Source: a virus
Lineage: Duplodnaviria; Heunggongvirae; Uroviricota; Caudoviricetes
Direction: 5' to 3' (one strand)
Length of the DNA: 64,000 nucleotides
IMG/VR virus record: IMGVR_UViG_3300044655_003531
Coordinates: 1-64,000 of that record
The stretch's first letter is position 1, and the number at the start of each line of letters is the position of its first letter. Below the pieces are notes generated by a model that was not told the origin of the DNA, did not search any database, and saw only the letters and a list, made by a program, of their open reading frames with translations. This document shows positions 1 through 64,000 of the stretch, piece by piece. A program made the position numbers and the translations under genes.

Positions 1-231
1 TATTTATATCATCGAGTTTTATCCCTTTTTCTAACACATTTTGAATGAAATTAAGAGCATCATCATAATTATAAAATCTAGTAAGGCCGGTATATTCCCC
101 ACCATCATAATGTCTTATAGACTTCCAATAAGGTATTCCTATAAAGGTTTTCCTTTTTTTAATCCAAAAAAATGGTGTACCTTCTTTACCATACTCATCT
201 ACATACACACTTTTAAATATTTTGTAGTTGC

Positions 232-801
232 TCATAAAAAATCAGGTTTTTTGTAATACTCCCATACTTCATCCAATTGTTTTGGGTCTTTTACCCACAT
301 AATCCAATCATCTTTTTTAATTTCTTCCTCCAACACATCAATGTAAAATGTTTTTGGTGTAAATGGAAATCCTTTAATTTCCAAAGAACTATGAAATCGG
401 TTTGTATTGTTGATAGCATCCTCTCGAGTCATGTAAATAGGTCCTGACCAAGTTGTTCCATTAGGACATCTTTTGATAATAGCGTCATTATATGTAACCC
501 TACCATCCTTATCCTTAAACAATCCACCCTCTCTTTTGTTTTGATACCAAGGTTTACCTGCTAAATCACTAACATTTCCCCACTCTTCATCTTTACCTGT
601 AATAGGCCCCAGTGGTTTGTAGTTAGCTAATTTGTGAAATAAAGAGGCTACAATCGGTGCTGAACCACCTGAGTGTCCTTGTTTTTCAAATACCTCCATT
701 AGTTCCATAACTGCCTCTCCGATGGCTCCTCCATAGTCAGAATCTTCTCCAAAGAAGCCTGCTAATTCTAATTCAAATTTTGCGTGTGATGTTGTGCTCA
801 T
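232..801 (-). CDS. hypothetical protein (189 aa)
   Basis: Long ORF in a dense minus-strand array. No family confidently recognised. The GHSGGSAP segment is faintly NTP-pyrophosphohydrolase-like but insufficient for a call. Confidence 0.5.
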   Translation of the reverse strand: MSTTSHAKFELELAGFFGEDSDYGGAIGEAVMELMEVFEKQGHSGGSAPIVASLFHKLANYKPLGPITGKDEEWGNVSDLAGKPWYQNKREGGLFKDKDGRVTYNDAIIKRCPNGTTWSGPIYMTREDAINNTNRFHSSLEIKGFPFTPKTFYIDVLEEEIKKDDWIMWVKDPKQLDEVWEYYKKPDFL

Positions 802-831
802 AACTTATATTTTTTTAATTGCTGGATGTGA

Positions 832-1395
832 TTATAGTACCGCATATCGTAATGTACACCCAGTATATCCCATAGGTCTATACTCTTCAGGATTATCTAA
901 TACTCTTTCTAACATATTACGAATCATTTGTTTATCATCTTCATATGTTCTTTTAGGCGCGTCAATATCTTGAGGAAACTCAGGTGACCAAGTTAATGTT
1001 ATACTTTGTTTTGGTTCAAAGGTTTCTGGGTTAAATGTTATAGGTGCAAACACACACCCATCTTTTACTGGCTTATACATCTCTTCTGGTTCGTATATTT
1101 TTGGAGTAAATGATATAGTATAAACATATCCTACTTTATGTTTATAAGTTGGATTTTCGGAATCTGATATTTTAATAGATTTCGCAACAATGGGAGTTGT
1201 CTTGTCTTCAGTAAGACCTGAAGGTAATTCCATCCATATAATCTTATCAAACTCAAAATGTTTAATTAGTTCTGCTTCTACTTGAATACGTTGTTCTTCT
1301 GATAGTTTAGTTATCGATTCAATATCATTATAACCATAAGTTTTATCTGCACTTCCGCAGATTGATAGTAGTTTTTCTGTTAAATTTGATTTCAT
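832..1395 (-). CDS. hypothetical protein (187 aa)
   Basis: Long ORF, same strand and array as neighbours. Confidence 0.5.
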   Translation of the reverse strand: MKSNLTEKLLSICGSADKTYGYNDIESITKLSEEQRIQVEAELIKHFEFDKIIWMELPSGLTEDKTTPIVAKSIKISDSENPTYKHKVGYVYTISFTPKIYEPEEMYKPVKDGCVFAPITFNPETFEPKQSITLTWSPEFPQDIDAPKRTYEDDKQMIRNMLERVLDNPEEYRPMGYTGCTLRYAVL

Positions 1396-1500
1396 AAATT
1401 ATATTTTTAATTTCATAAATGTTTCTTTTTGTGTTGTACTAGATTACCATACCCACCAATTTGTTTGCTACAAATATCACAAACAAATTTTTCTAAAGTT

Positions 1501-2070
1501 TTACCTTTGTTCCATGTAGGTTTTCCCTTTTTTGGTTTCACTTATTTTGTTACTATGTTCTTTTGTTCTTGGTGGTTTTGGTTTCCTTAATTTTTCTCTA
1601 TTCTCTCCTTTTTTCATTGGATTATTATCACCTGATAATGCAATGCTCATTTTATATCTATACTCATCAGATTTATGAAATCCATGTGATATTCTTTTTT
1701 GTATTGTTTCTTCGGATTGCGTTACCCCAATTTGATATTCTCTTAATTTTTGTTTTTGCTCTTCTGTTCTTGCGTATCTTAACTTTTCTCTAACTTCATC
1801 TGATGGATTGAATAACCCCTCACCCCCATCTGTCATATTTGTCAACATATCTCTACCATATTTTTGAATTAAATATTTTTCAGTGTCACATGCACCTTCC
1901 CATTCAATATCCGATTCAATAATTTCAACATCATATCCATATTTAGCAACAACGTTTTTCCAATGTATGTTTCTATTTCTATAAGAATAAGCTCTTTCTT
2001 CATAAAGGCCAATCCCAACATAAAAAACTTCATTAGTATTTTTCTTTTTGTGTAAATAAACAACTGCCAT
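1501..2070 (-). CDS. GIY-YIG homing endonuclease (Seg/I-TevI-like) with NUMOD-like C-terminal DNA-binding region
   Basis: N-terminal VYLHKKKNTNEVFYVGIG...RAYSY...HW...N matches the GIY-YIG catalytic module. Basic K/R-rich C-terminal tail with NUMOD-like repeats. Located beside thyA as in T4-like phages. Confidence 0.75.
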   Translation of the reverse strand: MAVVYLHKKKNTNEVFYVGIGLYEERAYSYRNRNIHWKNVVAKYGYDVEIIESDIEWEGACDTEKYLIQKYGRDMLTNMTDGGEGLFNPSDEVREKLRYARTEEQKQKLREYQIGVTQSEETIQKRISHGFHKSDEYRYKMSIALSGDNNPMKKGENREKLRKPKPPRTKEHSNKISETKKGKTYMEQR

Positions 2071-2141
2071 ATATTATTTCTTTTGGTATAAATATATGAA
2101 AGTTGTGAAAAAGGTGTTTTAATTGTAGGTTATTTTTCATG

Positions 2142-2942
2142 TCAATTGGACAGGGGCGCTTTAATTGTTGGATGTGATACATAATTTTCTAAAATAATAT
2201 CTCCTGGCATAAATGATTCGATACCATCTCTAACGTGAACATTTGGTAGTCTAAATGGTTCTCTTTTTATTTGCTCTTTTGCTTGTTCAATATGATTTAA
2301 ATACAAATGTGTATCTCCTAAATTACCAATCAATTCATCAGGTATCATTTGTACTTCATCTGCAATCATTTCCAATAATAATCCATAAGAAGCAATGTTG
2401 AATGGTAAACCCAAGAATGTATCTACTGAGCGTTGATTCCACATTAGAGAGATTGCTCTGGTTGGAACTTCGGCTTCATTCATTATTTTAATATTTAACT
2501 CTTTAATATGTTCTCGGGTTTCCATTTTAAATCTTTCTGTTGATTGAAATATATTACACCGTTCTTCATAACTTAACTCTCTTGTATAAACTTGAAATCC
2601 ATAATGACAAGGTGGGAGAACCATTTGGTCTAATTCACCTACATTCCAAGCCGAAACCATTAATCTCCTACTATCAGGATTTGTTTTAAGGTCGTTGATT
2701 AGGTTTTGGATTTGGTCAATATACTGTGTTCCTTTTACATATAAGGGTTCAATATCATCACCATCATCAATTTTTAATGTTGTTGGAATAGCAACTTCGG
2801 TTTTCCATTTTCTCCACTGTTTACCATAAATTGGTCCCAAATCACCCCACTTCTTAGCAAACTCATCATCTGTTTTGATTTTGTTGATGAATTCTTCTTG
2901 GGTGTATGGTCTTCCATCTGGGTGTAAGTGTTCTTTATTCAT
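2142..2942 (-). CDS. thyA: thymidylate synthase, C-terminal portion (exon 2 or C-terminal fragment of a split gene)
   Basis: Contains WGDLGPIYGKQWRKW, RRLMVSAWNVGELDQMVLPPCHYGFQVY (active-site PPCH), NQRSVDTFLGLPFNIASYGLLLEMIA. Lacks the ThyA N-terminal third, which is encoded at 3951..4268. Confidence 0.85.
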   Translation of the reverse strand: MNKEHLHPDGRPYTQEEFINKIKTDDEFAKKWGDLGPIYGKQWRKWKTEVAIPTTLKIDDGDDIEPLYVKGTQYIDQIQNLINDLKTNPDSRRLMVSAWNVGELDQMVLPPCHYGFQVYTRELSYEERCNIFQSTERFKMETREHIKELNIKIMNEAEVPTRAISLMWNQRSVDTFLGLPFNIASYGLLLEMIADEVQMIPDELIGNLGDTHLYLNHIEQAKEQIKREPFRLPNVHVRDGIESFMPGDIILENYVSHPTIKAPLSN

Positions 2943-3906
2943 AACTTTTTATTTCATTTTTTAATTGTTCTAAATCAATATCACATCTTTTACTTTTAGT
3001 TCTATTACTACTCCATTCTATCATTTGTAGATTACAGTGATGACTAATAATTTCAGGTTCTACATTATTCAAAAATCCTTCAATTATTGAGTATTTGTGG
3101 TCTAATTGGAACCCAATTTTTCCATTTGTTACTCTTTCTAAATTATTTGGGTTTATAATGTTTTTATACATTTTATATGTTGTTTCAGTTAATCGTTTAA
3201 CTTTTTTTCTATAAATTTGGTAATCCGACAAAAACTCATCAGGTATTATCCATCCTCTTTCGATTTTTGTTTTAATACCATTACCAATTCTATTTTCCGA
3301 GTTAATATTAGCGGAATTATTAACCCCGTATTTATCTTTTAATACTTGCTTTATTTTCTCTTTTATACTGTGAGATTTAAACGGGTTGTCAACACCATAC
3401 TTTTTAATCCAAGTATTTAACGCTTTTTGTTTTATTGCATCACTATGAAAAGAATGTTCAACACCATATTTTTTAATCATAGTTGATTTAATTTTCTTTT
3501 TTAGTTCAGGACTTTGTAAAGTATAACCACCGTATTTTTCATTAACAGTTTTACGTCTTTTATTATTTCTTATGATTTTATCTGTTTCCGATAAACTATT
3601 ATATCTTTCTCTAAATTTATTTTTAGTTAGTTCCGAATTGTTATTACACTTTGCAGAACAAAATTTTCTATTCAAATCAATAATTGGGTTACCACAATGG
3701 AAGCAAGTATTAACGGAGTTTCTATCTTTCAAGATATACCTTATCCTATCAACCAATTTAGGATTGTAAATAGTTAGATATTGAGTACTATCAATAATAT
3801 CCTGTTTAAGTGATGATTCAATTACTCTTAATTTTTGAGACAATATTTTATACTCATTATTTTTTATAACACACAAGGTTGTTTCAATTTTAGTTTTTAG
3901 ACACAT
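2935..3906 (-). CDS. HNH homing endonuclease encoded in the sequence that interrupts thyA
   Basis: C-terminal QLDHKYSIIEGFLNNVEPEIISHHCNLQMIEWSSNRTK fits the HNH motif (DH...N...H/N). Basic nucleic-acid-binding N-terminal region with CxxC...C pairs. Sits exactly between the two thyA parts. Its stop overlaps the ATG of the thyA C-terminal ORF. Confidence 0.7.
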   Translation of the reverse strand: MCLKTKIETTLCVIKNNEYKILSQKLRVIESSLKQDIIDSTQYLTIYNPKLVDRIRYILKDRNSVNTCFHCGNPIIDLNRKFCSAKCNNNSELTKNKFRERYNSLSETDKIIRNNKRRKTVNEKYGGYTLQSPELKKKIKSTMIKKYGVEHSFHSDAIKQKALNTWIKKYGVDNPFKSHSIKEKIKQVLKDKYGVNNSANINSENRIGNGIKTKIERGWIIPDEFLSDYQIYRKKVKRLTETTYKMYKNIINPNNLERVTNGKIGFQLDHKYSIIEGFLNNVEPEIISHHCNLQMIEWSSNRTKSKRCDIDLEQLKNEIKSYE

Positions 3907-3950
3907 TTTGGTTTCTTTTATAATAAATATCTAAAAACCAACAAAAGTCA
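2943..3950 (-). mobile_element. intervening sequence splitting thyA (self-splicing group I intron carrying an HNH ORF, or a homing-endonuclease insertion that split the gene into two polypeptides)
   Basis: thyA N-terminal ORF terminates at 3951. The HNH ORF starts 45 nt later. thyA C-terminal ORF restarts with its own ATG overlapping the HNH stop. Analogous to the T4 td intron and to HEG-split nrd genes in T4-like phages. Confidence 0.6.
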
Positions 3951-4268
3951 TTATTTTTCCTCATCTTTCTTTAACTTCTCACATTCTTTTAGGTATGCTT
4001 GATAAGCATCCCCCGTCCAAATGTTACAGTCATTTTTAAGAAGATACTCTATTGATGTATCGCCTCTTAAAAACCAAAGTAATTCTGTACATATTGACTT
4101 CCACGCCATTTTCTTGGTTGTAAGAAGTGAAAACCCTTCACTCATTTTATGACGGATTTGTCTACCAAATACTGAAATAGTACCAGTACCTGTTCTATCT
4201 TTCTTTTCCACTCCATTATCTAATATATCTTGGAGTAGTGATTGATACTGTTTATCGAGGTTGTTCAT
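3951..4268 (-). CDS. thyA: thymidylate synthase, N-terminal portion
   Basis: [55 protein letters not shown] is the canonical ThyA N-terminus (RTGTGT, TTK, ELLWF, GDT). ORF ends at a TAA right after an L. casei-type insertion region. Confidence 0.85.
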
Positions 4269-4440
4269 AATGTTCTAATTGTTGTTCGTTAAAAATGTGT
4301 AATAATCCATATTCATCCATTTCGGCTACTAATCTAATTTCACCTTTTATTGTTGTGAATACGGATACAATTGTGCAAGGAAATTTATATCCTTTCGGTT
4401 TCCACGCTTTATCTCCTACTTTAAATTTTGTGTTATTCAT
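4252..4440 (-). CDS. hypothetical protein (62 aa)
   Basis: ORF in an operon-like array, overlaps upstream gene by a few nt. Confidence 0.4.
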
Positions 4441-4444
4441 ATAT

Positions 4445-4738
4445 TTAATAATTTATTCCATTTTCATATTTGTTAATTGTATCTTCCATCTGATGGAACA
4501 TTTGTTTAATTCTCATCCCAAGTTCATATGGGTCGGCATGCTTAACACCTTCTAATGTTATTCTATGGTTGGCTTTAAACCATTGTGGTGTTTTAGACCA
4601 TTTTTCTTCGCCTAAAAATCCTTCATATTTTCTGTATGCCACATCATGCATTGTAACCAAACAATCAAATCTGATTTCACATACTCGTTGTGTATTTGCA
4701 ACAATTTCAGGTACAGGTGTTATTTCTATTTTATTCAT
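4445..4738 (-). CDS. hypothetical protein (97 aa)
   Basis: ORF in array. Confidence 0.45.
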   Translation of the reverse strand: MNKIEITPVPEIVANTQRVCEIRFDCLVTMHDVAYRKYEGFLGEEKWSKTPQWFKANHRITLEGVKHADPYELGMRIKQMFHQMEDTINKYENGINY

Positions 4739-4765
4739 GACTTTCTATAGTTTTGTTGTTGTATG

Positions 4766-5221
4766 TTAAGATAACTGGAGTAAAATTCTATCTTCTTTTT
4801 TAAAACATTCCCCATTTATTATCATATCGCCACTTTCATTTTTTTCAGTTTCAACGGTACAATAAATCCATCTGAGTTGTTGAAGGTGAGATACAACGCT
4901 AGATATTTTACACCATTTAGGTTTAAACATATCACTTGCCGTGTCGATATCATCTAACAACTTAAACATAAATTCAAGTTTATGTGTTAATGTTGCAATA
5001 TTAATACCTCTACGTTGTGATAAATCAATAGCATAAGTGTCTTCAGTCATTTTAACTAATTCATCATCAACAGAGTGAGCTTCTTTTGCTTTGTTATAGC
5101 AATACTTCACATAATTTTTATTACCTTCTATCCCTTCATACCCTTCGAGAATATCTTCAATTGATGATAACACATCTCTTAATTTGTTTGCTGAATATAG
5201 CATTTTGTGTTTGTCGTTCAT
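4766..5221 (-). CDS. hypothetical protein (151 aa)
   Basis: ORF in array. Confidence 0.45.
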   Translation of the reverse strand: MNDKHKMLYSANKLRDVLSSIEDILEGYEGIEGNKNYVKYCYNKAKEAHSVDDELVKMTEDTYAIDLSQRRGINIATLTHKLEFMFKLLDDIDTASDMFKPKWCKISSVVSHLQQLRWIYCTVETEKNESGDMIINGECFKKEDRILLQLS

Positions 5222-5324
5222 AACTTTCTAGTGTTTTAGATGTTTTTTCCAAATGTTTACTACCGCTTCTGCTCTTGGGCCTTTTAGTTTTGACCAACGA
5301 TTAATCCAGTGTTGTATTTCTTCT

Positions 5325-6293
5325 TTATTCATCATCTTTTTTTTCATGTCTAAACCAATTAATCATTCCATCATAAAAAACACTACCATGATTTATCGAA
5401 CCATAATCTTTATGTTCTGCAAAATGTTCAGCATCCAGCAAATCATCTTCGTTTTGTGTTGAGTTTGGTGGTTTCACATTTGATTTTCTTTTTTCCAACT
5501 CATTCCACCATTCATCCGATGTCATATAACTCAAATCGGGATTAATCCTAATTTCTCCGGGTTCATATCCCAATAAGATTGTGGCCGGTAATCCATAATA
5601 CCATATTTTTCTTCCAATCTCTTTTTCTGGGTTTATGAAATTAAAAGGATGTTCTGATATTTTACTTATCAAAGAATGTGCTTCAGCCAATGCCCCTCCT
5701 AAATCTCTCCAATGAAATTTATAAACTTCCTTACCATTTGCTTTAATTGTACATATCCCACCATTTCTGATGCTCCACTCATCCCACTTATATTTGGTTG
5801 AATTAAATTGTCTATAATTTATTTCCCAGCAAACTCTATGAACACCCGTATCGATGTATGGGATAAGCTCTCTCATGGTTGGTACTTCATCATCATTATC
5901 CGAATGATAAACTGAGTAGTCTAACCACCATGTATCAGGACACCCATTCCATTTACCTAAATTGTGTTCATATCCATCAATTGAGTAAACTGGATAAAGT
6001 CTATCTCCTATTTGAATATCAAATATTTTATGCGGTTTTCCAAATTTTTCGGCGGCCTGTTCTAATGTGTAATTTTGTTTTTCAAATTTTTTTAATTCAT
6101 CGTATAAATCTTGATTTAACTCTTTGAGTTTATTTCCCAACTCTAAAAGAGCATGTTCGTTCCAATACCCTTTTTCATCTTCGGGTCTAAAATAGTAAAA
6201 TCCATCAATATCAGGCACAAAATAACCTATCAATTTTCCACCATGTGTGGTGGTAATTTTATAACTATGTTCTACTAATTCGTAATTTAACAT
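5325..6293 (-). CDS. hypothetical protein (322 aa)
   Basis: Long ORF, W-rich. No family recognised. Confidence 0.5.
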   Translation of the reverse strand: MLNYELVEHSYKITTTHGGKLIGYFVPDIDGFYYFRPEDEKGYWNEHALLELGNKLKELNQDLYDELKKFEKQNYTLEQAAEKFGKPHKIFDIQIGDRLYPVYSIDGYEHNLGKWNGCPDTWWLDYSVYHSDNDDEVPTMRELIPYIDTGVHRVCWEINYRQFNSTKYKWDEWSIRNGGICTIKANGKEVYKFHWRDLGGALAEAHSLISKISEHPFNFINPEKEIGRKIWYYGLPATILLGYEPGEIRINPDLSYMTSDEWWNELEKRKSNVKPPNSTQNEDDLLDAEHFAEHKDYGSINHGSVFYDGMINWFRHEKKDDE

Positions 6294-6349
6294 TGAGTTT
6301 AATTTTGGTTTTCAAAATAGGTAGTCTTGTGTGTGAATTAGTTTGTGTG

Positions 6350-6622
6350 TCATAACAAGTTTTTTAAAGTATATTCAATAGCTGCTTCATATGCTTCTGT
6401 TGGTGAATCATAGTGTGTGTCTGTAGGTTTAAATTCAGCATTCCTCTTCTCTTTCAAATTAAAATGCTCAAAATACCAAGACCCCATAATGTTCACATTC
6501 ACTACAGTCCAAATCCCATGCTTCTCATACAACCACATTACTACGTCTGATATAGTTGACAATAATACTCCATGTTTTTTAAACAGAATTTCAGCAATTT
6601 CAAATTTTACTGGTGTGTTCAT
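6350..6622 (-). CDS. member of tandem paralog family (short form, MNTPV...PTEAYEAAIEYTLKNLL)
   Basis: Shares N-terminus MNTPVxFEIA and a 60-aa C-terminal block VVMWLYEKHGIW...PTEAYEAAIEYTL with 6619..7053, 7050..7436 and 9615..9980. Confidence 0.6.
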   Translation of the reverse strand: MNTPVKFEIAEILFKKHGVLLSTISDVVMWLYEKHGIWTVVNVNIMGSWYFEHFNLKEKRNAEFKPTDTHYDSPTEAYEAAIEYTLKNLL

Positions 6623-7053
6623 ATTAAATTATTTAGCGTGTACTCAATAGCTGCTTCGTATGCTTCTGTTGGTGTTTTGAAATTTTCTCCTGATGTAAAC
6701 TCTTTTTTATCAGTATCAATAGACCAATAAAATTCTTTTTGGTCTATCCTATGTGCATAAATCCAAATCCCATGTTTCTCATACAACCACATCACAACTT
6801 CTGCAATGGTTGGTGCTGAGTAGTAGATTGCATTATCATCATTCGGGTATGGAATTTTTTTTAAAAGCATACCTGATTTACCACCATTCAAGTTCCAATC
6901 CCAAATACAATCTTTATCGGATTCATATTCTGTACCTGTTGTTAAATAAAATTCTTTATCGTACTTACTTTTGCGATAAAAGTGACGACATTCCCAAGAA
7001 AATCCTTTTTCTTTTAGGAGTTTTGCAATTTCAAAATTTACTTCAGTGTTCAT
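6619..7053 (-). CDS. member of tandem paralog family (MNTEVNFEIAKLLKEKGF...)
   Basis: Conserved termini with a variable middle. ATGA-type overlap with neighbours. Confidence 0.6.
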   Translation of the reverse strand: MNTEVNFEIAKLLKEKGFSWECRHFYRKSKYDKEFYLTTGTEYESDKDCIWDWNLNGGKSGMLLKKIPYPNDDNAIYYSAPTIAEVVMWLYEKHGIWIYAHRIDQKEFYWSIDTDKKEFTSGENFKTPTEAYEAAIEYTLNNLI

Positions 7054-7436
7054 ATTAAATTATTTAGCGTGTATTCAATAGCCGCTTCGTGTGCTTCTGT
7101 TGGTGAATTATAGTGTGTATCTGTAGGTTTAAATTCAGCATTCCTTTTCTTTTTCAAATCAAAATGTTCAAAATACCAAGACCCCATAATGTTCACATTC
7201 ACTACAGTCCAAATCCCATGTTTCTCATACAACCACATCACAACTTCTGCAATGGTTGGTGCTGAGTAATATCCAGCATTTCTTTTATGCATAGATGTAT
7301 CTCCAATAGTATGATTATTCCAATCTCCAAGTTCAAAAGTATAAAGATTTAAAGATGAATAATAACTCCAACATGGTATATCAAACCCTTTCTCTTTTAG
7401 CAACTTTGCTATCTCAAAACTTACTGGCGTGTTCAT
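7050..7436 (-). CDS. member of tandem paralog family (MNTPVSFEIAKLLKEKGF...)
   Basis: C-terminal 60 aa nearly identical to 6350..6622. N-terminal 18 aa identical to 9615..9980. Confidence 0.6.
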   Translation of the reverse strand: MNTPVSFEIAKLLKEKGFDIPCWSYYSSLNLYTFELGDWNNHTIGDTSMHKRNAGYYSAPTIAEVVMWLYEKHGIWTVVNVNIMGSWYFEHFDLKKKRNAEFKPTDTHYNSPTEAHEAAIEYTLNNLI

Positions 7437-7788
7437 TGGTTAGTGCTTTAATTAGTGCATCCGCTTTCATTACTTTAATTTTTGCCTCTACAAGCATCCA
7501 CCATTTCATTCTTTCTAAATCAGGAGAACGCGGAATATCTGAATCCATTAACGGCCTAACCGTGTCATAGGTATAATCATCCACCGGCATAATAGAAGCA
7601 AAGTACTCGCGCTTGGTTAATTTGCCATGAATAAAATCGTCTGGGTGTGTTTCGTTATTGCTCATAGTGGGCAATTCAATAGGGGTTACATACTCGTCAA
7701 TGTATTGCATGATGTGTTTTGCGTCTATCATTGACACCTCGCATTTTTCAGCGGCAGTTAAAAACATCTCTTTTGTGTATAGTTTCAT
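7414..7788 (-). CDS. hypothetical protein (124 aa), MKLYTKE N-terminus
   Basis: ORF. Shares its 5' nucleotide sequence ATGAAACTATACACAAAAGA with 7812..8144 and the 12.7 kb gene. Confidence 0.5.
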   Translation of the reverse strand: MKLYTKEMFLTAAEKCEVSMIDAKHIMQYIDEYVTPIELPTMSNNETHPDDFIHGKLTKREYFASIMPVDDYTYDTVRPLMDSDIPRSPDLERMKWWMLVEAKIKVMKADALIKALTNEHASKF

Positions 7789-7811
7789 AGTTTGGTTTGG
7801 TTTAGGTTGGG

Positions 7812-8144
7812 TTACACGATTCTACCCTTAATCGCACCTGCATAATGTTTGACAAATTTTTCGACTTCAACTTTTAATTCGTCAAGAGTATCGGTTTTAA
7901 ACTCTTTCCTCAAAATTTCATCATCAAGGAAATACACTTGGACTGTTCCTTCCCAAAAATTACCAATGTTTTTATGTGGTGGATAAAACCTGCTGCTAAT
8001 TGACAGCAAGGAGCCATCAAAGTCCAATTTAAATCCACAGTCCCATTTCCATTTTGGTTCATTGTGTATTTCCTTTTTTTCGTTTGCTTTGGCTTCCCAG
8101 AGCATTGCAAAATCCCAATCCAATTCTTTTGTGTATAGTTTCAT
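7812..8144 (-). CDS. hypothetical protein (110 aa), MKLYTKE N-terminus
   Basis: ORF with conserved 5' end. Preceded by the CCAACCTAAACCAAAC spacer. Confidence 0.5.
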   Translation of the reverse strand: MKLYTKELDWDFAMLWEAKANEKKEIHNEPKWKWDCGFKLDFDGSLLSISSRFYPPHKNIGNFWEGTVQVYFLDDEILRKEFKTDTLDELKVEVEKFVKHYAGAIKGRIV

Positions 8145-8157
8145 AGGTTAGTTTGGT

Positions 8158-8418
8158 TTAGGTTGGCATGTAATCTTCAAAGTCCTTTTTTGCTTTTTCC
8201 ATTTTTTCTTTCAATCGGTTTTTTTCATCCACGATAATTGCAGACGCTTGCTCTCTTGAGATTTTAAATTCATAAATTTTCGTTCCATGGTTATAAAGCG
8301 TAATTTGAGGAGTAGTGTATTGTTGGTTTACTCCTGCAGCAAAGGATTCGTAATCAGCGACAGCCCTGTTGAGCTTATCCATAAGCTCTCTTGCGTGGTT
8401 TAATTGATGGTGATTCAT
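8158..8418 (-). CDS. hypothetical protein (86 aa)
   Basis: ORF. Start preceded by the TAAACCAAACTAAACC spacer. Confidence 0.45.
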   Translation of the reverse strand: MNHHQLNHARELMDKLNRAVADYESFAAGVNQQYTTPQITLYNHGTKIYEFKISREQASAIIVDEKNRLKEKMEKAKKDFEDYMPT

Positions 8419-8431
8419 GGTTTAGTTTGGT

Positions 8432-9190
8432 TTAGTAAATGTATTTCCCTACCCATTGGGTATGACCTTCGGGGGTTGTTGTTTCCTTATGTACTTTTTT
8501 CAAAGGACAGGTAGGTATTTCTTTTCTGATAGATTCATATTGAGACTCATCAAACTTAACCCAACCGGCTTCTGTGCCATAATAATATTCACTTGACATA
8601 TAAAAATATTGTATCTCACATTCAAACGCAGTAGGTAATTCGGGTTGTGATAAAGATTCAACATAATTATCAAACCACTTAGTATATTTTGAAATAGCTT
8701 GAATCATATCCCACGCCGTAACATCTCCTGTTGGAAGTAGAGTAACTAAATTGTTTCTAATTGTAAGCATATCCTCATTGGTGTACTTGTACTTCTCTTT
8801 GGCTTTGTTGTGGCCATTTATAAAGCCAGCCTTTAAGTAACCAGGGTAATTAAAAAATTCGTTTGGATCATCATCACATGATTGACTCTGCTCGCTGTAT
8901 TCTCTTTCCGCTAACTCTTCAACTTCATCTTCAAGCGGTGGTAGCAAGTCCACGCCTTCAAGGATTGGCGAGTCATTGAGTGGTAGATGAGCAATTATTT
9001 TTCTGCAATAATCCATGTGTATTTGAGAGCTCTTATCAAATAAAAATTGTTCATTATAATAATCAGTTACTTGACGAATATCTAATACCTCTAATTCGGT
9101 ACAATTTACAAGCACCGTATCACCTGTACAAATTTCTGAATCATCAACCACCAATAGGTAGTCTTTCGTGTGAATTAGTTTGTGTGTCAT
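8432..9190 (-). CDS. hypothetical protein (252 aa), MTHKLIHTKDY N-terminus
   Basis: Long ORF. Its first ~35 nt are duplicated as a truncated remnant at 6320..6353. Confidence 0.5.
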   Translation of the reverse strand: MTHKLIHTKDYLLVVDDSEICTGDTVLVNCTELEVLDIRQVTDYYNEQFLFDKSSQIHMDYCRKIIAHLPLNDSPILEGVDLLPPLEDEVEELAEREYSEQSQSCDDDPNEFFNYPGYLKAGFINGHNKAKEKYKYTNEDMLTIRNNLVTLLPTGDVTAWDMIQAISKYTKWFDNYVESLSQPELPTAFECEIQYFYMSSEYYYGTEAGWVKFDESQYESIRKEIPTCPLKKVHKETTTPEGHTQWVGKYIY

Positions 9191-9618
9191 TGGTTTTGTT
9201 TTACAATTTCAATTAACTTCCTAAGACAAGCAAGTTCTGCTTCTTCGTAAGTTTTTCTTTTGCCTGTTTCATCTATAATGTAATCCCAAGATATCACTAC
9301 TGGATATTCATCAACTGATTCAATGTATATTTCTTTGGGTATACCAATAACATAAGATGCTCTAAAAATCGTACCCCTAATATGGATATCATAACCACAC
9401 TTCTCTCTAAACCATCTAAAAGCTTGTGAGAATGTTGGTGCTGTAACTTTACCCTTTGGGTGGTTAGAGTTTTTATAAAATTGACTACAGGAATGAGTAT
9501 ATGTTGGTACTTTAGCATACTCGGTTTCCCAACTACCAAAACAAGGTTCATCAAATCCAAGTTCTTTAAGTACTAATGCTTCTTCGTAGGGTACAAATTC
9601 TTTTTCTAAGGTGTTCAT
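9187..9618 (-). CDS. divergent member of the MNT... paralog family (143 aa)
   Basis: MNTLEKEFVPYEEALVLKELGFDEPC start and ...RKLIEIVKQNQ end resemble the family termini. Central FRWFREKCGYDIHI resembles the MWLYEKHGIWI block. Confidence 0.45.
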   Translation of the reverse strand: MNTLEKEFVPYEEALVLKELGFDEPCFGSWETEYAKVPTYTHSCSQFYKNSNHPKGKVTAPTFSQAFRWFREKCGYDIHIRGTIFRASYVIGIPKEIYIESVDEYPVVISWDYIIDETGKRKTYEEAELACLRKLIEIVKQNQ

Positions 9619-9980
9619 AACAAGTTTTTTAAAGTGTATTCAATAGCTGCTTCGTAAGCTTCTGTTGGTGAATTAAATGGATTGATATTGAGTTGTACTA
9701 TTGAATTTGTTGATCTGGATTTTTGACTTTGGATTGTAAATTGAAATTTTGAAACATTACCTAAATGTGAATACAATCCTCCATTAATCCAAATCCCATG
9801 CTTCTCATACAACCACATCACTACTTCTACAATGGTTGGTGCTGGATAATTATTACCTCTATGATTTTCAGTCAATTCTCTTGTGTCTGGGAAATAAAAT
9901 TTTTGATTATCGCCAAAATCTAATTTATATCCCTTTTCTTTTAGCAACTTTGCTATCTCAAAACTTACTGGCGTGTTCAT
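9615..9980 (-). CDS. member of tandem paralog family (MNTPVSFEIAKLLKEKGY...PTEAYEAAIEYTLKNLL)
   Basis: Termini conserved. About 45 nt at the 5' end identical to 7050..7436. Confidence 0.6.
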   Translation of the reverse strand: MNTPVSFEIAKLLKEKGYKLDFGDNQKFYFPDTRELTENHRGNNYPAPTIVEVVMWLYEKHGIWINGGLYSHLGNVSKFQFTIQSQKSRSTNSIVQLNINPFNSPTEAYEAAIEYTLKNLL

Positions 9981-10204
9981 TTTATATTTGTTAATGGATA
10001 AGCGTTTAAAACGGCCTCTTCAACTTCATCATAAGTTGCAATATCAGTACTAGAACCTAAACAGGGTATACTTTCAAGAGAAGCTTTTAAAGCGGCTTCA
10101 ACATGAAGTTTGGCAAATTCAATCATTGCTGTTTTAACATCTTTATGATTGATAATACAACCTGTTACTTTAGTGTATGTTTCTTCTGCTGTTGGTATTT
10201 TCAT
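9977..10204 (-). CDS. hypothetical protein (75 aa)
   Basis: ORF in array. Start preceded by the TTTAACACCAAATAAAA element. Confidence 0.45.
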   Translation of the reverse strand: MKIPTAEETYTKVTGCIINHKDVKTAMIEFAKLHVEAALKASLESIPCLGSSTDIATYDEVEEAVLNAYPLTNIK

Positions 10205-10206
10205 TT

Positions 10207-10491
10207 TTATTTGGTGTTAAAGGTTTCGTTTTTTATTGTGTCTAAAACTGCTAAGACACCATCCAAGTAGATTATGTCTCTAAAAGATGATGAATTGGTT
10301 TTTGCTTCTTCAAATTTGTCAATTGCTTTTTGGATTTTAACATTCATCTCATTATTATGCATCTCTTTTGCTTGATTAAATAAGTCAACACGGGTAACAC
10401 CATATTGGCCAAGTGTTATTTCCTTGTTTTCAAATCGAATTAGCAGGTCCCAGACTTGGCGTTCATACCACTCTATACTACTTTGTTTCAT
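10207..10491 (-). CDS. hypothetical protein (94 aa)
   Basis: ORF. C-terminus ...ETFNTK is encoded by the repeated element. Confidence 0.45.
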   Translation of the reverse strand: MKQSSIEWYERQVWDLLIRFENKEITLGQYGVTRVDLFNQAKEMHNNEMNVKIQKAIDKFEEAKTNSSSFRDIIYLDGVLAVLDTIKNETFNTK

Positions 10492-10730
10492 TTACTGTCA
10501 ATTTTAAGATTTTCAATTTCGTGCTTTACTTGCATAAGATATGGGCTTAGTGTTAATTCGGCAATATCTTTTGCAATACCCATAGAGTGAAGTGCTGAAG
10601 CATATACCTCCATCATCTCATCAATTGCAATTAATGAACATTTTTTAGCATTATCTTCGGGATATGGTCCATCTGCGACCAGCTGATAATATTTGTAGTA
10701 AAGTTCTTCTGATTTTTCTTTAGGTGTCAT
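10488..10730 (-). CDS. hypothetical protein (80 aa)
   Basis: ORF in array. Confidence 0.45.
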   Translation of the reverse strand: MTPKEKSEELYYKYYQLVADGPYPEDNAKKCSLIAIDEMMEVYASALHSMGIAKDIAELTLSPYLMQVKHEIENLKIDSK

Positions 10731-10957
10731 TTCTCTTTGGTGTTAAATGGTTGATTTCTGATTTCAGACTCAAGTTTCATCATATCAATAAAACATTGTC
10801 TTAGATGTGAATACATTCGTCCAAGTTCAAACCCATATACAATATCGTCCCTTTCACCACTACATAAGTCTAGAACTAATTGGGCATTGAATTCAAACAT
10901 TTTCTTGAAGTGTTCAAGTTTTTCTATTTGTTCTTGAGTAATAAGATATTCTTTCAT
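10727..10957 (-). CDS. hypothetical protein (76 aa)
   Basis: ORF. C-terminus ...PFNTKEK encoded by the repeated element. Confidence 0.45.
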   Translation of the reverse strand: MKEYLITQEQIEKLEHFKKMFEFNAQLVLDLCSGERDDIVYGFELGRMYSHLRQCFIDMMKLESEIRNQPFNTKEK

Positions 10958-10982
10958 GTTTATTTGGTGTTAAAGGTTTGAT

Positions 10983-11174
10983 TTATCCCCATCCTATTAG
11001 TTTGCTAACTTCGCTGGGATTGGGGTGTTTATGCTTCTTTTCACGCATCACTTCGAGATAGTATTTTCCACATTCTCCCATAAACATAGGGTCTCCAGCT
11101 GAAGCAAATCTATATGTGCTAAGAAGTTGTTCATAGTTAGCAGAATCAATCCACTCTTTTTGTTCTTGTGTCAT
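10983..11174 (-). CDS. hypothetical protein (63 aa)
   Basis: ORF in array. Confidence 0.4.
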   Translation of the reverse strand: MTQEQKEWIDSANYEQLLSTYRFASAGDPMFMGECGKYYLEVMREKKHKHPNPSEVSKLIGWG

Positions 11175-11193
11175 TTCTATTTGGTGTTAAAAT

Positions 11194-11832
11194 TTAGTAA
11201 GCTTCAGCGTAGATTTCCATATTTCGAAAGTCTGAATAATAACCATCAGTCCAACTTACTCTACGATTGCCACATTGGCACCGGTGGTATTGTGGATTCC
11301 AACCATCACATTCATCTTCACAGTTCTGACCTGAAAAGCCAATGTAACCATCGCCGATTTCAACTTTACGTTTCTCAACTTCTTTTTGGAATGCAATATC
11401 GTTGGCGATTGAGATTGCAGTTTCTACCGAAAGACCATCACCAAAGGTTCGTCCATTGACCAAACAAAAGGCGATAGCTTCATTGACCAAATTAGATTTT
11501 TCAGCTTCTCGTTGTTTTAGGAGCTCTGCTTGTTTCTCTTTCTCTTCCTTTTCTTTCACCATTCTCTCACGCATTTCGTAAGTGGATTTGGTGTTGTAGT
11601 AGGAACGAGCCGCTGATTGCAGACGGTCATAAACCTCATTTGGAGTTTTCAACTTTTCCAACTTAGCTTTACTTAAACCAAAGGTACGGCCCGGAAATTC
11701 TTTATTAGCGTTCTTCAATAGTTCGTTGAATTGATTTAGATATTCCTTAGCTTTATCTTCATAAGCTTTAGACAATTCCAAATTTTCTTCTTTAGTTAGG
11801 GTTTCTTTAATTTGATAATACATAACTCTCAT
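11194..11832 (-). CDS. hypothetical protein with coiled-coil centre and C-terminal Cys-rich motif (212 aa)
   Basis: KEKEEKEKQAELLKQREAEK coiled coil. C-terminal CEDECDGW...HRCQCGN cysteine cluster. Confidence 0.5.
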   Translation of the reverse strand: MRVMYYQIKETLTKEENLELSKAYEDKAKEYLNQFNELLKNANKEFPGRTFGLSKAKLEKLKTPNEVYDRLQSAARSYYNTKSTYEMRERMVKEKEEKEKQAELLKQREAEKSNLVNEAIAFCLVNGRTFGDGLSVETAISIANDIAFQKEVEKRKVEIGDGYIGFSGQNCEDECDGWNPQYHRCQCGNRRVSWTDGYYSDFRNMEIYAEAY

Positions 11833-11882
11833 TTTTTAATTACAAAGTAAAGATAAGTTATTTTTTAATTCCACCCAAACTT

Positions 11883-12032
11883 TCTATATTAATTTTGTGT
11901 TAAATTTTTCTATTTTAATTGCTCTTCCACCACAGGATGTAATCATTTTATCACACCAAAATGGTAAAGTAACCCAATTGTAAATAAGATAATAAGTCCC
12001 ACCTTTCCATTTACGATACCATCTATACTGCA
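11883..12032 (-). CDS. possible small protein (49 aa) ending ...KFNTKLI
   Basis: Unlisted small ORF in a 200-nt gap. Its 3' end carries the same TTAACAC element as neighbouring genes. Could be a real micro-gene or a coincidence of the regulatory element. Confidence 0.25.
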
Positions 12033-12037
12033 TTAAT

Positions 12038-12271
12038 TCAAATTTCATTTGCTATACAATTAAAAGTTTCGTTGTAATATTGCTCGTAGGATTCCCATTT
12101 TTCTTTTTGAACTGCATCAATAGCGCTGTTCCAAGTTTCAGCGTGTTCCTCTTTGTGCATCTCATGGGACTGTACAAATATCCCAATTGTTTGCATGATT
12201 TGCTGGTGTGTTAATATGGTCTCTAATGCCTGTTGTAACCATAAAATACTACTTTGTTTGGTGTTGTTCAT
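12038..12271 (-). CDS. hypothetical protein (77 aa)
   Basis: ORF in array. Confidence 0.45.
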   Translation of the reverse strand: MNNTKQSSILWLQQALETILTHQQIMQTIGIFVQSHEMHKEEHAETWNSAIDAVQKEKWESYEQYYNETFNCIANEI

Positions 12272-12507
12272 TGTTGTTTTAATTTCATTTTATGCCCGAA
12301 ATAAATAAATTCCGTTATGTTATTATCGGGACTAAATATATTCACACCGTCAAATGGTGGTTGTAAATAATGATTAGCTAATTCGTTGAAAAAAATTTGT
12401 AACTCTTGGCTATCAAATTCAAATGTTAAATTTTCCGGAATATCAATTCCAGCCGACTTTAATTGATTGATGAATTTTATCAATGCACTTTCCGAATCAA
12501 CCCTCAT
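12268..12507 (-). CDS. hypothetical protein (79 aa)
   Basis: ORF in array. Confidence 0.45.
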   Translation of the reverse strand: MRVDSESALIKFINQLKSAGIDIPENLTFEFDSQELQIFFNELANHYLQPPFDGVNIFSPDNNITEFIYFGHKMKLKQQ

Positions 12508-12767
12508 TTGTTACCTCCTTGTATTTGATCACGCATCCATTTCGCTCCCTCAATAAAACTACCAAGGTTATCTCCTGCTGTATCATCATTGTTTGACCAT
12601 TTCATTGAGTTTTTATCAAATACCCAATTACTTGCATTGTGATATATCTCATCCTCATTTGGTAGTTCGATGGGTTTAAGTGTAACCATTAATAAATATG
12701 CTAGCTCAGGGTTAGCTTTTGCTTGAGCAATTGCAATACTCATTTGTTCTTCTGTGTATAGTTTCAT
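12504..12767 (-). CDS. hypothetical protein, probable start at internal Met (MKLYTEEQ...; about 87 aa)
   Basis: The ORF track extends to 12851. The internal ATG at 12765-12767 reproduces the conserved ATGAAACTATACAC start seen at 7788 and 8144. Confidence 0.45.
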   Translation of the reverse strand: MKLYTEEQMSIAIAQAKANPELAYLLMVTLKPIELPNEDEIYHNASNWVFDKNSMKWSNNDDTAGDNLGSFIEGAKWMRDQIQGGNK

Positions 12768-13110
12768 AGATTTTGTTTTATCTTTTGATCCCAAAAAAAT
12801 CTTAAACATCCCCAGTAAATAAGCACCAAACATTGCCACTTGGGTACCCATCCGGCCATGGGGGATTCAGTTTTCCACAAAAAATAGGTGTGGATGTTTT
12901 CAGAGTCATTCCAATGTCTCTCAGAGGGTGCAAATTCAATGAGAACAGTGGACCACCTTGCTCTAAAATAAAAATAGTGGTTTAAAAATTCTCCCTCTGC
13001 CTGGATAGGACACTGACCGGAGGGTTTGTAGAGCCATTTTATCATTTTTTTTGGATATGCCGGACGTAGTTAAGATTTCCAAATTATTCGCAGTACTTTG
13101 ACAAGATCTA

Positions 13111-13470
13111 TCAAATCTTTTTCCTCCGTGATAGACATATCTTCTCCTTCAAAAGGAAATCCGGATTTTTAGCAACGCACTCCCAGAATTCTTGCTCGGT
13201 CATCAGACGAGTGCAATTGTTGACTGGATCATCGACGTGGAGTGAATAGTCTACCTCTTCCATCCCTCCGGCCACGCGAACATACTCTTGATACAGGTTT
13301 TCGGAGGGTGTAACGGGCTCGTGGTCATTTAATAGATCTACTTCTAGACCTTCACTGAATAGATCTAGACCTTTATAATCAGGGTTGTTCTCGTGCATGT
13401 AGGTTATGCCTTTTACCCAGAGTAGGGTAATCACCACGGCAGCAATAAAAATTATCAGAAAAGGAGACAT
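13111..13470 (-). CDS. membrane-anchored hypothetical protein (119 aa)
   Basis: N-terminal hydrophobic helix FLIIFIAAVVITLLWV. Moderate-GC block. Confidence 0.45.
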   Translation of the reverse strand: MSPFLIIFIAAVVITLLWVKGITYMHENNPDYKGLDLFSEGLEVDLLNDHEPVTPSENLYQEYVRVAGGMEEVDYSLHVDDPVNNCTRLMTEQEFWECVAKNPDFLLKEKICLSRRKKI

Positions 13471-13489
13471 GAAAAAATGTTTTAATTTG

Positions 13490-13729
13490 TTATAAACTGT
13501 CAGGAGGGATAAATTTATTTTTCTTCAAATGTATTAAATAATTTTCAGATTCCTCCAAAGAACTTAAAGAAGTCAAGTAAATTTTTATATCATCTCTTAA
13601 AAGAGAACACCTGTACTCTTTTTCAAAATGAGTGCTGGTAGAATTGTGGTAGGTGTCGGTAAGAATTAGAATCTCTCCCATGACTCCATCTTCTAAATCA
13701 AGATATCTAACGTTTTCTTCTTTCTCCAC
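13490..13729 (-). CDS. hypothetical protein (79 aa)
   Basis: ORF. Confidence 0.4.
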   Translation of the reverse strand: MEKEENVRYLDLEDGVMGEILILTDTYHNSTSTHFEKEYRCSLLRDDIKIYLTSLSSLEESENYLIHLKKNKFIPPDSL

Positions 13730-13730
13730 T

Positions 13731-14015
13731 TTAGGAATTTAGAGCAATGTAGGTGGGTCCTTGACCAGGATAAGTTTGGGCCGGAGCATCTTCCACAACC
13801 TCGACTATTTTCCAATTTTTGTTCATCTCTTCTAAAAGTGATCTGTGAAATTTTTTCGTTTCCGGGGGTGAATCTAGATCTTCTAACAGAATAGAACACT
13901 TGGTGATTTCTGCAACCCTTATCTTCTTTAAATTAGAAGGAAATCCGGCAGCGTCTTTCAGATCCACCAATCTGCCGATAATGTAGATCTTGTTGAGATT
14001 GAACTGATTAGTCAT
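13731..14015 (-). CDS. hypothetical protein (94 aa), weak SSB/OB-fold-like N-terminus
   Basis: NKIYIIGRLVDLKD resembles the SSB start MNKVxLIGxLxxDPE. Weak. Confidence 0.35.
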   Translation of the reverse strand: MTNQFNLNKIYIIGRLVDLKDAAGFPSNLKKIRVAEITKCSILLEDLDSPPETKKFHRSLLEEMNKNWKIVEVVEDAPAQTYPGQGPTYIALNS

Positions 14016-14448
14016 TGAAAATAGGAATTAAATTAACTCTTTGTTCGTGTCTTCCCCCTTCGAAGGGAGTTTCTAAGAAGGTCTTTACTATTTTCCAGGC
14101 CTCGCTGGAGGAGATAAACCTGGCAGGTAGACATAAAATGTTGGCGTCGTTGTGGCTTCTGGCCAGTCTAGAAACTTCCTCGTTCCAACACAAAGCTGCT
14201 CTGGACCTATTCCACTTATTAGCAGCCATGGTCATTCCGTTGCCCGAACCACAAATTAGAATTCCAATGTTGTTATAAAGGGTTCCTGACAGTGAATGAG
14301 CGATGTTTGGATAGTCTACTGACTCTTCAGAATGGGTACCGAAATCTCTGACCGTGAATTCGTTTTCTTGAAGCTTGTCGATGATAAAACTTTTGAGCTC
14401 ATAGCCTGCATGATCCGAGCCAATGTAAATTGTTTTTTTATTTGTCAC
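14008..14448 (-). CDS. rpiB: ribose-5-phosphate isomerase B (RpiB/LacAB family)
   Basis: IYIGSDHAGYELK, ILICGSGNGMTMAANK, FEGGRHEQRVNLI are hallmark RpiB motifs. Confidence 0.8.
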   Translation of the reverse strand: MTNKKTIYIGSDHAGYELKSFIIDKLQENEFTVRDFGTHSEESVDYPNIAHSLSGTLYNNIGILICGSGNGMTMAANKWNRSRAALCWNEEVSRLARSHNDANILCLPARFISSSEAWKIVKTFLETPFEGGRHEQRVNLIPIFND

Positions 14449-14519
14449 GTGGGATTTATTTTTTATGAATTTGAATAAGGTATTTATCTTATAGGAGAAA
14501 TATTCTGATTATTTCTTAC

Positions 14520-14771
14520 TTAGTCCTCTGTCCTGCAATTTTTTCTGAATAAATGAACTAATTGGATCAATTCATCGTCAAATTCAATTCTTAAATGAGA
14601 AGAAAAAGTAGAAATAACAAACCAGGAATTGGAATCGTCTGTGAAAGGCAGGCCCTGCAAGGTAAAATCTGGAAAATTGAGCACATAGTGGGGACAGCAC
14701 GTTTCCCCGGTCTCGTCATCGATCATGTAATCTTTGTCAAATCCCAGGGAGATGAGGGTTGATTCTAGCAT
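14520..14771 (-). CDS. hypothetical protein (83 aa)
   Basis: ORF. Confidence 0.4.
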   Translation of the reverse strand: MLESTLISLGFDKDYMIDDETGETCCPHYVLNFPDFTLQGLPFTDDSNSWFVISTFSSHLRIEFDDELIQLVHLFRKNCRTED

Positions 14772-14773
14772 GT

Positions 14774-14986
14774 TTATTCGGGATTTAGGGCTTGTTTTTG
14801 ACCTTCGGAAATACCCATCTCGTAGGCTTTTTGGAGATCTGATAAAGTCTGTTCGTATAATTCCCTGTAAATAGACAGGATTTCATTTTTCTTGTCGTCC
14901 GGAATTTCTCGGAGGGCTTTGAAAATCAACTTCGTGATCGGGATTCCCGTCAGGGAAAGATCCTCTAGATAAACTAATTTTTTCAT
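14774..14986 (-). CDS. hypothetical protein (70 aa)
   Basis: ORF. Confidence 0.4.
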   Translation of the reverse strand: MKKLVYLEDLSLTGIPITKLIFKALREIPDDKKNEILSIYRELYEQTLSDLQKAYEMGISEGQKQALNPE

Positions 14987-15005
14987 TTTTTTTATTTTTT
15001 TAATA

Positions 15006-15539
15006 TTAATCCCACCAAGATTTCAACCCAGTGTTTGTATCCTTTAATATTTCAAATAGTTCATCCCATTCATCGTTTTCTATTTTAAGTGAACACTCAG
15101 ATACTTTAGAATTATGTTCACTCTCTTCTTTAGTTAGGTTATCTTTCAATGTAAATAATTCAGAATTATCGGTTAGTGGAACAAACTTAAATTCTCTATG
15201 AACTAATTTACCACACTCTTTTTCGGCCAATTCAATATAAGAATCATCTAAGTGATTAGACAAAATTTGGATAGCCCTTCGCATTTTGGTAATTTTTACA
15301 AGCCGTGTCTCATTAACCTCCGAACCTTTGGTTTCTATACCATTTGCCATATCACTAATTCCTATTTTCATAAAATGTAATAAACTATGATTATCCCACC
15401 ATTTAAACTCATATAGGGGTTTTCTGAACATCCAAATGTTCTTAAAGAAGTTGATACACATTTTAATAGGGTATATAAAATCGTTATAGTAATACTTAAC
15501 CATATAGCTGTTTAAATATTTGCATTCGTTCTTCCTCAC
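15006..15539 (-). CDS. hypothetical protein (177 aa)
   Basis: ORF. Confidence 0.45.
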   Translation of the reverse strand: MRKNECKYLNSYMVKYYYNDFIYPIKMCINFFKNIWMFRKPLYEFKWWDNHSLLHFMKIGISDMANGIETKGSEVNETRLVKITKMRRAIQILSNHLDDSYIELAEKECGKLVHREFKFVPLTDNSELFTLKDNLTKEESEHNSKVSECSLKIENDEWDELFEILKDTNTGLKSWWD

Positions 15540-15873
15540 TCATTGCTCGGGGTAACTCATAATCATCAGTTCGATTTTCTTCCAAGTATTGGTGTAGTTC
15601 TTCTACCGTTCGACATAATTCGTCCCCATCTTTATCTGTCATTTTCAAATCCATTCGTTCTCCCCATTCTTTTTCCCAACACCACCAATCAAATGTTTCT
15701 TTACCTTCTTTGCCATAGATTGAACCAATTAACATAGAGATAGCACTTTCTAATGGGTCAACAAAATTTATAAGGTCAACACCTGATTTATACGCTTTAT
15801 CTAAGCTTTCTTGTTGTTCTTTAAGTTTAGAAACAATTTCTTTGAACACTTCTAGTTTTATGCTGTAATCCAT
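15496..15873 (-). CDS. hypothetical protein (125 aa)
   Basis: ORF. Overlaps the previous one; the real start may be internal. Confidence 0.4.
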   Translation of the reverse strand: MDYSIKLEVFKEIVSKLKEQQESLDKAYKSGVDLINFVDPLESAISMLIGSIYGKEGKETFDWWCWEKEWGERMDLKMTDKDGDELCRTVEELHQYLEENRTDDYELPRAMSEEERMQIFKQLYG

Positions 15874-16163
15874 TCTGTTTTACTTTTAAGTTGGATACTT
15901 TCACTTCCATCATATTCATTGATAATAAAATCTTCTCCTTCATCTACCCACACTACGACTAAATCTTCAACCCCACCGATGTACGTGTCCATATAGGTAT
16001 TTCTAGCATACTCGTTTGCACCATCAAAATCTTCTGATCCAACCAACTCTACTAACTTTGGATCAAATATTGCCTCAATGGGCGCTCCCCAAGTGTAGAA
16101 CCCAGCTCCGTATCCACGGGAAATAAGAACTGCTACTTTACCATCTTTAATTAATTTATTCAT
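15858..16163 (-). CDS. hypothetical protein (101 aa)
   Basis: ORF. Confidence 0.4.
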   Translation of the reverse strand: MNKLIKDGKVAVLISRGYGAGFYTWGAPIEAIFDPKLVELVGSEDFDGANEYARNTYMDTYIGGVEDLVVVWVDEGEDFIINEYDGSESIQLKSKTEWITA

Positions 16164-16167
16164 AGTT

Positions 16168-16485
16168 TTACATATTTTTAATTTCTTTTTCTACCTCCAC
16201 CCAGAATGTTGTTTTGGGATGGTTTGCCCAATAACAGGTTTCCGATTCTTCGTCATCATCTTTCATAAACTGGAATATTTCACCAACAACAGCAAGAGCT
16301 GATTCTTTCCATTTTGGATTTGAATAGAAACTTTTGTATTCACCGGTTGTTACTTCATAAACTTTATTAGTTGAAAATCCAACCGACCCGACTATTTGAA
16401 GTGCCTTTTCTTTTGGTGTAATTGTGATTGGTTTGTATTTAGACATAGAATTTTTTTGAGTTAAAGAGCTTATTTTCAAGCTCAC
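16168..16485 (-). CDS. hypothetical protein (105 aa)
   Basis: ORF. Confidence 0.4.
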   Translation of the reverse strand: MSLKISSLTQKNSMSKYKPITITPKEKALQIVGSVGFSTNKVYEVTTGEYKSFYSNPKWKESALAVVGEIFQFMKDDDEESETCYWANHPKTTFWVEVEKEIKNM

Positions 16486-16865
16486 AGAACAATTTCGAAT
16501 CTTTCCTTCATTTGGAGGATTCTTTCGTCAGGTACTCCGTGGACATTCTTTCCCCCGTGTCTGTTTTCAACAATCAATGAAAAAACGGTGAATCCGTATT
16601 TTTCTGCAAGTTCATAATAGGCCGACATTTCCCATTTTCTGGTGAAAGTGTTGGACACGACTACCTTATCTTCTCCTCTACTCATAGCAGTTTCTGCAGT
16701 TTTTTTGCACCACTCGTGAGCTTCTTTGAGCAGAAGAGGATCAAATTTATATTCGTTGTCTTTCATGAAGAACATATCAGCCTCGACGTGAGAACCCCCG
16801 ATTGCTTTGGCTAGGGTGGATTTTCCAGCCCCTGGGCAGCCTCTTAATAAAAATAAAGATTTCAT
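16482..16865 (-). CDS. pnk: polynucleotide 5'-kinase, stand-alone homolog of the T4 Pnk kinase domain
   Basis: LLRGCPGAGKSTLA P-loop aligns with T4 Pnk ILTIGCPGSGKSTWA. ELAEKYGFTVFSLIV aligns with ETFAKEYGWKVEHKVF. VPDERILQMKERF aligns with VPIDVLRSMYKSM. Confidence 0.75.
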   Translation of the reverse strand: MKSLFLLRGCPGAGKSTLAKAIGGSHVEADMFFMKDNEYKFDPLLLKEAHEWCKKTAETAMSRGEDKVVVSNTFTRKWEMSAYYELAEKYGFTVFSLIVENRHGGKNVHGVPDERILQMKERFEIVL

Positions 16866-16883
16866 CCTTTTGTCGAATTTGTT

Positions 16884-17339
16884 TTAGAATGCTCCGTAGT
16901 TAACTTGAAAACAGGCAATACCTTGGTCCCTCCACATTTTTACTACTTTATCTCTATCATCATAAACGCACATTATTTCATTTCCCTCCGAGATAAATTT
17001 ATCCATCCATGCCTTCTTCAAGACCTCGTCCGGGGTGTAATCGTGATGTGATCTCATTTGGAGGAAATCAGGCACGATCCCTTGATCACCCAACCACTGC
17101 TCGGTTTCTTTTCTGGAAATCTCATCTCTCCCCGAGAAAATCCCTACCTTTAATCCTGCCTGCTTTAAAAACTGAAAAGTTCGGATAACTGGTAAATTGG
17201 GCTCATCCAATTGGATGTTCTCAGGAGCAAAAAATTCTTTCCAGTTCAATTTGCCAGTTGGCAGAGTAGCCTTGGATCTTCTTTTTTCGATCAGAGCCAG
17301 GGTTCCATCCAGATCGAAAATAACCGATAATTTTTTCAT
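16884..17339 (-). CDS. pnk: polynucleotide 3'-phosphatase, stand-alone homolog of the T4 Pnk HAD phosphatase domain
   Basis: VIFDLDGTLA matches T4 VIFDVDGTLA. GIFSGRDEISRKE matches VVVSGRESGTKE. YDDRDKVVKMWRDQGIACFQVNYGAF matches [26 protein letters not shown]. Encoded upstream of the kinase gene, so the domain order is permuted relative to T4. Confidence 0.85.
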   Translation of the reverse strand: MKKLSVIFDLDGTLALIEKRRSKATLPTGKLNWKEFFAPENIQLDEPNLPVIRTFQFLKQAGLKVGIFSGRDEISRKETEQWLGDQGIVPDFLQMRSHHDYTPDEVLKKAWMDKFISEGNEIMCVYDDRDKVVKMWRDQGIACFQVNYGAF

Positions 17340-17346
17340 GATTTTA

Positions 17347-17997
17347 TTAATTTGATAAACTTAAAGGCAAAAAGAGAAGTGTGGGATTTTTCTTTTGAAT
17401 GTCGACATCTGGATATTTTTTTCTAAATTCCATAACGTCAAACTTTTTGGTGATTAAATGGTGGCCGTTTTTGGTGGGGATAATAGCCTCTATTTTCGGA
17501 CCCACCTTGTGGCCGACAGGAAACCCAGCTTCATCAAAGTCGACTACGGTGATGGGTTGGCATCGATACTCCAAATAGGACATCATCATAGGACTTGGAG
17601 TTTGTGACCCATCAACATCCACAATCCATCTTTTCTCGTGGGTTTGGATTTGGCCAACAACAGAATCGAAAAGATTTTTTTGGTTCGCTTGACCATTTCG
17701 AATTCTTTCTGCCAAGGCAACCATCATGCTCAAAGAAACATCTTGGTGATTTTGCTTTTGAACATGAATATAAGCACGGGCTTTAAACAGCTCGCACAAT
17801 TGTTTAATTTCATCGTATCTACGGTCTAAGTGGTCAACACTTTCGATACAGTAGGTTTTGATTGTTCTGACCGATTGGTGGTTGTCCCTTTCTTCTCCGG
17901 GCTGGTCCTTTTTTCTCTTTAACACATAGAGCATGTAAAAATCTCCAGTTTTCTCAAAATTGAGCAGAGGTTTTATTAGATGAAGGTTGTCGATCAT
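17347..17997 (-). CDS. hypothetical protein in the RNA-repair operon (about 216 aa from internal Met; ORF track extends to 18039)
   Basis: ATG at 17995-17997 is preceded by a TTTG...TATATTTG Bacteroidetes-type promoter. No family recognised. Confidence 0.45.
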   Translation of the reverse strand: MIDNLHLIKPLLNFEKTGDFYMLYVLKRKKDQPGEERDNHQSVRTIKTYCIESVDHLDRRYDEIKQLCELFKARAYIHVQKQNHQDVSLSMMVALAERIRNGQANQKNLFDSVVGQIQTHEKRWIVDVDGSQTPSPMMMSYLEYRCQPITVVDFDEAGFPVGHKVGPKIEAIIPTKNGHHLITKKFDVMEFRKKYPDVDIQKKNPTLLFLPLSLSN

Positions 17998-18040
17998 GGT
18001 GTTGTAATTTGTAGCAAATATACGAAAAAGATCCGACAAA
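17998..18040 (-). promoter_or_regulatory. Bacteroidetes-type promoter (-33 TTTG, -7 TATATTTG) upstream of the 17347..17997 gene
   Basis: Minus-strand sequence TTTTTTGTCGGATCTTTTTCGTATATTTGCTACAAATTACAACACC-ATG. Similar TATATTT(G/A) boxes lie upstream of the starts at 25230, 23110 and 26148. Confidence 0.45.
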
Positions 18041-18117
18041 AAATAAAACCAAAAAAGGTTTAAATTTGGATCGGCAAAAATTATTCCATTTCAGAATTTA
18101 CTTAAAGAGTCTTATTT

Positions 18118-18507
18118 TTAGTTTTGGTCTTTTTGAGACTCAGCGTTTTTGAAAATAAATATAAGATGCATTACTAACATTAAGAAGTTTAATAATTTAA
18201 AAAATACATCTCCAACACCGATATTTTCAAATACCAGGACACACCCGATTACAACACTCACCCCGGTCCATAGATTAGCATTTTTAGAATCAATAGCATT
18301 TGCTCTTTTATAAATGGTCGCAAAGGTATACCAATAAACTAAAAATAACATACCACATCCTAATAGTAACACTATTATATTTAACTCCCATCCCACACCA
18401 CATGTGAACCCAGCTAGGTACTGCAAAATATTTGCAAGAATAGACCTTAAAAAATAAGTGGTACCGCCAATTCGACCAGAGAAGTCAAAATATTTATTTT
18501 TAATCAT
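18118..18507 (-). CDS. multi-pass membrane protein (about 129 aa from internal Met)
   Basis: Three to four hydrophobic helices. The long form overlaps the upstream gene by 100 nt, so the internal start MIKNKYF is more plausible. Confidence 0.45.
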   Translation of the reverse strand: MIKNKYFDFSGRIGGTTYFLRSILANILQYLAGFTCGVGWELNIIVLLLGCGMLFLVYWYTFATIYKRANAIDSKNANLWTGVSVVIGCVLVFENIGVGDVFFKLLNFLMLVMHLIFIFKNAESQKDQN

Positions 18508-18895
18508 CGTTTCTTTCTTTGATTGAATCTGATGAAGAATCAGGAGGAATTGCACCCCATATTTTCGCAAAATCCTTGTCTGATATTGAACGAGCAATAA
18601 AGTCGGATTTCGTGAGTGGATCGTTCAGAGTGTACATCCAGGCGTTGTAGTACTTTTGGTAGGCAGAATCCATTCTTGATATTTGTGAATTGGAGGTTGC
18701 CAAATCAATCCCGTGATGCACTCCCCTAATAAATTCTTCAATCTCCTGGTTTGAAATTAGGGGCAGGGATTTACCTAAAGCCAAGCCTACCTCGTTGCCT
18801 AAATCCGACACTTCACCATTAGGGTAGGAAACATTTTTTAAGTGGTCTGAAATTTCCTCTGTTATCCTTTTGAAGTCGAAGTTTTGGTAGGTCAT
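18500..18895 (-). CDS. hypothetical protein (131 aa)
   Basis: ORF. Confidence 0.45.
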   Translation of the reverse strand: MTYQNFDFKRITEEISDHLKNVSYPNGEVSDLGNEVGLALGKSLPLISNQEIEEFIRGVHHGIDLATSNSQISRMDSAYQKYYNAWMYTLNDPLTKSDFIARSISDKDFAKIWGAIPPDSSSDSIKERNDD

Positions 18896-18912
18896 TTTTT
18901 ATGATAACTTTC

Positions 18913-19553
18913 TTAATTTATTTTCTGAAATGTGGTAACCAGATCTGTTGTAAGTGGAGATGGACTGCACTGAACCTGCTGAACGATCTTAAAACCAAGT
19001 CGATGAAGTTCTTTGTTAAGTTCTTCATGATCTAGATTTGCTCTGCCACCCTTGTTTTTAAAGGACAGATCTTCACCTCCTCCAAACCAGGCGTGATGCA
19101 AAGTTGCCTTTCCCCCTATATTTAAAACTCGATGCATTTCCGGCAGATAATCTCGAATAATATCCCAGTGAATATGAACAAAAGAATCGAAGGAAACAAT
19201 TGCATCGAAGGATGAACTTGGGAAGCAGGTCAAAGATTTTCCATCGTTCATGTGGTAACCGTGGATTCTATCTCCAAATCTATCTAAACAAAATTTAAGA
19301 GGAACAGAGTTGTATTCAACCAAACTCAGGGAAGGACAGTGATTCAAGAAAAATTCTGTGATTCTACCACCTCCGGCGCTATTTCTAAATTTCTATTTCC
19401 CAGATGGGGAACATAAAGAGGATAAATTAGATCAGTCCAAAGCTGCTCAGGGGAAGAAAAATTAGTTGACCAGTATTTAAGATCGTTTTTATTTTCCCAA
19501 ATTGCAGGATCATTCCAGAATTTCTGCTCTTCTAAATTGATATGGACTTGCAC
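18913..19553 (-). pseudogene. class I SAM-dependent methyltransferase interrupted by a single-nucleotide frameshift near 19371-19376
   Basis: Two ORFs (19344..19553 and 18913..19347) join into one MTase if one base is added at CCGGAG, giving NLEIAPGGGRITEFFLNH (motif I), LVEYNS (acidic post-I), FDAIVSFDSFVHI (motif II), VLNIGGKATL (motif III). Confidence 0.55.
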
Positions 19554-19556
19554 TAG

Positions 19557-20627
19557 CTATTCGTTTTTAAGTAAAAATCTGTTGCTGATGACCTTGAAAG
19601 AAATAGTTGTGTCCATGCTGCGAATGACCAATCCTTCCCTCTCGGCATTGGGGTTGAGAACAGATTTCCCTTCAGTCTGCTGTAAGAGTTCTTCGATGGT
19701 GTCTGGTAGAAGAAACTCAGTCCCGAGAATCGGTACGGTCTCAAATCCTAAGTCTTCCATAAGGGAGATAAAAGATCTGAGGTTGAATCTTTCCTGTTTA
19801 TCAATGTCAAAAGCATTGTAGAAACGAACGGTATGACCTTTGAGCTTGTAAGGATTCTTCTGAATTCCTTCCCCGATCAATTCACCCTGAATGCAAAGGT
19901 TAAGACCAGTATCCAGTAGCTTCTTCTTGATGTCCATTTCACGGGCCACTTTCCAGAAAGTGTTTTCCCGCTTAGGCCGTTCGATCCCATCATCGCACAG
20001 TTCCGTTCCTGACACAAATTCACCTGGTTCTGCCAACTCGAGATTTCTAGAGCAAACCCCAAATTCACCGTCTTTGACATAAAATGATGCGGAACTGCCG
20101 TCCAACTTTTCGGTTGCATAGAACTGGTGTTTACTGGTGATCTTCCATTCTTCGTATTCTCTAGACAAATTTTGGACCCTTTCCTCATCGGTTCGGCGGA
20201 GAAAAGAAGGAAAGTAGCCTTTTACTTTGCCAGCCAGTTCGGCGGGAATGGGTGGTTCGTATTTAATCACCCCAAGAATTTCGGTTACATCCATGCCAAG
20301 ATATACATTTCCCCTAACGGGAAGCACATTCAGGGGCATGAGCAATCCCTGGGATAATTCTCCTTTCAAACGGATGGTCTTGAGTCTAAATCCCTCGACA
20401 TCTCCCATTTTCTTGAAAGATGATTTTCGGAGAAACTCAAATTCATCCCGGACCGGAAGAAAAGAATCAATCTCAAAATAAACACAGGTATCTCCAGGTT
20501 TAAACTCTCCTTTCTTGGTTACCACCTGCCACCCATCAACAACAGCCAATTCGATGGCGTCTGCTCCTTTGATGGACTTGATCTCCTTGACCAATCTGAT
20601 GGAAGCTAATTTTCTGGTTTGTTCCAT
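19557..20627 (-). CDS. ATP-dependent RNA ligase-family nucleotidyltransferase (Rnl5/DraRnl-like, N-terminal OB-like domain)
   Basis: Motif I lysine in ATEKLDGSSASFY at about residue 170, preceded by an N-terminal domain as in DraRnl/NgrRnl. EGLVIRSMD resembles motif IV. Immediately upstream of the methyltransferase and the split pnk. Confidence 0.6.
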   Translation of the reverse strand: MEQTRKLASIRLVKEIKSIKGADAIELAVVDGWQVVTKKGEFKPGDTCVYFEIDSFLPVRDEFEFLRKSSFKKMGDVEGFRLKTIRLKGELSQGLLMPLNVLPVRGNVYLGMDVTEILGVIKYEPPIPAELAGKVKGYFPSFLRRTDEERVQNLSREYEEWKITSKHQFYATEKLDGSSASFYVKDGEFGVCSRNLELAEPGEFVSGTELCDDGIERPKRENTFWKVAREMDIKKKLLDTGLNLCIQGELIGEGIQKNPYKLKGHTVRFYNAFDIDKQERFNLRSFISLMEDLGFETVPILGTEFLLPDTIEELLQQTEGKSVLNPNAEREGLVIRSMDTTISFKVISNRFLLKNE

Positions 20628-20640
20628 ATTATGTAATCAA

Positions 20641-20835
20641 TTAAGACTCGGTTGAAACGGAAGAATCACTTCCTGAAGGAGCAGAAGCCAAAATCCACAC
20701 AAAAAGAGAAATAAGCACCAGTCCAAATCTGTCGTCGTTACTCCAATTTGAAATCATCAGATCCCATCTGATAAATCCAATAATTAAATAGAGGGAAAAT
20801 AAAGATTTTAGAGGAGTGATAAACCATTTTTTCAT
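20641..20835 (-). CDS. small membrane protein (64 aa)
   Basis: Two hydrophobic helices. Confidence 0.4.
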   Translation of the reverse strand: MKKWFITPLKSLFSLYLIIGFIRWDLMISNWSNDDRFGLVLISLFVWILASAPSGSDSSVSTES

Positions 20836-20910
20836 AAGACAATTTTTTTTTATTCTTCTAAACGATTTGAAAGGAGAAAAGTTCCGAATAATCTTTCAGA
20901 TCCTTTCTTT

Positions 20911-21360
20911 CTAAACGCTATGCGGGATGTTAACTCGAACACAGGATTGAGACTGTCCCTCATTCATCAAAAAATTGTTGATGTATCCCATGATGTTAGC
21001 AGAGCCAATTGGATTGGCCGAATGGGTGTAAACTAAGGGGAAAATAATGCCCGATGATTTTTTCCCTACCCTGCCCTCGAGGGTGTCGTATTTATTCAGG
21101 TAGTAATCGACCAACCATTTTGCACAGTCCATCTCAGTCTTTTCAAGGATGTTTGAGTAGTTGAGCTCGTAATTAGGTTTAACATTGTTGAAATATTCCT
21201 CCATGACAGTATCACCCAGATCGTGGTCCAGTGAAATGATCTCAATGTTTTCTAATCCTATATCAGTGACAACTTTTACAAACTGCTCGTAATTTCGAAC
21301 AACTATCCAGTTTTCATCGTTTGGGGTTCGAATATCATCTAAGTAAATTCTTTTTTTCAT
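20911..21360 (-). CDS. hypothetical protein, paralog A of a duplicated family (149 aa); REC-like acidic motif pattern
   Basis: About 75% aa identity with 25260..25709. Conserved YLDDxRTP, ISLDHDLG, HSANPIGSANIM. Lies immediately downstream of the tRNA gene. Confidence 0.55.
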   Translation of the reverse strand: MKKRIYLDDIRTPNDENWIVVRNYEQFVKVVTDIGLENIEIISLDHDLGDTVMEEYFNNVKPNYELNYSNILEKTEMDCAKWLVDYYLNKYDTLEGRVGKKSSGIIFPLVYTHSANPIGSANIMGYINNFLMNEGQSQSCVRVNIPHSV

Positions 21361-21390
21361 TTTTTGTGAGCTATTTTTTGCATTCTTGTG

Positions 21391-21521
21391 TAGTCAGGAC
21401 AGGATTCGAACCTGTACGTGGGTTGAGTCCTTTGAGAATAACACCTTTCGGTCTCTTGAGTCTCTCCTGCAACATCCCCCACAGCTTTAGCTTACTTGCT
21501 TCTACCATTCCGCCACCTGAC
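21391..21521 (-). tRNA. atypical long tRNA gene (about 131 nt); canonical acceptor, Leu-like D arm and T arm; anticodon not assigned
   Basis: Minus-strand read AGTCAGG-TG-GCGGAATGGTAGA...ACAGGTTCGAATCCTGT-CCTGACT-A. 7-bp acceptor stem, GGTTCGAATCC T-loop, D-arm close to bacterial tRNA-Leu (GGCGGAATTGGTAGAC). About 45 nt more than a type II tRNA, so it contains an intron-like or extended insertion. Confidence 0.55.
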
Positions 21522-21602
21522 TATAATTCACCTGCCTTTTATCTCCTCATATATTCCGCCCAAAATTATTATTATAATTATAAGTAAAAACGTCTGCATA
21601 TT

Positions 21603-21893
21603 CTAAAAATGCTCCCCGAAGCCGTGTTGAGTGGCTACCAACTGTGGGTTTTCCAAGTAGCGACCAATCTCTTTGTATCCAGCCTCGATGCTTGTAAATG
21701 CAATACTCTTACATCCAACCTTGACGATACATCCTCTGTCTAGCGCGTGAATGCCAATCTCCCAGCGTTTAAGGTTTTCAATCCTTCTGCGTTGCTCTCC
21801 TTGTTCTTTGCTTTCGCATTGCTCTGTTGACTTTTCAAAGCACTGTGGCATTTCTCCGACAGGTTCTACTCTTAATGTTTGTTCTTCGTTCAT
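21603..21893 (-). CDS. hypothetical protein (96 aa)
   Basis: ORF flanked by the tRNA and the tRNA-like copy. Confidence 0.45.
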   Translation of the reverse strand: MNEEQTLRVEPVGEMPQCFEKSTEQCESKEQGEQRRRIENLKRWEIGIHALDRGCIVKVGCKSIAFTSIEAGYKEIGRYLENPQLVATQHGFGEHF

Positions 21894-21927
21894 TTTGATT
21901 GGGTTTAAATTGTTTTTATATTTTTAG

Positions 21928-22007
21928 TAGTCAGGACAGGTACTGCCCCTGTTGCTTGTTCTTTTGCTTTTATGCTCACACATGAGTTACTTTTACTCCA
22001 CCTGACT
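21928..22007 (-). ncRNA. degenerate tRNA-like element (80 nt) sharing acceptor and T-stem with the tRNA at 21391..21521
   Basis: Same 5' AGTCAGGTGG and 3' ACAGG...CCTGTCCTGACTA. T-loop GGCAGTA is non-canonical and no clean anticodon arm, so probably a decayed duplicate or structured RNA. Confidence 0.4.
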
Positions 22008-22012
22008 GTTTG

Positions 22013-22576
22013 TTAATCTAATTTACATTTTATTTTATCAAAATCCTTTGTTCCCAAATGAACTGAACTATCTACAGTCATATTAGAACGGGTTTCATCT
22101 TGTTTCCAAAATTCATGGCGAATAACTTGAACAATATCATAAGTTACTCTTGCACTTTCATCTACTACATCGGGATTGTAAATACCAAAACTTCCGCCAT
22201 TAGCAAAGTTTTCTTGTAAAAGCATGTTAGCAGCATTATGTAATATTTTATCTGCTTCATCTCTAATACTGTGGTATTTTTCATAATCAATAGATAATTT
22301 TACATCCCCAACATCAGTCCAAGTACGAATTTCTTCTCCATTACCCCAATGACCTTTGGTTTTAATGTAACCATCTCCAATTTCTATCACCTCACCACGT
22401 TCGGTACTATCACCAACTTCTATTTCTTTTTTAGGTCGGAGTTTATCCCGTAGAACATTGTAATATGTTGGATGGTCTTTAATTACCCATAATTGGCCGA
22501 TACCGATACGGGAGTACATATCTAACGCCTGTTGAATTAGTCTAAGTTGTTCGTTTGTAACTTCTAATGTTGCCAT
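22013..22576 (-). CDS. hypothetical protein (187 aa)
   Basis: ORF. Confidence 0.5.
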   Translation of the reverse strand: MATLEVTNEQLRLIQQALDMYSRIGIGQLWVIKDHPTYYNVLRDKLRPKKEIEVGDSTERGEVIEIGDGYIKTKGHWGNGEEIRTWTDVGDVKLSIDYEKYHSIRDEADKILHNAANMLLQENFANGGSFGIYNPDVVDESARVTYDIVQVIRHEFWKQDETRSNMTVDSSVHLGTKDFDKIKCKLD

Positions 22577-22587
22577 AATTTTTATTT

Positions 22588-22857
22588 TTAAGATTTTGCG
22601 TAAATTATTTTATTTTGAAAATTTCCACTATGGACGTTTTCAACAAAATCAATTGCGTCTTTTAAAGTATTAAAAGTGTTTATCCCATTCCTAAAGTTCA
22701 TTTGAGCCCAAAAAGGCCACCACCATCTCCATACTTGACATTCATAACCATGATAGCTGTCGTCTACAATTCTATATTTAATAGTTTTGTAACCTAAAAA
22801 AGATTTTGAAGGCAATTTTTTCATAATAGTATTTTTAAAATCCCAAACGATATCCAA
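22588..22857 (-). CDS. hypothetical protein (89 aa)
   Basis: ORF. Confidence 0.4.
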   Translation of the reverse strand: MDIVWDFKNTIMKKLPSKSFLGYKTIKYRIVDDSYHGYECQVWRWWWPFWAQMNFRNGINTFNTLKDAIDFVENVHSGNFQNKIIYAKS

Positions 22858-22924
22858 AATAATATAACAATGAATGCAAATGCTACCGTAAAATAATAGA
22901 ATTTATCTTCCGATTTTAGATTTT

Positions 22925-23110
22925 TCATTTATTAAATAGTCTTGAAAAAAATTCAATTGTAAAAGCCACACAAAAAGGAATCCAAAGTGGAGACGTTACC
23001 CACCACCAAGACCAATTGGCAACTACCCCGGCATCTGATAGTTTTAGAATTAAAAATATCAGAAAAATTATCCCTGCAATACCTAAACTCTTGTTTGTTT
23101 TCTTTTCCAT
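22925..23110 (-). CDS. small membrane protein (61 aa)
   Basis: Two hydrophobic segments, W-rich. Promoter-like TATATTTA 25 nt upstream. Confidence 0.45.
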   Translation of the reverse strand: MEKKTNKSLGIAGIIFLIFLILKLSDAGVVANWSWWWVTSPLWIPFCVAFTIEFFSRLFNK

Positions 23111-23149
23111 AACTTTTATTTTTATAGCGTAAATATACTAGAAATTTTC

Positions 23150-23554
23150 TTACTTTTCATCAATTTTAAAATTTTCGAAAAAAAATTTCACCTCCCTTCC
23201 TGTTTCTTCAATCAGCCCATATCTTTTTATGAATTTGTATTGTGTACTGTACTGGTTGAGCGAATTTAAAAAACCTTGAATATTGGATCTAAATTGTTCT
23301 AACGTGAAAGAATTTTTTTGAATATTACAACTAGAGCAAGCTGGATTATAGTTTTCTAAAATCTCATTTTCTGGATACCTACATGTTCCACTATTTACAA
23401 ACTTACCTTTTTTTCTGTCCCATTTACTGTCCCTGACAATTGGCTGGATATGGTCCGCGTGCCAACTTTTTGTCAAATCACAGCCACAATATGCACATTT
23501 TCCACCATACTTCTCAAAAATTTTAATCCTATCAGATTTTTTCATCTGTTTCAA
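23150..23554 (-). CDS. HNH endonuclease
   Basis: CAYCGCDL...HADHIQP...NYNPACSSCNIQK is the classical CxxC...H-N-H...CxxC architecture. Confidence 0.75.
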   Translation of the reverse strand: MKQMKKSDRIKIFEKYGGKCAYCGCDLTKSWHADHIQPIVRDSKWDRKKGKFVNSGTCRYPENEILENYNPACSSCNIQKNSFTLEQFRSNIQGFLNSLNQYSTQYKFIKRYGLIEETGREVKFFFENFKIDEK

Positions 23555-23909
23555 TCTTTCTGATTTTCAGAATAGCCTCTATAGGCATTGTTTTCACACA
23601 ATATTCAACGATATGTTTGAATTCTTCCAAAGGAAAAACTAGAAGTTCTAGGGAGAAGACTTTTGAATCTCGGTGTTCTTCTACCTGTAAATGTTTATTG
23701 ACCTTACCTACAATCTGCTCGGCCAATCGTTGGGTTATTTGTTTGAGAATAATACAATCGATATCTGGTGATAGGTAGTGTTCTAATATTTCTCGAGATA
23801 AGGTGTGTTGACATTTGTGATGGGAATTTTCTAACATTAACGCTTGTTTGGCGGTCTGTAGAGATCTGACGAGTTCTCTAGAAACATGATCGAAATCTTG
23901 TGTGTTCAT
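23532..23909 (-). CDS. hypothetical protein (125 aa)
   Basis: ORF. Confidence 0.4.
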   Translation of the reverse strand: MNTQDFDHVSRELVRSLQTAKQALMLENSHHKCQHTLSREILEHYLSPDIDCIILKQITQRLAEQIVGKVNKHLQVEEHRDSKVFSLELLVFPLEEFKHIVEYCVKTMPIEAILKIRKIETDEKI

Positions 23910-23913
23910 TGAT

Positions 23914-24288
23914 TTATGTTTTTGGGTTTGATCTTTCCAATCTGAAACAAAATTCAGTATGAAAAAAACTTTTAGTGCTCGACAGAGAGTTTTTCCAATC
24001 TACAAATGCTCTAGTAAATGCCTCGAAATCCATTTTGTCATAATGGTTCAATTCGGCCAGACGAACTAACTCATTGTAGTCCATGTCTCTTAAATATCCT
24101 TTTAGTGGCATTACTCTACCCACACAAGTGCTCCAACGAAAATCTCTACCATTAAAAGTAATATAGTAGTAATCTTCGCCATCGTCTCCTATTGCAACTA
24201 ATCTTTCTATCTCGCTATATGATATAATCACAAATTGTCCCTTGAGTAGTTCAAATTCTTTTAAAATTTTCTCTAAGTTACTGTCCAT
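23914..24288 (-). CDS. hypothetical protein (124 aa)
   Basis: ORF. Confidence 0.4.
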   Translation of the reverse strand: MDSNLEKILKEFELLKGQFVIISYSEIERLVAIGDDGEDYYYITFNGRDFRWSTCVGRVMPLKGYLRDMDYNELVRLAELNHYDKMDFEAFTRAFVDWKNSLSSTKSFFHTEFCFRLERSNPKT

Positions 24289-24520
24289 TTTTTGCTTGGT
24301 TTTTAATATTTTGATTATGTAGTGCTACAATATGCTCTACTATTTCTTTGCTTAGCTCTCCACCTACTAGAATATGATATTCCTCTTGAAAGTCTCCATC
24401 TTTAAATAAAATAGGTTCAACTGGACTGATAGTACGGCACCAACATTGCTCTCCCTGAGAGCAAGTGCCAATCTTCCACTCGACTAGGAGTGATTTTTCT
24501 TTAGCTTGAGAGTAGTCCAT
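24278..24520 (-). CDS. hypothetical protein (80 aa)
   Basis: ORF. Confidence 0.4.
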   Translation of the reverse strand: MDYSQAKEKSLLVEWKIGTCSQGEQCWCRTISPVEPILFKDGDFQEEYHILVGGELSKEIVEHIVALHNQNIKNQAKNGQ

Positions 24521-24531
24521 TGTGTTAAACT

Positions 24532-25230
24532 TTAGGAATGTATTTGAACTTCAAATATCTGACTTTCGTGTGCATCCGATACATAACAACCCATAACGAG
24601 CAAAAATGTTTTTTCTCCGGGTATTCCAAAAAAACACCTATAATCGTTGGTGGAAAAGATTTCCAATTCAGATATTCCAACGAACAAAAGATTATCAATC
24701 AATTCCCTTGTAGTCTTCATAGACAAGTAAACTCCATCCACATTAAAGTAATGATTTTCTGGTAAGTGGTAATGTCCAGTTTCCTCCGTGCCTGAGGGTA
24801 TTTCACCTTCGCCATCACATTTTTCACAATCAGATTCTGAACCACAACAGTCACACTCTATAGTTCCAAATCCATCACACTCAGAGCATTCTATGTATTT
24901 TTCCGAAAATTCTGGAATTAATTTGATTTTCTCAAAAACTTCTTCAAAATCCTTGATTTTGATTCTACCGATAGGTCGAGGCACACCCTCGTAAAATTCG
25001 GAGAATTTCTCAACAACTGGAAGTGCCTTGATCCCCTCTGTATCCGAATAAATGTATCTGTTTTCAAAATTTTTATAATCAGGATCGTACGTCCAAATTA
25101 ATTTGTAGGTGTCCGTAGCGCAGACCCATCCATCGTCAAAACAAGTTGGTTTCAACATTTGTGTTCTATATGAATCCTTAGAACACCAGGATTCAATGAA
25201 CGTTTGATATTTTGGATTTTCTCTAATCAT
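24532..25230 (-). CDS. Cys-rich protein with DnaJ-type CxxCxGxG zinc-finger repeats (about 233 aa from internal Met)
   Basis: CSECDGFGTIECDCCGSESDCEKCDGEGEI. Start at 25228-25230 is preceded by TATATTTG. The longer ORF would overlap the paralog gene. Confidence 0.5.
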   Translation of the reverse strand: MIRENPKYQTFIESWCSKDSYRTQMLKPTCFDDGWVCATDTYKLIWTYDPDYKNFENRYIYSDTEGIKALPVVEKFSEFYEGVPRPIGRIKIKDFEEVFEKIKLIPEFSEKYIECSECDGFGTIECDCCGSESDCEKCDGEGEIPSGTEETGHYHLPENHYFNVDGVYLSMKTTRELIDNLLFVGISELEIFSTNDYRCFFGIPGEKTFLLVMGCYVSDAHESQIFEVQIHS

Positions 25231-25259
25231 TATTTTTTTTACAAATATACGGAAAAATC

Positions 25260-25709
25260 TCAAACAAAGTGTGGAATGTTCACACGAACACAAGATTGAG
25301 GTTGACCCTCATTCATCCAAAAATTATTAATGTATCCCATAATGTTGGCAGATCCGATTGGATTTGCCGAATGGGTATACACTTGTGGAAAAACGATACC
25401 AGATGATTTTTTTTCTGACCTACTTTTCTGAGTAAGGTAATTGTCAAGATAGTGATTGACCAACCACTTAGCACAATCCATTCCCGTCTTTTCAAGGATG
25501 TTATTGTAATCCAATTTGTAGTTTGGACTCACGTTATTGAAATATTCATTCATCGCTGTATCACCCAAATCGTGATCCAAGGAAATTACATCTATGTTTT
25601 CTAATCCTATATTTGTTACCGCTTCCACGAACTCGTCATAATTCCTCACAACCACCCAAATATCTTCTTTGGGGGTTCTAACATCATCTAAGTAAATTTG
25701 TTTTTTCAT
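25260..25709 (-). CDS. hypothetical protein, paralog B of the duplicated family (149 aa)
   Basis: About 75% aa and 80% nt identity with 20911..21360. Confidence 0.55.
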   Translation of the reverse strand: MKKQIYLDDVRTPKEDIWVVVRNYDEFVEAVTNIGLENIDVISLDHDLGDTAMNEYFNNVSPNYKLDYNNILEKTGMDCAKWLVNHYLDNYLTQKSRSEKKSSGIVFPQVYTHSANPIGSANIMGYINNFWMNEGQPQSCVRVNIPHFV

Positions 25710-25710
25710 T

Positions 25711-26148
25711 TTAAAGTTTGTTTATGACTTCACCCTTTGAGTTTTCATAGTAAGTTTCATATCCTTTGGAGTTATACTCTATTCTTTCCCACATCCCATT
25801 GGAATCCTCTGTTCGACAACCATTATTTGAATATGTAGTTTGTTTCCAATACCCTGTCGAATCTTCATACAAAGTTATATCCCGTTCAGAATTGTATTCA
25901 TACCTTGCCCAAAACCCATTTGACGTAGTTTCTTTAATCCGATTATCATTAGAATCATATTCATATCGTTCCCAACGGTTCTTTGAATTTTCCCAATAAA
26001 TTTGGTTACCTCTATCATCTCGTTCACTACTTTCCCAATAACCGGTGGCATCTTCGCTATAAGCAACCTGCCCGTCTTTAGTTTCAATTACCAAGTCGCC
26101 ATCTATTTCAAAGTTCCATTTAAGCAACTGTCCAATTGTTTGTGTCAT
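25711..26148 (-). CDS. repeat-containing protein (YD/RHS-like short repeats, 145 aa)
   Basis: Reiterated WERYEY / ARYEYNSE / WERIEYNSKGYETYYENSKG units. Promoter-like TATATTTA upstream. Confidence 0.45.
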   Translation of the reverse strand: MTQTIGQLLKWNFEIDGDLVIETKDGQVAYSEDATGYWESSERDDRGNQIYWENSKNRWERYEYDSNDNRIKETTSNGFWARYEYNSERDITLYEDSTGYWKQTTYSNNGCRTEDSNGMWERIEYNSKGYETYYENSKGEVINKL

Positions 26149-26223
26149 ATTTTTTATTTTTATTTATGGTATAAATATACGAACGAATTTTCGTGTCTCC
26201 AAATGACGGAGTTATAACCAATG

Positions 26224-26511
26224 CTAAACAAGCACTGCATATTCATAGCCAAAATTAGTTGCCCCATCAGTTACGACATACTTCCAATCAACTTCGAATT
26301 GTTCAAGTTCACATACAGGCTTGTTGAATTTTTGGACAAGTAGTAAATCTGCAATTTGCTCGCTTTCTTTTTCAAGTTCATAAATTGGTAAGCAGTGATG
26401 CCAGTTGTTTTCTCCAGCAGGTTCAGTAATGTAATCAACAAACCATTTTCCATTTGCTTTGGTTAGTTTTCCTTTGTTTATTTCGGTTGTAATGTTTGAC
26501 ATAAATTCCAT
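26224..26511 (-). CDS. hypothetical protein (about 95 aa from internal Met)
   Basis: ORF. The N-terminal extension is Cys/low-complexity and probably not translated. Confidence 0.4.
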   Translation of the reverse strand: MEFMSNITTEINKGKLTKANGKWFVDYITEPAGENNWHHCLPIYELEKESEQIADLLLVQKFNKPVCELEQFEVDWKYVVTDGATNFGYEYAVLV

Positions 26512-26631
26512 ATTTGTATTATTTAAGTTTAAAAATTCGTAAAAGCACTGGTTATAACAGCACATAAGCAAAAGCCCAAATCCAACAGCACAATGCCCAC
26601 GCTATTTGTGCCTTCGCTTATCTGCAAAACG

Positions 26632-27351
26632 TTATGACATATTACCAACTTTAAGTTCACCATCATAAATCAAATATTGCTTTGATGGTAAAGCATCTAT
26701 CATATAATATCTACCACCCATGTGTTTATTCATACCATTCAAATCTATTTCTTTAATTTGAGTATGTCCAAATATTTGAATAAAACGTTTTTTGATTGCG
26801 TTTTCATTTCTTCGTTTGTTAGACATTAACAATGAAGTAGGTCTTATCCACACAGGAGTTTGAGTTACATTATCCCCATAAGCATTAAATCCATTAAAAG
26901 CAAAAGCATGAGGCCTGTGTTTAAATAGCTCATTGATTTCATCAACCAAAGTATCTACATTACAACGACCAAAAGTTTCTACAACCCAATAATGGCTTAC
27001 TCCTGCGTGAGTGCAAAGAAAATCATCAAATGAGTATGCCATTTGCAACAGGTCCATATTCTCTGATAAAACATGGCTGATATCAAACTGAAGAGCGGGT
27101 TGAAAACCTGAATAAGTTTCGTTGATATGCATATAGTGTAGGTCATGATTACCTGTCAATAGAATCACTTCCTTGTCGGAGTTTCGTTTAAACTCACATA
27201 TCTCCTTAAAGTTATGTATTTGGTCAACACCGGGTATATCAAAAGAATCAAAGTAATCTCCAACAAAGATTATTCTATCTGCGTTTTCTTTTGCTACAAT
27301 GTCCTTCCAAATTGGACGGCCGTGGATATCTCCAATGAATATTGTTTTCAT
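26632..27351 (-). CDS. Ser/Thr-type metallophosphoesterase (lambda-PPase/ApaH-like)
   Basis: IFIGDIHGR, FVGDYFD, LLTGNHD, GH motifs in canonical order. Confidence 0.7.
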   Translation of the reverse strand: MKTIFIGDIHGRPIWKDIVAKENADRIIFVGDYFDSFDIPGVDQIHNFKEICEFKRNSDKEVILLTGNHDLHYMHINETYSGFQPALQFDISHVLSENMDLLQMAYSFDDFLCTHAGVSHYWVVETFGRCNVDTLVDEINELFKHRPHAFAFNGFNAYGDNVTQTPVWIRPTSLLMSNKRRNENAIKKRFIQIFGHTQIKEIDLNGMNKHMGGRYYMIDALPSKQYLIYDGELKVGNMS

Positions 27352-27767
27352 TTGTTAGTAAAGTTTATATCTCCATTAGTCATACCAACAGCGGTGTTAG
27401 TGGTAGTAGTACCGATTACTCCAGTTCCATATTTTTTTGGGTTAGGGACCATCTTATTACCCATAATACAACCACATAAACCACTTCCACCATTTTTTGG
27501 ATTACAAGAGCAAATACTTGCATAAGGAACTTCATCAGGTTCTGAACTTGTTAAACTTATACTGAACCCACCGGGATGACTTTTGTCCCAAGTTGGGATA
27601 TTTGGAATATTTTCATCGTGTGGAATAGATTTATCATATTGAATTGTTTCAAGAGCATCCAACTGCTTTTTGAATGCTTTTCTTTCAGTTTCTAAAACTA
27701 AAATATCCCTATCAAGTGATTTGATATGTGATTTGATATCACTAATTGCTCTTTCAATCTTGTTCAT
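27348..27767 (-). CDS. hypothetical protein with N-terminal coiled coil (139 aa)
   Basis: ORF. Confidence 0.4.
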   Translation of the reverse strand: MNKIERAISDIKSHIKSLDRDILVLETERKAFKKQLDALETIQYDKSIPHDENIPNIPTWDKSHPGGFSISLTSSEPDEVPYASICSCNPKNGGSGLCGCIMGNKMVPNPKKYGTGVIGTTTTNTAVGMTNGDINFTNK

Positions 27768-28020
27768 AGTTTTTATGTGTTTTTAATCCCAATAATAATA
27801 ATATTTGATAATTACAATAATCAAAATAATCAACTAATTCTTTATGCCTTTCAGTTGTAAGTTCAGGATTAAGAATTAATCTTGCCGCTTCTGCTCTGTG
27901 TGAAAGAAGATTGAATAATGAGGGTTTAATTGAATTATCCCACATATCTCTATTAAAATGGGATGACTGTACAATTCTATGTTGAGTGCCCAGCGTCTCT
28001 AATGTGTTTGATTTAATCAT
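27754..28020 (-). CDS. hypothetical protein (88 aa)
   Basis: ORF. Confidence 0.4.
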   Translation of the reverse strand: MIKSNTLETLGTQHRIVQSSHFNRDMWDNSIKPSLFNLLSHRAEAARLILNPELTTERHKELVDYFDYCNYQILLLLGLKTHKNYEQD

Positions 28021-28370
28021 ATTGTATTTTTGCTATCTTCCATTAACTTTTTAAGTTCTTTATTAAAATCTAAATAATCTAATTCCATATCACACACATT
28101 TTCAACCAAAACCTCATATCCAAATACTATTCGCATATGAATATGAGATATATTTTTTTGATAATAATCCATATAGTATTCCCAGCTAAACTTGTCAGTA
28201 TCTTCGCAGTGCTCTATAATCCCCATAAATTTTTCATCACCTTCCCAATCAGATTTGAAAGATTTCCATTCGTTTTTGTTGGTAGGATCAATTGTACATA
28301 GTTCATCGTTGAATTTCATCCAATGCATTAAACAATTAATATGTTCCTGCGGTGCTCTTGCCATTCTCAT
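28017..28370 (-). CDS. hypothetical protein (117 aa)
   Basis: ORF. Confidence 0.4.
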   Translation of the reverse strand: MRMARAPQEHINCLMHWMKFNDELCTIDPTNKNEWKSFKSDWEGDEKFMGIIEHCEDTDKFSWEYYMDYYQKNISHIHMRIVFGYEVLVENVCDMELDYLDFNKELKKLMEDSKNTI

Positions 28371-28380
28371 AACTGTAAAA

Positions 28381-28599
28381 TTAATGTTTCCATCCCATTC
28401 TCATTTTGCTTATGGGAGTTAAAGCAGATGTGTAATTCATAAAGTTATCCCAATCTCCCCCACAACTATATACAACCCGTACTTCAGTATTTGTATGATC
28501 GGGGATTTCTTTTACCATTCCGTTTTCGCAGTCATCACATCCTTCGAATGGTATGTAATGAACCTTGTCTCCGATTTTCAATTTAGCAATATCTATCAT
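28381..28599 (-). CDS. hypothetical protein (72 aa)
   Basis: ORF. Confidence 0.35.
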   Translation of the reverse strand: MIDIAKLKIGDKVHYIPFEGCDDCENGMVKEIPDHTNTEVRVVYSCGGDWDNFMNYTSALTPISKMRMGWKH

Positions 28600-28608
28600 T
28601 TTTTTGTT

Positions 28609-28818
28609 TTAAAGGTCATACCAATACATTCCTAAACATACTTTCATAAAAGTACGATGAATCCAATTAGGTCTATAAGTTAAGTTTAATTGTACATAAT
28701 GGGTGGATTGATTGCCAAATCTATACCCACCCACACATTTTGGTATTTCAGGACTTAGTACCGATATATTAGACTTTTCAAAATCCTTTGGGTGTAGGTT
28801 AAATGTTTCTCGTTTCAT
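28609..28818 (-). CDS. hypothetical protein (69 aa)
   Basis: ORF. Confidence 0.35.
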   Translation of the reverse strand: MKRETFNLHPKDFEKSNISVLSPEIPKCVGGYRFGNQSTHYVQLNLTYRPNWIHRTFMKVCLGMYWYDL

Positions 28819-28839
28819 TAGTAAATCCTTTTTTCATAA

Positions 28840-29700
28840 TTATTTTCCTAAATTATACATCATATTAGTTCCACTACCCAATTGAGTAGTGGGTAAAACT
28901 CCATTCCATTTATTGATATACTCAAGTTGTAATAGTAATGGTGTTAAGGTTTGTTGTTTCATCCTGTTAGCTTCTGCTTCAGCTTTGGCTGATGTTAGCA
29001 TTGCTTGAGCATTACCTTCAGCTTGTGCGATTTTGATTTTGGCTTCAGCTTCAGCTTGCTTTACCCTATTTTCGGCTGTAAGTGCGGATTGAACTGCGTT
29101 ATTTTTAGCTTCAATGGCTTTCTTAAATGTTTCAGGATATACAAGATTTGATGTAAATTGAGCCAACATGAATCCTTCAGGTAGTAAGTGTGATTCTAAT
29201 ACCTTTCTAACTTTCACTTCAAATTGTTCACGATTTGAAATAAGTTCATCGGCAGTATATGAGTTAGCAACCACACGAAACGCATCATATACCGCAGTTT
29301 TTAAGAAACCTGATTCAATCTCATCCAATGTAACTCGGTATTTACTAAAAATATAGGGTACTCGTTCTCGTTTAACTGAATAGTTTAATAATGGTGAAAC
29401 GTGAAATTCTGAACCATCTTTTGAGTTTACCACAAATGATTCATCGGGATTATCTTCGCCATTGTTTTTATATTCTTTGTGCTGAACAAATGTTGGGAAC
29501 TCAATGATTTTTGTGGTAAATGGATTGTAAAATACCCAACCAGTTACCTCAGTAATATCATCTACACCTTTACCATCTCCATAGAGATTTACTTTAACAC
29601 CAACGTGACCCGCATCAATGCGTTCACAACTTGATAGACTGAAAATGATTAATCCTAATGCTAGCAATGCTACTGATACAATTTTAAAAGGGTTTTCCAT
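28840..29700 (-). CDS. SPFH/band-7 (stomatin/prohibitin/HflK/C-like) membrane protein
   Basis: N-terminal TM helix, SPFH core, C-terminal Ala/Glu-rich coiled coil QAEAEAKIKIAQAEGNAQAMLTSAKAEAEANRMKQ. Confidence 0.7.
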   Translation of the reverse strand: MENPFKIVSVALLALGLIIFSLSSCERIDAGHVGVKVNLYGDGKGVDDITEVTGWVFYNPFTTKIIEFPTFVQHKEYKNNGEDNPDESFVVNSKDGSEFHVSPLLNYSVKRERVPYIFSKYRVTLDEIESGFLKTAVYDAFRVVANSYTADELISNREQFEVKVRKVLESHLLPEGFMLAQFTSNLVYPETFKKAIEAKNNAVQSALTAENRVKQAEAEAKIKIAQAEGNAQAMLTSAKAEAEANRMKQQTLTPLLLQLEYINKWNGVLPTTQLGSGTNMMYNLGK

Positions 29701-29714
29701 AGTTTTTTGTTTTT

Positions 29715-29921
29715 TTAGTTTTGTTTTGTTGTGGTTTTTGGTTTAAAAATGAATTGTAAGGTTAAAAATAAAAAATAAATACCAATAAATAAGGTTATTA
29801 CTCCGAAGAAAAAAGCAATGGTAGATGGCATATTCATTAACGAGAAACTAAACTTCATTAGTTCTGAAAATGCTAATCCAAGTAGGATGCAGGAGAATGT
29901 TTTAATTAAAATGTTTTTCAT
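29715..29921 (-). CDS. small two-TM membrane protein upstream of SPFH gene
   Basis: Two hydrophobic helices. Overlaps the HAD gene end. Confidence 0.4.
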   Translation of the reverse strand: MKNILIKTFSCILLGLAFSELMKFSFSLMNMPSTIAFFFGVITLFIGIYFLFLTLQFIFKPKTTTKQN

Positions 29922-30549
29922 AGTTTATATTTTGTAAAGTTCTATTCAATTTTCCATAGTTTGTTTTACCATCAAATGCTCTACCAATACGATACAAATG
30001 ATTAGGTGATAATCCAAAGTAACCATCGCAATGATAAAATTTATCCATTTGTTCTGGAAGCATATCTGAGTCATCATCTAAAATTGCATAATCCTCAACT
30101 TCAGGTCTTTTATCTAGCCATTCCTTTATTTCTTCTCCTCTCATACCAAACCCACCTCCTGTGATACCAACAAAAGTTCCCTCATTAAATCCAAAATGAA
30201 CCAATGCGCGTTCCCACCACTGGGGAATTACGTTTTTCTCCGTTCCAAAATGGCGTTTCCAAACAGATGAAATACAAATTTTAGTTCCAGTCCTATTACA
30301 AAAATCAGAAAGCCACTGCCATTTTTGGGGGCAAGTCTCTTCAATCAACCTTTTAAGTTGGTATTCATAAGTGTAATGGCTATCGGGTGTTTTGTAATTT
30401 GCTAAACTCACAGGTTTTGATTTAATACCTAAAAACTTTCTGATTAGGTAGTAGTAAGTCCTGGGTTTCAACCACCTTTTTTTGTGTCGGTTCTCGTAAA
30501 AAATATGGGAGTTCATAACTCCATCAATATCTAAAAATATAACTTTCAT
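29902..30549 (-). CDS. HAD-superfamily phosphatase-like protein
   Basis: N-terminal FLDIDGVMNS (DxDGV motif I). Confidence 0.5.
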   Translation of the reverse strand: MKVIFLDIDGVMNSHIFYENRHKKRWLKPRTYYYLIRKFLGIKSKPVSLANYKTPDSHYTYEYQLKRLIEETCPQKWQWLSDFCNRTGTKICISSVWKRHFGTEKNVIPQWWERALVHFGFNEGTFVGITGGGFGMRGEEIKEWLDKRPEVEDYAILDDDSDMLPEQMDKFYHCDGYFGLSPNHLYRIGRAFDGKTNYGKLNRTLQNINYEKHFN

Positions 30550-30558
30550 ATCAAAGGT

Positions 30559-31275
30559 TTATTTTGTAAGTAATTCTTTAAATCTTTTTCTTAACATTCT
30601 AACATATACATCATTGGATAGTCCGTAATTTCCGATAGCCCACATATCATTGTATTCAATAACTACGTTCTGACCCCCACTCAAAACACCTATATCAATT
30701 GTGTAGGCCGATGGAAAAGTATTTCTATTGTTTTGGATTATTTTTTCTAAATACGAACTATCAATCGAAACATAAAGATTACCAGAGTAGTTTGCTAGAT
30801 ATTCAATGCGGTGATCGTTGATATAGCATCTCCATTCACTCTCAATTGGTTGATCAAAAACATCATAAACCATAACTCGTGTTTCTTCAGGAACATTAGA
30901 AATTGATGTGTTCTGCATTTGATCAATCACAAAACCAGTGAATAATTTTATGTCAAATGGTTTTATGAAAAACTTTTGACCTAGTTGTGCTAATCTCTTA
31001 ATTTCCCCTAAGGTTTGTATGCTGTGTTTTCTATCGGAATTCATAGGTAGTCTAGGATCTTCAACACCAGCGATTTGAAACACAACTCTCATGAACTCAA
31101 CAGAACCAACAAATAAATTGTTAGATGTTACTAATTTATTAAACTTGCCGGAAATTAAATCATCATAAGTAATAAGTCTAAAGTCCTGTCCAGTATCCAT
31201 AGCACCATACATAGCACAAGAAACATCAAAGTGATGTGGTAACTCTCGGTTGCTGTCTTTTTGTAAATAAATCAT
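30559..31275 (-). CDS. hypothetical protein, possible ATP-grasp fold
   Basis: C-terminal ...VVIEYNDMWAIGNYG resembles the ATP-grasp E-x-N signature. Weak. Confidence 0.3.
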   Translation of the reverse strand: MIYLQKDSNRELPHHFDVSCAMYGAMDTGQDFRLITYDDLISGKFNKLVTSNNLFVGSVEFMRVVFQIAGVEDPRLPMNSDRKHSIQTLGEIKRLAQLGQKFFIKPFDIKLFTGFVIDQMQNTSISNVPEETRVMVYDVFDQPIESEWRCYINDHRIEYLANYSGNLYVSIDSSYLEKIIQNNRNTFPSAYTIDIGVLSGGQNVVIEYNDMWAIGNYGLSNDVYVRMLRKRFKELLTK

Positions 31276-31371
31276 AATGGTGCAAATATATACATTTTGT
31301 AACTAAAAACAAAATTTTTTAGAAAAATTACCAACCTCAACTATTTTGAATATCTAAGAGTATAACTTTCA

Positions 31372-32448
31372 TTAAATTTTATAAAATTGGGGTTTTATTA
31401 TTTTCCAAATTAATGAGGAGTATTCCTTACGATCGTACATTTTAAATAAAAGGGAAGGATTTTTGTATTTTTTTGCTTCTTCGGCAAAACTAGCTCTCCA
31501 CTTGAAATCTTTTATGCTCTTGAGGGTGTCGAAGATAGCCAAATACTCCTTCTCTACCTCCTGGTATTGACTTATCAGCTCGTTGGCATATCCTGTCACC
31601 TTTCCATAAAACTCATCGGGGGTGTCGACAAGGATGGCTGACATGTCACCTCCGGTAGACAAGACCTCCCAGATCGAAGTGGAAGTAACATTTGTCATTA
31701 TTCTGTGCAACCTGAGATACTCCTCAAATTTAATTTTCATCCGAAAGTTACCAGGTTGAAATCTAAGAACGAAACCCTCCTTGTTAACATCGTTCTGTGC
31801 CTTCAAACTACGGTATAACTGATCGGAAAAGTTAAAATGCTGCTTTGTTTGGGTGATGTCTTTATCAGAGACACCGTTGAACTTAAAGACATCACAGGCC
31901 ATAGACCAATGTAATTCTTCTTCGTTGGTTTGTTTGTAAAAATTATTGGGGACCGCAGATAAAAATATGACTTTTTCTTCCCCGTAATTTACAACGATAC
32001 GATTTTCCGGGTAGATGATCTCAACCAAGTACGCGTATTCTTTTATCCAACTATCCAACTTGTATTTGGATTGAACCATCTCTAATCCCTTTATTGCCTG
32101 GTCTGAGGTAAAAGAACCCCGGGTAGCCATAATCCATTCACCCTCGTAGTAAAACAGTATGCCTAAAGAGCCATCCGCCTTTTCCTGCACATACACACAG
32201 TCTCCTTGGGTTGGAATTTGTCCTTTGTTCACAATTTCTTCGTAGTTGAAAAACTTTGGAAAGGGTTTAACAAGGATCCCGCCGGTAACATCATCGGTAA
32301 TAAGACCTCTACACATAAGGGTCACATCGTCCCATAATCCATCGTATTGAACCTTTTCGCTGTAGTTCCAAATTGTCAGCGGAAAGCGAGGATGGGACTG
32401 GGAGTGGAGCAGGCCCCTTTCCTTATAATCTTCTAGTACGTTTCTCAT
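31372..32448 (-). CDS. rnlA: RNA ligase 1 (T4 Rnl1 family)
   Basis: LMCRGLIT/LECRGIMF, FPKFFNYEE/MEKFFNLNE, motif I EKADGSLGILFY/KEDGSLVSTY, VEIIYPENRIVVNY/FEFVAPTNRIVLAY all align with T4 gp63. Confidence 0.8.
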   Translation of the reverse strand: MRNVLEDYKERGLLHSQSHPRFPLTIWNYSEKVQYDGLWDDVTLMCRGLITDDVTGGILVKPFPKFFNYEEIVNKGQIPTQGDCVYVQEKADGSLGILFYYEGEWIMATRGSFTSDQAIKGLEMVQSKYKLDSWIKEYAYLVEIIYPENRIVVNYGEEKVIFLSAVPNNFYKQTNEEELHWSMACDVFKFNGVSDKDITQTKQHFNFSDQLYRSLKAQNDVNKEGFVLRFQPGNFRMKIKFEEYLRLHRIMTNVTSTSIWEVLSTGGDMSAILVDTPDEFYGKVTGYANELISQYQEVEKEYLAIFDTLKSIKDFKWRASFAEEAKKYKNPSLLFKMYDRKEYSSLIWKIIKPQFYKI

Positions 32449-32497
32449 TCCCCAAATATAAGAATAAATTCTAAAATTAATTCACAAAAAATCGAAC

Positions 32498-32725
32498 CTA
32501 TCCATTAAAAAAAGTTTCCCTCTGAATCTTCTCCACAAAAGACAGAAAATATTCAGAAGGCAAAACTTTTTCCAAATCAGACACAAGAACCACATCCCGG
32601 CCAGAAACCGATTGGATTTGAAGAGATTCCCCGCATTTCTCTAACAACTGGCCGTCAAAGAAATTTGAAACCAATCCCACGGGAACTAACTCAGGAATGT
32701 TCAGTGCTTCCATTAATTTGGTCAT
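32498..32725 (-). CDS. hypothetical protein (75 aa)
   Basis: ORF. Confidence 0.35.
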   Translation of the reverse strand: MTKLMEALNIPELVPVGLVSNFFDGQLLEKCGESLQIQSVSGRDVVLVSDLEKVLPSEYFLSFVEKIQRETFFNG

Positions 32726-33347
32726 TAATTCTTTTTATTTTATTCATCTTATGAATTTCTAGATATTTTGCCAAATCCTCATTACTCATCCACTTATTGA
32801 AATCCGGTTCAATTTTTTTGATTTGTTCGGTTAAATCTTTTTTGTAACCTTTTCGATAGTAATAATCTTCAATGGAATCAGCAAGGTCCTGAATGTATTG
32901 AGGTGCAGCAACTGAGATTCTTAAATCATACCATTCCCACTTTGTTTTATAATCTACAAATGTAATTCCTTTGGTTAGTTTTCTATGTAAATTATGTAGT
33001 GCCCTATTACGAACCCTTACAATAGATTTATCGTTACCAAACACATCGAGAAATCTAAGAAACCAACGAGGACACCACCAAGGTTTTGCTTCATAGTCCA
33101 TAGCCAAAACTAATGGGACCATAGCTTTATTACAGTTATTGTAATCAGGTACAGAACCTAAATACCCATACTTTTCAGAAAAATCTTTAGGAAAGAAAAT
33201 ATAACGAATATCATCCCACTCCAAATCACGAGTATGTACTATACCTTTCTTTCTACCCTTCCAAAATAGGAGAGATTGTCCAAAGTCTTTAGCTTTTGCA
33301 CTAAATGGGCGATTGTCCTTAAAAGGACCAAATTTACTTTTTTTCAT
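32691..33347 (-). CDS. hypothetical protein (218 aa)
   Basis: ORF. Confidence 0.45.
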   Translation of the reverse strand: MKKSKFGPFKDNRPFSAKAKDFGQSLLFWKGRKKGIVHTRDLEWDDIRYIFFPKDFSEKYGYLGSVPDYNNCNKAMVPLVLAMDYEAKPWWCPRWFLRFLDVFGNDKSIVRVRNRALHNLHRKLTKGITFVDYKTKWEWYDLRISVAAPQYIQDLADSIEDYYYRKGYKKDLTEQIKKIEPDFNKWMSNEDLAKYLEIHKMNKIKRINDQINGSTEHS

Positions 33348-33472
33348 ACTATTTGGTTAACAAATCATAAAGGATAATTCCAAGTCCTATCAATAAAATC
33401 GTGGAGGTTACGAAAGAAATTACTGAAGAAAGGAGGAGCAAATAAAATTTTTTGTGTTTTAGTTTCATGAGT

Positions 33473-33793
33473 TTATGGTTTTAGTGAATCCTGGATTGAG
33501 CTTTTCTCTATTGTTGTGTCCATGTGCTGACAATGTATTTTTCCACATTTTTCAGTCACCAATTTGGTAATGTAAATAGTATCTGTTGTTTTTATAGGGG
33601 GTTCTTCCTTTTTTATTTCATGAATTACTGTTCCTTCTATATCCTGTGTGGAGCTGGATCTAAAAAAATCAGAGGTGGCAACTTTATAAATAAAATAAAT
33701 GCTGAAGAAACAAAAAATAAAGAAAAGCAAAAAACCCAGGCTTAGAAAAAGGGTAAAATTGTGATTTTTAGTGTTTTTGGGTGATTTCATCAA
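33473..33793 (-). CDS. membrane-anchored hypothetical protein (106 aa)
   Basis: N-terminal TM helix. Confidence 0.4.
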   Translation of the reverse strand: MMKSPKNTKNHNFTLFLSLGFLLFFIFCFFSIYFIYKVATSDFFRSSSTQDIEGTVIHEIKKEEPPIKTTDTIYITKLVTEKCGKIHCQHMDTTIEKSSIQDSLKP

Positions 33794-34193
33794 GGAGATT
33801 TTTAAGTGAATAACGGATATTAGCGGTGATGTCAGCCTCTAGAGAATGCCTTCTTTCTTCAATTTCCAAATTATAAGAATGAATTAATCTCTGCCAAGCT
33901 CTTTCCCGAAGGGTAACGGAGTAGCTGTGGATATTGTCTATAATTTGGACCTGGTTGGAGTCCATAATAACATAAATCTTTAACCTCTCGTTTTTTAAAA
34001 ATCTTTTGTCGGTCAAAGGTGTCATTAAGAGAATAGAGTCTGACATTTTAGCCAGCTTTTTACACAGCATGACACACTGCGCCTCGTGGGGCAAAGGTGA
34101 TTCTTTGCGGTCGCTGGTGGAGTCTAGACGCCTGAGCAAATAGATAGACAATTTTTGCATTCTACGTCTGAAGTTGTGAGTAATTAGTTGCAT
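33768..34193 (-). CDS. hypothetical protein (141 aa)
   Basis: ORF. Confidence 0.4.
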   Translation of the reverse strand: MQLITHNFRRRMQKLSIYLLRRLDSTSDRKESPLPHEAQCVMLCKKLAKMSDSILLMTPLTDKRFLKNERLKIYVIMDSNQVQIIDNIHSYSVTLRERAWQRLIHSYNLEIEERRHSLEADITANIRYSLKNLLDEITQKH

Positions 34194-34260
34194 GGAGAAT
34201 TTGGTTTAGACCCCAAATATAGAAAAATTCCTCCAATAGTTGATACTTCGAATAAAAAAA

Positions 34261-35178
34261 TTAGGCGGTAGTAGATAAGTCTTTGACCTCAATGTTTTGG
34301 GCAAAATCTAGAGCTTTTCTGGTACCCTCTCCGATAATTCCGGCATCTACATTATTTCCTGGACCCGCATTGGCATTGTTAACTGCTCTAACTGCAGTTT
34401 TTAAATCTTGAAAATCGTTCTCGTTGGAGTTGGAATACTTCTCCTTGATAGTTGGGTTGTTCAAAGTGATCTTAAAGAAGAGGGCTGCTACTTCGGCGGC
34501 AATTTTTGAATTCTTTTCTAAAGTTTCAGGATTAGCTACTAGATCAACATTAGTTCCAGCTTTTTTGAGTAAGTCTGTGTATACTCGGTAGTTTGCTTTC
34601 CCTGTGAGCCCGTTGTATCCTCTACCTCGATATTTCCAGCCGTCACCTGGCTGATCGTTGCCTAGATCCTTACCCGTACTAGTTGGACAATCTACGCCGT
34701 ATACTCTATCCCAGAATTTAGCATCATCCTTTCTTAATTCTTCAATCTGAGCATCTGTTAGATCCTTGACCCTCCGTCCGAAAACATCTCTAATCCTACT
34801 AGCCGGTGTGTTTCTATAAGAAATTTCAGCAACGCTGGGGTTGAACCCGCTTTCTTTATTCACAACTCCCAAGACCGCTCTTTGGACGTAAGGGTTTGTG
34901 AGACCGTGTTTATTGAGAGCTTCTACGAGCTCTTGCATTGCCTGCTTTTGATTAGCAGGGGCACTGGGCAGAATTAATTCTCCCGATACAGGAGATTCAG
35001 TATCAGAAGCTTTAGAAGCTGAAACTAATCCCGAATCGGAAGTGATGGTGGATCCAAAAGAGCTTCTAATTTCGGAATCCATCCATTTGTCAAAAGATTC
35101 CTTCCCCCTCTCTGAGTTCGATTTTGGTGTATTTTCATACAAGTCCCTAAAAGATTTGAGATATTTCATTTTTTTCAT
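34261..35178 (-). CDS. glycoside hydrolase family 19-like protein (candidate endolysin/chitinase-like)
   Basis: YRGRGYNGLTGKANYRVY fits the GH19 signature GRG-x-x-Q/N-L-T-x-x-x-NY. LGVVNKESGF contains a candidate catalytic Glu. Confidence 0.45.
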   Translation of the reverse strand: MKKMKYLKSFRDLYENTPKSNSERGKESFDKWMDSEIRSSFGSTITSDSGLVSASKASDTESPVSGELILPSAPANQKQAMQELVEALNKHGLTNPYVQRAVLGVVNKESGFNPSVAEISYRNTPASRIRDVFGRRVKDLTDAQIEELRKDDAKFWDRVYGVDCPTSTGKDLGNDQPGDGWKYRGRGYNGLTGKANYRVYTDLLKKAGTNVDLVANPETLEKNSKIAAEVAALFFKITLNNPTIKEKYSNSNENDFQDLKTAVRAVNNANAGPGNNVDAGIIGEGTRKALDFAQNIEVKDLSTTA

Positions 35179-35282
35179 TCTTTTGTTCTAACTTTGAGAT
35201 TTCTGTTGAAAGCCCTTGTTTTAATGTATAACGAGGGGGTCGGTCTATATATCCACAAGATAGTGCACACTTTTCATGTAGA

Positions 35283-36086
35283 CTACCAGTTTTCTAGACT
35301 GGGGTAGTACGTATCGCTATCAATGAACTGGTAAAGAAATGCATTTTCTCTAATTCTTGCTTCCATGTTTCTAACTTTCTGGTGATGATCCGACATTGAC
35401 AGAAATTCCCGGGTTACCATGGGCCAAATGGTGTAATTGTGAATATTTGTTTCAGGTGATGTAACGAAATGGTCAAAATCTTTTATACCAACAACTGTGT
35501 CCCTCTTCTCGATATTCGCTTCTATCTTGTCAACAATGGTTCTTCTGAATATCCCAAAATTCAGGGTCGAGGCTGTGCCCAATGGTTTTGCTAGATGGTC
35601 TGTTAAGATCTCGATCCTGCCTATAAAATAGTGGTTCCCGATAAGACAATCCCAATCCTCAGGCAGGTCTTCAAAAGCTAAACGAATTTTATCCATAGCT
35701 CCTGCAACGAGATACGAATCATCTTCCATAATAATAATGGTTTCTTCATCCTTTAGATGCTCAGTCAGACAAGTTGAGAAGGAGGCAAAAATTCCATCTA
35801 CTGGGGATTTTTTTTCTAGGGCAGAAAATCTGGTGATCTGAAAATTGGCCAAAGAGTTCTGATTCAATTTCATGAAATTCTCCCATCTATCCTCTCTTCT
35901 GTCAAGGTTGATCACATAAACTGAAGTTGGGAATTGACAGGGATTTTTCTTGAATTCTTGGGAACTTAGACGGGAGTTTTGAATTTTTTGTAGATCCGAT
36001 AACCTGTTTTTATTGGACATGATTCTGAAATACCCTTTGGAGGGTCCTGAAGAAAGAGGATTGTCCATGCCTAATCCTCGGTCCAA
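35283..36086 (-). CDS. glycosyltransferase family 25 (LPS/glycan beta-1,4-galactosyltransferase-like)
   Basis: VINLDRREDRWENF and the DxD-like IMEDDSYL are typical of GT25. Confidence 0.55.
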   Translation of the reverse strand: MDRGLGMDNPLSSGPSKGYFRIMSNKNRLSDLQKIQNSRLSSQEFKKNPCQFPTSVYVINLDRREDRWENFMKLNQNSLANFQITRFSALEKKSPVDGIFASFSTCLTEHLKDEETIIIMEDDSYLVAGAMDKIRLAFEDLPEDWDCLIGNHYFIGRIEILTDHLAKPLGTASTLNFGIFRRTIVDKIEANIEKRDTVVGIKDFDHFVTSPETNIHNYTIWPMVTREFLSMSDHHQKVRNMEARIRENAFLYQFIDSDTYYPSLENW

Positions 36087-36472
36087 ATGTTCAGATCCAT
36101 GTCCTCGTAGAAATCGTCTTTCTCCTCAAATTGAATTTCCCATTCGTATTTATTTTTTTTCCATCCTTTGGAATAGAATGGAAAATTGTAAGTCCAAATG
36201 ATTTTAGAATGGTCTGCAAATTCGCACAGTTCTTTTTCCACCTTTGTGACACACTCAAAAAACTCCTCTGCATTGGACATCTCGATTTCACCTTCATCAA
36301 TGTAGATCTCCAATTTACCAGACTTACCAATAACAGAGGACTCGGAAACAGCTTCTTTCATCTCAGGGGGAATGTCTAATTTTTTCAATTTTTGTAAGAA
36401 CCTCGCCAAAGATTCGGGGTTGACCTGACAGGTACTGATCAGATCCAGATGATAAATTCCAGTTTCTTCCAC
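36071..36472 (-). CDS. hypothetical protein (133 aa)
   Basis: ORF. Confidence 0.4.
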   Translation of the reverse strand: MEETGIYHLDLISTCQVNPESLARFLQKLKKLDIPPEMKEAVSESSVIGKSGKLEIYIDEGEIEMSNAEEFFECVTKVEKELCEFADHSKIIWTYNFPFYSKGWKKNKYEWEIQFEEKDDFYEDMDLNIWTED

Positions 36473-36486
36473 TTGTTTATTTTTTT

Positions 36487-38022
36487 TTAAACTGAGGCAA
36501 CAAAAGTTATTTTCATGCCTTCGGAGGGATGAATCAGATAGGCTTGAAGAGCTCTATTGGATCCTTCAAACCCGTGTTGGTGATGCCATCTATCAGAACC
36601 AGACAGACTCGGCATTTGATAAACCTTCACCCCATTGAAGTCCTTCACCATCTCATGATGCAGGTGTCCAGTAAAGAAGAATCTGTGTTTGGTTCTGGAC
36701 CAAAAATCAGGAGCTTCTCTGGCCATAAGGTAAGGAAGCTCTGAAAGTTTGGTTCCGTCACCGTGCGTGAATCCCATGAGATTTTCACCGTATTCGTAGT
36801 ACTGACGGAATTTATGACATTTAATCACCTCTACATCTTCACAGCTCCTATAATAGGCTCCCAAATACTCCAAAAGAACATGAGAAAGTTTGAAGTCGTG
36901 ATTGCCCGCAGTTAATAAAATCTCAACGGGAGCCACCCCTCTCAGGATATCGATGAATTCTACCATCAGTTGCTGGCCCTCCACCATGATCTGGATAAAA
37001 GTACCATCGCAGTCCTGAGGTGTGCCTTTGGTCGTGGTTCCACCGAGGGTATCAACATGAAAAAAATCGGATCCTACAGGAATAATAATTTTCTCAATCT
37101 GATACTTAACAACATCGGACAAGATGGAGGCAGTTTTTCCGAGTAATAAATCCCGGGCCATTTGACGGTTGTATTCATCCCTCACCTCTCCTGACCAGGC
37201 ATATTTCCCGTAGTGCAGATCAAAGGGAGAAATAACGAGGGAATGAGGTTCTCCGGGAGGCAGGGTCAATTTAGGAACCTCGTACTGGGCAAAAACCTGG
37301 GATAATTTTTCGGCCAAAGGATTGATAACCAGACCCTTAAAAGCCCACCAATTTGAGGCTGCCTCTTTGATCATTTTTTCCTCTTGCCGGGTGTATTTCT
37401 GGAAGAATGAAAATTTTCTTTTTTGTAGAGCATCTGAAACCATCTCTTCCTCGTCTCGGACGAACATTTCTTCGTCGGTATAGGGTTCGGAGTCGTGGGT
37501 CCAGCCCAGAATAGATTTAAGGGCGGTAAATATGTTTCTAGGTATTTCGAAATTCCGACAGATTTCGTTGATGGTTTCTGCACTGCCGGTCAGAGAAGAA
37601 TAACGGGATTTCATGTCCCTAATGATGGTGCCGGTAAATCGATAGGCTTTGTTCTTGATGTACACTATATAGAGATCTTTTGCCTCATCATAGTAGTAGT
37701 TGGTGTTGTGCTTGTATTTTTTGTAGGCAGACCGGGCTATTTTTTCCTCCTCTTTGTCGATTTCTAATTCCATAGAAGGAGGAATTTCCTCCTGCCTGAA
37801 TTTTTCCTCGATCGATTGTCTTAGAACATCTTCCGGTAATTCTTCTGACAGCTTGGCAGAGATTGCTCTTCTAAAAGAATCAATGGCCGAAGTGCCCAGA
37901 TTTAGAAATTTTTCGGAAACCAATTTTTTGGCTATCTCAGTATGAGAAAAACCTTGACCGTGTAAAGACCAGATTTCCTCTGAGAATTTTTCGGCTAGGT
38001 CCTTGAGTGAAATTTGACTCAT
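36487..38022 (-). CDS. two-domain protein with C-terminal calcineurin-like metallophosphoesterase domain
   Basis: SDFFHVDTLGG, LTAGNHDF, GFTHGDG, FFFTGHLHHE in MPE order. N-terminal ~250 aa unknown. Confidence 0.55.
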   Translation of the reverse strand: MSQISLKDLAEKFSEEIWSLHGQGFSHTEIAKKLVSEKFLNLGTSAIDSFRRAISAKLSEELPEDVLRQSIEEKFRQEEIPPSMELEIDKEEEKIARSAYKKYKHNTNYYYDEAKDLYIVYIKNKAYRFTGTIIRDMKSRYSSLTGSAETINEICRNFEIPRNIFTALKSILGWTHDSEPYTDEEMFVRDEEEMVSDALQKRKFSFFQKYTRQEEKMIKEAASNWWAFKGLVINPLAEKLSQVFAQYEVPKLTLPPGEPHSLVISPFDLHYGKYAWSGEVRDEYNRQMARDLLLGKTASILSDVVKYQIEKIIIPVGSDFFHVDTLGGTTTKGTPQDCDGTFIQIMVEGQQLMVEFIDILRGVAPVEILLTAGNHDFKLSHVLLEYLGAYYRSCEDVEVIKCHKFRQYYEYGENLMGFTHGDGTKLSELPYLMAREAPDFWSRTKHRFFFTGHLHHEMVKDFNGVKVYQMPSLSGSDRWHHQHGFEGSNRALQAYLIHPSEGMKITFVASV

Positions 38023-38076
38023 GAATAAATTTTTTTACTGTAGTGTAAATCTTAAAACTGTTTCTATCCCGGCTAA

Positions 38077-38349
38077 TTATTTCTCGGTTTTTGATTCTTT
38101 GGTCAAGGTTAAAATTTGACTGAGTAGAATATCTTTCTCCAGCTTGGCGAAAAAGTTTGTGATGTACTGACATTTTTCATACTCCTCTGTCGACTCATAG
38201 TATCTCAACAAACTAGCTTTAATGTCTTCTCTCTTTTCGAGAAGATGAGGATGGTTAATGGCGCTGCTGCCCATTTTTTCCATTCTAGATAAGGCTTTTT
38301 CGTACACCTTACGCTCTATCCTCGGTTCGGTTTTCAAATTCTGAATCAT
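38077..38349 (-). CDS. small helical protein with E-E-Y-E-K-C motif (90 aa)
   Basis: STEEYEKCQYITNFF. Related to 38309..38551 and 62889..63140. Confidence 0.45.
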   Translation of the reverse strand: MIQNLKTEPRIERKVYEKALSRMEKMGSSAINHPHLLEKREDIKASLLRYYESTEEYEKCQYITNFFAKLEKDILLSQILTLTKESKTEK

Positions 38350-38551
38350 TTTTTTTCAGTTTAGACTGGGTGCGCTCTACTGGGTGGATCTGATGAAGAT
38401 CCATACATTTTTCATATTCCTCGAAATCTTCTAAAACTTTAATACATTCTTCCCGCTGGGAAAAGGCAAGACTTTTCTCGCCAAATTTTACGATGTCACT
38501 ATAGACTTCTAAAGCCCTATTCAATCGGTCTATATTCTGATGATTTTTCAT
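38309..38551 (-). CDS. small helical protein with E-E-Y-E-K-C motif (80 aa)
   Basis: DFEEYEKCMDLHQI. Confidence 0.45.
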   Translation of the reverse strand: MKNHQNIDRLNRALEVYSDIVKFGEKSLAFSQREECIKVLEDFEEYEKCMDLHQIHPVERTQSKLKKNDSEFENRTEDRA

Positions 38552-38646
38552 TTCTGATTCAGAAGTATATATGTTTTGACCAGAATGAATTTTCTGAGTT
38601 TAAAGTGCAAAAGACAATTTACAGCAATCTTTCTTGCCAGAATTTT

Positions 38647-38910
38647 TTAGGTCAGAAATTGAAAGCTATCCGGCGATTTTTGAAAGGGCACTCCAAAAGA
38701 GCCTGGAGCATTATATTCCACCAGTAACTCCACTTTCCCTTCATTATTTTTAAGTACATTCAATACCTTGACAGTTTTTTGGGAAGATTTCTCTCTTAAG
38801 ATGTCACCCTTTTCTATTCTCATATCGTTCAAGTAGTGTGAACTGATTAGTCTAAATCCTGAGTTTTCCATTTTTTTAGAAGTTGTAAAGTTTTTTTTAT
38901 TTGCCCACAC
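38647..38910 (-). CDS. hypothetical protein (87 aa)
   Basis: ORF. Confidence 0.4.
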   Translation of the reverse strand: MWANKKNFTTSKKMENSGFRLISSHYLNDMRIEKGDILREKSSQKTVKVLNVLKNNEGKVELLVEYNAPGSFGVPFQKSPDSFQFLT

Positions 38911-39158
38911 GCCTCGTAATTTTCAGTCCTTTCGTTCCAGAGTTGGCAGTTGACAAGGAATTTTTCATAGTCTTTTTTCTCAATGATTACGGAATAGCTG
39001 GGACCATCCGTGTTGAAATCTTGACCCATCGTAAAAAGAACTGCGAAATTATACCTTTGTTCTACAGCTTCGGTAATCTTTTCACGGAAGAGTTCCCAAA
39101 ATCTGTCTTTATCTTTGAACTGAAGTGCTTCTTTGAACGGCGGGTGGGAATCGTACAT
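38847..39158 (-). CDS. hypothetical protein (103 aa)
   Basis: ORF. Confidence 0.4.
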   Translation of the reverse strand: MYDSHPPFKEALQFKDKDRFWELFREKITEAVEQRYNFAVLFTMGQDFNTDGPSYSVIIEKKDYEKFLVNCQLWNERTENYEACGQIKKTLQLLKKWKTQDLD

Positions 39159-39167
39159 GAATTTAGT

Positions 39168-40220
39168 TTATTCTAATTCCTCGAGAGAGTTGGAGAGATA
39201 TTTGGTGATTTTATAAGGATCCGCATTTGATCCTGGTCTCCTGTCTTCAAGATAACCCAACCACTTATCAGAGGTAGAAATGGGTATTCTGATTGATGCT
39301 CCTCTATCACTTACACCCCAACTGAATTTCGAAATGCTTTGGGTTTCGTGCTTGCCGGTAAGTCTCAGATGATTGTCCGATCCATAGAGGGAAATAGCAA
39401 CATCGTGGGTTTTTTCCAGCACTTGACAAATGCTGTTAAAAAATTCTTCCCCTCCTGTTTCTCTCATTCTATTATTTGAAAAATTGGTGTGCATTCCTGA
39501 TCCGTTCCAATCTTCCTCTGCTCCCATGGGCTTGGGGTGAAAGTCAACTTTGATCTGGTAATTTTCTGCAATTCTCATGAGCAAAAATCTAGATATCCAA
39601 AGATCATCTGCGGCCGTCTGTTCTCCCTGGCCAAAAACCTGATATTCCCACTGACCGAGCATCACTTCGGCATTGGTGCCTGTGATCTGAATGCCACAAG
39701 AAAGACAGGCATCCAAATGTTCCTCTGAAATATTTCTGCCAGCGGAATAAGGATGACCGACTGAACAATAATACTTGCCCTGAGACTCGGGTGGGTTGAA
39801 ATTTTCAAATCCTACCGGCCGATTACTATTTTTATTGAACCACCTGAGCACATACTCTTGCTCAAACCCAAACCAAAGAGCATGAGAATCCTTTCCGATC
39901 AAGGCTCTAGTATTGGAAGAATGTGGGGTGCGGTCTGGATTTAGAACCTCACACATTACGAGATAGCAAAAGCCCATTCTGAGAGGATCTGCATAAACCC
40001 TCACTGGTTTTAGAATCAAATCTGAGAAATTACCTTCAGCCTGCCGGGTGGAACTTCCATCAAAAGACCATTCTGGAAGTTCTTCTGGTCTAGGTTTTGC
40101 GTGTTGGGGCGAAAGAGTGTTCAGATTTGACGGGGTATAATCGAAAATCTTTACTTTTGATCTCAAATTTGGTTCGGGTTGATATCCATCTAACCAAACA
40201 TACTCCAATTTTAATTTCAT
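39168..40220 (-). CDS. glnII: glutamine synthetase type II (eukaryote-like GSII)
   Basis: ELPEWSFDGSSTRQAEGNFSD, WFGFEQEY, GTNAEVMLGQWEYQ, NGSGMHTNFS, SIRIP, EDRRPGSNADPY all match GSII blocks. Length about 350 aa, typical of GSII. Confidence 0.85.
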   Translation of the reverse strand: MKLKLEYVWLDGYQPEPNLRSKVKIFDYTPSNLNTLSPQHAKPRPEELPEWSFDGSSTRQAEGNFSDLILKPVRVYADPLRMGFCYLVMCEVLNPDRTPHSSNTRALIGKDSHALWFGFEQEYVLRWFNKNSNRPVGFENFNPPESQGKYYCSVGHPYSAGRNISEEHLDACLSCGIQITGTNAEVMLGQWEYQVFGQGEQTAADDLWISRFLLMRIAENYQIKVDFHPKPMGAEEDWNGSGMHTNFSNNRMRETGGEEFFNSICQVLEKTHDVAISLYGSDNHLRLTGKHETQSISKFSWGVSDRGASIRIPISTSDKWLGYLEDRRPGSNADPYKITKYLSNSLEELE

Positions 40221-40312
40221 GTTAAATTTGTTTTAATGAACTCCTGTTTATAGCCCAAAAATTCAAAAAATTTCAATTTTTCAAGGGTATTGAAAGAAAT
40301 TGTAAAGAAAAA

Positions 40313-40498
40313 TTATTTAGATTGGAGGCTCGAGAAAGTCTTTTTGAACTCTTCAAACTTCATGAGCTTACCAACCGTGGCCTGCTTCATACCCAGAGAG
40401 CCAACTTTCGAACTGTAAGCCCTTTGATCGTACCACTTGACGAAATTATCGTCGGTGGTGTGTTTAGGGTCTGGAGCAACTGTTTGTGGATTTGACAT
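40313..40498 (-). CDS. hypothetical protein (61 aa)
   Basis: ORF. Confidence 0.35.
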   Translation of the reverse strand: MSNPQTVAPDPKHTTDDNFVKWYDQRAYSSKVGSLGMKQATVGKLMKFEEFKKTFSSLQSK

Positions 40499-40507
40499 GG
40501 TGTTTTT

Positions 40508-40909
40508 TTAATTTGTATCAGATAGGAAAAAGATTTTTGCTAAAATCCCAACCAAAGTGGTGAAAAAGATCCACATAGCTTTGGTGATCCCCCCTTTCCA
40601 CTTCATGAGGTCAGAGTGTTCTAGTAAGAGGTTCCGGTATTCAACCTCATCTTTCTCCTTCTGTCTCTGTTGTTCTAGTCTGAATTTGGTGTTTTCGTTT
40701 ACTTTGACGATCACACCATCATCTGGATCCAGAAGTTTTTTCTTTAGCTCCGAGAGATCTTTTTTCATTTCAGACTGAGCTGCTTTGAGTTCCTCCATGC
40801 TGATCTGGATGATCCTTAGATCGTGGCCTGGAGATCTTTCCCTCATAGAGTTTAATTCATCCTGTAAAACCTCCCTGATGATCTCTGAAATCGGTTTTTG
40901 AGTTTCCAT
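40508..40909 (-). CDS. coiled-coil protein with C-terminal TM anchor (133 aa)
   Basis: C-terminal MWIFFTTLVGILAKIFF helix. Confidence 0.4.
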   Translation of the reverse strand: METQKPISEIIREVLQDELNSMRERSPGHDLRIIQISMEELKAAQSEMKKDLSELKKKLLDPDDGVIVKVNENTKFRLEQQRQKEKDEVEYRNLLLEHSDLMKWKGGITKAMWIFFTTLVGILAKIFFLSDTN

Positions 40910-40944
40910 AACTGAGATTATATATCTGCATCAGGACTCATTTT

Positions 40945-41151
40945 TTACTGGATTTCCTTGTTCCAGTGAACTTTTATGTCGGGAATTAGAATAAAATCAT
41001 CAACGTAGATAGGTAGACTTTCTAGTAAAAAAAAACTATAAAATCCTTCTTCATCAAATTTGTTTTCTAAGATTTCAACCTTATGAAGATTAATAAGGGA
41101 ACAAACTTCCAGATGTGTTCTGGGCGAGGTGGTAAGAATCTTAATCTTCAA
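40945..41151 (-). CDS. hypothetical protein (68 aa)
   Basis: ORF. Confidence 0.35.
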   Translation of the reverse strand: MKIKILTTSPRTHLEVCSLINLHKVEILENKFDEEGFYSFFLLESLPIYVDDFILIPDIKVHWNKEIQ

Positions 41152-41422
41152 CTTCTGGCTCTCCTAAAATTGATTTTGTAACGGGATCAATGGACATGAT
41201 AAAGTATTCGGAGGTGGATTTTTTTTCAACCACAACTTGAACGGGACTGGTACTACCCCGAAGACAGTATTTTTCACCTTCCAATAGAAATTCTTGATCT
41301 AAGTGTTCTGGCAAGAGTTTGGATCTTCGAATCCACTTGTTTTGATTTCTGACGTATTGTTCCTGATAATGTTTCATCAGAGAATCCTCTGGCTTTCTGA
41401 TTCTTTTAGGGGGGATTTGCAT
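41141..41422 (-). CDS. hypothetical protein (93 aa)
   Basis: ORF. Confidence 0.35.
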   Translation of the reverse strand: MQIPPKRIRKPEDSLMKHYQEQYVRNQNKWIRRSKLLPEHLDQEFLLEGEKYCLRGSTSPVQVVVEKKSTSEYFIMSIDPVTKSILGEPEVED

Positions 41423-41433
41423 GCTGTTTATTT

Positions 41434-42168
41434 TTAAAATTTTTCGGACGATAATTTCATGCTCATTAGGTCATCTAAAATAGGACCCATAAGGTAATAC
41501 TCTGCTGAAGGTTGGCCCTTATCACAAACTCCAGGCTGGGAATACCAGTGGACGTTATAGTGATAATGATTGTGAACTTTGCTGCTCATTCTTTTAGACC
41601 CTTCAACCTCGTTTGTCCAGGGATCTTCTCCATCAACAATGTTTTGGATTAAGTACTCTCTATTCCAGATAGTTGCATTATGAGAGTGGAGATAATTTTC
41701 TCCTTGACTGTGCTTCATGATCCTAACCTTGTTAATGACGTAAGGGGTAGGATCTAGGCGGTAGGCATCGTAATAGTGTAATTTGGTGTGAATCTTGATG
41801 GATTCCGCCTTTTGGACTTCTGCGAACAGCAAAAGTTGTTCTAAAACGGGATAGGGAAAAGAAGATTTTAGCCACATATCTTCCTGGAGATAAATGATCC
41901 ATTTTGAGGTAATTTCGGATAAGGTTTTTTTCATTCTGGTGGAAAATCCATTTTTATCCGTCTTTCCGGTCAAAATGCTTTGCATCGCGGAGTTAGGCTT
42001 GAAGAGGTGACCCCTGCACGAAAGTTCAAAATCCTTGACATTCCGTTCTTCGGATGCCCAATAAACAGGGATTTTTTCAAAATCCCAGTACAGGTCTAAG
42101 GAATACAACATACCAAACCAAAACTGATGGTACGAATCACACGTGTGAACAACCAAAGAAAGATCCAT
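41434..42168 (-). CDS. hypothetical protein of glycan cluster (244 aa)
   Basis: ORF at the edge of the sugar-modification cluster. Confidence 0.45.
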   Translation of the reverse strand: MDLSLVVHTCDSYHQFWFGMLYSLDLYWDFEKIPVYWASEERNVKDFELSCRGHLFKPNSAMQSILTGKTDKNGFSTRMKKTLSEITSKWIIYLQEDMWLKSSFPYPVLEQLLLFAEVQKAESIKIHTKLHYYDAYRLDPTPYVINKVRIMKHSQGENYLHSHNATIWNREYLIQNIVDGEDPWTNEVEGSKRMSSKVHNHYHYNVHWYSQPGVCDKGQPSAEYYLMGPILDDLMSMKLSSEKF

Positions 42169-42169
42169 G

Positions 42170-43171
42170 TTATAAAGTGTTAAAATAATTAGATTGCTGG
42201 AGATGTTTCAAATAATCTAAAATTTTCAGAAATTCTTCCGGTCTTTTCTCGCCGTGGAGAACCTTGATGTCCCTTTTAGAAGGAGGAATTCTATAAAAAT
42301 TAAGAGAATAGTCCTTATTTTCCTCCGACATCCAGGTGGAAAATCCTGGATGTCCCTCTTCATAAAAATGACAAACCGTGTTGATCCCATCTCTTAAATT
42401 TATATAGCATAGTGGAAATCCTTCGTTGGTTTTTTTCCACGATAAAACGTTGTAGATTGTCTCTTCGTGAAAAGCGGCAACCCTAGATAAACTAATTTTC
42501 AATTTGGGAAGCAGAAAACAGAATTCCCTCCATGTTTTAACAAAATTCAAACAAGATGAATTACAGAGTATAACGTTGGTTGTTCTGTAGGTTCCCCTAG
42601 ATTCCGCAGGCATTTCTAAAAATTGCATTAAAGGCCATTCTAGGGTTTTGGTTAAATCGGCCTTTGGCCAGCACCCTTCAAATGGATTTCCTCTTTCAAA
42701 CCCATTTGGCTCGACTATGATCATATATTGATGAATGCCCTCCGTGCAAACTGGGTAGTCTTTTACGATGGGCATCCAATCGAACATTTCGTCGATTATA
42801 GGAGAAGCTATACAATCCGAATCTAAGTAGCAGAGCTCTTCGAAACCTTCTTCTAAAGCCAGCTGCATAGCCATAGTCTTAGCACATAAAATTTTATAAA
42901 TTTTTGGATTTTCTCTGGTAACGTAAAAATTACCATTAGCTTGATGAGTAAAATTATCTAGGTAGTCTTCATCCAGTTCTAGATCTAAATTTCTAAAGAT
43001 AACTTTTTCCAGTCCTTTAAAGAAAAGGGACGCATCAGGAGAGCAATTTACACCGCAAACAATAATAGGAAATTTAGAGAAGAGTTCTATACTTGTAGCT
43101 AAATTTTTGGCTATGTCTAGATAATTTTCAGTGGCATGTGTAATAAAAGCTCTTTTCATACAAATTCCCAT
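42170..43171 (-). CDS. putative GT-A-type glycosyltransferase (DxD)
   Basis: CYLDSDCIA DxD-like motif. Context only. Confidence 0.35.
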   Translation of the reverse strand: MGICMKRAFITHATENYLDIAKNLATSIELFSKFPIIVCGVNCSPDASLFFKGLEKVIFRNLDLELDEDYLDNFTHQANGNFYVTRENPKIYKILCAKTMAMQLALEEGFEELCYLDSDCIASPIIDEMFDWMPIVKDYPVCTEGIHQYMIIVEPNGFERGNPFEGCWPKADLTKTLEWPLMQFLEMPAESRGTYRTTNVILCNSSCLNFVKTWREFCFLLPKLKISLSRVAAFHEETIYNVLSWKKTNEGFPLCYINLRDGINTVCHFYEEGHPGFSTWMSEENKDYSLNFYRIPPSKRDIKVLHGEKRPEEFLKILDYLKHLQQSNYFNTL

Positions 43172-44082
43172 CCTCCTCCTGGAAACTTTTCGGCTTGATC
43201 CAAAACGTCAAAAATTTTACCATTTCTCCAAAACTCGAATTTTTGTAAACTAGGATCAATCTCAAATTGTTGGAACTCTGATATTGTCATCTTTTGGATA
43301 TCGTTATCCTTTCTTATAAAGATTTCCAAGGGTTGTTTCACATCGTAAACCAAACAGTGTTGGGGATCTGCGGTGCCAACATTTTTGGAGAAATAAATTT
43401 TGAATTCCTGCCAGGGAGAATAATTGTAAAAATCTTCGTGCCAATTACGAAAAGTGTAAATATGATCTTCGATAATAAAATCCCTGTTAATTGAAACATT
43501 AATTTTTTGGGCAAGATCTGCCCAAAAGTGTTCCGCACAATCAAACTCCAAACATCTTTCCCAAATAAATTCAGATTCTAGATTTTCTAATTTTGATTGT
43601 GAGACGGAAAAAAATTGGGAAGCACAATCATTAATTAATTTTTTTCCATTTTCGGTTGTTCTAAAAGCAAAAAAAGATTCTTGGTTTTTGTATTTGATGA
43701 AATTTAAAATTTGATTATCGATGACCAAATCATATAGCATAAAATAATTCATGTCATAATTTAGAATCCTTGCAAGTTGAACTAATTTCAGAACCTGAGA
43801 AAACCCAGCAAAACGGTTATTTCTCCAAAATCTGTAAAATTTAATTTTTTTCGCTCCAAAAAATTCTTCTTTCCAAAAAAGGTTAGAAGAATCCTCTTTT
43901 AATGGGTTATTTGGGTTGAAAAAATAAAAATCAACTAAGTTTAGAATGTCTCTTTCCAGATGAATAGACGAATAAAGCAAAATAGATGTGTCTATTTGCC
44001 TTAAAAGTTCCAAATTAATTTTTAGAACTTTTCTTTTTTCTTCTGAATCACAATGAGAACTAATTAAAACTAATTTTTTCAT
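43156..44082 (-). CDS. hypothetical protein, member of three-paralog family in glycan cluster (308 aa)
   Basis: N-terminal KKLVLISSHCDSEEKRKVLKINLELLRQIDTSILLYSS pattern shared with 47091..48212 and 53295..54275. Confidence 0.45.
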   Translation of the reverse strand: MKKLVLISSHCDSEEKRKVLKINLELLRQIDTSILLYSSIHLERDILNLVDFYFFNPNNPLKEDSSNLFWKEEFFGAKKIKFYRFWRNNRFAGFSQVLKLVQLARILNYDMNYFMLYDLVIDNQILNFIKYKNQESFFAFRTTENGKKLINDCASQFFSVSQSKLENLESEFIWERCLEFDCAEHFWADLAQKINVSINRDFIIEDHIYTFRNWHEDFYNYSPWQEFKIYFSKNVGTADPQHCLVYDVKQPLEIFIRKDNDIQKMTISEFQQFEIDPSLQKFEFWRNGKIFDVLDQAEKFPGGGWEFV

Positions 44083-44089
44083 AATTCTT

Positions 44090-44731
44090 TTAAAAATTAA
44101 TTTTTTTTAAATATCCATTTGGATTAAAAGTGACATTGTAACCATAAAAATCACACCATTTTCTATCTATTTCGAATTGTGGATTTTGTGGTAAAAATTC
44201 TTCTATCGCTCTAAGAGGACCTCCGTCATAGTTTTTTTCGATGCCCATCCAATTCACAGTTCCGTCTTCAACGATCATATAGGAATCTTCGCTGATTAAA
44301 TCTTTGAATTTATTCATCACAGACAAAACATCGTTATAGTTGTGTGACCCATCTTCAATCAACATAATTTTTTTAAATGAGGATGCATAATCCAAGTTGT
44401 ATTCTTGATAACCTCCCAAGAATCTCTGAATTCTTGGATGTCGATTAATCAAACCCCTCTTTTCTTCGGAATTTGATAAAAAAGTTTCATCCTGAATATC
44501 CACAGTATGAACCATACCTTTACCTATATTATTTAAAATATCACCCAAATACAGACACGATCCTCCATAATTAGTCCCTATTTCTATTATCAAATCGGGT
44601 CTTATTTCATTAATTATCATTTGATACATTACGTAATCAAATGGGGATTTTTCAGTTATAATTCCTCTATATAAAGTTTTTAGATGTCCATCCATGATAC
44701 CATCTAAATTTAAGTTGTATGAATTGTTCAT
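44090..44731 (-). CDS. class I SAM-dependent methyltransferase (CmcI/TylF-like O-methyltransferase)
   Basis: IIEIGTNYGGSCLYLG motif I. Size and pattern typical of CmcI-family sugar O-MTases. Confidence 0.55.
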   Translation of the reverse strand: MNNSYNLNLDGIMDGHLKTLYRGIITEKSPFDYVMYQMIINEIRPDLIIEIGTNYGGSCLYLGDILNNIGKGMVHTVDIQDETFLSNSEEKRGLINRHPRIQRFLGGYQEYNLDYASSFKKIMLIEDGSHNYNDVLSVMNKFKDLISEDSYMIVEDGTVNWMGIEKNYDGGPLRAIEEFLPQNPQFEIDRKWCDFYGYNVTFNPNGYLKKINF

Positions 44732-44741
44732 TTTTTTTATT

Positions 44742-45146
44742 TTAAAGATCCACTCTCATAGTATTGCACTCCCTGAAAAATCCACATCTTTCATAGAAAT
44801 TAATTCTCTCATCGAAACAGGATAGAATAACCTTATAACATCCAAGATCCCTGGCTTTTTCCAAAGCTTTTTGAACCAATAAAAAACCAATTTTATTACC
44901 TCTAAATTTTTCTTTCACCGCCACATCTTCAATGAATCCTGCTAACCCGCCATTTCGGATTAATTTTCTTTGGAGATGGAGTGTAATTGTTCCTATGATT
45001 TCTTGTTCTTCAACCGCAACAAAATTGTAATTATTTGTCATCCATTCAGATAAAACGTTTTCTTGTATTTCTGTGATGTACCAGGTCTCCTTCAAGATTT
45101 CCAGTAATCCAGCTTCATCTCCCTTCTGAAATTCGCGAATGGTCAT
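44742..45146 (-). CDS. GNAT N-acetyltransferase
   Basis: IGTITLHLQ...GFIEDVAVKEKFRGNKIGFLLV (Q/R-x-x-G-x-G/A motif A). Confidence 0.65.
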   Translation of the reverse strand: MTIREFQKGDEAGLLEILKETWYITEIQENVLSEWMTNNYNFVAVEEQEIIGTITLHLQRKLIRNGGLAGFIEDVAVKEKFRGNKIGFLLVQKALEKARDLGCYKVILSCFDERINFYERCGFFRECNTMRVDL

Positions 45147-45151
45147 AAATG

Positions 45152-46312
45152 TTATTTTTGTGATTCGATAACGTTTTGAATCACAAATTCAATATCATCA
45201 TCGGTTAAAAATAAATGTAAAGGTAAACTAATAATTTTCTCGCTCAGGTTCAATGAATTCGGATTCAACCCAAATTGTGATTTGTACATATCATAATGGG
45301 TATTATCACGATAATGAACTCCTGGATATATCCCACGAATATTTAAAAATTCCATAGTTTTGTTTCTTTCTTCCACAACAATTTGATACAAATGCCTAGA
45401 AGAAAGTTCTGTGTACGGAGAAACTTTAACTGACTGGATGCCTGCAGATTGAAATGACTTTTCATACATTTGGCAGATTTCTCTTCTTCTGGTGTTATCC
45501 TCTTCAAGATATTTCAAACCAACTAAAGCCATCGAAGCCATCATAGAATTACCATGATATTTGAAACCAACATCAACGAGATCATATTCCCATTTATAAC
45601 TTCCTTTGTCGTGTGATCTTTGGTAAGTGTCTTTAGAAATTCCAAGCCAAGATAATTTTCTGGCTAATACGTCATAATCTTCATTCTTGAAACAGATCAT
45701 TCCCGAATCTGCGGTCGGAAGATTTTTGACCGCCTGAAAACTAAAAATAGAAACATCAGCATCTAAACCAACATGATCTTTCGAGTAACCAACACCAACC
45801 TCTGTTTTGTTTTTTATCCAGGTTCCAGCCATATGTGCGGCATCTAAAATAATTTTAAGGCCTTTGCGTTGGCAAAAATTTACTATTTCATCGAACCTCC
45901 CGGCATTACCCCCAATTCCCACAAATAAAACAGCTTTGGTTTTTTTGGTGATTTTTGATTCTACTGATTTTGGATCCAGACATAGAAATTCATCTACGTC
46001 TGCAAAGATTGGTCTCAGTCTTTCGTACATTATTGCGTGATTTGAAGACACAAAAGTTAAGGGGGACGTGATAATCTCGTCTCCTTCTTTCCATTTATTG
46101 GCGTCTTTTAAAATTTTTAAGGCAAGATGCAAACCAGAGGTGTTCGAATTTAGAAAATGCGCATGCTTAAATCCGGTGTATTTTTTCCATTCTTCTTCAA
46201 TCTGCTGAGTTTTAAAACCTAAACCTGTCCATCCTATTTCCATACACTCTTGCATATGTTCCCAGATTTCTGATGTTCTGAACTTAGGTTTGAATAATTG
46301 AATATTTTTCAT
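45152..46312 (-). CDS. DegT/DnrJ/EryC1/StrS-family PLP-dependent sugar aminotransferase
   Basis: DVSIFSFQAVKNLPTADSGMI (S-F-x-x-x-K PLP lysine motif). About 386 aa, typical size. Confidence 0.7.
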   Translation of the reverse strand: MKNIQLFKPKFRTSEIWEHMQECMEIGWTGLGFKTQQIEEEWKKYTGFKHAHFLNSNTSGLHLALKILKDANKWKEGDEIITSPLTFVSSNHAIMYERLRPIFADVDEFLCLDPKSVESKITKKTKAVLFVGIGGNAGRFDEIVNFCQRKGLKIILDAAHMAGTWIKNKTEVGVGYSKDHVGLDADVSIFSFQAVKNLPTADSGMICFKNEDYDVLARKLSWLGISKDTYQRSHDKGSYKWEYDLVDVGFKYHGNSMMASMALVGLKYLEEDNTRRREICQMYEKSFQSAGIQSVKVSPYTELSSRHLYQIVVEERNKTMEFLNIRGIYPGVHYRDNTHYDMYKSQFGLNPNSLNLSEKIISLPLHLFLTDDDIEFVIQNVIESQK

Positions 46313-46323
46313 TCTTAAAAAAT

Positions 46324-47094
46324 TTAAAAATTATGAAATTTTTGATTGAAAATCGATTTAATTTCATCTAAATCTTTTTCTGTTATTTCAGTTTGAGCTT
46401 TAGATGACATTGAATCTTCTTTTTTTTCATAAACAAATGATGGATAATCAAGATATCCTATTCTACCGCGAAGAGATAATTCAAAATTGGTAGCCCAATC
46501 TATGAAATGCTTATTTTTAACATAACTTAAATCAATGTCAGTGAAATTTCTAAAAAATCTTGATGATGAGTAGCACAAGTTACTATGATGTAAAAGTTTT
46601 TTGTCAATTTCTCCGTCACTAATTGGATGTAAAACGGAGTTATACTCTGTCATAGCAGCAATCCAAAAGCTCCCATCCGCCGAGGGAACCAATTTTCTTC
46701 CTTCACTAATCAAATATCCAGTGCTAACGAGAGAAAAATCAGGATTATTTTCTAAAAAATCAAATTGTTTTTTTAGTTTATATGGATCTATCCAATAATC
46801 ATCTGGGTCTATATAAGCAACATAAGAAGTTGAACAATTTTTGAGAAGAAAAATAACGGTTTCTATAAATCCTTTGTTTTCTTTATTGGAAAATATCGAA
46901 ATTTTAAAATTTTCGTTTTCAAAATTTTTTAATCTGTGTAAAATAGCCAGACTTTGATCTGTAGAACAGTCATCGCAGGCTATAAAATGAATATTGCAGT
47001 CGATTTTTTGCACGTAAACGGAAAAAAAAGCACGATCTAAAAAATAAGCATAATTGTAGACCGGCATTATAACACTTATTTCTTTTCTTTTCAT
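46324..47094 (-). CDS. family 2 glycosyltransferase
   Basis: ISVIMPVYNYAYFLDRAFFSV...ACDDCSTDQS (DxD). Confidence 0.65.
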   Translation of the reverse strand: MKRKEISVIMPVYNYAYFLDRAFFSVYVQKIDCNIHFIACDDCSTDQSLAILHRLKNFENENFKISIFSNKENKGFIETVIFLLKNCSTSYVAYIDPDDYWIDPYKLKKQFDFLENNPDFSLVSTGYLISEGRKLVPSADGSFWIAAMTEYNSVLHPISDGEIDKKLLHHSNLCYSSSRFFRNFTDIDLSYVKNKHFIDWATNFELSLRGRIGYLDYPSFVYEKKEDSMSSKAQTEITEKDLDEIKSIFNQKFHNF

Positions 47095-48212
47095 TCGATT
47101 TTATAGTAATTTTTTACCAAAGCATATTTAGACAAGTTTTCTCTTTTAATTTTTATAGAATCTGTGAATTGACATGTTTCATCTTCTATATTATGTAATT
47201 TTTTTGTGAAAACTACAGAGTCCCCATCTACAAACAAATCATTCAATTTTTCTTTGTACCACCCTCCCTTTCCTAGAATTATTTCGCGATGGAAAATTTC
47301 TTCTGAATTTTCAGTAATAATCTTAATGGAGAAGCTGACTTCATTACAAGGGCAACCTGGTTCAACATTTAAAAGTAAATAACAATCCGATAGATCTTCC
47401 TTCCAGAATAGTGAAGAAGTTGTGGTGAAATGTAAAGCGCTTGGCCCAGGTTTTATGATCGAACTTACTGTATTCCAATTTCCGAATCCGAAAAATTTAT
47501 CCATCTCGGAATGTTCATCAACTAGATTATTATCCCCGCCAAAAAGTTTTAGCATCACATCTTCAAGACCACAATTGGGAAAAATCTTTTGAAAATTGGA
47601 ATTATCCGAAAAATCGAGATTTGGAATTTTTTGAATCAAACTTTCGTCCAAAGTAAACCCAAAAAGGTGTGGGCAATACCAGCTACTAAAATTTGGATTA
47701 TTTTTTATAAAGTAATTTTTGTGCTCCCCTAAATTCGAAAAAATTTCAGAGAATTTTTGTTGAATATTATCCGGACATTTGAAATCTCCAACAAAATAAA
47801 AGGCAAATTCATATCCCTTTGACCACAAAAATTTAATCGAATTAACAAATTGGGAGACAATGGAAACCGACCAACCGGTAACAACCAAATGGTCTCTAAA
47901 CATTTCATTTCCTATTTGAATGTATTTCAGGTAAACTGGATTTTGTATTCCCTCTAGATTGTAATTTAGAATGTCTGAATCAAGGAAATGATAATTGTTT
48001 TTCCTTTCAAAAATAAAATAAGTAGTGTTTTCAATAATCTCGGGAGTACATGGATGGTGGCTAGTTAAAAGAACGTCTATCTCATTTTGTTGAAAAATTT
48101 TTAGATTGGCCAGAAGAATTTCTTGTTCCTCCGTGGTTTGGGGATATGCATCTATGATGACACAGAACTTTTTATCTGATATTTTTTCTCCTATTAAATT
48201 ATCAGAATTCAT
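47091..48212 (-). CDS. hypothetical protein, member of three-paralog family in glycan cluster (373 aa)
   Basis: N-terminal KKFCVIIDAYPQTTEEQEILLANLKIF...LLTSHHP pattern. Confidence 0.45.
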   Translation of the reverse strand: MNSDNLIGEKISDKKFCVIIDAYPQTTEEQEILLANLKIFQQNEIDVLLTSHHPCTPEIIENTTYFIFERKNNYHFLDSDILNYNLEGIQNPVYLKYIQIGNEMFRDHLVVTGWSVSIVSQFVNSIKFLWSKGYEFAFYFVGDFKCPDNIQQKFSEIFSNLGEHKNYFIKNNPNFSSWYCPHLFGFTLDESLIQKIPNLDFSDNSNFQKIFPNCGLEDVMLKLFGGDNNLVDEHSEMDKFFGFGNWNTVSSIIKPGPSALHFTTTSSLFWKEDLSDCYLLLNVEPGCPCNEVSFSIKIITENSEEIFHREIILGKGGWYKEKLNDLFVDGDSVVFTKKLHNIEDETCQFTDSIKIKRENLSKYALVKNYYKIE

Positions 48213-48213
48213 G

Positions 48214-49143
48214 CTAAGACAAGATCTTTTTATTCTGCCAAGCCCAGATCATATTTCCAGTGTGGTGTGTTTGAAATCCATTTTCTGAAAAGATAAGCAA
48301 TAATTGATCCGGAGGATGAATATGATATTCCAAAACTATCTTTGGTATAGACTTTAAAAATTCAGAGCTCATGTTTGGAAAAATTTCCCATTCACCTCCC
48401 TCGCAGTCTATTTTTAAAAAATCTATTTTTACCTCATTTTCTTTTGCCCATTCTTCCAGGACAACTCCTTGACAAAAAACACTTTCATCGGTGTGATCGA
48501 ACGAAACAGAAACTGAATTCAAAACACTTGACTCATGAATATTTAGTTTCAAATCCTTTTTTTCCGACCACACAGCTAAATTGTGGACATGAATTGGCAA
48601 ATCACCGAAGTTTGTTTGAATAAAACTTGATAGCTTGGGGTCTGGTTCAAACGAGTGAACTTGTGCAGCTCCTTTTGTAATCGAAAAAAAGGAAAAGAAA
48701 CCGATGTTTGCCCCAATATCAACAACAACATCTCCAGGTTCCACTTTACAATGTTCGTGGTTGTATTCCCCACTTAAAAAAATCTCCCAAAGTACAAGCC
48801 CTGTTACTAAGTCTTTTTTTGAAAGATTACTTCCTATATTTTTCAACCTGTTCTTTGGGTCCAAATTTCTTATATCATGCCTAAAAGTATCTGAGTAATC
48901 ACAAACTTCGAGTAGGATTTCTCCAGTTTGCAAATCCTCTACTACAAAAGTGATAAATTTTGTGATTCTACCGCTATATGCTACCCAGTATGAACATTTG
49001 GGAAAAACATTAATTATGTCACCCCAATAACACAATCTTGTGTGAGAATCTATAAACTTAATTACAATTTCCCTTTCCTCGTCAAAATGACTGGTAAAGT
49101 CTATCCCGTTTCTATCCGGTAAAATGTGATTTAGAGAGATCAT
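48214..49143 (-). CDS. FkbM-family methyltransferase
   Basis: VVVDIGANIGFFSFFS...VHSFEPDPK is the FkbM signature. Confidence 0.6.
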   Translation of the reverse strand: MISLNHILPDRNGIDFTSHFDEEREIVIKFIDSHTRLCYWGDIINVFPKCSYWVAYSGRITKFITFVVEDLQTGEILLEVCDYSDTFRHDIRNLDPKNRLKNIGSNLSKKDLVTGLVLWEIFLSGEYNHEHCKVEPGDVVVDIGANIGFFSFFSITKGAAQVHSFEPDPKLSSFIQTNFGDLPIHVHNLAVWSEKKDLKLNIHESSVLNSVSVSFDHTDESVFCQGVVLEEWAKENEVKIDFLKIDCEGGEWEIFPNMSSEFLKSIPKIVLEYHIHPPDQLLLIFSENGFQTHHTGNMIWAWQNKKILS

Positions 49144-49150
49144 AATTTTT

Positions 49151-49927
49151 TTATTTATTATTTTGTCTTAGAACTTCTTTCTCCTTATTGAAACAATGCA
49201 AAGAAGTGATGTGCATGGTAAAAAATCCAGGTTTAACCTCGCCCCAGGATTCGGGATTTCTTTCCCTCAATTTTTCTAGAACCCAAAAAACTTTCCGACA
49301 AGCCATATAGATATCGTCTCTAAAGTGGCGGAGATAGTCACAGGACCTGATGTAATACACGATGTGTAGATAATCCGCTCTTCTCATAAAATGATAGCCG
49401 ATTGTACAAGGAACTCGTTCCCCGTGGACAGATCCAGTGTCTTCCGGGAACCACAGGGGCAGAAAAGCCTGTCTAGTGAAAGGTTCTCTTGCCAACAAAT
49501 CAATCACATCACCAAAGTCACCGTAGTTGTACCTAATGCCAAACATGGTCGAATTGGGTTCTTCTGATGCAAATTTAGGCCAGAGTCTTTCTGGATAAGT
49601 GTGAGAAAATTTCTCCTCTGTTTTGAATTGGGAATTCTTCTTTTGGTTGAAAGGCCACCATTCGTTAGAAGGAGGTGGATTCAGCGGCTGGCCCCCGATT
49701 CTTTCTTCAAAATGATCGTCCGCCCAGGGAAGATTAGGTCTGACCTCATCACGTAGTTCTTCGAGTGTGTGGGGGACAAACATAGAGAAAGAAGTATTTA
49801 AGGTTTCCCACATGTCGTCAGGGGAAGGTATACCCTGCCATCTCTCGGTCTGTACGACATATCCGTGATCGATCAATTTTTCCTTAGCCCACTTGATGGC
49901 TTGTGAGGGCTTTTGAAATGTTTTCAA
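49151..49927 (-). CDS. hypothetical protein (258 aa)
   Basis: ORF. C-terminal RVPCTIGYHF...YIRSCDY faintly recalls the ThyA-fold active-site region but the N-terminus does not. Not called. Confidence 0.45.
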   Translation of the reverse strand: MKTFQKPSQAIKWAKEKLIDHGYVVQTERWQGIPSPDDMWETLNTSFSMFVPHTLEELRDEVRPNLPWADDHFEERIGGQPLNPPPSNEWWPFNQKKNSQFKTEEKFSHTYPERLWPKFASEEPNSTMFGIRYNYGDFGDVIDLLAREPFTRQAFLPLWFPEDTGSVHGERVPCTIGYHFMRRADYLHIVYYIRSCDYLRHFRDDIYMACRKVFWVLEKLRERNPESWGEVKPGFFTMHITSLHCFNKEKEVLRQNNK

Positions 49928-49987
49928 TGGGATGAATTTTCAAATTATACGGCCTAATCTGAATTAGTTTTCGATGGATTTTAAGTT

Positions 49988-50620
49988 TCAATCTAAAATC
50001 CAGGAAGATATTTTTTCAGGGGAAATTAAATTCAAATCTCTGGTTCTATTTTGCTGGAAAATTTTATACTCAAAATATGGGTTATCGAAAGGAACGAGCT
50101 CTTGGCTTTCCCTTTTGATCAGTCCAACACCTTCGTCGGTATTAACAGTACAAATATTCAGATCTGGCCTGGTTGCCTTTAACTTATAGATAGTTTTCCA
50201 AACTGTTCCATTCCATGCTACTCCAAGATAATCTTCGATGACCCGAATGTAATTTACTTCATACATAAAAGGATCACAATCATGAAGAACTATAACTCCC
50301 TCTTCTGTCAAGTGATTCAAAGAATTTAAGATGTCTTTTTCTACCTGGTAAGAAAGGTGTAATCCGTCGATAAAAATAAGATCCCACTCATAATCAGGAG
50401 GTAAATCCAACAGATTATTTTCTAGCCTGGAAAAAAATTCATCAGAGGTAAACGGATACTTGACCGGATTTTCAGGATTTTCTAGACCTGGATCGACCCC
50501 AGATTTCTCTTCGCATTGAATTAAATCGTAACAATCCTCAGGCCATCTTACTCCTATCTCCAAGTAGGTGCTAAATTTTTTGGTACTGATAATCTGATTG
50601 ATCACTTCTGATCTATGCAT
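49988..50620 (-). CDS. class I SAM-dependent methyltransferase
   Basis: YLEIGVRWPE (motif I-like), VIVLHDCDP. Confidence 0.45.
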   Translation of the reverse strand: MHRSEVINQIISTKKFSTYLEIGVRWPEDCYDLIQCEEKSGVDPGLENPENPVKYPFTSDEFFSRLENNLLDLPPDYEWDLIFIDGLHLSYQVEKDILNSLNHLTEEGVIVLHDCDPFMYEVNYIRVIEDYLGVAWNGTVWKTIYKLKATRPDLNICTVNTDEGVGLIKRESQELVPFDNPYFEYKIFQQNRTRDLNLISPEKISSWILD

Positions 50621-50646
50621 AAGTTCAAATTTGTAAATTAATCACA

Positions 50647-50675
50647 AAAAACCCAGCCGAAGCTGGGTTGAAGAG
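50647..50675 (-). terminator. rho-independent terminator
   Basis: Perfect 7-bp hairpin ACCCAGC-CGAA-GCTGGGT followed on the minus strand by TTTTTTGTG. Lies just downstream of the lipoprotein gene. Confidence 0.6.
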
Positions 50676-50683
50676 AAGAAATC

Positions 50684-50845
50684 TTATTGAGCTGAAACTG
50701 TATCAACAGGGGCGGTAGCTTCTGTTGTAGTGTCAACTGGAGTGGTTTCTTCAACTACTGCCGGTTCATCAGTTGTAGTTTCTACTACAGGACCGCAGGA
50801 GCTTAGGATGGAAATGAGAGCGAGCGTAAGCAGGGATTTTGTCAT
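50684..50845 (-). CDS. small lipoprotein (53 aa), Thr/Val/Glu-rich
   Basis: Unlisted ORF MTKSLLTLALISILSSCGPVVETTTDEP... with signal peptide and lipobox L-S-S-C. Followed by the terminator. Confidence 0.5.
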   Translation of the reverse strand: MTKSLLTLALISILSSCGPVVETTTDEPAVVEETTPVDTTTEATAPVDTVSAQ

Positions 50846-50910
50846 TGTTTTTTTTGTTTTTTGTTTTAACTTTCTTTATATATTGAATCACCAACAAGGT
50901 TTCAAATTTT

Positions 50911-51498
50911 TTAATTTGCTATTTGAAATTTTTTAGGATCTGTAAAGGCCGGCTTACGATTTGGAAAATAATAAGTTATTTTTTCTTTCTTGTCGATGGT
51001 TAGGATTTTCCAAAAACCAGTTGGAACTGTTGCTCCCGTACTTAATTTTTCAGGAGACCCTGAAAAATCTAGTTTAATGAGAACGTCGACCTGATGAAAT
51101 TCTGCTACCAATTGTCTCTCTTTGGCCTCTAAAATTCTCCAAACCCCCCGATTTAAATCTTGGTGTTGGAGAGCACAGTTGAGGTAGGAGAAAGTTCTTA
51201 CTAGTGACTCCTTAGAACAACTGAAAGTAGCCGCCGGGGCTAGGTGCCCTTTGTCCCAGATATTCTTTTCGTAATCCGCATGATCAGAGGTAATGATGGA
51301 ATCAACCCGGTAAAAATCCAATCCTTGTCTGCTCTCCTTTGCCGCAGTACATCTGACCGAGTATGATAATTCTAGAGGTTGCTGATATATTTCAGAGTAA
51401 ACGAGAGAGTATTCCCCCGCATTAACCGCTACAGATGCTCTTTGTGAATATGTACAAAAAGGAAAAAAAAGGACAAAAAGTAAAATTCTTGATAGCAT
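50911..51498 (-). CDS. secreted non-specific DNA/RNA endonuclease (Serratia NucA/Endonuclease_NS family)
   Basis: Signal peptide MLSRILLFVLFFPFCTYS. Active-site block DKGHLAPAATF...N (DRGH-type motif). Confidence 0.65.
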   Translation of the reverse strand: MLSRILLFVLFFPFCTYSQRASVAVNAGEYSLVYSEIYQQPLELSYSVRCTAAKESRQGLDFYRVDSIITSDHADYEKNIWDKGHLAPAATFSCSKESLVRTFSYLNCALQHQDLNRGVWRILEAKERQLVAEFHQVDVLIKLDFSGSPEKLSTGATVPTGFWKILTIDKKEKITYYFPNRKPAFTDPKKFQIAN

Positions 51499-51541
51499 TG
51501 GATATTTTTTCCTTTATATATCCAATCTGGGTGTCGTGAAC

Positions 51542-51790
51542 CTATCTAGAGGCTAAAGATTCGTACTCTTGCTCCAAGAAAGACATCTCAATCTCGGCGG
51601 ATCTCTGATCCAAGCCCATTTCAGCCATAATTAAATTTACCCCAAAATCAGTCCATTCTTTTTTAACCGAGCCTTTTAAGGGATGGTTCAGCACCCAGAG
51701 GTGATCTTTCTTAATTTGCTCATCGTGTAATCCAGTGTAAAGCTGATGCCTTTTTTTGAGAGAATTAATAATGTGATTTTTCGTCTCCAT
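51542..51790 (-). CDS. hypothetical protein (82 aa)
   Basis: ORF. Confidence 0.4.
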   Translation of the reverse strand: METKNHIINSLKKRHQLYTGLHDEQIKKDHLWVLNHPLKGSVKKEWTDFGVNLIMAEMGLDQRSAEIEMSFLEQEYESLASR

Positions 51791-51795
51791 TGATT

Positions 51796-52581
51796 CTATT
51801 GTTTATTCTGATTTTTCTGAAATTCTTCTTTTCTCCTGGTAAAAATCAGGGACTTTTGATCAAGCCATTCTTTTTCACTTGTTTCATCCACTTTTTCTAT
51901 TTCTTTAGGATGAGTTAAAGAATTCGAATGTTTCCTATAAATGTAGCTAGGGTAATGATCGTAGTTAATCTTACCCCTTAAGCTTAATTCATAATTCATG
52001 GGCCAATCTGAATACGGAAATTCGAAAAAGTAAGGCTGAAAAAGATCCTCATAATTTCTAAAAAAACGGGAGGATGCATATACACAGTTCCTGCCGGTAG
52101 AAATAAATTCAGGGGAGGTGAAATTTTTATCCATAAATTCTTCGGGAACTCCAAAAAATAAATCTCCTTCTGGATGTGGACAAAATCCATACTCTCCTTC
52201 TAAAGTTAAATAACCGGTAGAAGACGCGGAAAATTCTGGATTACTCTCAAGAAAATCAAATTGTTTCTGTAATTTATAAGGATCTATCCAATAGTCATCA
52301 CCATCAAGATAGGCTATATAATTTCCTTTAGCTTTAGAAAGTAATCTTTTAACTGTTTCTACTTCTCCCTTATTTTCTGTGTTGATAAAAAAGTCGAATT
52401 TGTCCTGCCCGTAAAATTTTTTGAACCGTGTTAAAATACCAGCGCTCTGATCTTGAGAAGAATCATCCCCCACTAATACTTGCACGTCGAAATTGGTGAT
52501 CTGCGAAAAAACGGAAAAAAGAGTCGTATCAAGAAATTCAGAGAAGTTGTAATTTGGAATTATGACGGTAACGGAGCTCAT
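51796..52581 (-). CDS. family 2 glycosyltransferase (paralog of 46324..47094)
   Basis: VTVIIPNYNFSEFLDTTLFSV...GDDSSQDQS. LDGDDYWIDPYKLQKQFDFLESNPEF is nearly identical to the other GT2. Confidence 0.65.
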   Translation of the reverse strand: MSSVTVIIPNYNFSEFLDTTLFSVFSQITNFDVQVLVGDDSSQDQSAGILTRFKKFYGQDKFDFFINTENKGEVETVKRLLSKAKGNYIAYLDGDDYWIDPYKLQKQFDFLESNPEFSASSTGYLTLEGEYGFCPHPEGDLFFGVPEEFMDKNFTSPEFISTGRNCVYASSRFFRNYEDLFQPYFFEFPYSDWPMNYELSLRGKINYDHYPSYIYRKHSNSLTHPKEIEKVDETSEKEWLDQKSLIFTRRKEEFQKNQNKQ

Positions 52582-52598
52582 TTTTCTCTACTCAATTT

Positions 52599-52985
52599 CT
52601 ATTTTTGTGAATCACCTTTCCAAACACGATAAGAATCCTCGTCAAAGTGTTGGGTGGAAACCTCGAAGATTATCCCATCCGTTATTGCTTCCAGTTGATG
52701 TGGTTGGCCGGGCATTTGTCTGACCGAATCACCTTCTATTAAATTTTTTTCAACCACTTCTGCGTTGCGGGTGTCTATATACCGATAAATAAAAGTGCCT
52801 TCCTTTACGTACCAAGTTTCATCTTTGATCAAATGATAGTGCATTGAAAATTTGGCTCCTCCCTTAAAACATAGAAGTTTTCCACAATACAGTTCGTTAT
52901 TTTCGAAGACAACCTCATGACCCCATCCTTTAGGGATGTTGCACTCATCGCAGGAGGGTACATGATATATAATAGGTGGTTCCAA
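52599..52985 (-). CDS. cupin-fold sugar isomerase/epimerase-like protein (WxcM/FdtA-like)
   Basis: Small cupin with HYH and glycan-cluster context. Confidence 0.4.
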   Translation of the reverse strand: MEPPIIYHVPSCDECNIPKGWGHEVVFENNELYCGKLLCFKGGAKFSMHYHLIKDETWYVKEGTFIYRYIDTRNAEVVEKNLIEGDSVRQMPGQPHQLEAITDGIIFEVSTQHFDEDSYRVWKGDSQK

Positions 52986-53073
52986 GAGATTTGTCAGTCA
53001 AATTAAATATGGACCTTTTATGAAAAAGAAAGAAATGATTTCGAATTATTTCTTAAATTTGTAAAAAAAAACA

Positions 53074-53280
53074 ATGGAAGTTAACAAGTGGACCAATCGG
53101 ATCAAGAATTTAATTCTAGATCTGGAGCTGAACCAAGACCCTGAGAAAAAGAGTGAAATTCTCGGTCGGTTAAAAGCTCATGTAGAAGATCTAAATAAAG
53201 AGCTGGAAAAATTAGAAGAGCATCACACTTTGGTGGTTTCGCAGCTAAAACAGGAGATCTCCAGATTGAATGGCCTGTAA
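53074..53280 (+). CDS. possible small coiled-coil protein (68 aa)
   Basis: Only plus-strand ORF in a gap between minus-strand genes. Heptad-rich. Confidence 0.25.
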   Translation: MEVNKWTNRIKNLILDLELNQDPEKKSEILGRLKAHVEDLNKELEKLEEHHTLVVSQLKQEISRLNGL

Positions 53281-53294
53281 GAAGAGATATTAAA

Positions 53295-54275
53295 TTAATA
53301 GATAGAACCATATCCGCCGTTTAAATCTGCAAACTCATACAGTTCTAAAAATCCTTTGGCACTGTAAAACTTTTCGTTCTCTTCGGTCAATTCGAATCTT
53401 TTTTCTAAGGAATATTTGCCATCCACGATTCGAACTTCCATTTTTTCAGAGGCTGGGCAGTACCAATAACCCCCAAGTGTAAGAACAATTTGATTCTCTC
53501 CGACGTAATATATTATTTCTCTTGAGGTGTTGTTCATTAAAAAAAGATAGTAGCCAGTTTGAGATGGGAGGACTTCACACACTATCCCAATAGCGGAAAT
53601 TCTATTCATCTCGCTAGTTCTAAATCCTTCCATAGCACCATCTTCGTAACATTCCTTAATCAAAAAATCAGATTCATTTACACCCAAATGCTCATAAAAA
53701 TCTCTTTCGAGAATACCAGTGATATTAAAGGCATGATAGGCATCATAATTTGTGGGTAATTTGATTTTCTGCACAAAATATTCAGCATTTCCTCCAAACA
53801 AGAGAGTGTGATAATTGTAACCCTCGTTAAATTGGTATCTATGAAAGATCATTTTTTTTTCGGCATGAATCATTTCTTGCAGAAAATTATCAAAAGTAGA
53901 AAGATCTTTTTCAGAAATTAAATTGTCACATTCCAAAAAATAGAAATACTCATAGCCCATTCGGTGGGCGGCAGAAATACTAGTGTCCATATTTTTACAG
54001 ATAGCAAGCATGTGACCTATGTTCCACAGAGTTGCCTTAATAAAAGAATTAGCAAACCAACTGAATGAATGGGATCCTAAGAGTGGATTTTCTGAATCAT
54101 AAATAAAATAGTCTATTTCCTTCTGCACATCAAGGGGCAGAGGTAAATGTGAAACAACCATCAGTTTGTAGTCAAGCCCCTTGAGTCTGACAATACATTC
54201 TTTCAGAATTTGTAAATGGTAGTCACTAGAAGGAAAACAATTTATAATGAAAATTTTTTTAAATGGATAATTCAT
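53295..54275 (-). CDS. hypothetical protein, member of three-paralog family (326 aa)
   Basis: N-terminal KKIFIINCFPSSDYHLQILKECIVRLKG...MVVSH pattern shared with 43156.. and 47091... Confidence 0.45.
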   Translation of the reverse strand: MNYPFKKIFIINCFPSSDYHLQILKECIVRLKGLDYKLMVVSHLPLPLDVQKEIDYFIYDSENPLLGSHSFSWFANSFIKATLWNIGHMLAICKNMDTSISAAHRMGYEYFYFLECDNLISEKDLSTFDNFLQEMIHAEKKMIFHRYQFNEGYNYHTLLFGGNAEYFVQKIKLPTNYDAYHAFNITGILERDFYEHLGVNESDFLIKECYEDGAMEGFRTSEMNRISAIGIVCEVLPSQTGYYLFLMNNTSREIIYYVGENQIVLTLGGYWYCPASEKMEVRIVDGKYSLEKRFELTEENEKFYSAKGFLELYEFADLNGGYGSIY

Positions 54276-54306
54276 AATAAATAATTCAAGGCGTAGTTCT
54301 GCGATT

Positions 54307-54699
54307 TTATCCCTCTGTCTGGGAATTTTTTTTGTTTGAAATATCGTTGAACCTCATTTGGCTCAACTCGTAATTTGCATTCACCTGAGCCCAGAGCTTA
54401 TCGCATCTGGAATCCAACTGCTTTTGTAGAGATTCAAATTGTTCTCTTCCCGATCTGATTCCGACTTCTTCTCGTTTATTGATTTCGTCGAGAACTTCAT
54501 CGATCCGATTGTGGATGTAAGAATCATCGGAGTGTAAATTGTTCCTTGTAATTTCAATCTCTTTCATGACCGATTCGATGTGGTCGGAGATTTTGGTTCT
54601 GATTTTTCGGTCTAAATCCGAATTCATCTTAAACACACCCGCCACGGTGACCAAGACCACCACGGTAAGCGCACCTAAAAGAAAATAAAGTATTGCCAT
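54307..54699 (-). CDS. membrane-anchored coiled-coil protein (130 aa)
   Basis: N-terminal TM helix ILYFLLGALTVVVLVTVAGV. Confidence 0.45.
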   Translation of the reverse strand: MAILYFLLGALTVVVLVTVAGVFKMNSDLDRKIRTKISDHIESVMKEIEITRNNLHSDDSYIHNRIDEVLDEINKREEVGIRSGREQFESLQKQLDSRCDKLWAQVNANYELSQMRFNDISNKKNSQTEG

Positions 54700-54763
54700 A
54701 ATTTTTAATTTTTTTTGAAGCAGAACTACGCCTTTCGAATTTCTATAAGAAATTACACAAAAG

Positions 54764-54796
54764 TTTCAAAAAAAAGTTTGTCTTACGACAAACTTT
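54764..54796 (-). terminator. rho-independent terminator immediately 3' of tmRNA
   Basis: 10-bp perfect stem AAAGTTTGTC/GACAAACTTT with loop TTAC, followed by an 8-nt T-run on the transcribed strand. Confidence 0.75.
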
Positions 54797-55246
54797 TGGT
54801 GGAGCTGGGCGGATTCGAACCGCCGTCCTGCTAGGTAATTCCATGAAACTCGTTCACAGGCTTAGTCCATTTTTCTAAACAGACAAATCTTTACCTCCTA
54901 GTTTTTGACTGTGATAGGAGATAATCCACATCATCGATCCCTACAGCGATCTGAAGGGTATTGGACCGGAGCCCGCAGGGTTACTGAGGATCGACGGATT
55001 GTGTGGTACTGTTAACCCTTTTTCCCACCCTCGTGACTTTCTGTTCCTGGGTGTCACCCCCCGAGGTTTAGGCTGCCAAGGCAACTTCAACCGGCTCCGC
55101 TGAACCTAGTCCAGCCAAAGCAAAAAATGGATTTTCGCCATTTAAGAAGTACTTAGGATATTTAGGTGCTTCCAAAGCTAGCACCGCCTGCATCATGTCA
55201 AAGAACTTATGCCTCCAGTCGATTCCTTTCAGCCCCATTTTTTATA
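54797..55246 (-). ncRNA. ssrA: tmRNA (ssrA), about 450 nt
   Basis: 5' GGGGCTGAAAGGAATCGAC matches E. coli GGGGCUGAUUCUGGAUUCGAC. 3' GGACGGCGGTTCGAATCCGCCCAGCTCCACCA matches GGACGCGGGUUCAACUCCCGCCAGCUCCACCA. Internal tag frame ...GENPFF...AEPVEVALAA-TAA ends with the canonical ALAA stop. Confidence 0.8.
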
Positions 55247-55340
55247 TATTTCATCATTCTAAAAAACCCCGAATTTTTCTCTGAGATGGAACGGAACCGT
55301 TTACGAGAATGAATATATAGTGCAAATGTAAAAAAAATTT

Positions 55341-57806
55341 ATGAAAAGAATATCCAAGAATTACAAAAAATTAAGATTATTCGAATCTGAGGAAGAACTA
55401 AAAGTCCCAGATGATGAAAAGCTTTGGCAAGCATACGGTGAGGATATGACCAAAGCAGCGAAGGAGGGAGAGATAAATGAAGTAATTGGAAGGGATAAGG
55501 AATTGGAACAGTTGCTTCGCATTCTGGCCAGGAAAACCAAGGATAATCCAGTTTTGGTTGGAGAGCCGGGCGTTGGAAAAACCGCTATTGTGGATAAGCT
55601 TGCTCTTTTAATGGCAAGCGATAAATGTCCCGGTTTTTTAAAGGGGAAAAAGTTAATAGATTTGACCTGGGCATTTAAAAAAATAGTTAATGGAGGTTAT
55701 TTACCCCTTTTGGCCCGTGAAATTGAGGAAGATAACTTGATTATTTTTGTGGACGAACTCCATTCTCTACCTAAAGCAAGTTACGATGAACTCAAACCCT
55801 TTTTGGCTAAAGCCAAACTTCATATGATCGGTGGTTCCACTTATAGTGAATATGGTCAAACTATTGAGAAAGACGGAGCCATGGAAAGAAGATTTCAACC
55901 GATCAAAGTTGAAGAGCCTACCTACGAGGAATGCATGGAAATACTTAGAGAAATCCAAGAAAAATATGGGGATTGGCATCATGTTAATTATTCACCAGAA
56001 GCCTTAGAATCCTTTTATAAACTATCTAAGCAGTATATTAAAGACCGATTTTTGCCAGATAAAGCTATCGACTTGATGGACGAATCCGGTGCACGAATTC
56101 GCATTAAAAATGCCCCGGATGCGGAGGTTGCGAATCTAGAAAAGAAAAATTTAGAACTCCTAGACCGGATCAGGCAAAAGACGGCAGAAGGTGACTATGA
56201 TGCTGCTGCAGATCTATCAGATGAAAAAGAAAAGATAGAGAGTCGGCTTGAAAAAATGGCTGCGAAAGGTCAAATGGGACCTAAAATTACCGTCACTAAA
56301 GAAATGGTGGAAAAACTAGTGGCAGATAAAACAGGGATTCCTGTTGAAACGATGAAAAAGGGCAGTAAGGCAATCCTAAAAGGAATGTCAAGCAGACTGA
56401 AATCAAAAGTTATCGGTCAAGACGAGGCGGTAGAGACCGTTGTTAGAACAATTAAAAGAAACAGGTCGGGTCTTAAAGACCCTAATAGACCTGAAGGGGT
56501 ATTTTTATTCGTGGGCCCTACTGGGACAGGTAAAACCTATTTGGTGAAAAAATTGGCTGAGGAGCTTTTTGGATCTAGGGAATCTAAATTGATTAGGATT
56601 GATATGAATGAATATTCGGAGGCTCATACAGGATCTAAATTGTTTGGATCACCTCCCGGTTATGTAGGTTATTCGGAAGGAGGCAAACTAACAGAGCAAG
56701 TCAGAAGAAACCCTTATTCGGTAATTTTGCTAGATGAGATCGAAAAAGCAAACCCTCAAGTTATACAATCCCTGCTAGGGGTGCTAGAAGATGGAAGGAT
56801 GACGGACGGGCAAGGGAGAACGGTTGACTTTACAAACTGTGTTATTATCATGACTTCTAATGTGGGATCAAAAACAGGATCTAAAAAGGTTAAATCAAAG
56901 GAACCCAGAAAAGCGATTGGTTTTTTGGTTAAAGATGAACCAGAAGATGAAACAAAACAGACTGGAGCAGAATCACCTGAGGAAATCAAAGCAAGAGTCG
57001 ATGCAGCGATCAAAAAAGAGTTTTCGCCCGAATTTATTAATAGAATAGATGATATTGTTATTTTTCAGTCAATAGACCAAGAATCAATAAAAAAGATTGC
57101 AGAAAAAGAGCTCGAGAAGGTGGCAGATAGGATTAAAAATACCCAAGACATTAATCTGACTTGGGGAACTTCGGTTTACAAGTTGTTACTTAAACACGGA
57201 TTTGACCCTGAATATGGGGCTAGACCCCTTAGAAGAGCAGTGGAGAAATATATCAAGGACCCTCTAGCCAATTTTATAATCGAGGAAGAGATTGAGGAAG
57301 GATCCAACCTCAAAATTGATTACGATTCCTTGGCAGATGAGTTAGTCATTAACGGAAAGAAAATTTCAGAGTTATCTGAATCTAGACTCAGAAAAATCCA
57401 CAAAAGTTTTTCTTTGTTCGAATCTACAAGTCCTAGAAGAATCAATAGTTTTTCAGAATTTAGCGATAGATTAGACGAGGCGGAAACAGAAAGGGAGAAA
57501 GAAGAGGAAAAGGGAAAACCAGCTCCTTTGCCTAAACCACTGCCTAAACCACTGCCTAAACCTACGCCTAAACCACAGCCTAAGCCTACTCCTAAACCTA
57601 CACCCAGTGAGGATGAAGATGAGGATGAGGATTTTGATCCAGATGCAGAACCGGTCCGAAGAATAACTCCTCATCCGTCAATTGCACCACGAATTAAAGT
57701 TCCTTCTCATGCTCCTGGACCCCAAGCAATAAAGAAAAAAGCTTCAGAGATGGATGTGATCAAAAGGTACATATCAGAACTCAAAAAAAGAAAACCATTT
57801 TACTAA
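55341..57806 (+). CDS. ClpA/ClpB-family AAA+ ATPase lacking the N-domain, with C-terminal PKP-repeat and acidic extension
   Basis: NBD1 VLVGEPGVGKTAIV, NBD2 FLFVGPTGTGKTYL plus DEIEKA Walker B and sensor blocks. C-terminal PLPKPLPKPLPKPTPKPQPKPTPKPTP followed by SEDEDEDEDFDPD. Confidence 0.75.
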   Translation: MKRISKNYKKLRLFESEEELKVPDDEKLWQAYGEDMTKAAKEGEINEVIGRDKELEQLLRILARKTKDNPVLVGEPGVGKTAIVDKLALLMASDKCPGFLKGKKLIDLTWAFKKIVNGGYLPLLAREIEEDNLIIFVDELHSLPKASYDELKPFLAKAKLHMIGGSTYSEYGQTIEKDGAMERRFQPIKVEEPTYEECMEILREIQEKYGDWHHVNYSPEALESFYKLSKQYIKDRFLPDKAIDLMDESGARIRIKNAPDAEVANLEKKNLELLDRIRQKTAEGDYDAAADLSDEKEKIESRLEKMAAKGQMGPKITVTKEMVEKLVADKTGIPVETMKKGSKAILKGMSSRLKSKVIGQDEAVETVVRTIKRNRSGLKDPNRPEGVFLFVGPTGTGKTYLVKKLAEELFGSRESKLIRIDMNEYSEAHTGSKLFGSPPGYVGYSEGGKLTEQVRRNPYSVILLDEIEKANPQVIQSLLGVLEDGRMTDGQGRTVDFTNCVIIMTSNVGSKTGSKKVKSKEPRKAIGFLVKDEPEDETKQTGAESPEEIKARVDAAIKKEFSPEFINRIDDIVIFQSIDQESIKKIAEKELEKVADRIKNTQDINLTWGTSVYKLLLKHGFDPEYGARPLRRAVEKYIKDPLANFIIEEEIEEGSNLKIDYDSLADELVINGKKISELSESRLRKIHKSFSLFESTSPRRINSFSEFSDRLDEAETEREKEEEKGKPAPLPKPLPKPLPKPTPKPQPKPTPKPTPSEDEDEDEDFDPDAEPVRRITPHPSIAPRIKVPSHAPGPQAIKKKASEMDVIKRYISELKKRKPFY

Positions 57807-57810
57807 GAAT

Positions 57811-58827
57811 ATGTCACTAAAAGCCAATTTCACAAAGAATTTTGCATCCTTTAATGAGGCTATTAGGGTTAAAGACATGGTGAGTATTCCCCCCGACTAC
57901 CTAGAGGATGTCACGAGAAGAGCTAAAGAAAAACTCGGCATCGGGAAAACTCCCGAGGGATCCCCGCAAGGAATCAGCCAAGCCGTTAGCCAGTTGATGG
58001 GAAATTTTTCGAGATCCCAGCAACTTTCTAGAGGGTATGAAAAGGAGCTAGAAGATCTAGCAAGAGAAATAATTACAGATCTATACAAGCCCCTCATTGA
58101 TTACTACGACATAAAGCTTGAAATTAAACTAGTACAGGGACCAGAAATAAGGAGGATGTTGGATGACAGCTTTAGAAAAACAAGACAAAAAAACAGACCT
58201 CGACCGGATTCTAAACCAGTAATTAAAGCTTTAGGAGCGGATTTCAGCATGCTGATTCATGAGGCAGTCAAAGGAATTTGGAGGGTTATGTCAATGTCTG
58301 CAGTACCAGATGACCCTGAACTAGCCAAGGCTATTGAAGATCAATTCGGATTGATAGACGAACCGGACGAATGGAGATATGGTCCTCAAATGGCCGAAGA
58401 TCTAAGAAAATTTATCTTTGAGAATCCCAAGGTCATCAAATATTCTAATTTGAGAGAGGAACTTTGGAAATATATGGTGGATCCAGAGAATTTACCCACG
58501 GCTGAATTTTTACCTCTGATGACAGGAATTTTTAGAAAAACTCCAGAAGCCAGAAAAAAAATCGATGAATTGATTGATGTAGTCATTGAGAGGGTGGAAG
58601 CCAGAGATGCCTGGCTGGAGCAGGATAGAGCCGATAAGGCTGAGTATGAAAGGAAATTAGCAGCATGGAAAGCCAGACAAGCTGCCAAATCCCCAAGTGG
58701 TTCAGAATCACAGATCACCAAAGATTACGCTAGTATGTCCCAAGAAGAACTAAAAAGGGAATACAGAAAGGCCGACGAGGAGGGAGATTTTGATAAAATG
58801 ATGGAAATCTCTGATTACATAAAATAA
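57811..58827 (+). CDS. hypothetical protein (338 aa)
   Basis: Long ORF co-directional with and 4 nt after the Clp-like gene. Confidence 0.5.
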   Translation: MSLKANFTKNFASFNEAIRVKDMVSIPPDYLEDVTRRAKEKLGIGKTPEGSPQGISQAVSQLMGNFSRSQQLSRGYEKELEDLAREIITDLYKPLIDYYDIKLEIKLVQGPEIRRMLDDSFRKTRQKNRPRPDSKPVIKALGADFSMLIHEAVKGIWRVMSMSAVPDDPELAKAIEDQFGLIDEPDEWRYGPQMAEDLRKFIFENPKVIKYSNLREELWKYMVDPENLPTAEFLPLMTGIFRKTPEARKKIDELIDVVIERVEARDAWLEQDRADKAEYERKLAAWKARQAAKSPSGSESQITKDYASMSQEELKREYRKADEEGDFDKMMEISDYIK

Positions 58828-58835
58828 ATTTTACT

Positions 58836-59114
58836 ATGGATAAATTCATGTCAGAAACAGAGAAAAGGAAGATGCTGAATTTGATTGGCCAGGGAGAAGC
58901 AAAGAACACCAAAAAAATCTTGCAGTTACCCGAGATAAAAAACAAATTGAAAAAAATTATGGGGGATGAAAAAGGTCAGGAATTAGCTAATTGTCTATTG
59001 GAACTTGCCAATTCAGCAGATAGACTAGATTGGTTGGATTGGACAGAAAACAGAGGCAGACAGATGGAACACGGAACATCATTTGGCGGGGGTTATTATG
59101 TTGAATGGGAATGA
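58836..59114 (+). CDS. hypothetical protein (92 aa)
   Basis: ORF in the same plus-strand operon. Confidence 0.4.
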   Translation: MDKFMSETEKRKMLNLIGQGEAKNTKKILQLPEIKNKLKKIMGDEKGQELANCLLELANSADRLDWLDWTENRGRQMEHGTSFGGGYYVEWE

Positions 59115-59431
59115 AAGATCTACAGAAATTTTTCGGCACAATTAGGGTCAAAATGTTTTGGCTCTGCCGAGAGCTAGTTTACATGTACAGTCCCAAGAAA
59201 TCTTTTTTTTCAAAGAAAAGAATAGAATCTAGTTTGGCTTTTGTTATTGGGCAATGGGGCATGATCTTCTGGATGTTAGAAAAACACTCTGAATTGTCTG
59301 CCTCTGATGTTGCCATCTGGGCGGGGATCGAATTTGCGATTGCCGGGTACATCATGACCGAAATCCAGAAAGAAAAAAAGGAGGTTTCTCGAAACGCTGA
59401 TGATTTCGAAGAACCTCCTATTCACTCTTAA
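59105..59431 (+). CDS. hypothetical membrane protein (108 aa)
   Basis: Hydrophobic segments. Overlaps the previous ORF. Confidence 0.4.
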   Translation: MGMKDLQKFFGTIRVKMFWLCRELVYMYSPKKSFFSKKRIESSLAFVIGQWGMIFWMLEKHSELSASDVAIWAGIEFAIAGYIMTEIQKEKKEVSRNADDFEEPPIHS

Positions 59432-59438
59432 TATCCCT

Positions 59439-59999
59439 TTAAATCAGAGAACGGTTGACTGTTCGGTTACTCACCCCACCTACACCTGGGTAGGAAGAGT
59501 ACATGTTTTTAGGATCTTTGATGGTGTTGTCCGTTGGAGAATGTGTATTTTCAGTCAGGTCCATGTGCTTTTTGATGAAACGATAAAGTCTTTGGCATTC
59601 ATCATCGATATCCGCCAAATCCAATTCACTTCCTCCCCATCTGATGGAAGGGTCTTGTGGATCGCACATAACAGACAGATTTCTAGGTCCCAGATGGCAA
59701 ATTAAAGCCGGATATTCTCCACTGATGTCTCTGACGTTGGAGATATAACCTTGATAGGGAGGATTTTCAATTTCTTTGTAAATTTGTCCTAATCTTTCCC
59801 GATCCTTGCTTGATTCAATACCAAACAGGCTTTTTGTTTTTCTTTTCATGGTTTGTAACATGCCTGGGGGTTGGTACCTTTTGTAGCCATAGCCGGCATC
59901 TTTCCATCCCTCCTGTAAAGGATCAGAAGATTCTGGAGTAAAATTGTCGTAAGAGATAATATTTTTCATAAAGTCTTTTTTTTTAAGAATGAGTGTCAA
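59439..59999 (-). CDS. hypothetical protein (186 aa)
   Basis: ORF. Confidence 0.45.
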   Translation of the reverse strand: MTLILKKKDFMKNIISYDNFTPESSDPLQEGWKDAGYGYKRYQPPGMLQTMKRKTKSLFGIESSKDRERLGQIYKEIENPPYQGYISNVRDISGEYPALICHLGPRNLSVMCDPQDPSIRWGGSELDLADIDDECQRLYRFIKKHMDLTENTHSPTDNTIKDPKNMYSSYPGVGGVSNRTVNRSLI

Positions 60000-60300
60000 T
60001 TAATTTTTGATAGAGGTCGAGGTTTTTTAAGCCCGTAGCTCTTTCTACTTCTTGACCGTCTTTGATGAGCAGTACGGTCGGGAGAGATCTAACCCCAAAT
60101 TCAATGGCAGTTTCTCTGTTCTCGTCTACGTTGATTTTGTGGATGACTAGGTCTGGATTTTTGGTCTTGATTTGGTCCAGAATAGGATGGAGCATTCTAC
60201 AAGGGCCGCACCATTCAGCCCAAAAATCGAGCAGGGTTAATTCAGTAAAATCTTCGGAAGTAATAGTTGATAAGTTCATATAATTTATTTTAGTAAACAA
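59983..60300 (-). CDS. trx: thioredoxin
   Basis: WAEWCGPC active site, size about 105 aa. Confidence 0.85.
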   Translation of the reverse strand: MFTKINYMNLSTITSEDFTELTLLDFWAEWCGPCRMLHPILDQIKTKNPDLVIHKINVDENRETAIEFGVRSLPTVLLIKDGQEVERATGLKNLDLYQKLIDTHS

Positions 60301-60646
60301 TTGTTTGGGTCATATCGGGATTGGTCCGGTAGATAATTTCAGGACCCGGGGACATAATAACTGACATACCATCAGACAGAGTTTGAAGACTCTGAATGAA
60401 ATTCTGAACGTCTTCTTTTTTAGAAGAGGGAAAGTTAAAGTGGGTCATCACATCTTTAACTAATTCATCTAAAGAAGATTCAAAATCTCCCGTGTCATGA
60501 AAATTCATGTATTTTTCGTATTTTTTAACGAAATCTTTGATTTCTTCCTGTTGGACTTCACTGAGAGACAGATTTGAAACAAAATCGTCGAATTCTAGAA
60601 TTTTTTTCTTATACATAGTGAGATATATATCTGAATTAAAAACCAA
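60290..60646 (-). CDS. hypothetical protein (118 aa)
   Basis: ORF. Confidence 0.4.
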   Translation of the reverse strand: MVFNSDIYLTMYKKKILEFDDFVSNLSLSEVQQEEIKDFVKKYEKYMNFHDTGDFESSLDELVKDVMTHFNFPSSKKEDVQNFIQSLQTLSDGMSVIMSPGPEIIYRTNPDMTQTIVY

Positions 60647-60651
60647 AAACT

Positions 60652-61146
60652 ATGCAAACTTCTTTAGCAGAAAAAGACAAAGATTTTTACCTTCAGGATT
60701 CAACTTCGGAATTTGAAATAGAAGAAGCTGAAGTGGAAATTTCTCCCGAAGAAATAGAAGATCCTTCTGAAGAACCAGAAGATCTGGGTACAATCGATTT
60801 CCAAATTTCATCAGATGAGGAAGAGGATCCGGATGAAAGAGAAGAAGACAAAGGGGAAGAGGACGAAGAGGAGAGCGACGAAGAAGAAGAGGTCCAGAGT
60901 ATAGAATATAGCGAAGTCGATGACGAGGATGATGATGAAGATGATGAAGATGATGAAGATGATGATGAAGATGAAACAGATTACGAAGAAGAGGAAATGC
61001 TAACTGAACCTTTTCTCGGAGATGAAGATTCCGAAGAAGAGGACGAAGAAGAGGACGAAGAAGATGAAGAGGACGAAGAATCTTCATCGGATGAAAGAAC
61101 CCCAATCCTAAGTTTCAAAGATTTTATTAAAAAAACTAGGAAATAA
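60652..61146 (+). CDS. hyper-acidic D/E-rich protein (164 aa)
   Basis: Over 55% Asp+Glu with long DEDD runs. The antisense ORF 60650..61105 is a low-complexity mirror and judged less likely. Confidence 0.45.
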   Translation: MQTSLAEKDKDFYLQDSTSEFEIEEAEVEISPEEIEDPSEEPEDLGTIDFQISSDEEEDPDEREEDKGEEDEEESDEEEEVQSIEYSEVDDEDDDEDDEDDEDDDEDETDYEEEEMLTEPFLGDEDSEEEDEEEDEEDEEDEESSSDERTPILSFKDFIKKTRK

Positions 61147-61154
61147 TCCTAGAA

Positions 61155-61337
61155 TCAATCGTCGGAGGTTGTGCTTCTGCCCAGGTCTCTCCGAATCAAT
61201 TTTCTAACGTAGTGAGAAATAGAAACCGGAGGATCGCCCTTGGTTAGAGCTTGCTTTGAGATCTTTTTGCCAAGTTCTTCCAGATCTTCAGATGACAGGA
61301 GAACCTGAATTTTTTCACTTTTATCTGCTTTTGCCAT
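61155..61337 (-). CDS. ribbon-helix-helix (CopG/Arc-like) DNA-binding protein
   Basis: KIQVLLSSEDLEELGKKISK is typical of RHH beta-strand/helix antitoxin-like repressors. Confidence 0.5.
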   Translation of the reverse strand: MAKADKSEKIQVLLSSEDLEELGKKISKQALTKGDPPVSISHYVRKLIRRDLGRSTTSDD

Positions 61338-61364
61338 GTTGTTTATTATTTGGTTTATATATCT

Positions 61365-62831
61365 TTAAGAAAATTCAATGCCAAGATGGGGTTTGCCTTT
61401 GGCTTTCAAAGGTCTATAACCTTTAATCTCCTCGGTGACGACAAAGGCTTTGTGTGGATTAACCATTACCCCCATTTTTTTCATCAGGCCTCTGCTGGCC
61501 AGGAATGGAGTGCTTTTTTGGACCCTATCCGTGGGAGCAACTTTTACATCCGAGATCTTTACCCCGTTGAGCATGACGTCTAGCAGAATAATAGGTCTCT
61601 TGCTTTTATCTCTACCCACTTCCGTATCGGTGTAACCAACAATGTCGCTGGTAAATTCTTTGCCCCCGATTTTCCACTTCAGCTGATTTCCTACTTCTTT
61701 CGTTTCATCTGCCTGAATCGATGAGGCACTGGAGCCATTTCCAGTGTCGAATTTGGCAACAAGCTTTCCTATCTCTGGGATCTCAATCGTCTCTAAATAA
61801 CCAACCTCCATCCTAGAGTAGATCCAATTCTTTTTATTGATGACATAATCGATGACGTCCCCCACAATGGGTCTTCCTATGGCCTGAGAGATGCCTTCTG
61901 TTCCAGGCGAGGAATTAACCTCCAGAATATACGGCTCTTTCGTTTTTTTATCGATCATGATGTCTACCCCGCACCAATGGCTACCGACAGAATTAGCAGC
62001 CCGACAGGCTAAATCGGCAATTTTATCATCTATATTATAGGCAGAAACTTTACCTCCTAGAGAGTAATTGGTTCTGAAATCCTTTTTTACTGCTTCTCTT
62101 TTCATGGATCCAAGAATAATGCAATTGCTTGGTTTGGTGATTAAAGGGTCAAATCTTTTGAGGATGACCTGAATTCTCAAATCAAAGTTCGAGTCAATTT
62201 TTTCCTGAATAAGAATTTCCTTTTCGGGATCCAATTTGGCAATCGTTTGATACACAGATTTCAGAGAGGCGTAAGAATCAACAATTGAAACCCCAATGCC
62301 CTGAGTGCCCGAGAGCAACTTCATTACTACAGGAAACTGACCACCTATTTGTTCCAAGGCAGTATCCAGATTTTCTTCCCCGTTCACCAGGGCATATCTG
62401 GGAACTGGAAGTTCATTCTCTTCCAACACCTTTGAGGTTAAGAATTTACTCTCACACACCTCGATAGATTCCAGAGAATTGACACAGAAATAACGGGATG
62501 CTTCTAATTCTCTCATGATCTGTTTGGTCAGAGAATTGGAAATAACCCCTCGTCTAGGAATAATAGCGGTCACATCAGGATTTATGAAAATTTCTCTTTT
62601 GTCCCCTGAGGTCTCCCGGAGTAGATGTCCATTATAGATTTTTTCAAGCTGCACATTGTTGATGTTGACAACGTAACAAGGGATACCCCTTTTTTGGCAT
62701 TCCTCCAGGAAGGATTTGGACGTCGGACTGGGTTTTACCGTGCCTGAGAGGATCAGGAGTTCAACTCCTTTTTCTTCTTTAGATTCGTTCAAGAAGTTGC
62801 AAAAATTTAACACGGCGGGTAGTGAATTCAT
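61365..62831 (-). CDS. RimK-like ATP-grasp ligase fused to C-terminal retropepsin-like (zinc-protease-like DUF785) domain
   Basis: ATP-grasp blocks FPVVMKLLSGTQGIGVSIV and PYILEVNSSPG. C-terminal about 150 aa resembles the RimK-associated protease-like domain. Confidence 0.6.
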   Translation of the reverse strand: MNSLPAVLNFCNFLNESKEEKGVELLILSGTVKPSPTSKSFLEECQKRGIPCYVVNINNVQLEKIYNGHLLRETSGDKREIFINPDVTAIIPRRGVISNSLTKQIMRELEASRYFCVNSLESIEVCESKFLTSKVLEENELPVPRYALVNGEENLDTALEQIGGQFPVVMKLLSGTQGIGVSIVDSYASLKSVYQTIAKLDPEKEILIQEKIDSNFDLRIQVILKRFDPLITKPSNCIILGSMKREAVKKDFRTNYSLGGKVSAYNIDDKIADLACRAANSVGSHWCGVDIMIDKKTKEPYILEVNSSPGTEGISQAIGRPIVGDVIDYVINKKNWIYSRMEVGYLETIEIPEIGKLVAKFDTGNGSSASSIQADETKEVGNQLKWKIGGKEFTSDIVGYTDTEVGRDKSKRPIILLDVMLNGVKISDVKVAPTDRVQKSTPFLASRGLMKKMGVMVNPHKAFVVTEEIKGYRPLKAKGKPHLGIEFS

Positions 62832-62888
62832 CCAGAGAATTTTTTTTAGATGTTCTATATATCTAGAACTCTGAAAAAATTAGATGGT

Positions 62889-63140
62889 TTACTGCATCAA
62901 GAATTCGATTTCCACCGCTATTCTGATTTTGTGAAGCACTGCACATTTCTCGTACTGTTCCTCCAAAGTGAAGAAATCAACCAGCTCTTCCAACCTCTCA
63001 CATTTGAAAGAAGGGGAGAGACTTTTATCACTTATAAACAAAAAACGGTTTTCTTCTAACAGATGGTAGGTCTCGTCCATATACTGGCAATATGCCTCGA
63101 ATTCTTCATCCGCAATATCTTCAAACTGGTACTTGTTCAT
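62889..63140 (-). CDS. small helical protein with E-Q-Y-E-K-C motif (83 aa)
   Basis: LEEQYEKCAVLHKI. Same family as 38077.. and 38309... Confidence 0.45.
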   Translation of the reverse strand: MNKYQFEDIADEEFEAYCQYMDETYHLLEENRFLFISDKSLSPSFKCERLEELVDFFTLEEQYEKCAVLHKIRIAVEIEFLMQ

Positions 63141-63303
63141 GCTTTTCTAAAATTTGACGGAGGTAGGACAAAGAGGACTCAGAACCTAGAACAGCATCAG
63201 GAGAGTACCAGTACAGTTGGAGGAATTTTGAATCATCCCCCAAATTTTCCCTGATTTTGCTCAGAGTATCAGGATCGGGTAAAATTGTGTGGTGGTAACC
63301 CAT
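63121..63303 (-). CDS. hypothetical protein (60 aa)
   Basis: ORF. Confidence 0.3.
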   Translation of the reverse strand: MGYHHTILPDPDTLSKIRENLGDDSKFLQLYWYSPDAVLGSESSLSYLRQILEKHEQVPV

Positions 63304-63306
63304 AAG

Positions 63307-63933
63307 TTAAAAAAGAGTGTTGATCATGAAAAGATTTGGACTGATTGGGTGAAAGCCCATTACTTCGATAAATCTGTTAATAGGATCTAGAATTGTTTTG
63401 GTGAACTGTTCGTCGTAGTTGACTGGGGGTGCGTATTCATAGGGAAAATTACCCTGGGAATAGGCAAAGACGTTGTTCTCTGCCTCGGATCTAACCGGCA
63501 CGAAATAAAATCTGACTTTATCTCCAGATCTCAGAAGAGGATATTTCTCTTTGTACTTGGAGTTGTTTAGCAGAAAATTATGGAAAGCGGAGGCTCTAAC
63601 GTGAATCGGACAGGACTTGCTCACCTCGAGTTTTGTCGTGTCATTCAGGATGAATTTTTCGTAGTTGTTAACCGATATTGCGAGAGAGATCTGCTCGGCT
63701 TCTTGGGCCTTGAAATCTTTTTTAATGCTCTTTAACTCCTGAACAAATTCTCTAAGGTTGAAGTTTTTACCCACAGACAGAATATACTTCGTCAAATAAA
63801 GAAGTTTTTCTCTGACAAAAGTGGGGGTTCCTCCCTTGATCATTTCTACCCCTGTTGTTTTAATAAAAGTCAGAGGATCCGAGTGTATCCCGTCGGCATA
63901 GACTTGATTGGTGACATATTTTTTCTTACCCAA
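63307..63933 (-). CDS. hypothetical protein (208 aa)
   Basis: ORF. Confidence 0.45.
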   Translation of the reverse strand: MGKKKYVTNQVYADGIHSDPLTFIKTTGVEMIKGGTPTFVREKLLYLTKYILSVGKNFNLREFVQELKSIKKDFKAQEAEQISLAISVNNYEKFILNDTTKLEVSKSCPIHVRASAFHNFLLNNSKYKEKYPLLRSGDKVRFYFVPVRSEAENNVFAYSQGNFPYEYAPPVNYDEQFTKTILDPINRFIEVMGFHPISPNLFMINTLF

Positions 63934-64000
63934 GAAAATAGCATTCTTTGAGATTGTTTCAAGTTCAAAGTCCTGGTAGTTTTCAGTGTTCCATTTCTTA

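Follow-up and report, generated by a model that had tools for sequence, protein, structure and literature searches.

Several described systems combine conserved sequence with exchangeable variable segments. The gp38 tail-fibre adhesins of T-even phages carry several hypervariable segments that are separated by short, strictly conserved glycine-rich motifs (PMC3157838). The motifs form the structural core, the variable segments set host range and are described as easily interchanged, and recombinants between related phages have been obtained in crosses. Neisseria Opa outer-membrane proteins are encoded by several paralogous loci per genome, and each gene has a conserved framework with two hypervariable regions, HV1 and HV2, whose combinations are reassorted by recombination (PMC2265424, PMC13183285). 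There are 76 HV1 and 93 HV2 variants in 124 observed combinations. In T4-type phages, PeSL promoter/stem-loop cassettes are short conserved sequences at gene borders that act as recombination handles to insert, delete or replace small genes of unknown function between closely related phages (PMC2839356, PMC4122927). Here we describe five neighbouring genes of an uncultured large phage (IMG/VR record IMGVR_UViG_3300044655_003531) that belong to a very large, unnamed and essentially phage-only protein family in which two variable segments are exchanged between near-constant blocks. The function of these proteins has not been demonstrated.

The locus lies within the 64,000-nucleotide stretch that was analysed, hereafter called the window. 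A first-pass annotation had proposed that five tandem paralogs at this site share invariant termini and differ in a variable core. All five ORFs exist on the minus strand, at 9615-9980, 9187-9618, 7050-7436, 6619-7053 and 6350-6622, and a profile search of all six reading frames showed that they are the only family members in the window. Four are close relatives, which we term lineage A, whereas the 143-aa ORF at 9187-9618 is a distant relative (about 31% identity) that belongs to a separate framework lineage, C. The architecture is more specific than constant ends with a single variable core. The three long lineage-A genes and the lineage-C gene follow the plan C1-V1-C2-V2-C3, with three constant blocks and two variable cassettes.

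The 121-aa lineage-A gene at 9615-9980 carries C1 at 9927-9980, V1 at 9843-9926, C2 at 9789-9842, V2 at 9672-9788 and C3 at 9618-9671, and its stop codon overlaps the start of the next gene (ATGA). The lineage-C gene carries C1 at 9538-9603, V1 at 9442-9537, C2 at 9394-9441, V2 at 9253-9393 and C3 at 9196-9252, and has the same predicted fold plan with different constant sequences. The 128-aa lineage-A gene at 7050-7436 carries C1 at 7383-7436, V1 at 7263-7382, C2 at 7209-7262, V2 at 7107-7208 and C3 at 7053-7106. The 144-aa lineage-A gene at 6619-7053 carries C1 at 7000-7053, V1 at 6817-6999, C2 at 6763-6816, V2 at 6676-6762 and C3 at 6622-6675. The 90-aa short form at 6350-6622 lacks only V1, rather than the variable core as first proposed. 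It has an N-terminal part at 6563-6622 that is diverged after residue 10, C2 at 6509-6562, a V2 at 6407-6508 that is 89% identical in DNA to that of 7050-7436, and C3 at 6353-6406. Conserved short forms of 90-92 aa exist elsewhere (relatives P0054 and P0057-P0063).

The near-identity of the gene ends at the DNA level between non-adjacent copies, also noted in the first-pass annotation, was confirmed. Over the first 51 nt, the non-adjacent 128-aa and 121-aa genes match at 48/51. Over the last 54 nt, the 90-aa and 121-aa genes match at 51/54, as do the 128-aa and 144-aa genes. The middle block C2 matches at 50-53 of 54 positions among the three long lineage-A genes, whereas the variable segments fall to about 10-50% identity in 30-nt windows. 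The copies in the window are mosaic block by block. In addition, the C3-to-C1 junction between the 144-aa and 90-aa genes (6585-6674, minus strand) and that between the 128-aa and 144-aa genes (7016-7105, minus strand) form a direct repeat of about 90 nt at 88% identity, which we infer might serve as a substrate for unequal crossing-over.

The gene at 8432-9190 (minus strand) encodes a 252-aa protein of unknown function, follows the A-C pair and is not a family member. Homologues with about 50% identity follow the family array in two other loci (L001 and L014), although an exact look-up of the protein found nothing. As the first-pass annotation had recognized, the start of this gene is duplicated. 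Positions 6316-6353 match 9153-9190 at 36/38, and this 38-nt copy is joined to the stop of the 90-aa gene by an ATGA overlap to give a 13-codon remnant ORF at 6312-6353 (minus strand) that reads MTHKLIHTQDYLF followed by a stop codon. The same remnant is present in strain L069 within a stretch that is 98.7% identical to the window.

AlphaFold models of the 128-aa protein (pLDDT 90.8) and the 143-aa protein (pLDDT 88.0) give the same order of predicted elements, namely helix, three strands, helix, three strands, helix. The constant blocks map onto the three predicted helices, and each cassette forms a three-stranded beta unit in the models. All five window proteins have a pI of about 5.2 and negative overall hydropathy (GRAVY), and judged on these properties alone they are probably soluble and cytoplasmic.

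Cassette exchange was observed directly among relatives. A gene in sister strain L080 is 100% identical to the 128-aa gene up to C2 and 100% identical to the 121-aa gene afterwards, which places an exact crossover inside C2. Strain L075 is 99.1% identical to the window down to position 7208, the C2/V2 border, and then diverges. Sister strains keep the V2 of the 121-aa gene but carry other V1 cassettes, with homology to the window starting at 9850, and the V1 of the 144-aa gene occurs with other V2 cassettes in relatives P0017 and P0103. Among long contigs, L001, L019 and L022 share V1 at 99.4-100% nucleotide identity with unrelated V2s, and L022 and L067 share V2 at 100% with unrelated V1s, whereas the constant blocks between them are only 83-98% identical. 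A sample of 117 lineage-A relatives gave 52 V1 classes, 40 V2 classes and 85 combinations, including all four pairings of V1 classes 0 and 5 with V2 classes 0 and 8. For lineage C, there are 51 V1 classes, 52 V2 classes and 78 combinations, and the V1 of the window's 143-aa gene occurs with 18 V2 classes and its V2 with 9 V1 classes. Some individual junctions could be mis-assembled, since several of the close-strain contigs are short (0.5-6 kb) metagenome assemblies.

Strains that are 99% identical to the window in flanking DNA also differ in copy number. Strain L069 has one gene where the window has three, and 28 of 67 loci hold two or more copies, with up to 7 within 20 kb. Relative P0158 is an in-frame fusion of two neighbouring genes. 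Lineage C often sits next to lineage A. These findings support the first-pass interpretation of recombination at conserved gene boundaries, and show that it also occurs inside the gene. We infer that the same recombination changes copy number in the tandem arrays and inserts or removes whole genes at ATGA stop/start overlaps, and that the 38-nt remnant is a scar of one such event.

Between loci, the constant blocks exhibit a pS of 0.51 and a pN of 0.13 (dN/dS about 0.16), while flanking proteins are only about 40-65% identical. Synonymous sites are near saturation, and DNA-level homogenisation was therefore rejected as the reason the blocks are conserved across phages. Rather, they are kept by purifying selection on the protein, although within one phage population they are near-identical in DNA (about 50 nt each, and about 100 nt where the C3 of one gene abuts the C1 of the next). 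Within cassette classes, pN/pS is about 0.43.

A profile search found 6,571 clusters at 50% identity, and the sister lineage has at least 7,963 sequences, making this one of the larger protein families in phage metagenomes that still has no name, domain model or function. Only 12 hits were found in 185,579 bacterial and archaeal species genomes, all on MAG contigs of scattered taxonomy, and so no host inference is possible. Searches of Pfam, NCBIfam, PADLOC and PDB sequences gave no meaningful hit for any lineage or for longer fusion proteins. Of 77 members scanned against PADLOC, only two isolated weak hits were obtained (E 7.6e-4 and 5.5e-3, one member each). Megablast of the region against 50,697 phage records found no match, and tblastn found only Leptolyngbya phage Lbo-JY46, whose locus is annotated entirely as hypothetical proteins, and a few unannotated huge-phage records. 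A promoter and terminator scan found no more than chance, with promoter-like sites below expectation, and no tRNA genes were found. Neighbouring genes, which include small genes of unknown function, thymidylate synthase, homing endonucleases and RNA repair genes, are uninformative. Literature searches found no description of such a family.

Recombination in the constant blocks has swapped single cassettes between paralogues and between co-infecting phages. In our favoured explanation, which we hold with moderate confidence, it is further inferred that the helices form the backbone of the fold and possibly a conserved contact surface, whereas the beta units are exchangeable recognition surfaces. 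The family would then be a recombination-driven repertoire of small binding proteins, most likely aimed at variable host or rival-phage proteins such as defence components, and an A-type and a C-type gene might work as a pair. The host-interaction or anti-defence role suggested in the first-pass annotation fits the strain-level turnover, but no homology, fold match or gene neighbour assigns a function. More tentatively, populations of large phages might reassort two independently exchangeable recognition modules on a constant three-helix frame, and expand or contract the arrays, to keep pace with host defence or rival-phage proteins. This would constitute a population-level combinatorial recognition system, possibly working through A-type/C-type heterodimers. 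If the cassettes are specificity modules, the family offers a natural small scaffold with two swappable recognition units and a large catalogue of variants. If they are not, it still provides a well-resolved example of sub-gene modular exchange for models of phage genome evolution.

It remains possible, though we consider it less likely, that this is an ordinary fast-evolving phage family in which the helices are the functional core, for example a small helical binding or regulatory module, and V1 and V2 are merely tolerant linkers that drift and are sometimes replaced, with recombination a by-product of sequence identity. Consistent with this view, the constant blocks are under strong purifying selection, including charged residues such as KLLKEK that we assume lie on the helix surface. 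Moreover, the cassettes show no overall positive selection and could be tolerated insertions, and the conserved short forms show that V1 is dispensable for a stable gene product. However, the cassettes are predicted with high confidence to form ordered beta units rather than loops, and the purifying selection within cassette classes indicates that they are not free to drift. Individual classes are also conserved across many backgrounds (V2 class 0 occurs with 32 V1 classes), and identical cassettes have spread onto diverged frameworks, which suggests that they carry a selectable property.

Other readings appear unlikely. A role as virion-associated receptor-binding or decoration modules akin to gp38 is suggested by the similar genetic architecture and by one relative (locus L004) that sits next to a glucosaminidase-domain gene, but no tail-fibre or other structural gene lies near the array in the window or in most loci, and the genes sit among small genes of unknown function and nucleotide or RNA metabolism genes in up to 7 copies per locus. 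It is also doubtful that metagenome assemblers created the apparent shuffling by joining paralogues or strains across the constant blocks. Many close-strain contigs are short and end near the family genes, and although blocks of about 54 nt are shorter than typical read lengths, they could confuse low-k assembly graphs. Yet the same combinations recur in independent samples and assemblers (L001-3, L022-24, L077/78 and L080/82), combinations are seen on contigs of 118-219 kb, the final k-mer of 141 in the contig names exceeds the block length, and the window itself holds mosaic copies. Finally, although the hypervariability is localised within an otherwise conserved gene, targeted hypermutation by a diversity-generating retroelement is already contradicted by the sequence. 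The cassettes differ in length (V1 28-61 codons, V2 29-39 codons in the window) and cannot be aligned between classes, rather than differing at adenine-templated positions. No template-repeat copy of a cassette appears among the direct repeats, and no reverse transcriptase was found among the ORFs scanned, which did not include every ORF in the window.

With respect to described families, the window proteins are members of the PHROG families phrog_12005 and phrog_25117. The 144-aa, 128-aa and 121-aa proteins match phrog_12005 (E 2.6e-10, 5.7e-10 and 7.7e-5), and the 143-aa protein matches phrog_25117 (1e-8) and phrog_12005 (2.3e-5), whereas the 90-aa short form has no hit. These PHROGs carry no annotation, and the modular plan and the shuffling are not part of any description that we could find. 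There is no Pfam match, at E of 0.1 or better, to the UPF0339/YegP-like (DUF1508) family of beta3-alpha units, whose function is also unknown. The resemblance to gp38 lies in hypervariable segments that are separated by conserved motifs and exchanged by recombination, and is not evidence of membership. There is no sequence or fold relationship, the conserved parts are predicted helices rather than glycine-rich motifs, and the genes are multi-copy tandem paralogues in a non-structural region rather than a single adhesin gene next to a tail-fibre gene. The analogy with Opa extends to several paralogous loci, each with two hypervariable regions reassorted by recombination. However, Opa proteins are bacterial surface beta-barrels selected by host immunity and receptor binding, whereas these are small, probably cytoplasmic phage proteins with a predicted alpha/beta fold, and the tandem ATGA-overlapping arrangement is specific to this family. 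As with PeSLs, short conserved sequences act as recombination handles, but PeSLs are non-coding regulatory motifs between genes. Here the handles are coding sequence under protein-level selection, and one of them, C2, lies inside the gene, so that parts of genes are exchanged.

The region holds a run of short minus-strand genes, five of which are one family. These are located at 9615-9980 (121 aa), 9187-9618 (143 aa), 7050-7436 (128 aa), 6619-7053 (144 aa), and 6350-6622 (90 aa). A profile search of all six reading frames finds no further copy in the 64 kb. Adjacent members overlap by ATGA, where the stop of one gene shares bases with the start of the next. In addition, positions 6316-6353 repeat the first 38 nt of the 252-aa gene at 8432-9190, matching at 36/38. 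This repeat is joined by the same ATGA overlap to the stop of the 90-aa gene and leaves a 13-codon ORF, MTHKLIHTQDYLF*, at 6312-6353. The first-pass annotation had proposed that the gene ends are nearly identical in DNA between non-adjacent copies, and this holds: the first 51 nt of the non-adjacent 128-aa and 121-aa genes match at 48/51, and the last 54 nt of the 90-aa and 121-aa genes match at 51/54. The initial observation of a tandem paralog family is therefore confirmed, with three corrections. The genes have two variable segments separated by a constant middle block rather than a single variable core, the short form lacks only the first variable segment rather than the entire core, and the 143-aa gene, initially noted as a divergent member, belongs to a separate lineage of the family.

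Translation-checked coordinates give the plan C1-V1-C2-V2-C3, in which three constant blocks (C) alternate with two variable segments, or cassettes (V). For the 128-aa gene, these are C1 at 7383-7436 (MNTPVSFEIAKLLKEKGF), V1 at 7263-7382, C2 at 7209-7262 (APTIAEVVMWLYEKHGIW), V2 at 7107-7208, and C3 at 7053-7106 (SPTEAHEAAIEYTLNNLI). An AlphaFold model built on 77 sequences is confident (pLDDT 90.8, pTM 0.83) and predicts a helix at residues 7-15, strands at 22-27, 30-37 and 56-58, a helix at 62-73, strands at 75-81, 87-93 and 100-102, and a helix at 112-127. In this model, the three constant blocks are the three helices, and each variable segment is a three-stranded beta unit. The 143-aa protein has different constant sequences and unrelated V1 and V2 segments, yet it is predicted to fold to the same plan (pLDDT 88.0). 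The proteins are mildly acidic (median pI about 5.2), and overall hydropathy (GRAVY) is negative for the five window proteins, although no signal-peptide or transmembrane predictor was applied.

The 128-aa protein has 2,031 relatives at 90% clustering, and a profile search of 1.84 billion cluster representatives finds 6,571 clusters with E of 0.001 or better. None carries a Pfam domain or an informative name, and PHROGs files them under phrog_12005 and phrog_25117, both of unknown function. Three framework lineages are visible. Lineage A is the main type in the window, lineage B is characterized by MITEDYVSFEIAKLLKEKGF ... APTLQMAMKWLREVH ... YEEACEAAIKYCLENLI, and lineage C by KEFVPYEQALALKELGFDEPCF ... 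APTFSQAFRWFREKY ... TYEEAELACLxKLIEIVK. Some relatives carry extra N- or C-terminal extensions of 50-140 residues (L048 8458-9261 and L056 6165-6722, which are ORFs from two related loci, and the relatives P0195, P0235, P0239, and P0344), and the two extended ORFs from L048 and L056 that were scanned had no Pfam match. The contigs carrying the family are mostly 50-360 kb and viral, whereas only 12 of 185,579 species genomes contain a member, all on MAG contigs of scattered taxonomy. The family is therefore essentially restricted to phages, apparently large virulent ones. The only cultured carrier found is Leptolyngbya phage Lbo-JY46, which has two copies.

The window itself has no close relative among 50,697 phage records. 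Its other genes include several that fit a large phage. Thymidylate synthase (2142-2942) is flanked by two homing-endonuclease-like ORFs (1501-2070 and 2935-3906), and in relatives (loci L004-L007) the thymidylate synthase gene is called either as one 371-aa ORF or as split pieces next to a NUMOD3 ORF. There is also an RNA repair set (16884-17339, 19557-20627, and 31372-32448) made up of polynucleotide kinase plus two RNA ligases, one with a PHA02142 OB-fold domain and one like T4 Rnl1. Auxiliary genes that are unusual for a phage (39168-40220, 45152-46312, 55341-57806, and 61365-62831) encode a glutamine-synthetase-like protein, a DegT/DnrJ aminotransferase, a ClpB-like double AAA+ ATPase of 821 aa on the plus strand where the coding strand switches, and a RimK-type ATP-grasp enzyme.

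Exchange of cassettes is demonstrated by several types of evidence. When 117 lineage-A relatives were split at the constant blocks, we obtained 52 V1 classes, 40 V2 classes, and 85 combinations. Fourteen V1 classes occur with more than one V2, ten V2 classes occur with more than one V1, and all four pairings of V1 classes 0 and 5 with V2 classes 0 and 8 are present. Lineage C gives 51 V1 classes, 52 V2 classes, and 78 combinations, and the V1 of the window protein is seen with 18 V2 classes and its V2 with 9 V1 classes. Cassette exchange between frameworks exists but is rare. For example, L014 9570-10004, from a related locus, has a lineage-C framework carrying a V2 like the common lineage-A V2 (TWYFELYDLNDKRNAEI), and one V1 class is shared at about 50% identity between lineage A (relatives P0027, P0041, and P0096) and lineage C (P0230).

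Long contigs from independent samples reveal the same process at the nucleotide level. Contigs L001, L019, and L022 (118-125 kb) share V1 at 99.4-100% nucleotide identity over 165 nt, while their V2 segments are unrelated (51-56%, the level of a random alignment). Similarly, L022 and another contig, L067 (219 kb), share V2 at 100% over 96 nt with unrelated V1 segments. The constant blocks flanking these shared cassettes are less alike (83-98%) and the upstream DNA is unrelated, so single cassettes have recently been placed onto diverged frameworks. The same combinations recur in three samples each (L001-3 and L022-24), which argues against the possibility that they are assembly chimeras.

Sister strains of the window phage provide further examples, although several of the strain contigs are short metagenome assemblies. 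Contigs carrying a protein 100% identical to the 143-aa gene product are 99.2% identical to the window from 8414 to 9850. At the position of the 121-aa gene, they carry the same V2 joined to other V1 segments, which are the V1 of the window's 128-aa gene (contigs L080 and L082, and partial copies in L077-79), that V1 with an 8-codon deletion (L081), or a short third V1 (L076). Site by site, the L080 gene is identical to the 128-aa gene from the ATG to CCAACCATTG in C2, and from there it is identical to the 121-aa gene through the stop and into the next gene, which corresponds to one crossover inside a 54-nt block. Another strain contig, L075, is 99.1% identical to window 7208-7671 and loses all similarity exactly at the C2/V2 border. 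The copies inside the window are also mosaic. The 5ˊ end of the 128-aa gene groups with the 121-aa gene and its 3ˊ end groups with the 144-aa gene, whereas the 3ˊ end of the 90-aa gene groups with the 121-aa gene.

Copy number and gene order vary as well. Twenty-eight of 67 related loci hold two or more copies, with up to 7 within 20 kb. The sister strain contig L069 is 98.7% identical to window 6183-6414 and contains the same remnant ORF, but it has a single family gene where the window has three. Where C3 of one gene abuts C1 of the next, about 90 nt are repeated at 88% identity (6585-6674 and 7016-7105). This is a plausible substrate for unequal crossing-over, although that step is inferred. 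The order A gene, C gene, 252-aa gene is conserved in L001, and L014 also carries a homologue of the 252-aa gene (about 49% identity) on the same locus as its family array. The remnant at 6312-6353 indicates that an A-type gene end was once joined directly to the 252-aa gene start, and that the rest of that copy was lost. In addition, P0158, a metagenomic relative of 239 aa, is an in-frame fusion of two neighbouring C-type genes. An A gene immediately followed by a C gene recurs in L014, L019, L030, L033, L067, L071, the window's strain group, and the window itself.

The DNA next to the array also differs between strains. In sister strains L080, L081, L082, L076, and L069, the homologue of the 230-aa gene at 17347-18039 (89-100% identical) lies directly upstream of the A-type family gene, whereas the window has about 7.4 kb of extra genes at that junction (9991-17378), including polynucleotide kinase. 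L076 carries parts of this DNA in a different order. Other small genes in the window share repeated sequences at their starts or junctions. Genes 7414-7788 and 7812-8144 both begin MKLYTKE and share a 42-nt block (7769-7810 and 8125-8166), 95% identical, that covers the start codon and the upstream sequence. The upstream motif TTCATnGTTTnGTTTGGTTTAG occurs a third time (8414-8435) before gene 8158-8418. This may be a second set of conserved gene starts or junctions, reminiscent of the PeSL cassettes of T4-type phages. A 33-nt junction repeat (70-91% identity) recurs at four consecutive junctions between small genes (10199-10231, 10725-10757, 10952-10984, and 11169-11201), spanning the 3ˊ end of one gene and the start of the next. 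The two upstream genes whose ends could be read finish in ...FNTK or ...FNTKEK, and these small genes also keep conserved ends.

Between loci, the constant blocks show near-saturated synonymous change (pS 0.51, dS about 0.84) but little amino acid change (pN 0.13), giving a dN/dS of about 0.16. Identical codons at identical residues run at 0.62-0.69, against 0.41 expected from codon usage, and flanking orthologues in the same phages are only about 40-65% identical in protein. Across phages, then, the predicted helices are held by selection on the protein, whereas within one population they are near-identical in DNA and so serve as recombination sites. Within cassette classes, pN/pS is about 0.43. 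The cassettes are less constrained than the helices, but they are neither free to drift nor under blanket positive selection.

No function could be assigned to these proteins. There is no match in Pfam, NCBIfam, PADLOC, or PDB sequences, a Foldseek search against the PDB finds nothing significant, and BFVD returns only uncharacterised phage proteins. The best-supported reading is an inference from anatomy and population behaviour. The proteins have a conserved, predicted helical frame that carries two ordered, exchangeable beta modules, they are encoded in expandable arrays in a non-structural region, and they turn over between strains that are 99% identical elsewhere. This pattern suits small cytoplasmic binding proteins with swappable specificity, used in conflict with variable host or rival-phage proteins. 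We are highly confident in the architecture and the recombination mechanism. In contrast, the proposal that the cassettes are recognition modules is tentative, and the suggestion that their targets are defence-related remains doubtful.

We found no paper describing this family, and it is a member only of the two unannotated PHROGs. The known systems closest in how they work are the T-even gp38 adhesins, in which hypervariable segments between conserved core motifs are exchanged in crosses (PMC3157838), the Neisseria Opa proteins, which are a multi-locus family with reassorting HV1 and HV2 regions (PMC2265424), and the PeSL cassettes, which are conserved border motifs that shuffle small genes in T4-type phages (PMC2839356). 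Diversification of a family by recombination at conserved motifs is already known. However, the family examined here is a member of none of these three systems. It shares no sequence or fold with them, its constant parts are predicted helices, one recombination handle lies inside the gene, and the genes form tandem arrays.

Follow-up and report, generated by a model that had tools for sequence, protein, structure and literature searches.

What do seven closely spaced genes in a phage genome repair, and do they form a new system? A sequence-only reading of a 64,000-nt stretch of viral DNA (the window) described them as a disaggregated RNA-repair operon. All seven open reading frames (ORFs) are present on the minus strand with the boundaries it assigned, and successive genes are spaced by 3, 17, −8, 120, 7 and 18 nt (Table 1). 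The same strand carries every ORF of at least 120 amino acids from position 1 to ~54.7 kb. Because this whole ~55-kb arm is co-oriented, co-orientation alone is no evidence of an operon, and transcriptional coupling of the genes is unproven; no promoter or terminator signals were seen bounding the seven.

The seven genes are the 3′, promoter-distal end of an RNA-repair island of ~16 kb (~16.5–32.5 kb, minus strand), whose upstream continuation (two cREC genes, Rnl1, HAD_SAK_2, a metallophosphoesterase and Band-7) had been overlooked. We consider it likely that this mosaic island reverses damage by host ribonucleases to tRNAs and other structured RNAs. Its carrier is probably a large phage that infects Bacteroidota.

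Table 1 Features of the RNA-repair island, from its 5′ end
Feature	Coordinates	Strand	Basis
Rnl1-like (T4 RnlA-type) RNA ligase, 358 aa, 5′ end of island	31372..32448	-	PF09511 RNA_lig_T4_1, 1.4e-17
R2K-clade ATP-grasp protein, 238 aa	30559..31275	-	PF18299 R2K_2, 1.7e-27
'Swiss-army-knife' HAD phosphatase, 215 aa	29902..30549	-	PF18143 HAD_SAK_2, 2.3e-19
SPFH/Band-7 protein, 286 aa	28840..29700	-	PF01145, 7.8e-20
Calcineurin-like metallophosphoesterase, 239 aa	26632..27351	-	PF00149, 9e-10
cREC copy 2, predicted cyclic-phosphate phosphoesterase	25260..25709	-	PF20274, 7.7e-20
tRNA-Leu-like RNA, 132 nt	21391..21522	-	Rfam RF00005, 31.5 bits (gathering score 29)
cREC copy 1, 149 aa, predicted cyclic-phosphate phosphoesterase	20911..21360	-	PF20274, 5.3e-18; phrog_1479
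Small hydrophobic ORF, 64 aa, between cREC and ligase; gene status uncertain	20641..20835	-	ORF list only
Rnl5-type (DraRnl/NgrRnl) nick-sealing RNA ligase, 356 aa	19557..20627	-	PF21189, PF09414, TIGR02306, NgrRnl
Class I SAM methyltransferase pseudogene, 1-nt deletion	18913..19553	-	Methyltransf_11; alignment to intact homologs
131-aa protein (U131)	18500..18895	-	No family match; homologs in L015, L068, L069
129-aa membrane protein, 3–4 TM segments	18118..18507	-	Hydrophobic segments by inspection
216-aa AEP/primase-like fold protein (U230)	17347..17997	-	phrog_14949
Stand-alone T4-Pnk-type HAD 3′-phosphatase, 151 aa	16884..17339	-	HAD_PNKP, 2.6e-30
Stand-alone P-loop kinase, 127 aa, predicted polynucleotide 5′-kinase	16482..16865	-	AAA_33, 7.7e-14

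Healing and sealing genes

The end-healing and sealing set originally proposed is present: an Rnl5 ligase, a T4-Pnk-type 3′-phosphatase and a polynucleotide-kinase-like P-loop kinase. The ligase, rightly likened to DraRnl, combines a PF21189 OB domain (1.9e-38) with PF09414 (1.7e-24), scores 188 bits against TIGR02306 RNA_lig_DRB0094 (cutoff 151), matches NgrRnl (5cot) over its full length (1.7e-73) and carries its KxDG motif as EKLDG. It resembles the Rnl5 clade in its N-terminal OB domain, KxDG motif and lack of a C-terminal domain; in contrast to DraRnl and NgrRnl it is phage-encoded and lies in a heal-and-seal island. Rnl5 enzymes seal duplex nicks rather than anticodon-loop breaks and require an RNA 3′-OH strand (PMC4408790), which counts against the RNA-repair reading.

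The phosphatase is, as first suggested, a stand-alone homolog of the T4 Pnk phosphatase domain. Its DxDxT motif reads FDLDGT, and in the Protein Data Bank (PDB) it matches Pnkp1 best (4xrp, 1.4e-17) and T4 Pnk over residues 160–301 (1ltq, 2.7e-9). The kinase matches the T4-Pnk-like profile phrog_505 over positions 1–105 (5.7e-8) and has a P-loop, an Asp at the general-base position, an S-N-T motif and an R...VP lid. Its description as a small P-loop kinase stands, but kinship with the T4 Pnk kinase domain is only remote (hhalign probability 66%, profile E 0.002–0.005). Its family is very large, with 5898 clusters of stand-alone ~127-aa proteins that are usually paired with a metallophosphoesterase and an RNA ligase; the idea of a split and permuted Pnk is not supported. 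In relatives the slot beside the kinase is usually held by a metallophosphoesterase, a case of displacement of a partner, not gene fission.

Across 79 kinase-centred IMG/VR loci, 52 have a phosphoesterase (in 28, a 217-aa metallophosphoesterase directly adjoining), 38 an RNA ligase (in 23 Rnl5, downstream without exception, and in 20 Rnl1) and 15 a cREC. HAD_PNKP occurs in six, upstream of the kinase every time, as in the window. Gene orders include AEP-phosphatase-kinase-...-RpiB in L026 (98% DNA identity), Rnl1-kinase-Rnl5 in L027, AEP-x-MPE-x-kinase-x-x-Rnl5 in L020 (MPE, metallophosphoesterase) and, in L005, 17 tRNAs followed by AEP-HAD_SAK_2-MPE-x-kinase-Rnl5. The core genes are therefore syntenic in relatives, the check that the sequence-only reading had named.

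This linkage bears on whether small accessory genes have merely gathered in phage early regions, with no shared pathway. The co-orientation of the entire 55 kb, a ligase-to-AEP gene content that differs in every relative examined and a membrane protein unique to the window all fit such a mosaic. However, dozens of divergent contigs show the linkage of kinase, phosphoesterase and ligase, with order and adjacency conserved, and the AEP family is likewise recurrently linked, so that for the island as a whole an incidental origin seems quite improbable. For the core genes it is largely refuted.

Farther upstream, cREC copy 1 lies 284 nt from the Rnl5 ligase, and the metallophosphoesterase shares 63% identity with one placed after the ligase in L004, the closest long relative. 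The tRNA-Leu-like RNA retains acceptor, D and T arms, with ~65 nt replacing the anticodon and variable arms; its family is widespread, with a hypervariable centre and at least 142 elements in IMG/VR. ARAGORN did not call this RNA, with introns allowed or not, and no canonical tRNA genes were found in the window, which weighs against the RNA-repair reading.

The methyltransferase and other cargo

The methyltransferase consists of two ORFs in different frames (69 and 144 aa), as had been noticed. Adding one base yields a 213-aa protein that covers positions 1–93 of the 95 in Methyltransf_11 (4e-9); intact homologs, likewise of 213 aa, align with it over the entire length (93% and 82% identity). 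DNA alignment shows that the 1-nt deletion is real: one base of a Pro codon is missing at ~19375/19374 (GCGCC-GGAGG in the window versus GCTCCAGGAGG), and the sequence around it is reliable: over 4.8 kb it is 98.3% identical to L026, and the one indel keeps the frame.

In a Pnkp/Hen1-like system this enzyme would 2′-O-methylate the healed 3′ end and so render the junction immune to re-cleavage. Its position directly after the ligase invites that proposal, as do the order ligase-YqeY-MTase-U131 in L068 and L069 and a single divergent locus, L066, with MTase-cREC-Rnl5; the family's invariant D123, H127, H153 and H154 could conceivably bind metal. Yet the repaired protein matches only the generic Methyltransf_11/25/12 models, reaches the cutoff of no NCBIfam family and lacks the Hen1 N-terminal domain. 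Hen1 is absent from its top 60 profile-versus-PDB matches (to E 0.034), led by PH0226 and phosphoethanolamine N-methyltransferases, and the nearest structures are DhpI, NRMT1 and phosphoethanolamine methyltransferases. The His placement previously likened to Hen1 is a D-x-x-x-H pattern, an ordinary Methyltransf_11 motif after strand 4. Nor is the gene conserved with the module: it is frameshifted amid sound flanks, missing from L004 and from all 79 kinase loci, and only 1 of 39 IMG/VR loci with homologs has RNA-repair neighbours. Methylation-based protection is accordingly highly improbable; the frameshift inactivates the enzyme here, and it is a non-Hen1 passenger.

U131, for which family searches gave no match, accompanies the methyltransferase and a metallophosphoesterase in relatives, and L004 keeps a C-terminal remnant of it. 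The membrane protein is weakly DUF805-like (E 0.037, below threshold) and had no tblastn match in any of the related loci compared. Along with the methyltransferase, these two genes form a variable insert that separates the ligase from the healing genes, and an incidental mosaic describes all three best.

The primase-like protein and a proposed pathway

U230 has a primase-like (AEP) fold. Its invariant residues are R28, K30, R74, D127, D129, G178 and H180; an invariant W-x-V-D-x-D on a strand precedes PT-x-N-G-x-H, and position 199, which is mostly acidic, comes last, a succession that matches AEP motifs I, II and III. U230 thereby resembles members of the AEP/prim-pol superfamily (RepB′ primase, S-2L PrimPol and the LigD polymerase domain), which neither sequence profiles nor Foldseek matched to it. 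It differs from them in that its third acidic residue is not invariant, in its additional invariant basic residues (R28, K30, R74 and K202), and in its RNA-repair context without accessory primase domains.

Across 80 divergent loci of the U230 family, the neighbours that occur most often are metallophosphoesterases (in 20, 9 and 5 loci), Rnl5 (in 18) and, directly downstream, fused T4-type Pnk (in 11); together these repair neighbours occur in 39 of the 80. Against a repair role, some loci (L022, L023 and pT24) contain no repair genes. In Cellulophaga phage phi17:2 the homolog adjoins a CCA-adding enzyme.

The AEP-phosphoesterase-kinase-Rnl5 core might instead act on DNA, either in LigD-like break or gap repair, with the AEP adding ribonucleotides and Rnl5 sealing an RNA 3′-OH/DNA 5′-phosphate nick, or in a primase function linked to replication. 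Primases and the LigD polymerase domain share the AEP fold, and bacterial LigD joins an AEP polymerase to a phosphoesterase and a ligase. The RNA 3′-OH strand that Rnl5 enzymes require in a duplex nick (PMC4408790) would also suit this chemistry, and genes for RNR, DnaB-like helicase, DNA ligase, PolA or FEN lie within 3.5 kb in 31 of the 80 loci. RNA-repair-type neighbours are, however, both commoner and closer (median distances 0–222 nt); the island also carries Rnl1, HAD_SAK_2 and cREC; and in relatives the island adjoins tRNA arrays and a CCA-adding enzyme. Moreover, phi17:2 has a separate Prim-Pol beside its DNA polymerase, and U230 lacks a zinc-finger, helicase or PriCT module. We regard action on DNA as unlikely.

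The sequences establish the family memberships, the frameshift and the recurring linkage of the genes. For RNA repair, we infer the substrates and a pathway in which the cREC proteins, the metallophosphoesterase or both would open 2′,3′-cyclic phosphate ends, the T4-Pnk-type phosphatase or HAD_SAK_2 would remove the 3′-phosphate and the kinase would phosphorylate the 5′-OH. The Rnl1-like ligase could then seal loop breaks or, alternatively, Rnl5 could seal duplex nicks with an RNA 3′-OH strand. Before sealing, U230 may work as a nucleotidyltransferase and replace nucleotides missing at the break, a role that RlaP, CCA-adding and Thg1 enzymes fill in other phages; RlaP, Thg1 and CCA nucleotidyltransferase were not found among the window ORFs tested. 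The fresh lead is this unnamed primase-like protein, encoded time and again next to genes for RNA ligases and end healing, even in distant phages.

Comparison with known systems

Jumbo-phage RNA-repair neighbourhoods that combine an ATP-grasp RNA ligase with a polynucleotide kinase, a HAD or calcineurin phosphatase and cREC were reportedly described by Burroughs and Aravind in 2016. The composition of the island, which had been put forward as novel, fits the phage cREC-RNA ligase-kinase-HAD/calcineurin neighbourhoods described in two published studies (Iyer et al. 2021, PMC7824862, section 3.4.9; Iyer et al. 2022, PMC9503650, section 3.7.3). Shared features are Rnl1 with a second ligase, a nucleotide kinase, PNK-type and SAK HAD phosphatases, a calcineurin-like phosphoesterase, ligase-linked cREC and Band-7, in a similarly shuffled modular architecture. 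The island is distinguished by a PNK-type HAD that stands apart from its kinase, a recurrently placed AEP-fold protein where RlaP, Thg1 and CCA nucleotidyltransferase were not seen among the ORFs tested, and a tRNA-like RNA.

T4 Pnk and Rnl1 counter the PrrC anticodon nuclease as an anti-defence. In the window, the phosphatase is clearly homologous to the C-terminal domain of T4 Pnk, the kinase keeps the P-loop, general-base Asp, S-N-T motif and R...VP lid, and an Rnl1-like ligase is encoded; unlike in T4, phosphatase and kinase are separate genes, the kinase is remotely related, and the ligase adjoining the healing genes is Rnl5, not Rnl1. With bacterial Pnkp/Hen1 and Pnkp1-Rnl6-Hen1 the island shares the general kinase, phosphatase and ligase logic and a phosphatase closest in the PDB to Pnkp1, but it has no Hen1, only a generic, frameshifted methyltransferase not conserved with the module, and its ligase is of the Rnl5 rather than the Pnkp or Rnl6 type. 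The locus is an island of RNA break-repair enzymes, a type that has been reported before in large phages.

Extent of the RNA-repair island

The seven minus-strand genes at 16482-20627, all found where the sequence-only reading had placed them, are followed upstream on the same strand by further repair-type genes and are therefore the 3′ third of a larger RNA-repair island of ~16 kb (see the table of features). The upstream half of this island (25260-32448, minus strand) was overlooked in that reading, which ended at the ligase; the RNA-repair label was right and understated. Co-orientation of the seven genes weighs little, because all open reading frames of at least 120 amino acids from 1 to ~54.7 kb are on the minus strand; the strand switches at ~55 kb. 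In a scan whose coverage leaves Bacteroidota promoters outside, counts of promoters and terminators were near the shuffled expectation.

Features of the island and other genes of the window
Feature	Position	Strand	Remark
RpiB/LacAB-like protein	14008-14448		
Kinase	16482-16865	-	P-loop
HAD phosphatase	16884-17339	-	
216-aa protein, likely AEP fold	17347-17997	-	phrog_14949
129-aa membrane protein	18118-18507	-	
131-aa protein		-	
Methyltransferase	18913-19553	-	frameshifted
Rnl5 ligase	19557-20627	-	
Hydrophobic ORF, 64 aa			directly upstream of ligase
cREC	20911-21360	-	PF20274, 5e-18
tRNA-like RNA, 132 nt	21391-21522	-	
HNH gene		-	farther upstream than tRNA-like RNA
Further ORFs in upstream half of island	24532-25293, 25711-26148, 27348-27767	-	
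Second cREC	25260-25709	-	
Calcineurin-like (Metallophos) phosphoesterase	26632-27351	-	
Band-7/SPFH protein	28840-29700	-	
HAD_SAK_2 'Swiss-army-knife' phosphatase	29902-30549	-	
R2K ATP-grasp protein	30559-31275	-	
Rnl1-like ligase	31372-32448	-	
Metabolic-type genes: glutamine-synthetase-like, DegT/DnrJ aminotransferase, RimK-like ATP-grasp ligase	39168-40220, 45152-46312, 61365-62831	-	
ClpB/Hsp104-like double AAA+ protein, 821 aa	55341-57806	+	
338-aa protein	57811-58827	+	after AAA+ gene; no Pfam match

By its sequence, the 356-aa ligase is assigned to the Rnl5 (DraRnl/NgrRnl) clade, as had been proposed. It scores 188 bits against TIGR02306, an NCBIfam equivalog model of the Deinococcus ligase DRB0094 (cutoff 151), aligns with Naegleria NgrRnl over residues 4-355 (1.7e-73) and carries the KxDG adenylylation motif as EKLDG (...ATEKLDGSS...). 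Pfam places the PHA02142 OB domain (PF21189) at residues 7-99 and RNA_ligase (PF09414) at 168-346, an N-terminal OB plus nucleotidyltransferase architecture without a C-terminal OB or other module. PMC4408790 describes the Rnl5 family as sealing 3′-OH/5′-PO4 nicks in duplexes with RNA as the 3′-OH strand. Ligase homologs in Mic1, pf16 and phiM12 do not share their gene neighbourhoods with the window, and GenBank phages yielded no near-identical DNA.

Healing genes and variable cargo

The phosphatase is, as claimed, homologous to the phosphatase domain of T4 Pnk and stands alone as a gene: it matches HAD_PNKP (2.6e-30), Pnkp1 (1.4e-17) and residues 160-301 of T4 Pnk (1ltq, 2.7e-9), and its DxDxT nucleophile motif reads FDLDGT. 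For the kinase, a 127-aa P-loop protein (AAA_33), the corresponding claim of homology to the T4 Pnk kinase domain fared less evenly. The protein matches the N-terminal 105 positions of a T4-Pnk-like PHROG profile, but the best long PDB matches of the family profile (PSTK, the kinase domain of T4 Pnk, CthPnk and Pnkp1) are weak (E 5e-4 to 0.09), hhalign aligned 113 columns with fused T4-type Pnk at a probability of only 66%, and the equivalent of T4 Pnk R38 is missing (EADMFF).

The two are separate genes 18 nt apart, phosphatase first, as had been read, rather than a single kinase-first polypeptide. That they derive from a split and permuted T4 Pnk is not supported: the kinase family, with 5898 clusters at 90% identity, is essentially all stand-alone at ~127 aa, and its Pnk matches are remote. 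The single further relative of the phosphatase that an IMG/VR search found (39% identity) corresponds to the C-terminal half of a fused T4-type Pnk. Most simply, the kinase was there first as a gene of its own, and a HAD domain of the Pnk type then took the phosphoesterase position next to it, which a metallophosphoesterase holds in most relatives.

Among 79 kinase-centred IMG/VR loci, counted within the fetched flanks, a phosphoesterase of any kind occurs in 52 (a 217-aa metallophosphoesterase directly adjoins the kinase in 28) and an RNA ligase of any kind in 38, with Rnl5 in 23 (always downstream of the kinase) and Rnl1 in 20. cREC, a predicted cyclic-phosphate phosphoesterase, is found in 15, the 216-aa gene in 10, HAD_PNKP in six (always upstream of the kinase) and the 131-aa gene in one; the methyltransferase and the membrane protein are in none.

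L026, a near-identical contig, is collinear from the 216-aa gene via phosphatase and kinase to eight more genes. The closest long relative, the 219-kb contig L004 (~80% protein identity), has the order cREC-...-HNH-x-Rnl5-YqeY-metallophosphoesterase-remnant of the 131-aa gene-216-aa gene-Band-7-HD, and its corresponding stretch is without methyltransferase, membrane protein, HAD phosphatase and kinase. Two short contigs (L068 and L069) read Rnl5-YqeY-intact methyltransferase-131-aa gene, and L015 reads Band-7...two tRNA-like RNAs...methyltransferase-metallophosphoesterase-x-x-131-aa gene. In L005, 17 tRNA genes precede the string 216-aa gene-HAD_SAK_2-metallophosphoesterase-small ORF-kinase-Rnl5-like ligase, a theme that recurs in L020 (255 kb) and in L027, where the kinase lies between Rnl1 and Rnl5 ligases. 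The heal-and-seal core is conserved; the methyltransferase, the 131-aa gene and the membrane protein, which separate the ligase from the 216-aa gene, vary and are cargo.

Some relatives carry further genes beside these. Downstream of its Band-7 and HD proteins, L004 has five tandem paralogs of ~80-130 aa (10768-12395) with a repeated 'W-x-K-x-E-Y/W-D-S-x-G' and an identical C terminus, ...GEKFKLVKV; they are missing from the window. No more than a few kb from the 216-aa gene and repair genes, L020 encodes a DUF2828/DUF7788 protein (4195-5634) and L005 a protein of 724 aa whose DxSGS motif is vWA-like (9772-11946), and these may be Ro/TROVE-vWA-like partners.

The methyltransferase is the cargo gene on which a Hen1-like repair logic had been built. 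Its reading is split over two frames, frame A ending in a stop after ...NLEIAPEVVESQNFS and frame B carrying on as GGGRITEFFLNH..., and the joined frames give 213 aa that cover the entire Methyltransf_11 model. Intact 213-aa metagenomic homologs align with it end to end (93%, 82% and 71% identity) and read EIAPG[SG]GRITE; their DNA shows that one base of a Pro codon is missing in the window (GCGCC-GGAGG vs GCTCCAGGAGG), in agreement with the frameshift first noticed. We considered and rejected a programmed -1 frameshift, as the site (GCG CCG GAG) does not form a slippery heptamer and the homolog DNA shows a plain 1-nt deletion. Over 4.8 kb of adjoining sequence the independently assembled L026 is 98.3% identical, its one indel (27 nt) being in frame, which makes a genuine mutation likelier than a homopolymer error. 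The enzyme is probably dead in this genome.

The Hen1 reading is not supported. The joined protein matches generic class I models only, reaches the cutoff of no NCBIfam family and has no match to Hen1_L. When a 36-sequence profile was compared with all PDB sequences, PH0226 and phosphoethanolamine N-methyltransferases came out best, and Hen1 is missing among the 60 best matches. The layout is ~50 N-terminal residues with conserved Trp followed by a Rossmann domain, and the protein has neither a Hen1-type methyltransferase domain (Hen1 as closest relatives, Mn2+ site E-x-x-E-H...H) nor the N-terminal domain by which Hen1 partners Pnkp. The motif II that had been likened to Hen1, D-S-F-V-H, is what this methyltransferase class ordinarily has after strand 4. 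Family alignments show as invariant three Trp in the N-terminal extension, S121, D123-S-F-V-H127 and H153-H154. Conservation with the healing and sealing genes fails equally, given the frameshift, the gap in L004 and the kinase-locus counts; among 39 IMG/VR loci with members of the methyltransferase family, only one (L066, methyltransferase-cREC-Rnl5) has recognisable RNA-repair neighbours. These methyltransferases form a distinct phage family, whose nearest structures include DhpI, a phosphonate O-methyltransferase, and NRMT1, a protein N-terminal methyltransferase.

The membrane protein, first read as multi-TM, has three to four hydrophobic segments. Its long ORF scores 14.9 bits against DUF805, below the Pfam gathering threshold of 25.7, and the 129-aa version has no DUF805 match. 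The 131-aa protein has no match in Pfam, NCBIfam or PHROG, and the RNA-repair families suggested for it and for the 216-aa protein (Tpt1, 2H, LigT and the Hen1 N-domain) found no support in these three databases. Among its invariant residues the 216-aa protein has a single His rather than a pair of HxT motifs.

The 216-aa protein family

No Pfam model matches the 216-aa protein and its PHROG is annotated 'unknown function', in a family that comprises 6571 clusters in a word-indexed search (typically 75-80% identical inside the dominant clade) and 1526 representatives at 50% identity. Its AlphaFold model is confident (pLDDT 93), and a 61-sequence alignment has R28, K30, R74, D127, D129, G178 and H180 as invariants. 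D127 and D129 end strand 123-129 (W-x-V-D-x-D) as in motif I (h-h-h-D-h-D) of the AEP (primase/prim-pol) superfamily; G178 and H180 sit at strand 178-184 (a PT-x-N-G-x-H turn-strand) as in motif II (s-G-x-H); and position 199, on the next strand, is D or E in most members, not all, as in motif III. The order I-II-III is that of AEPs. Foldseek and sequence profiles gave no AEP support, and for this reason we grade the assignment as likely, not proven.

Isolated phages with a homolog all have hosts in the Bacteroidota (Cellulophaga phi17:2, Tenacibaculum pT24, the Lak phages of Prevotella and the crAss-like cr116_1). This suggests such a host for the window phage too, in keeping with its GC content of ~35%.

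Neighbours were counted on the same strand within 3.5 kb in 80 divergent loci of the family (~35% identity to the window protein). A metallophosphoesterase directly adjoins the homolog in 20, with further metallophosphoesterases in nine and five; Rnl5 is near in 18 and a fused T4-type Pnk directly downstream in 11, both Pfam-verified. These are the commonest neighbours, at least one of them being present in 39 loci. On the strength of the fold motifs and this neighbour pattern, our preferred reading is a nucleotidyltransferase that takes part in repairing nucleic-acid ends, with RNA the likeliest substrate. A DNA-directed role is a serious rival: replication-type neighbours (RNR, helicases, DnaB-like proteins, DNA ligase, PolA and FEN) occur in 31 of the 80 loci. 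In Cellulophaga phage phi17:2, a CCA-adding enzyme follows the homolog and a separate Prim-Pol lies beside the DNA polymerase. The same phage (L024, 5001-9404) strings together the 216-aa homolog, the CCA-adding enzyme, a PARP-domain 'polymerase' (PF00644, as given in the record annotation), a hypothetical protein and an ATP-dependent DNA ligase, an NAD/ADP-ribose-linked context for the AEP-fold family.

tRNA-Leu-like RNAs and the large-phage repair toolkit

The 132-nt element scores 31.5 bits with RF00005 (gathering score 29). Its acceptor stem pairs perfectly over 7 bp, its D arm (GGUGGCGGAAUGGUAGA) is of the tRNA-Leu type, and its T arm (T loop GUUCGAAUC) is canonical, with A73. In place of the anticodon and variable arms are ~65 nt of unrelated, non-conserved sequence, and ARAGORN, with introns off or on (0-100 nt), found no tRNA at 21391-21522 and no 7-nt anticodon loop. 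An intron-containing tRNA was rejected on this result and on the centres of the family, which run from ~20 to >200 nt without a conserved anticodon arm.

The family has at least 142 elements of 70-311 nt in at least 119 IMG/VR contigs (loci L071-L189 among them). The 25-nt 3′ part of the element is exact in at least 119 contigs; an exact pattern spanning both ends had no match, and a conserved 5′ part lies 70-311 nt upstream of the 3′ end in 122 of the 145 elements listed. Acceptor, D and T arms are invariant and the centre is hypervariable: 115 distinct sequences differ almost wholly there, with no shared motif and weak predicted structure. The listed elements reach five copies per 3 kb, often within phage tRNA arrays, and for one third a canonical tRNA gene is no farther than 1.5 kb away; the two in L015 are at 3332-3477 and 3752-3917. 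ARAGORN accepts 31 of those listed, giving ~25 different "anticodons". Recognisable repair genes are near few of them, and no convincing antisense targets of the centres emerged among the fetched loci. Our literature search found no description of the family, which amounts to a very widespread phage RNA with an invariant tRNA-Leu-like frame and a freely evolving centre. Burroughs and Aravind (2016) reportedly mention a new tRNA-like molecule that partners with Band-7 modules.

We infer every enzymatic step of a mechanism from family membership and gene linkage. As a tentative idea, which we consider rather doubtful, the AEP family could be a new class of RNA-repair nucleotidyltransferase that rebuilds lost nucleotides at broken RNA ends, possibly with the opposite strand of a tRNA stem as template, for closure by Rnl5, and the tRNA-Leu-like RNAs might serve as substrates, templates, decoys or scaffolds. 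If true, a primase-fold enzyme would join RlaP, CCA-adding enzymes and Thg1 as a fourth nucleotide-restoring kind in RNA repair, and Rnl5 ligases would gain a plausible upstream partner.

The sequence features of the first reading are real. If the core reading is right, the island is a further case of the large-phage toolkit against host tRNA-cleaving defences, an expected one and of use for annotation; the AEP-fold and tRNA-like RNA families are what is worth following. Sections of PMC7824862 and PMC9503650 describe phage repair neighbourhoods in which one gene string joins cREC and an RNA ligase to a nucleotide kinase and to a phosphoesterase of the HAD or calcineurin type; the window has two cRECs, two ligases, a kinase, two HAD proteins and a Metallophos protein in one string. 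For jumbo phages, the same sources list two ATP-grasp ligase families, polynucleotide kinase, and PNK-type and SAK HAD phosphatases (PMC7824862, 3.4.8-3.4.9; PMC9503650, 3.7.3), along with ligase-linked cREC and a calcineurin-like phosphoesterase. Rather than the novel system once proposed, the island has the parts list already described in those sections for jumbo-phage RNA-repair neighbourhoods.

What the first reader, a model, noticed from the sequence alone, without database searches (positions are those of the whole stretch)
20911..22007. Atypical 131-nt tRNA gene, a decayed tRNA-like twin, and a small gene between them
21391..21521 has a perfect acceptor stem, tRNA-Leu-like D arm and canonical GGTTCGAATCC T-arm. 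It is about 45 nt too long even for a type II tRNA, which implies an intron or an unusual extra arm.

21928..22007 repeats the same acceptor and T-stem. It has a non-canonical T-loop and a CTCAtgtgTGAG hairpin where the anticodon arm should be.

A 96-aa gene lies between the two. A member of a duplicated protein family lies directly downstream.

Phage tRNAs with insertions can serve as nuclease-resistant replacements or decoys for host anticodon nucleases. The degenerate copy could be a tRNA-like regulatory RNA or a former integration duplicate.
Basis: partly seen in the sequence, partly recalled or inferred. Interest (0 to 1): 0.6.

Follow-up and report, generated by a model that had tools for sequence, protein, structure and literature searches.

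The report
Phage tRNA-shaped RNAs without anticodons
The "over-long tRNA" and its "decayed twin" are two intact members of large, apparently undescribed phage RNA families that keep a tRNA's top half but replace the anticodon region with structured inserts, so they cannot decode and probably use the tRNA frame as a processing and stability scaffold.

Summary
TL1 (21522..21391, 132 nt) has a 7-bp acceptor stem, a tRNA-Leu-like D arm, a canonical T arm and A73. It passes the Rfam tRNA threshold only by skipping 65 nt, and ARAGORN rejects it.

TL2 (22007..21928, 80 nt) shares TL1's acceptor and T stems.

The interpretation mostly fails.
- TL1 has no intron and no extra arm on a decoding tRNA. Its frame recurs in at least 120 viral contigs, but the 25-120 nt between D arm and T arm is unrelated between lineages. 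0 of 124 members have an anticodon arm.
- The inserts fold better than shuffles and covary within sub-families.
- TL2 is not decayed. It belongs to a conserved cloverleaf family of 28 distinct sequences, 97.9% paired, with six compensated pairs.

Both families carry the same flank signature as canonical tRNAs in the same phages. The frame is almost absent from bacterial genomes, and I found it in no cultured phage.

My best reading is a set of non-decoding, tRNA-scaffolded RNAs matured by the tRNA pathway. TL1-type members are probably leucylatable. What the inserts do is unknown; a decoy or sponge role is plausible but untested. I found no published description.

The parts
21391..21522 (-). 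TL1: a 132-nt tRNA-Leu-framed RNA gene without an anticodon arm.
   Evidence: Rfam tRNA 31.5 bits with a 65-nt skip. ARAGORN makes no call. It belongs to a frame family present in at least 120 viral contigs.
21516..21522 (-). TL1 acceptor stem, 5' strand AGUCAGG, followed by U8 and G9 at 21515-21514.
   Evidence: Pairs 7/7 with 21392-21398. Relatives carry compensated variants such as AGGUAAG/UUUACCU and GGUUGGG/CCCAACC.
21498..21513 (-). TL1 D arm GCGGAAUGGUAGAAGC, tRNA-Leu type, with A14, A15 and G18G19.
   Evidence: Family consensus is GGCGGAATTGGTAGACGC. The window copy has A instead of C23, so its D stem is weakened (NC marks).
21416..21497 (-). TL1 insert: 82 nt replacing the anticodon arm and variable arm. 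Predicted as a short hairpin plus a long hairpin closed by GUGGG/CCCAC with an inner GAAA tetraloop.
   Evidence: Fold; z is only about -1 for this copy alone. No homologue among about 2 Mb of related loci. Identical in L242 and L243. No complementarity elsewhere in the window beyond chance.
21399..21415 (-). TL1 T arm ACAGG-UUCGAAU-CCUGU. U48 lies just 5' of it, at 21416.
   Evidence: T-stem changes in relatives are compensated or give G-U wobble. U48 is conserved at 1.67 bits.
21391..21398 (-). TL1 acceptor 3' strand CCUGACU plus discriminator A73. The trailer is CAC, so CCA is not encoded.
   Evidence: In the family, C follows the discriminator in 98% of elements, against 99% for canonical tRNAs of the same phages.
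21928..22007 (-). TL2: an 80-nt cloverleaf RNA of a second conserved family. It has the same acceptor and T stems as TL1, a D-like arm GAGU-AAAAGUA-ACUC, a central stem UGU/ACA, a small variable hairpin and the T loop GGCAGUA.
   Evidence: 97.3 bits to the family model R1. The alignment of 28 distinct sequences is 97.9% paired, with 6 pairs changed on both sides, reached by 0 of 500 shuffles.
21603..21893 (-). 96-aa ORF between TL2 and TL1.
   Evidence: 117 homologues, all unnamed. It is flanked by frame-bearing elements in several lineages. The AlphaFold2 model has a disordered N-terminus followed by helix, three strands and two helices, with no significant fold match.
20911..21360 (-). cREC_REC protein, 149 aa, predicted to process cyclic phosphates. 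Its start codon lies 30 nt downstream of TL1. Paralogue at 25260-25709.
   Evidence: Pfam PF20274, E 5e-18 and 8e-20. The functional prediction comes from PMC7824862.
19557..20627 (-). RNA ligase with PHA02142 OB and RNA_ligase domains. Listed as context only.
   Evidence: Pfam and PHROG hits. A second, T4 Rnl1-like ligase lies at 31372-32448.
22013..22576 (-). 187-aa ORF upstream of TL2. Listed as context only.
   Evidence: Relatives at 93% identity (L223, L224) carry four frame-bearing elements nearby.

Best explanation
TL1 and TL2 are functional, non-decoding, tRNA-shaped RNA genes of a jumbo phage. The host is probably a member of the Bacteroidota.

TL1 belongs to a very large phage family. 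Its constant frame comprises the acceptor stem AGUCAGG/CCUGACU, U8, a tRNA-Leu-type D arm, U48, a canonical T arm and A73. Every lineage has a different structured insert of 25-120 nt in place of the anticodon and variable arms. TL2 belongs to a second family that keeps the same acceptor and T helix but has its own conserved D-like loop, core and T loop, plus one small variable hairpin.

Proposed mechanism:
1. The elements are co-transcribed with their neighbours.
2. RNase P cuts after the conserved U at position -1.
3. The 3' trailer is trimmed and CCA is completed, as for the phage's ordinary tRNAs.
4. The frame folds into the tRNA L-shaped core, which gives stability.
5. TL1-type frames keep exactly the elements that bacterial LeuRS needs, so they are probably leucylated.
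6. The insert projects from where the anticodon arm would be and acts as the effector, most plausibly a decoy or sponge for a host factor in phage-host conflict.

Shown here: the architecture, the absence of an anticodon arm, selection on RNA structure, tRNA-like flank signals, and restriction to phages. Inferred only: processing, charging and the effector role.
For: Family and frame:
- Those contigs gave 114 distinct sequences of 77-170 nt with the same 3' frame and unrelated middles. Clustering gave 145 clusters among about 177 sequences.
- Information content is near 2 bits across both frame halves and about 0.1 bit inside the insert, with U48 retained.

No decoding capacity:
- ARAGORN rejects 107 of 124 elements.
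- Its calls are no more frequent than on shuffled middles: 16 of 133 real against 12-20 shuffled. With introns allowed the figures are 107 against 92-108.
- 0 of 124 have a canonical anticodon arm at the canonical place.

Selection at the RNA level:
- Middles fold better than dinucleotide shuffles: mean z -0.82, n = 105, p = 2e-11.
- Compensatory changes occur within sub-families. In L001 against L172, the stem CGGG/CCCG becomes CUGG/CCAG and the pseudoknot AUGG/CCAU becomes CGGG/CCCG. L195 against L223 shows more. The L094 group has 3 compensated pairs.
- T-stem and acceptor variants are compensated or wobble-compatible.
- The TL2 cloverleaf is 97.9% paired. Six pairs changed on both sides, reached by 0 of 500 shuffles and by 0-1 in the slid controls.

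tRNA-type maturation signals: the base at -1 is T in 82% and C follows the discriminator in 98%, with trailer CAA or CTA. Canonical tRNAs of the same phages show 71% and 99%. The elements lie in or near tRNA arrays.

Phage-specific: only 5 hits in 185,579 bacterial and archaeal species genomes, all on short contigs of metagenome-assembled genomes.

LeuRS elements: A73, U8-A14, G18-U55 and G19-C56 are critical, and the anticodon arm is dispensable for aminoacylation (PMC2377443). All of these are conserved in the frame.
Against: - There are no expression, processing or charging data.
- The window's TL1 has a weakened D stem and only a marginal Rfam score of 31.5 bits. Its own insert is not significantly more stable than shuffles (z -1.0 to -1.2). 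It has no diverged homologue, so its fold is untested.
- No conserved protein partner or neighbour was found for either family.
- No target of any insert was identified.
- The inserts match no Rfam family at gathering score.
- TL2 lacks G18G19 and a T-loop motif, so it cannot share a LeuRS-dependent function.
- Sequence-level constancy of the acceptor and T helix is not explained by a scaffold role alone.
Confidence: 0.55

Rival explanations
1. TL1 is a decoding tRNA (Leu) interrupted by an intron or carrying an exceptionally long extra arm. After splicing it would replace a host tRNA destroyed by an anticodon nuclease.
For: - It passes the Rfam tRNA gathering score.
- Its D arm is Leu-type and it has A73.
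- Two RNA ligases and cREC proteins that could seal a cut RNA lie nearby.
- In more distant phages a normal tRNA-Leu(UAA) sits directly upstream of the cREC gene.
Against: - There is no group I or other intron family hit, even at E up to 5, and 82 nt is far below group I intron size.
- No conserved exon-like anticodon stem flanks the insert, although the rest of the frame is nearly invariant.
- 0 of 124 have an anticodon arm at the canonical place. Anywhere in the insert the count is 4, against 2.8 +/- 1.7 in shuffles.
- ARAGORN calls with introns allowed match the shuffled controls and give about 20 different isotypes.
- Some members have inserts of normal length (33 nt) that form a pseudoknot instead of an anticodon arm.
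Confidence: 0.04
2. TL1 and TL2 are decaying pseudogenes or duplication remnants of a phage tRNA gene and have no function.
For: - The window's TL1 has a D-stem mismatch and a marginal score.
- TL2 lacks canonical D and T loops.
- The window has no canonical tRNA gene.
Against: - Both frame halves are conserved at nearly 2 bits per position across phages whose proteins are only 60-75% identical.
- TL2 is conserved in 28 distinct sequences whose flanks are unrelated, and it shows compensatory changes.
- The inserts are structured and covary.
- The phage gene identical to the window's 96-aa ORF occurs on 38 contigs. The two fetched (L242, L243) carry TL1 and TL2 unchanged.
Confidence: 0.03
3. 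The constant frame matters mainly as DNA. It would serve as a short portable homology block, or a homing-endonuclease target, that drives mosaic recombination in phage tRNA regions. The RNA would be incidental.
For: - Breakpoints of homology fall inside the frames. L003 and L004 share the left flank and the 5' frame, then diverge.
- The window and L237-L241 share the 3' frame, the spacer and the 96-aa gene, but carry different elements upstream.
- Arrays hold up to 6 frame copies.
- HNH genes lie beside some copies.
- The helix is constant in sequence, not merely in structure.
Against: - Where the frame does vary, stems change in a compensated or wobble-compatible way.
- Tertiary-interaction bases of tRNA (U8, A14, A15, G18G19, U48, UUC) are the ones conserved.
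- Flank signals match those of real tRNAs.
- Recombination at the frames can simply be a consequence of their conservation.
Confidence: 0.1
4. The elements are decoys specifically for tRNA-targeting nucleases or tRNA-end-modifying toxins, working together with the adjacent RNA repair genes.
For: - In the window they lie among two cREC genes and two RNA ligases.
- Jumbo phages combine tRNAs and RNA repair against host RNases (PMC7824862).
- The hyperdiversity and accessory-region location fit an arms race.
Against: - No anticodon-loop mimic exists to attract an anticodon nuclease.
- The linkage to RNA repair is not general. cREC is present in 6 of 125 loci and the window's RNA ligase in 0 of 125.
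- No host system is identified.
Confidence: 0.15
5. The elements are miniature tmRNA-like molecules. A charged tRNA-like domain would enter stalled ribosomes and the insert would supply a short tag or a stop.
For: - The topology matches tmRNA, with the insert between the D region and the T arm.
- Some inserts form pseudoknots.
- The phage carries its own tmRNA, so it does manipulate ribosome rescue.
Against: - The Rfam tmRNA model hits only 54797-55236.
- There is no G3:U70 alanine identity; the pair is U3-A70.
- The reading frame through TL1's insert has no stop before the T arm (read directly from the sequence).
- The inserts are largely base-paired and share no tag-like region.
Confidence: 0.03

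Closest known systems
Phage T4 stable RNAs C and D (species 1 and 2 RNA, rnaC and rnaD)
   Same: They are small stable RNAs of unknown function encoded inside a phage tRNA gene cluster. rnaC ends in a perfect tRNA T arm, CCGGG-UUCGAAU-CCCGG, followed by an acceptor-like 3' strand that pairs with an internal segment. From my own memory, unverified here: they are matured by tRNA-processing enzymes.
   Different: No sequence relationship was seen. T4 rnaC has a 5' extension and only a weak tRNA-like score (17.5 bits to tRNA-Sec). There is no constant frame with interchangeable inserts and no multi-copy, hyperdiverse family.
tmRNA
   Same: A tRNA-like acceptor and T-arm domain whose anticodon region is replaced by a large structured insert with pseudoknots. 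It is processed and charged like a tRNA.
   Different: tmRNA has alanine identity (G3:U70), no D stem, a tag reading frame and a conserved architecture. The Rfam tmRNA model matches only the separate gene at 54797-55236.
Bacterial and phage YrlA Y RNAs (tRNA-like module plus Ro60-binding module)
   Same: Non-coding RNAs with tRNA-like D arm, T arm and acceptor that are recognised by tRNA enzymes and associated with RNA repair and decay loci (PMC4201824).
   Different: In YrlA the 'acceptor' is an internal closed stem-loop and the RNA ends form the Ro60-binding helix. YrlA genes sit next to a TROVE/Ro60 gene. Here the ends form the acceptor stem. No TROVE protein is among the 39 window ORFs scanned, which include all three of 450 aa or more. 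No Rfam Y RNA hit was found.
Engineered 'tRNA scaffold' for recombinant RNA expression, in which the anticodon stem is replaced by the RNA of interest
   Same: The design principle is the same: the tRNA acceptor, D and T arms are retained so that the cell processes and stabilises a foreign RNA grafted at the anticodon stem. The method is used in PMC3753655 (listed); the rest of this description rests on my own knowledge.
   Different: That is a laboratory construct. Here the architecture is natural, phage-encoded and massively diversified.
Canonical type II tRNA-Leu
   Same: Acceptor, D-arm sequence GGCGGAAUUGGUAGACGC, A15-U48, T loop and A73.
   Different: There is no anticodon arm and no regular variable arm. 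The acceptor sequence is essentially absent from bacterial genomes.

Membership tests
Canonical tRNA (Rfam RF00005) | 7-bp acceptor stem with a discriminator base. | tested here: met
   TL1 and TL2 both have AGUCAGG/CCUGACU plus A.
Canonical tRNA (Rfam RF00005) | T arm with the UUCRANY loop, and a D loop with A14 and G18G19 forming the elbow. | tested here: inconclusive
   TL1 meets this, although its D stem has only two Watson-Crick pairs. TL2 does not: its T loop is GGCAGUA and its D loop is AAAAGUA.
Canonical tRNA (Rfam RF00005) | Anticodon arm: 5-bp stem and 7-nt loop with U33 and R37. | tested here: not met
   ARAGORN makes no call. The Rfam alignment skips 65 nt. 0 of 124 family members have one at the canonical place. 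Calls equal the shuffled controls.
Canonical tRNA (Rfam RF00005) | Score at or above the curated gathering threshold. | tested here: inconclusive
   TL1 scores 31.5 bits against 29, reached only through a local skip. TL2 has no hit at E up to 5.
Intron-containing tRNA (group I, or protein-spliced) | A group I catalytic core within the insert. | tested here: not met
   No Intron_gpI or other ribozyme hit in the window at E up to 5, nor in 148 kb of related loci at gathering score. The insert is 82 nt.
Intron-containing tRNA (group I, or protein-spliced) | Exon halves that reconstitute an anticodon stem-loop next to the insert. | tested here: not met
   Information content drops to about 0.1 bit immediately after the D arm and before U48. 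ARAGORN in intron mode gives random isotypes at the same rate as on shuffles.
tmRNA | tRNA-Ala-like domain (G3:U70), a tag reading frame with a resume codon and a stop, and a match to the Rfam model. | tested here: not met
   The pair at 3:70 is U-A. RF00023 hits only 54797-55236. There is no stop in frame within the TL1 insert (sequence).
YrlA / Y RNA | Encoded next to a Ro60 (TROVE) gene, with the RNA ends forming the Ro-binding helix and the tRNA-like 'acceptor' closed by a loop. | tested here: not met
   The ends form the acceptor stem. No TROVE domain is among the 39 window ORFs scanned. The features are those given in PMC4201824.
T4-type stable RNAs of phage tRNA clusters (rnaC, rnaD) | A non-tRNA stable RNA located in a phage tRNA gene cluster, with a tRNA-like T arm and 3' end. 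| tested here: inconclusive
   Relatives lie in tRNA arrays, but the window has no canonical tRNA. T4 rnaC has the T arm. Stability and processing are not testable here, and no sequence homology is evident.
LeuRS substrates (leucine-accepting RNAs) | A73 plus an intact tertiary core (U8-A14, G18-U55, G19-C56). The anticodon arm is dispensable. | tested here: met
   The sequence elements are present in TL1 and conserved in the family. The criteria come from PMC2377443. TL2 lacks them.
LeuRS substrates (leucine-accepting RNAs) | Actual aminoacylation with leucine. | not testable with these tools
   This needs an in vitro charging assay or charged-tRNA sequencing.

The most novel reading that the evidence does not exclude
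Phages of freshwater Bacteroidota may carry a natural 'tRNA-scaffold display' system. A constant tRNA-Leu top half, probably leucine-chargeable, would guarantee maturation and stability. It would present hundreds to thousands of different fast-turning-over structured RNA modules. These would act as an RNA-based counter-defence or host-takeover repertoire of decoys, sponges or aptamers, the RNA counterpart of phage anti-defence protein arsenals. TL2-type RNAs would form a conserved companion class using the same acceptor and T helix.
Probability: 0.22. Interest if true: 0.9.

Novelty: new variant of a known kind. Interest (0 to 1): 0.7.

Why it matters
Annotation: tRNA finders either miss these genes or call them tRNAs of undetermined or random isotype. 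That contaminates phage tRNA censuses and codon-usage arguments.

Biology: the family would be a new and very large class of tRNA-derived non-coding RNAs in phages. It would show that the tRNA-scaffold trick used in the laboratory was invented in nature.

Experiments it makes possible:
- What reads a fixed acceptor and T helix?
- Are anticodon-less RNAs charged by LeuRS in vivo, and what does a charged non-decoder do?
- What do the variable inserts bind?

The constant frame gives a simple probe for pulling out the whole repertoire from metagenomes and metatranscriptomes.

Tried and rejected
- ARAGORN with intron, organellar and relaxed settings gave only forced, inconsistent calls on TL1: Phe(aaa) with a 47-nt 'intron', and an opposite-strand Lys.
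- The Rfam scan at E up to 5 over the window, and at gathering score over 148 kb of related loci, found no ribozyme, riboswitch or Y RNA family in the inserts.
- The antisense or guide idea failed. The TL1 and TL2 middles have only chance-level matches (12 nt or less) to either strand of the 64-kb window.
- Searches for a conserved protein partner found none. ORF clustering around 172 TL1-type and 14 TL2 loci gave no family present in more than 9 loci. The window's neighbours are rarely linked to these elements.
- Motif search in the middles gave only weak k-mer enrichments (AGTCC, AATCC, GGTAA) and no common core.
- Promoter and terminator scans around the locus were at chance level. The Bacteroidota -7 motif TAnnTTTG occurs within 20 nt upstream of only 13 of 174 elements, and one lies 39 nt upstream of TL1. 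I treat this as inconclusive.
- No cultured phage in GenBank/INPHARED has TL2 or the two-part frame.
- No diverged homologue of TL1's own insert was found, so its fold could not be tested by covariation.
- Six literature searches for a description of such a family returned nothing relevant.
- My first attempt to score acceptor covariation by fuzzy matching was mis-registered and I discarded it. Only the T-stem table is used.
Full report
**1. The observation**

All genes around the finding are on the minus strand.

TL1, read on that strand, is 21522..21391 and 132 nt long. From 5' to 3' it reads:
- acceptor AGUCAGG, then UG;
- D arm GCGGAAUGGUAGAAGC;
- an 82-nt middle;
- T arm ACAGG-UUCGAAU-CCUGU;
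- acceptor strand CCUGACU and discriminator A.

Rfam's tRNA model scores it 31.5 bits (gathering score 29, E 0.013). It reaches that score only by jumping over 65 nt where the anticodon arm should be. ARAGORN finds no tRNA in the whole 64-kb window.

TL2 (22007..21928, 80 nt) shares three stretches with TL1: the first 10 nt, the T-stem 5' strand, and the last 14 nt (CCTGTCCTGACTAC). Its T loop is GGCAGUA, and its D loop has no GG. The 13-mer CCTGTCCTGACTA occurs exactly twice in the window.

The 96-aa ORF (21893..21603) lies between the two elements. A 149-aa ORF (21360..20911) follows TL1 and has a paralogue at 25709..25260.

**2. Context**

The 149-aa proteins are cREC_REC domains (PF20274). 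Iyer et al. predicted these to process 2',3'-cyclic phosphate ends and found them linked to RNA ligases in jumbo phages.

A PHA02142-type RNA ligase follows at 20627..19557. A T4 Rnl1-like ligase lies at 31372..32448. A tmRNA gene lies at 55236..54797. The rest of the window looks like a jumbo-phage accessory region: a ClpB-like AAA+ protein, ATP-grasp enzymes and glycosyltransferases.

The 96-aa protein occurs unchanged on 38 contigs, the longest 267 kb. No cultured phage is close at the DNA level.

**3. TL1 is one member of a huge family with a constant frame and a variable middle**

Relatives that carry the 96-aa gene have the same frame just downstream of it, but with unrelated middles of 33, 83 and 95 nt.

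Nearly all of them also have the 3' frame (T)ACAGGTTCGAATCCTGTCCTGACTA. This gave 114 distinct sequences of 77-170 nt. Adding other elements from the same loci gives about 177 sequences that fall into 145 clusters by their middles.

Information content is close to 2 bits per position across both frame halves. It drops to about 0.1 bit directly after the D arm and rises again at the U just before the T stem, which is U48.

The conserved bases are the ones that build the tRNA core: U8, A14, A15, G18G19, U48, UUC and A73.

The frame is essentially phage-specific. There are only 5 matches in one genome each of 185,579 bacterial and archaeal species. All five are on short contigs of metagenome-assembled genomes (Flavobacterium twice, Chitinophagaceae, Neisseriaceae, Peregrinibacteria). 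No cultured phage has the two-part frame or TL2.

**4. It does not decode and has no intron**

- ARAGORN rejects 107 of 124 elements. The few it calls have scattered or undefined anticodons.
- On 133 TL1-type elements it. On the same elements with shuffled middles it.
- With introns allowed it real against 92-108 shuffled, with about 20 isotypes.
- An explicit test for a 5-bp stem with a 7-nt loop, U33 and R37 at the canonical position finds 0 of 124. Anywhere in the middle it finds 4, against 2.8 +/- 1.7 in shuffles.
- No group I intron or other ribozyme or riboswitch family is detected in the window (E up to 5) or in 148 kb of related loci at gathering score.
- Some members have a middle of normal length (33 nt) that forms a stem plus pseudoknot instead of an anticodon arm.

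**5. The middles are selected as RNA structure**

As a population, 105 non-redundant middles fold better than dinucleotide shuffles: mean z -0.82, p = 2e-11.

Within the few sub-families with more than one member, changes are compensatory.
- L001 against L172: the stem CGGG/CCCG becomes CUGG/CCAG, and the loop-to-tail pairing AUGG/CCAU becomes CGGG/CCCG.
- L195 against L223 and L224: two helices carry several compensated pairs.
- The L094 group, together with the element downstream of the 96-aa gene in L237: three compensated pairs.

The window's own middle has no diverged homologue. L242 and L243 are identical to it. Taken alone, its predicted long hairpin (GUGGG...CCCAC, with an inner GAAA loop) is not significantly more stable than shuffles. 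Its particular fold therefore remains a prediction.

**6. The frame is selected as RNA and is flanked like a tRNA**

Where the T stem varies, it is either compensated or changed on one side to a G-U wobble.
- Compensated: GUAGG/CCUAC, GCAGG/CCUGC, ACAAG/CUUGU, ACUGG/CCAGU, GAUGG/CCAUC.
- Wobble: GCAGG/CCUGU, AUAGG/CCUGU, ACGGG/CCUGU.

Relatives with the same D arm and long middles have compensated acceptor variants: AGGUAAG/UUUACCU, AGUCAAG/UUUGACU and GGUUGGG/CCCAACC.

The flanks match those of canonical tRNAs in the same phages:

| Feature | Frame-bearing elements | Canonical tRNAs |
|---|---|---|
| Base at -1 is T | 82% | 71% |
| C after the discriminator | 98% | 99% |
| Commonest trailers | CAA, CTA | CAA, CTA |

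CCA is not encoded. The elements lie on the same strand as their neighbours, often in arrays of up to six. They are interleaved with ordinary tRNAs and with other insert-bearing tRNA-like genes that have different acceptors. No promoter or terminator signal stands out near TL1 or TL2.

These features fit co-transcription followed by excision through the tRNA maturation pathway. That step is inferred, not shown.

**7. TL2 is a conserved RNA, not a wreck**

Pattern searches found the GGCRGUA T-loop variant and the TL2 core in viral and metagenome contigs with unrelated flanks.

The alignment has 28 distinct sequences with 74% mean column identity. They support a cloverleaf made of:
- a 7-bp acceptor stem;
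- a 4-bp D-like stem with loop AAAAGUA;
- a 3-bp central stem enclosing GUGA, a variable hairpin of 12-37 nt and AAAAGA;
- a 5-bp T stem.

Of all cells, 97.9% are paired. Six pairs changed on both sides, which 0 of 500 shuffles reach and the slid controls reach 0-1 times. These include the acceptor variants AGCUAAG/CUUAGCU, AGUCAGU/ACUGACU and AGUUAGG/CCUAACU.

The window copy carries the compensated UGU/ACA version of the central stem and scores 97.3 bits against the family model.

TL2 often lies within 200-700 nt of another element with the same acceptor.

At the position of TL2, closer relatives of the window (96-aa protein 83-86% identical) carry TL1-type elements with other middles. Homology resumes inside the 3' frame.

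**8. What it most likely is and does**

Shown:
- two families of phage RNA genes that keep a tRNA top half;
- no anticodon arm;
- selection for RNA structure;
- the flank signature of tRNAs.

Inferred:
- maturation by RNase P, 3' trimming and CCA addition;
- an L-shaped core that stabilises the RNA;
- for TL1-type frames, aminoacylation by LeuRS.

The reasoning for LeuRS is as follows. In bacteria it relies on A73 and the tertiary core (U8-A14, G18-U55, G19-C56) and does not need the anticodon arm (PMC2377443). Those are exactly the parts that are conserved. [quoted passage not shown]

The architecture matches the laboratory 'tRNA scaffold', in which an RNA of interest replaces the anticodon stem. 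I therefore read the insert as the working part and the frame as the vehicle. The extreme turnover of inserts and the accessory-region location suggest a role in phage-host conflict, as decoys or sponges. I could identify no partner, target or conserved neighbour. The strict sequence constancy of the acceptor and T helix, shared by TL1-type RNAs, TL2-type RNAs and a few apparently normal tRNAs (for example Lys-UUU in L099 and L165), remains unexplained.

**9. Rivals**

- An intron-bearing or expanded decoding tRNA is contradicted by sections 3 and 4.
- Pseudogenes are contradicted by sections 3 and 5-7.
- A purely DNA-level role, as a recombination linker or homing target, has some support. 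Homology breakpoints lie inside frames and there are occasional HNH neighbours. It does not explain compensated stems or the conservation of tertiary bases.
- A dedicated anticodon-nuclease decoy lacks any anticodon-loop mimic, and the repair-gene linkage is not general.
- A mini-tmRNA lacks alanine identity, a tag frame and a model match.

**10. Comparison with what is known**

The closest natural analogues are T4 RNA C and D, tmRNA and YrlA Y RNAs.
- T4 RNA C and D are stable RNAs of unknown function in the T4 tRNA cluster. I verified that rnaC ends in a perfect T arm with an acceptor-like pairing.
- tmRNA and YrlA Y RNAs are described.

Each fails at least one defining feature; the membership table gives the details.

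Rfam has no family for either element beyond the marginal tRNA hit. A large survey of candidate structured RNAs in IMG/VR mentions tRNA-like candidates only generically. Six full-text searches found no description. Within the limits of those searches, the two families appear to be undescribed.

**11. Verdict**

The feature is real and more interesting than proposed, but for different reasons. It is not an odd tRNA with a broken twin. It is two members of widespread phage families of anticodon-less, tRNA-framed structured RNAs. The structural classification is solid, and the function is open.

Noticed in passing
window 54797-55236 (-): A phage-encoded tmRNA gene: Rfam RF00023 at 72.1 bits, E 4e-26. 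ARAGORN does not detect it. I could not resolve the tag reading frame from the alignment.
   Followed up: partly
window 31372-32448 (-) and 25260-25709 (-): A second RNA ligase (T4 Rnl1-like, PF09511) and a second cREC_REC protein. The phage therefore carries at least two ligases and two cREC genes within 12 kb.
   Followed up: partly
L173 1-1560; L004 3437-3530; L001 1235-1305: Dense arrays of tRNA-shaped genes with long inserts and acceptor stems other than AGUCAGG. They are interleaved with AGUCAGG elements and ordinary tRNAs, so the phenomenon is broader than one frame.
   Followed up: partly
L181 (127-nt element), L173 843-976, L214 (137-nt element), L237 upstream of the 96-aa gene: Some family members carry a second insertion of about 20-35 nt inside the D loop, between GGCGAAA and GGTAGACGC.
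   Followed up: no
L195, L027, L213, L231 (acceptors TGTAAGG, TGGTAGG, TGTAGAG): A separate class with a regular-looking anticodon stem, a loop UUGUCUC and a 35-80-nt hairpin in the variable-arm position.
   Followed up: no
L173 3220-3290: A 71-nt element with a compensated acceptor (AGUCUAG/CUAGACU) and TL2-like D and T loops (AAAAGAA, AGCAUUA), but a regular anticodon arm (CAACA-CUGUCAC-UGUUG, GUC). It hints that the unusual loop pair can coexist with a decoder-like arm.
   Followed up: no
L200 (102-nt element), L097 (88-nt and 102-nt elements): Some inserts contain a second T-arm-like hairpin, for example UUCGG-UUCGAAU-CCGAA. This is a T-loop module nested inside the tRNA frame.
   Followed up: no
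L099 13031-13101, L165 4544-4614, L204 (73-nt element): Apparently normal class I tRNAs, Lys(UUU) and Ile(UAU), that use the very same acceptor stem and T arm as TL1 and TL2. One helix sequence is thus shared by decoders and non-decoders.
   Followed up: partly
L028 2913-2999, L030 148-234, L083 2900-2986: In more distant cREC-bearing phages a canonical tRNA-Leu(UAA) sits immediately upstream of the cREC gene, at the position TL1 occupies in the window. L083 also has a tmRNA next to it.
   Followed up: partly
Middles of the TL1-type family (about 100 non-redundant sequences): Mild enrichment of the k-mers AGTCC and TAAGTCC, AATCC and AAATCC, and GGTAA and GTAAAA (up to 20 of 102 sequences). 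No common core and no explanation.
   Followed up: partly
L236 (phage T4, NC_000866 70908-71046): T4 rnaC (species 1 RNA) ends in a perfect T arm, CCGGGTTCGAATCCCGG. This is followed by a 3' strand that pairs with an internal ACGGAACG segment, giving a tRNA-like 3' domain of about 93 nt.
   Followed up: partly
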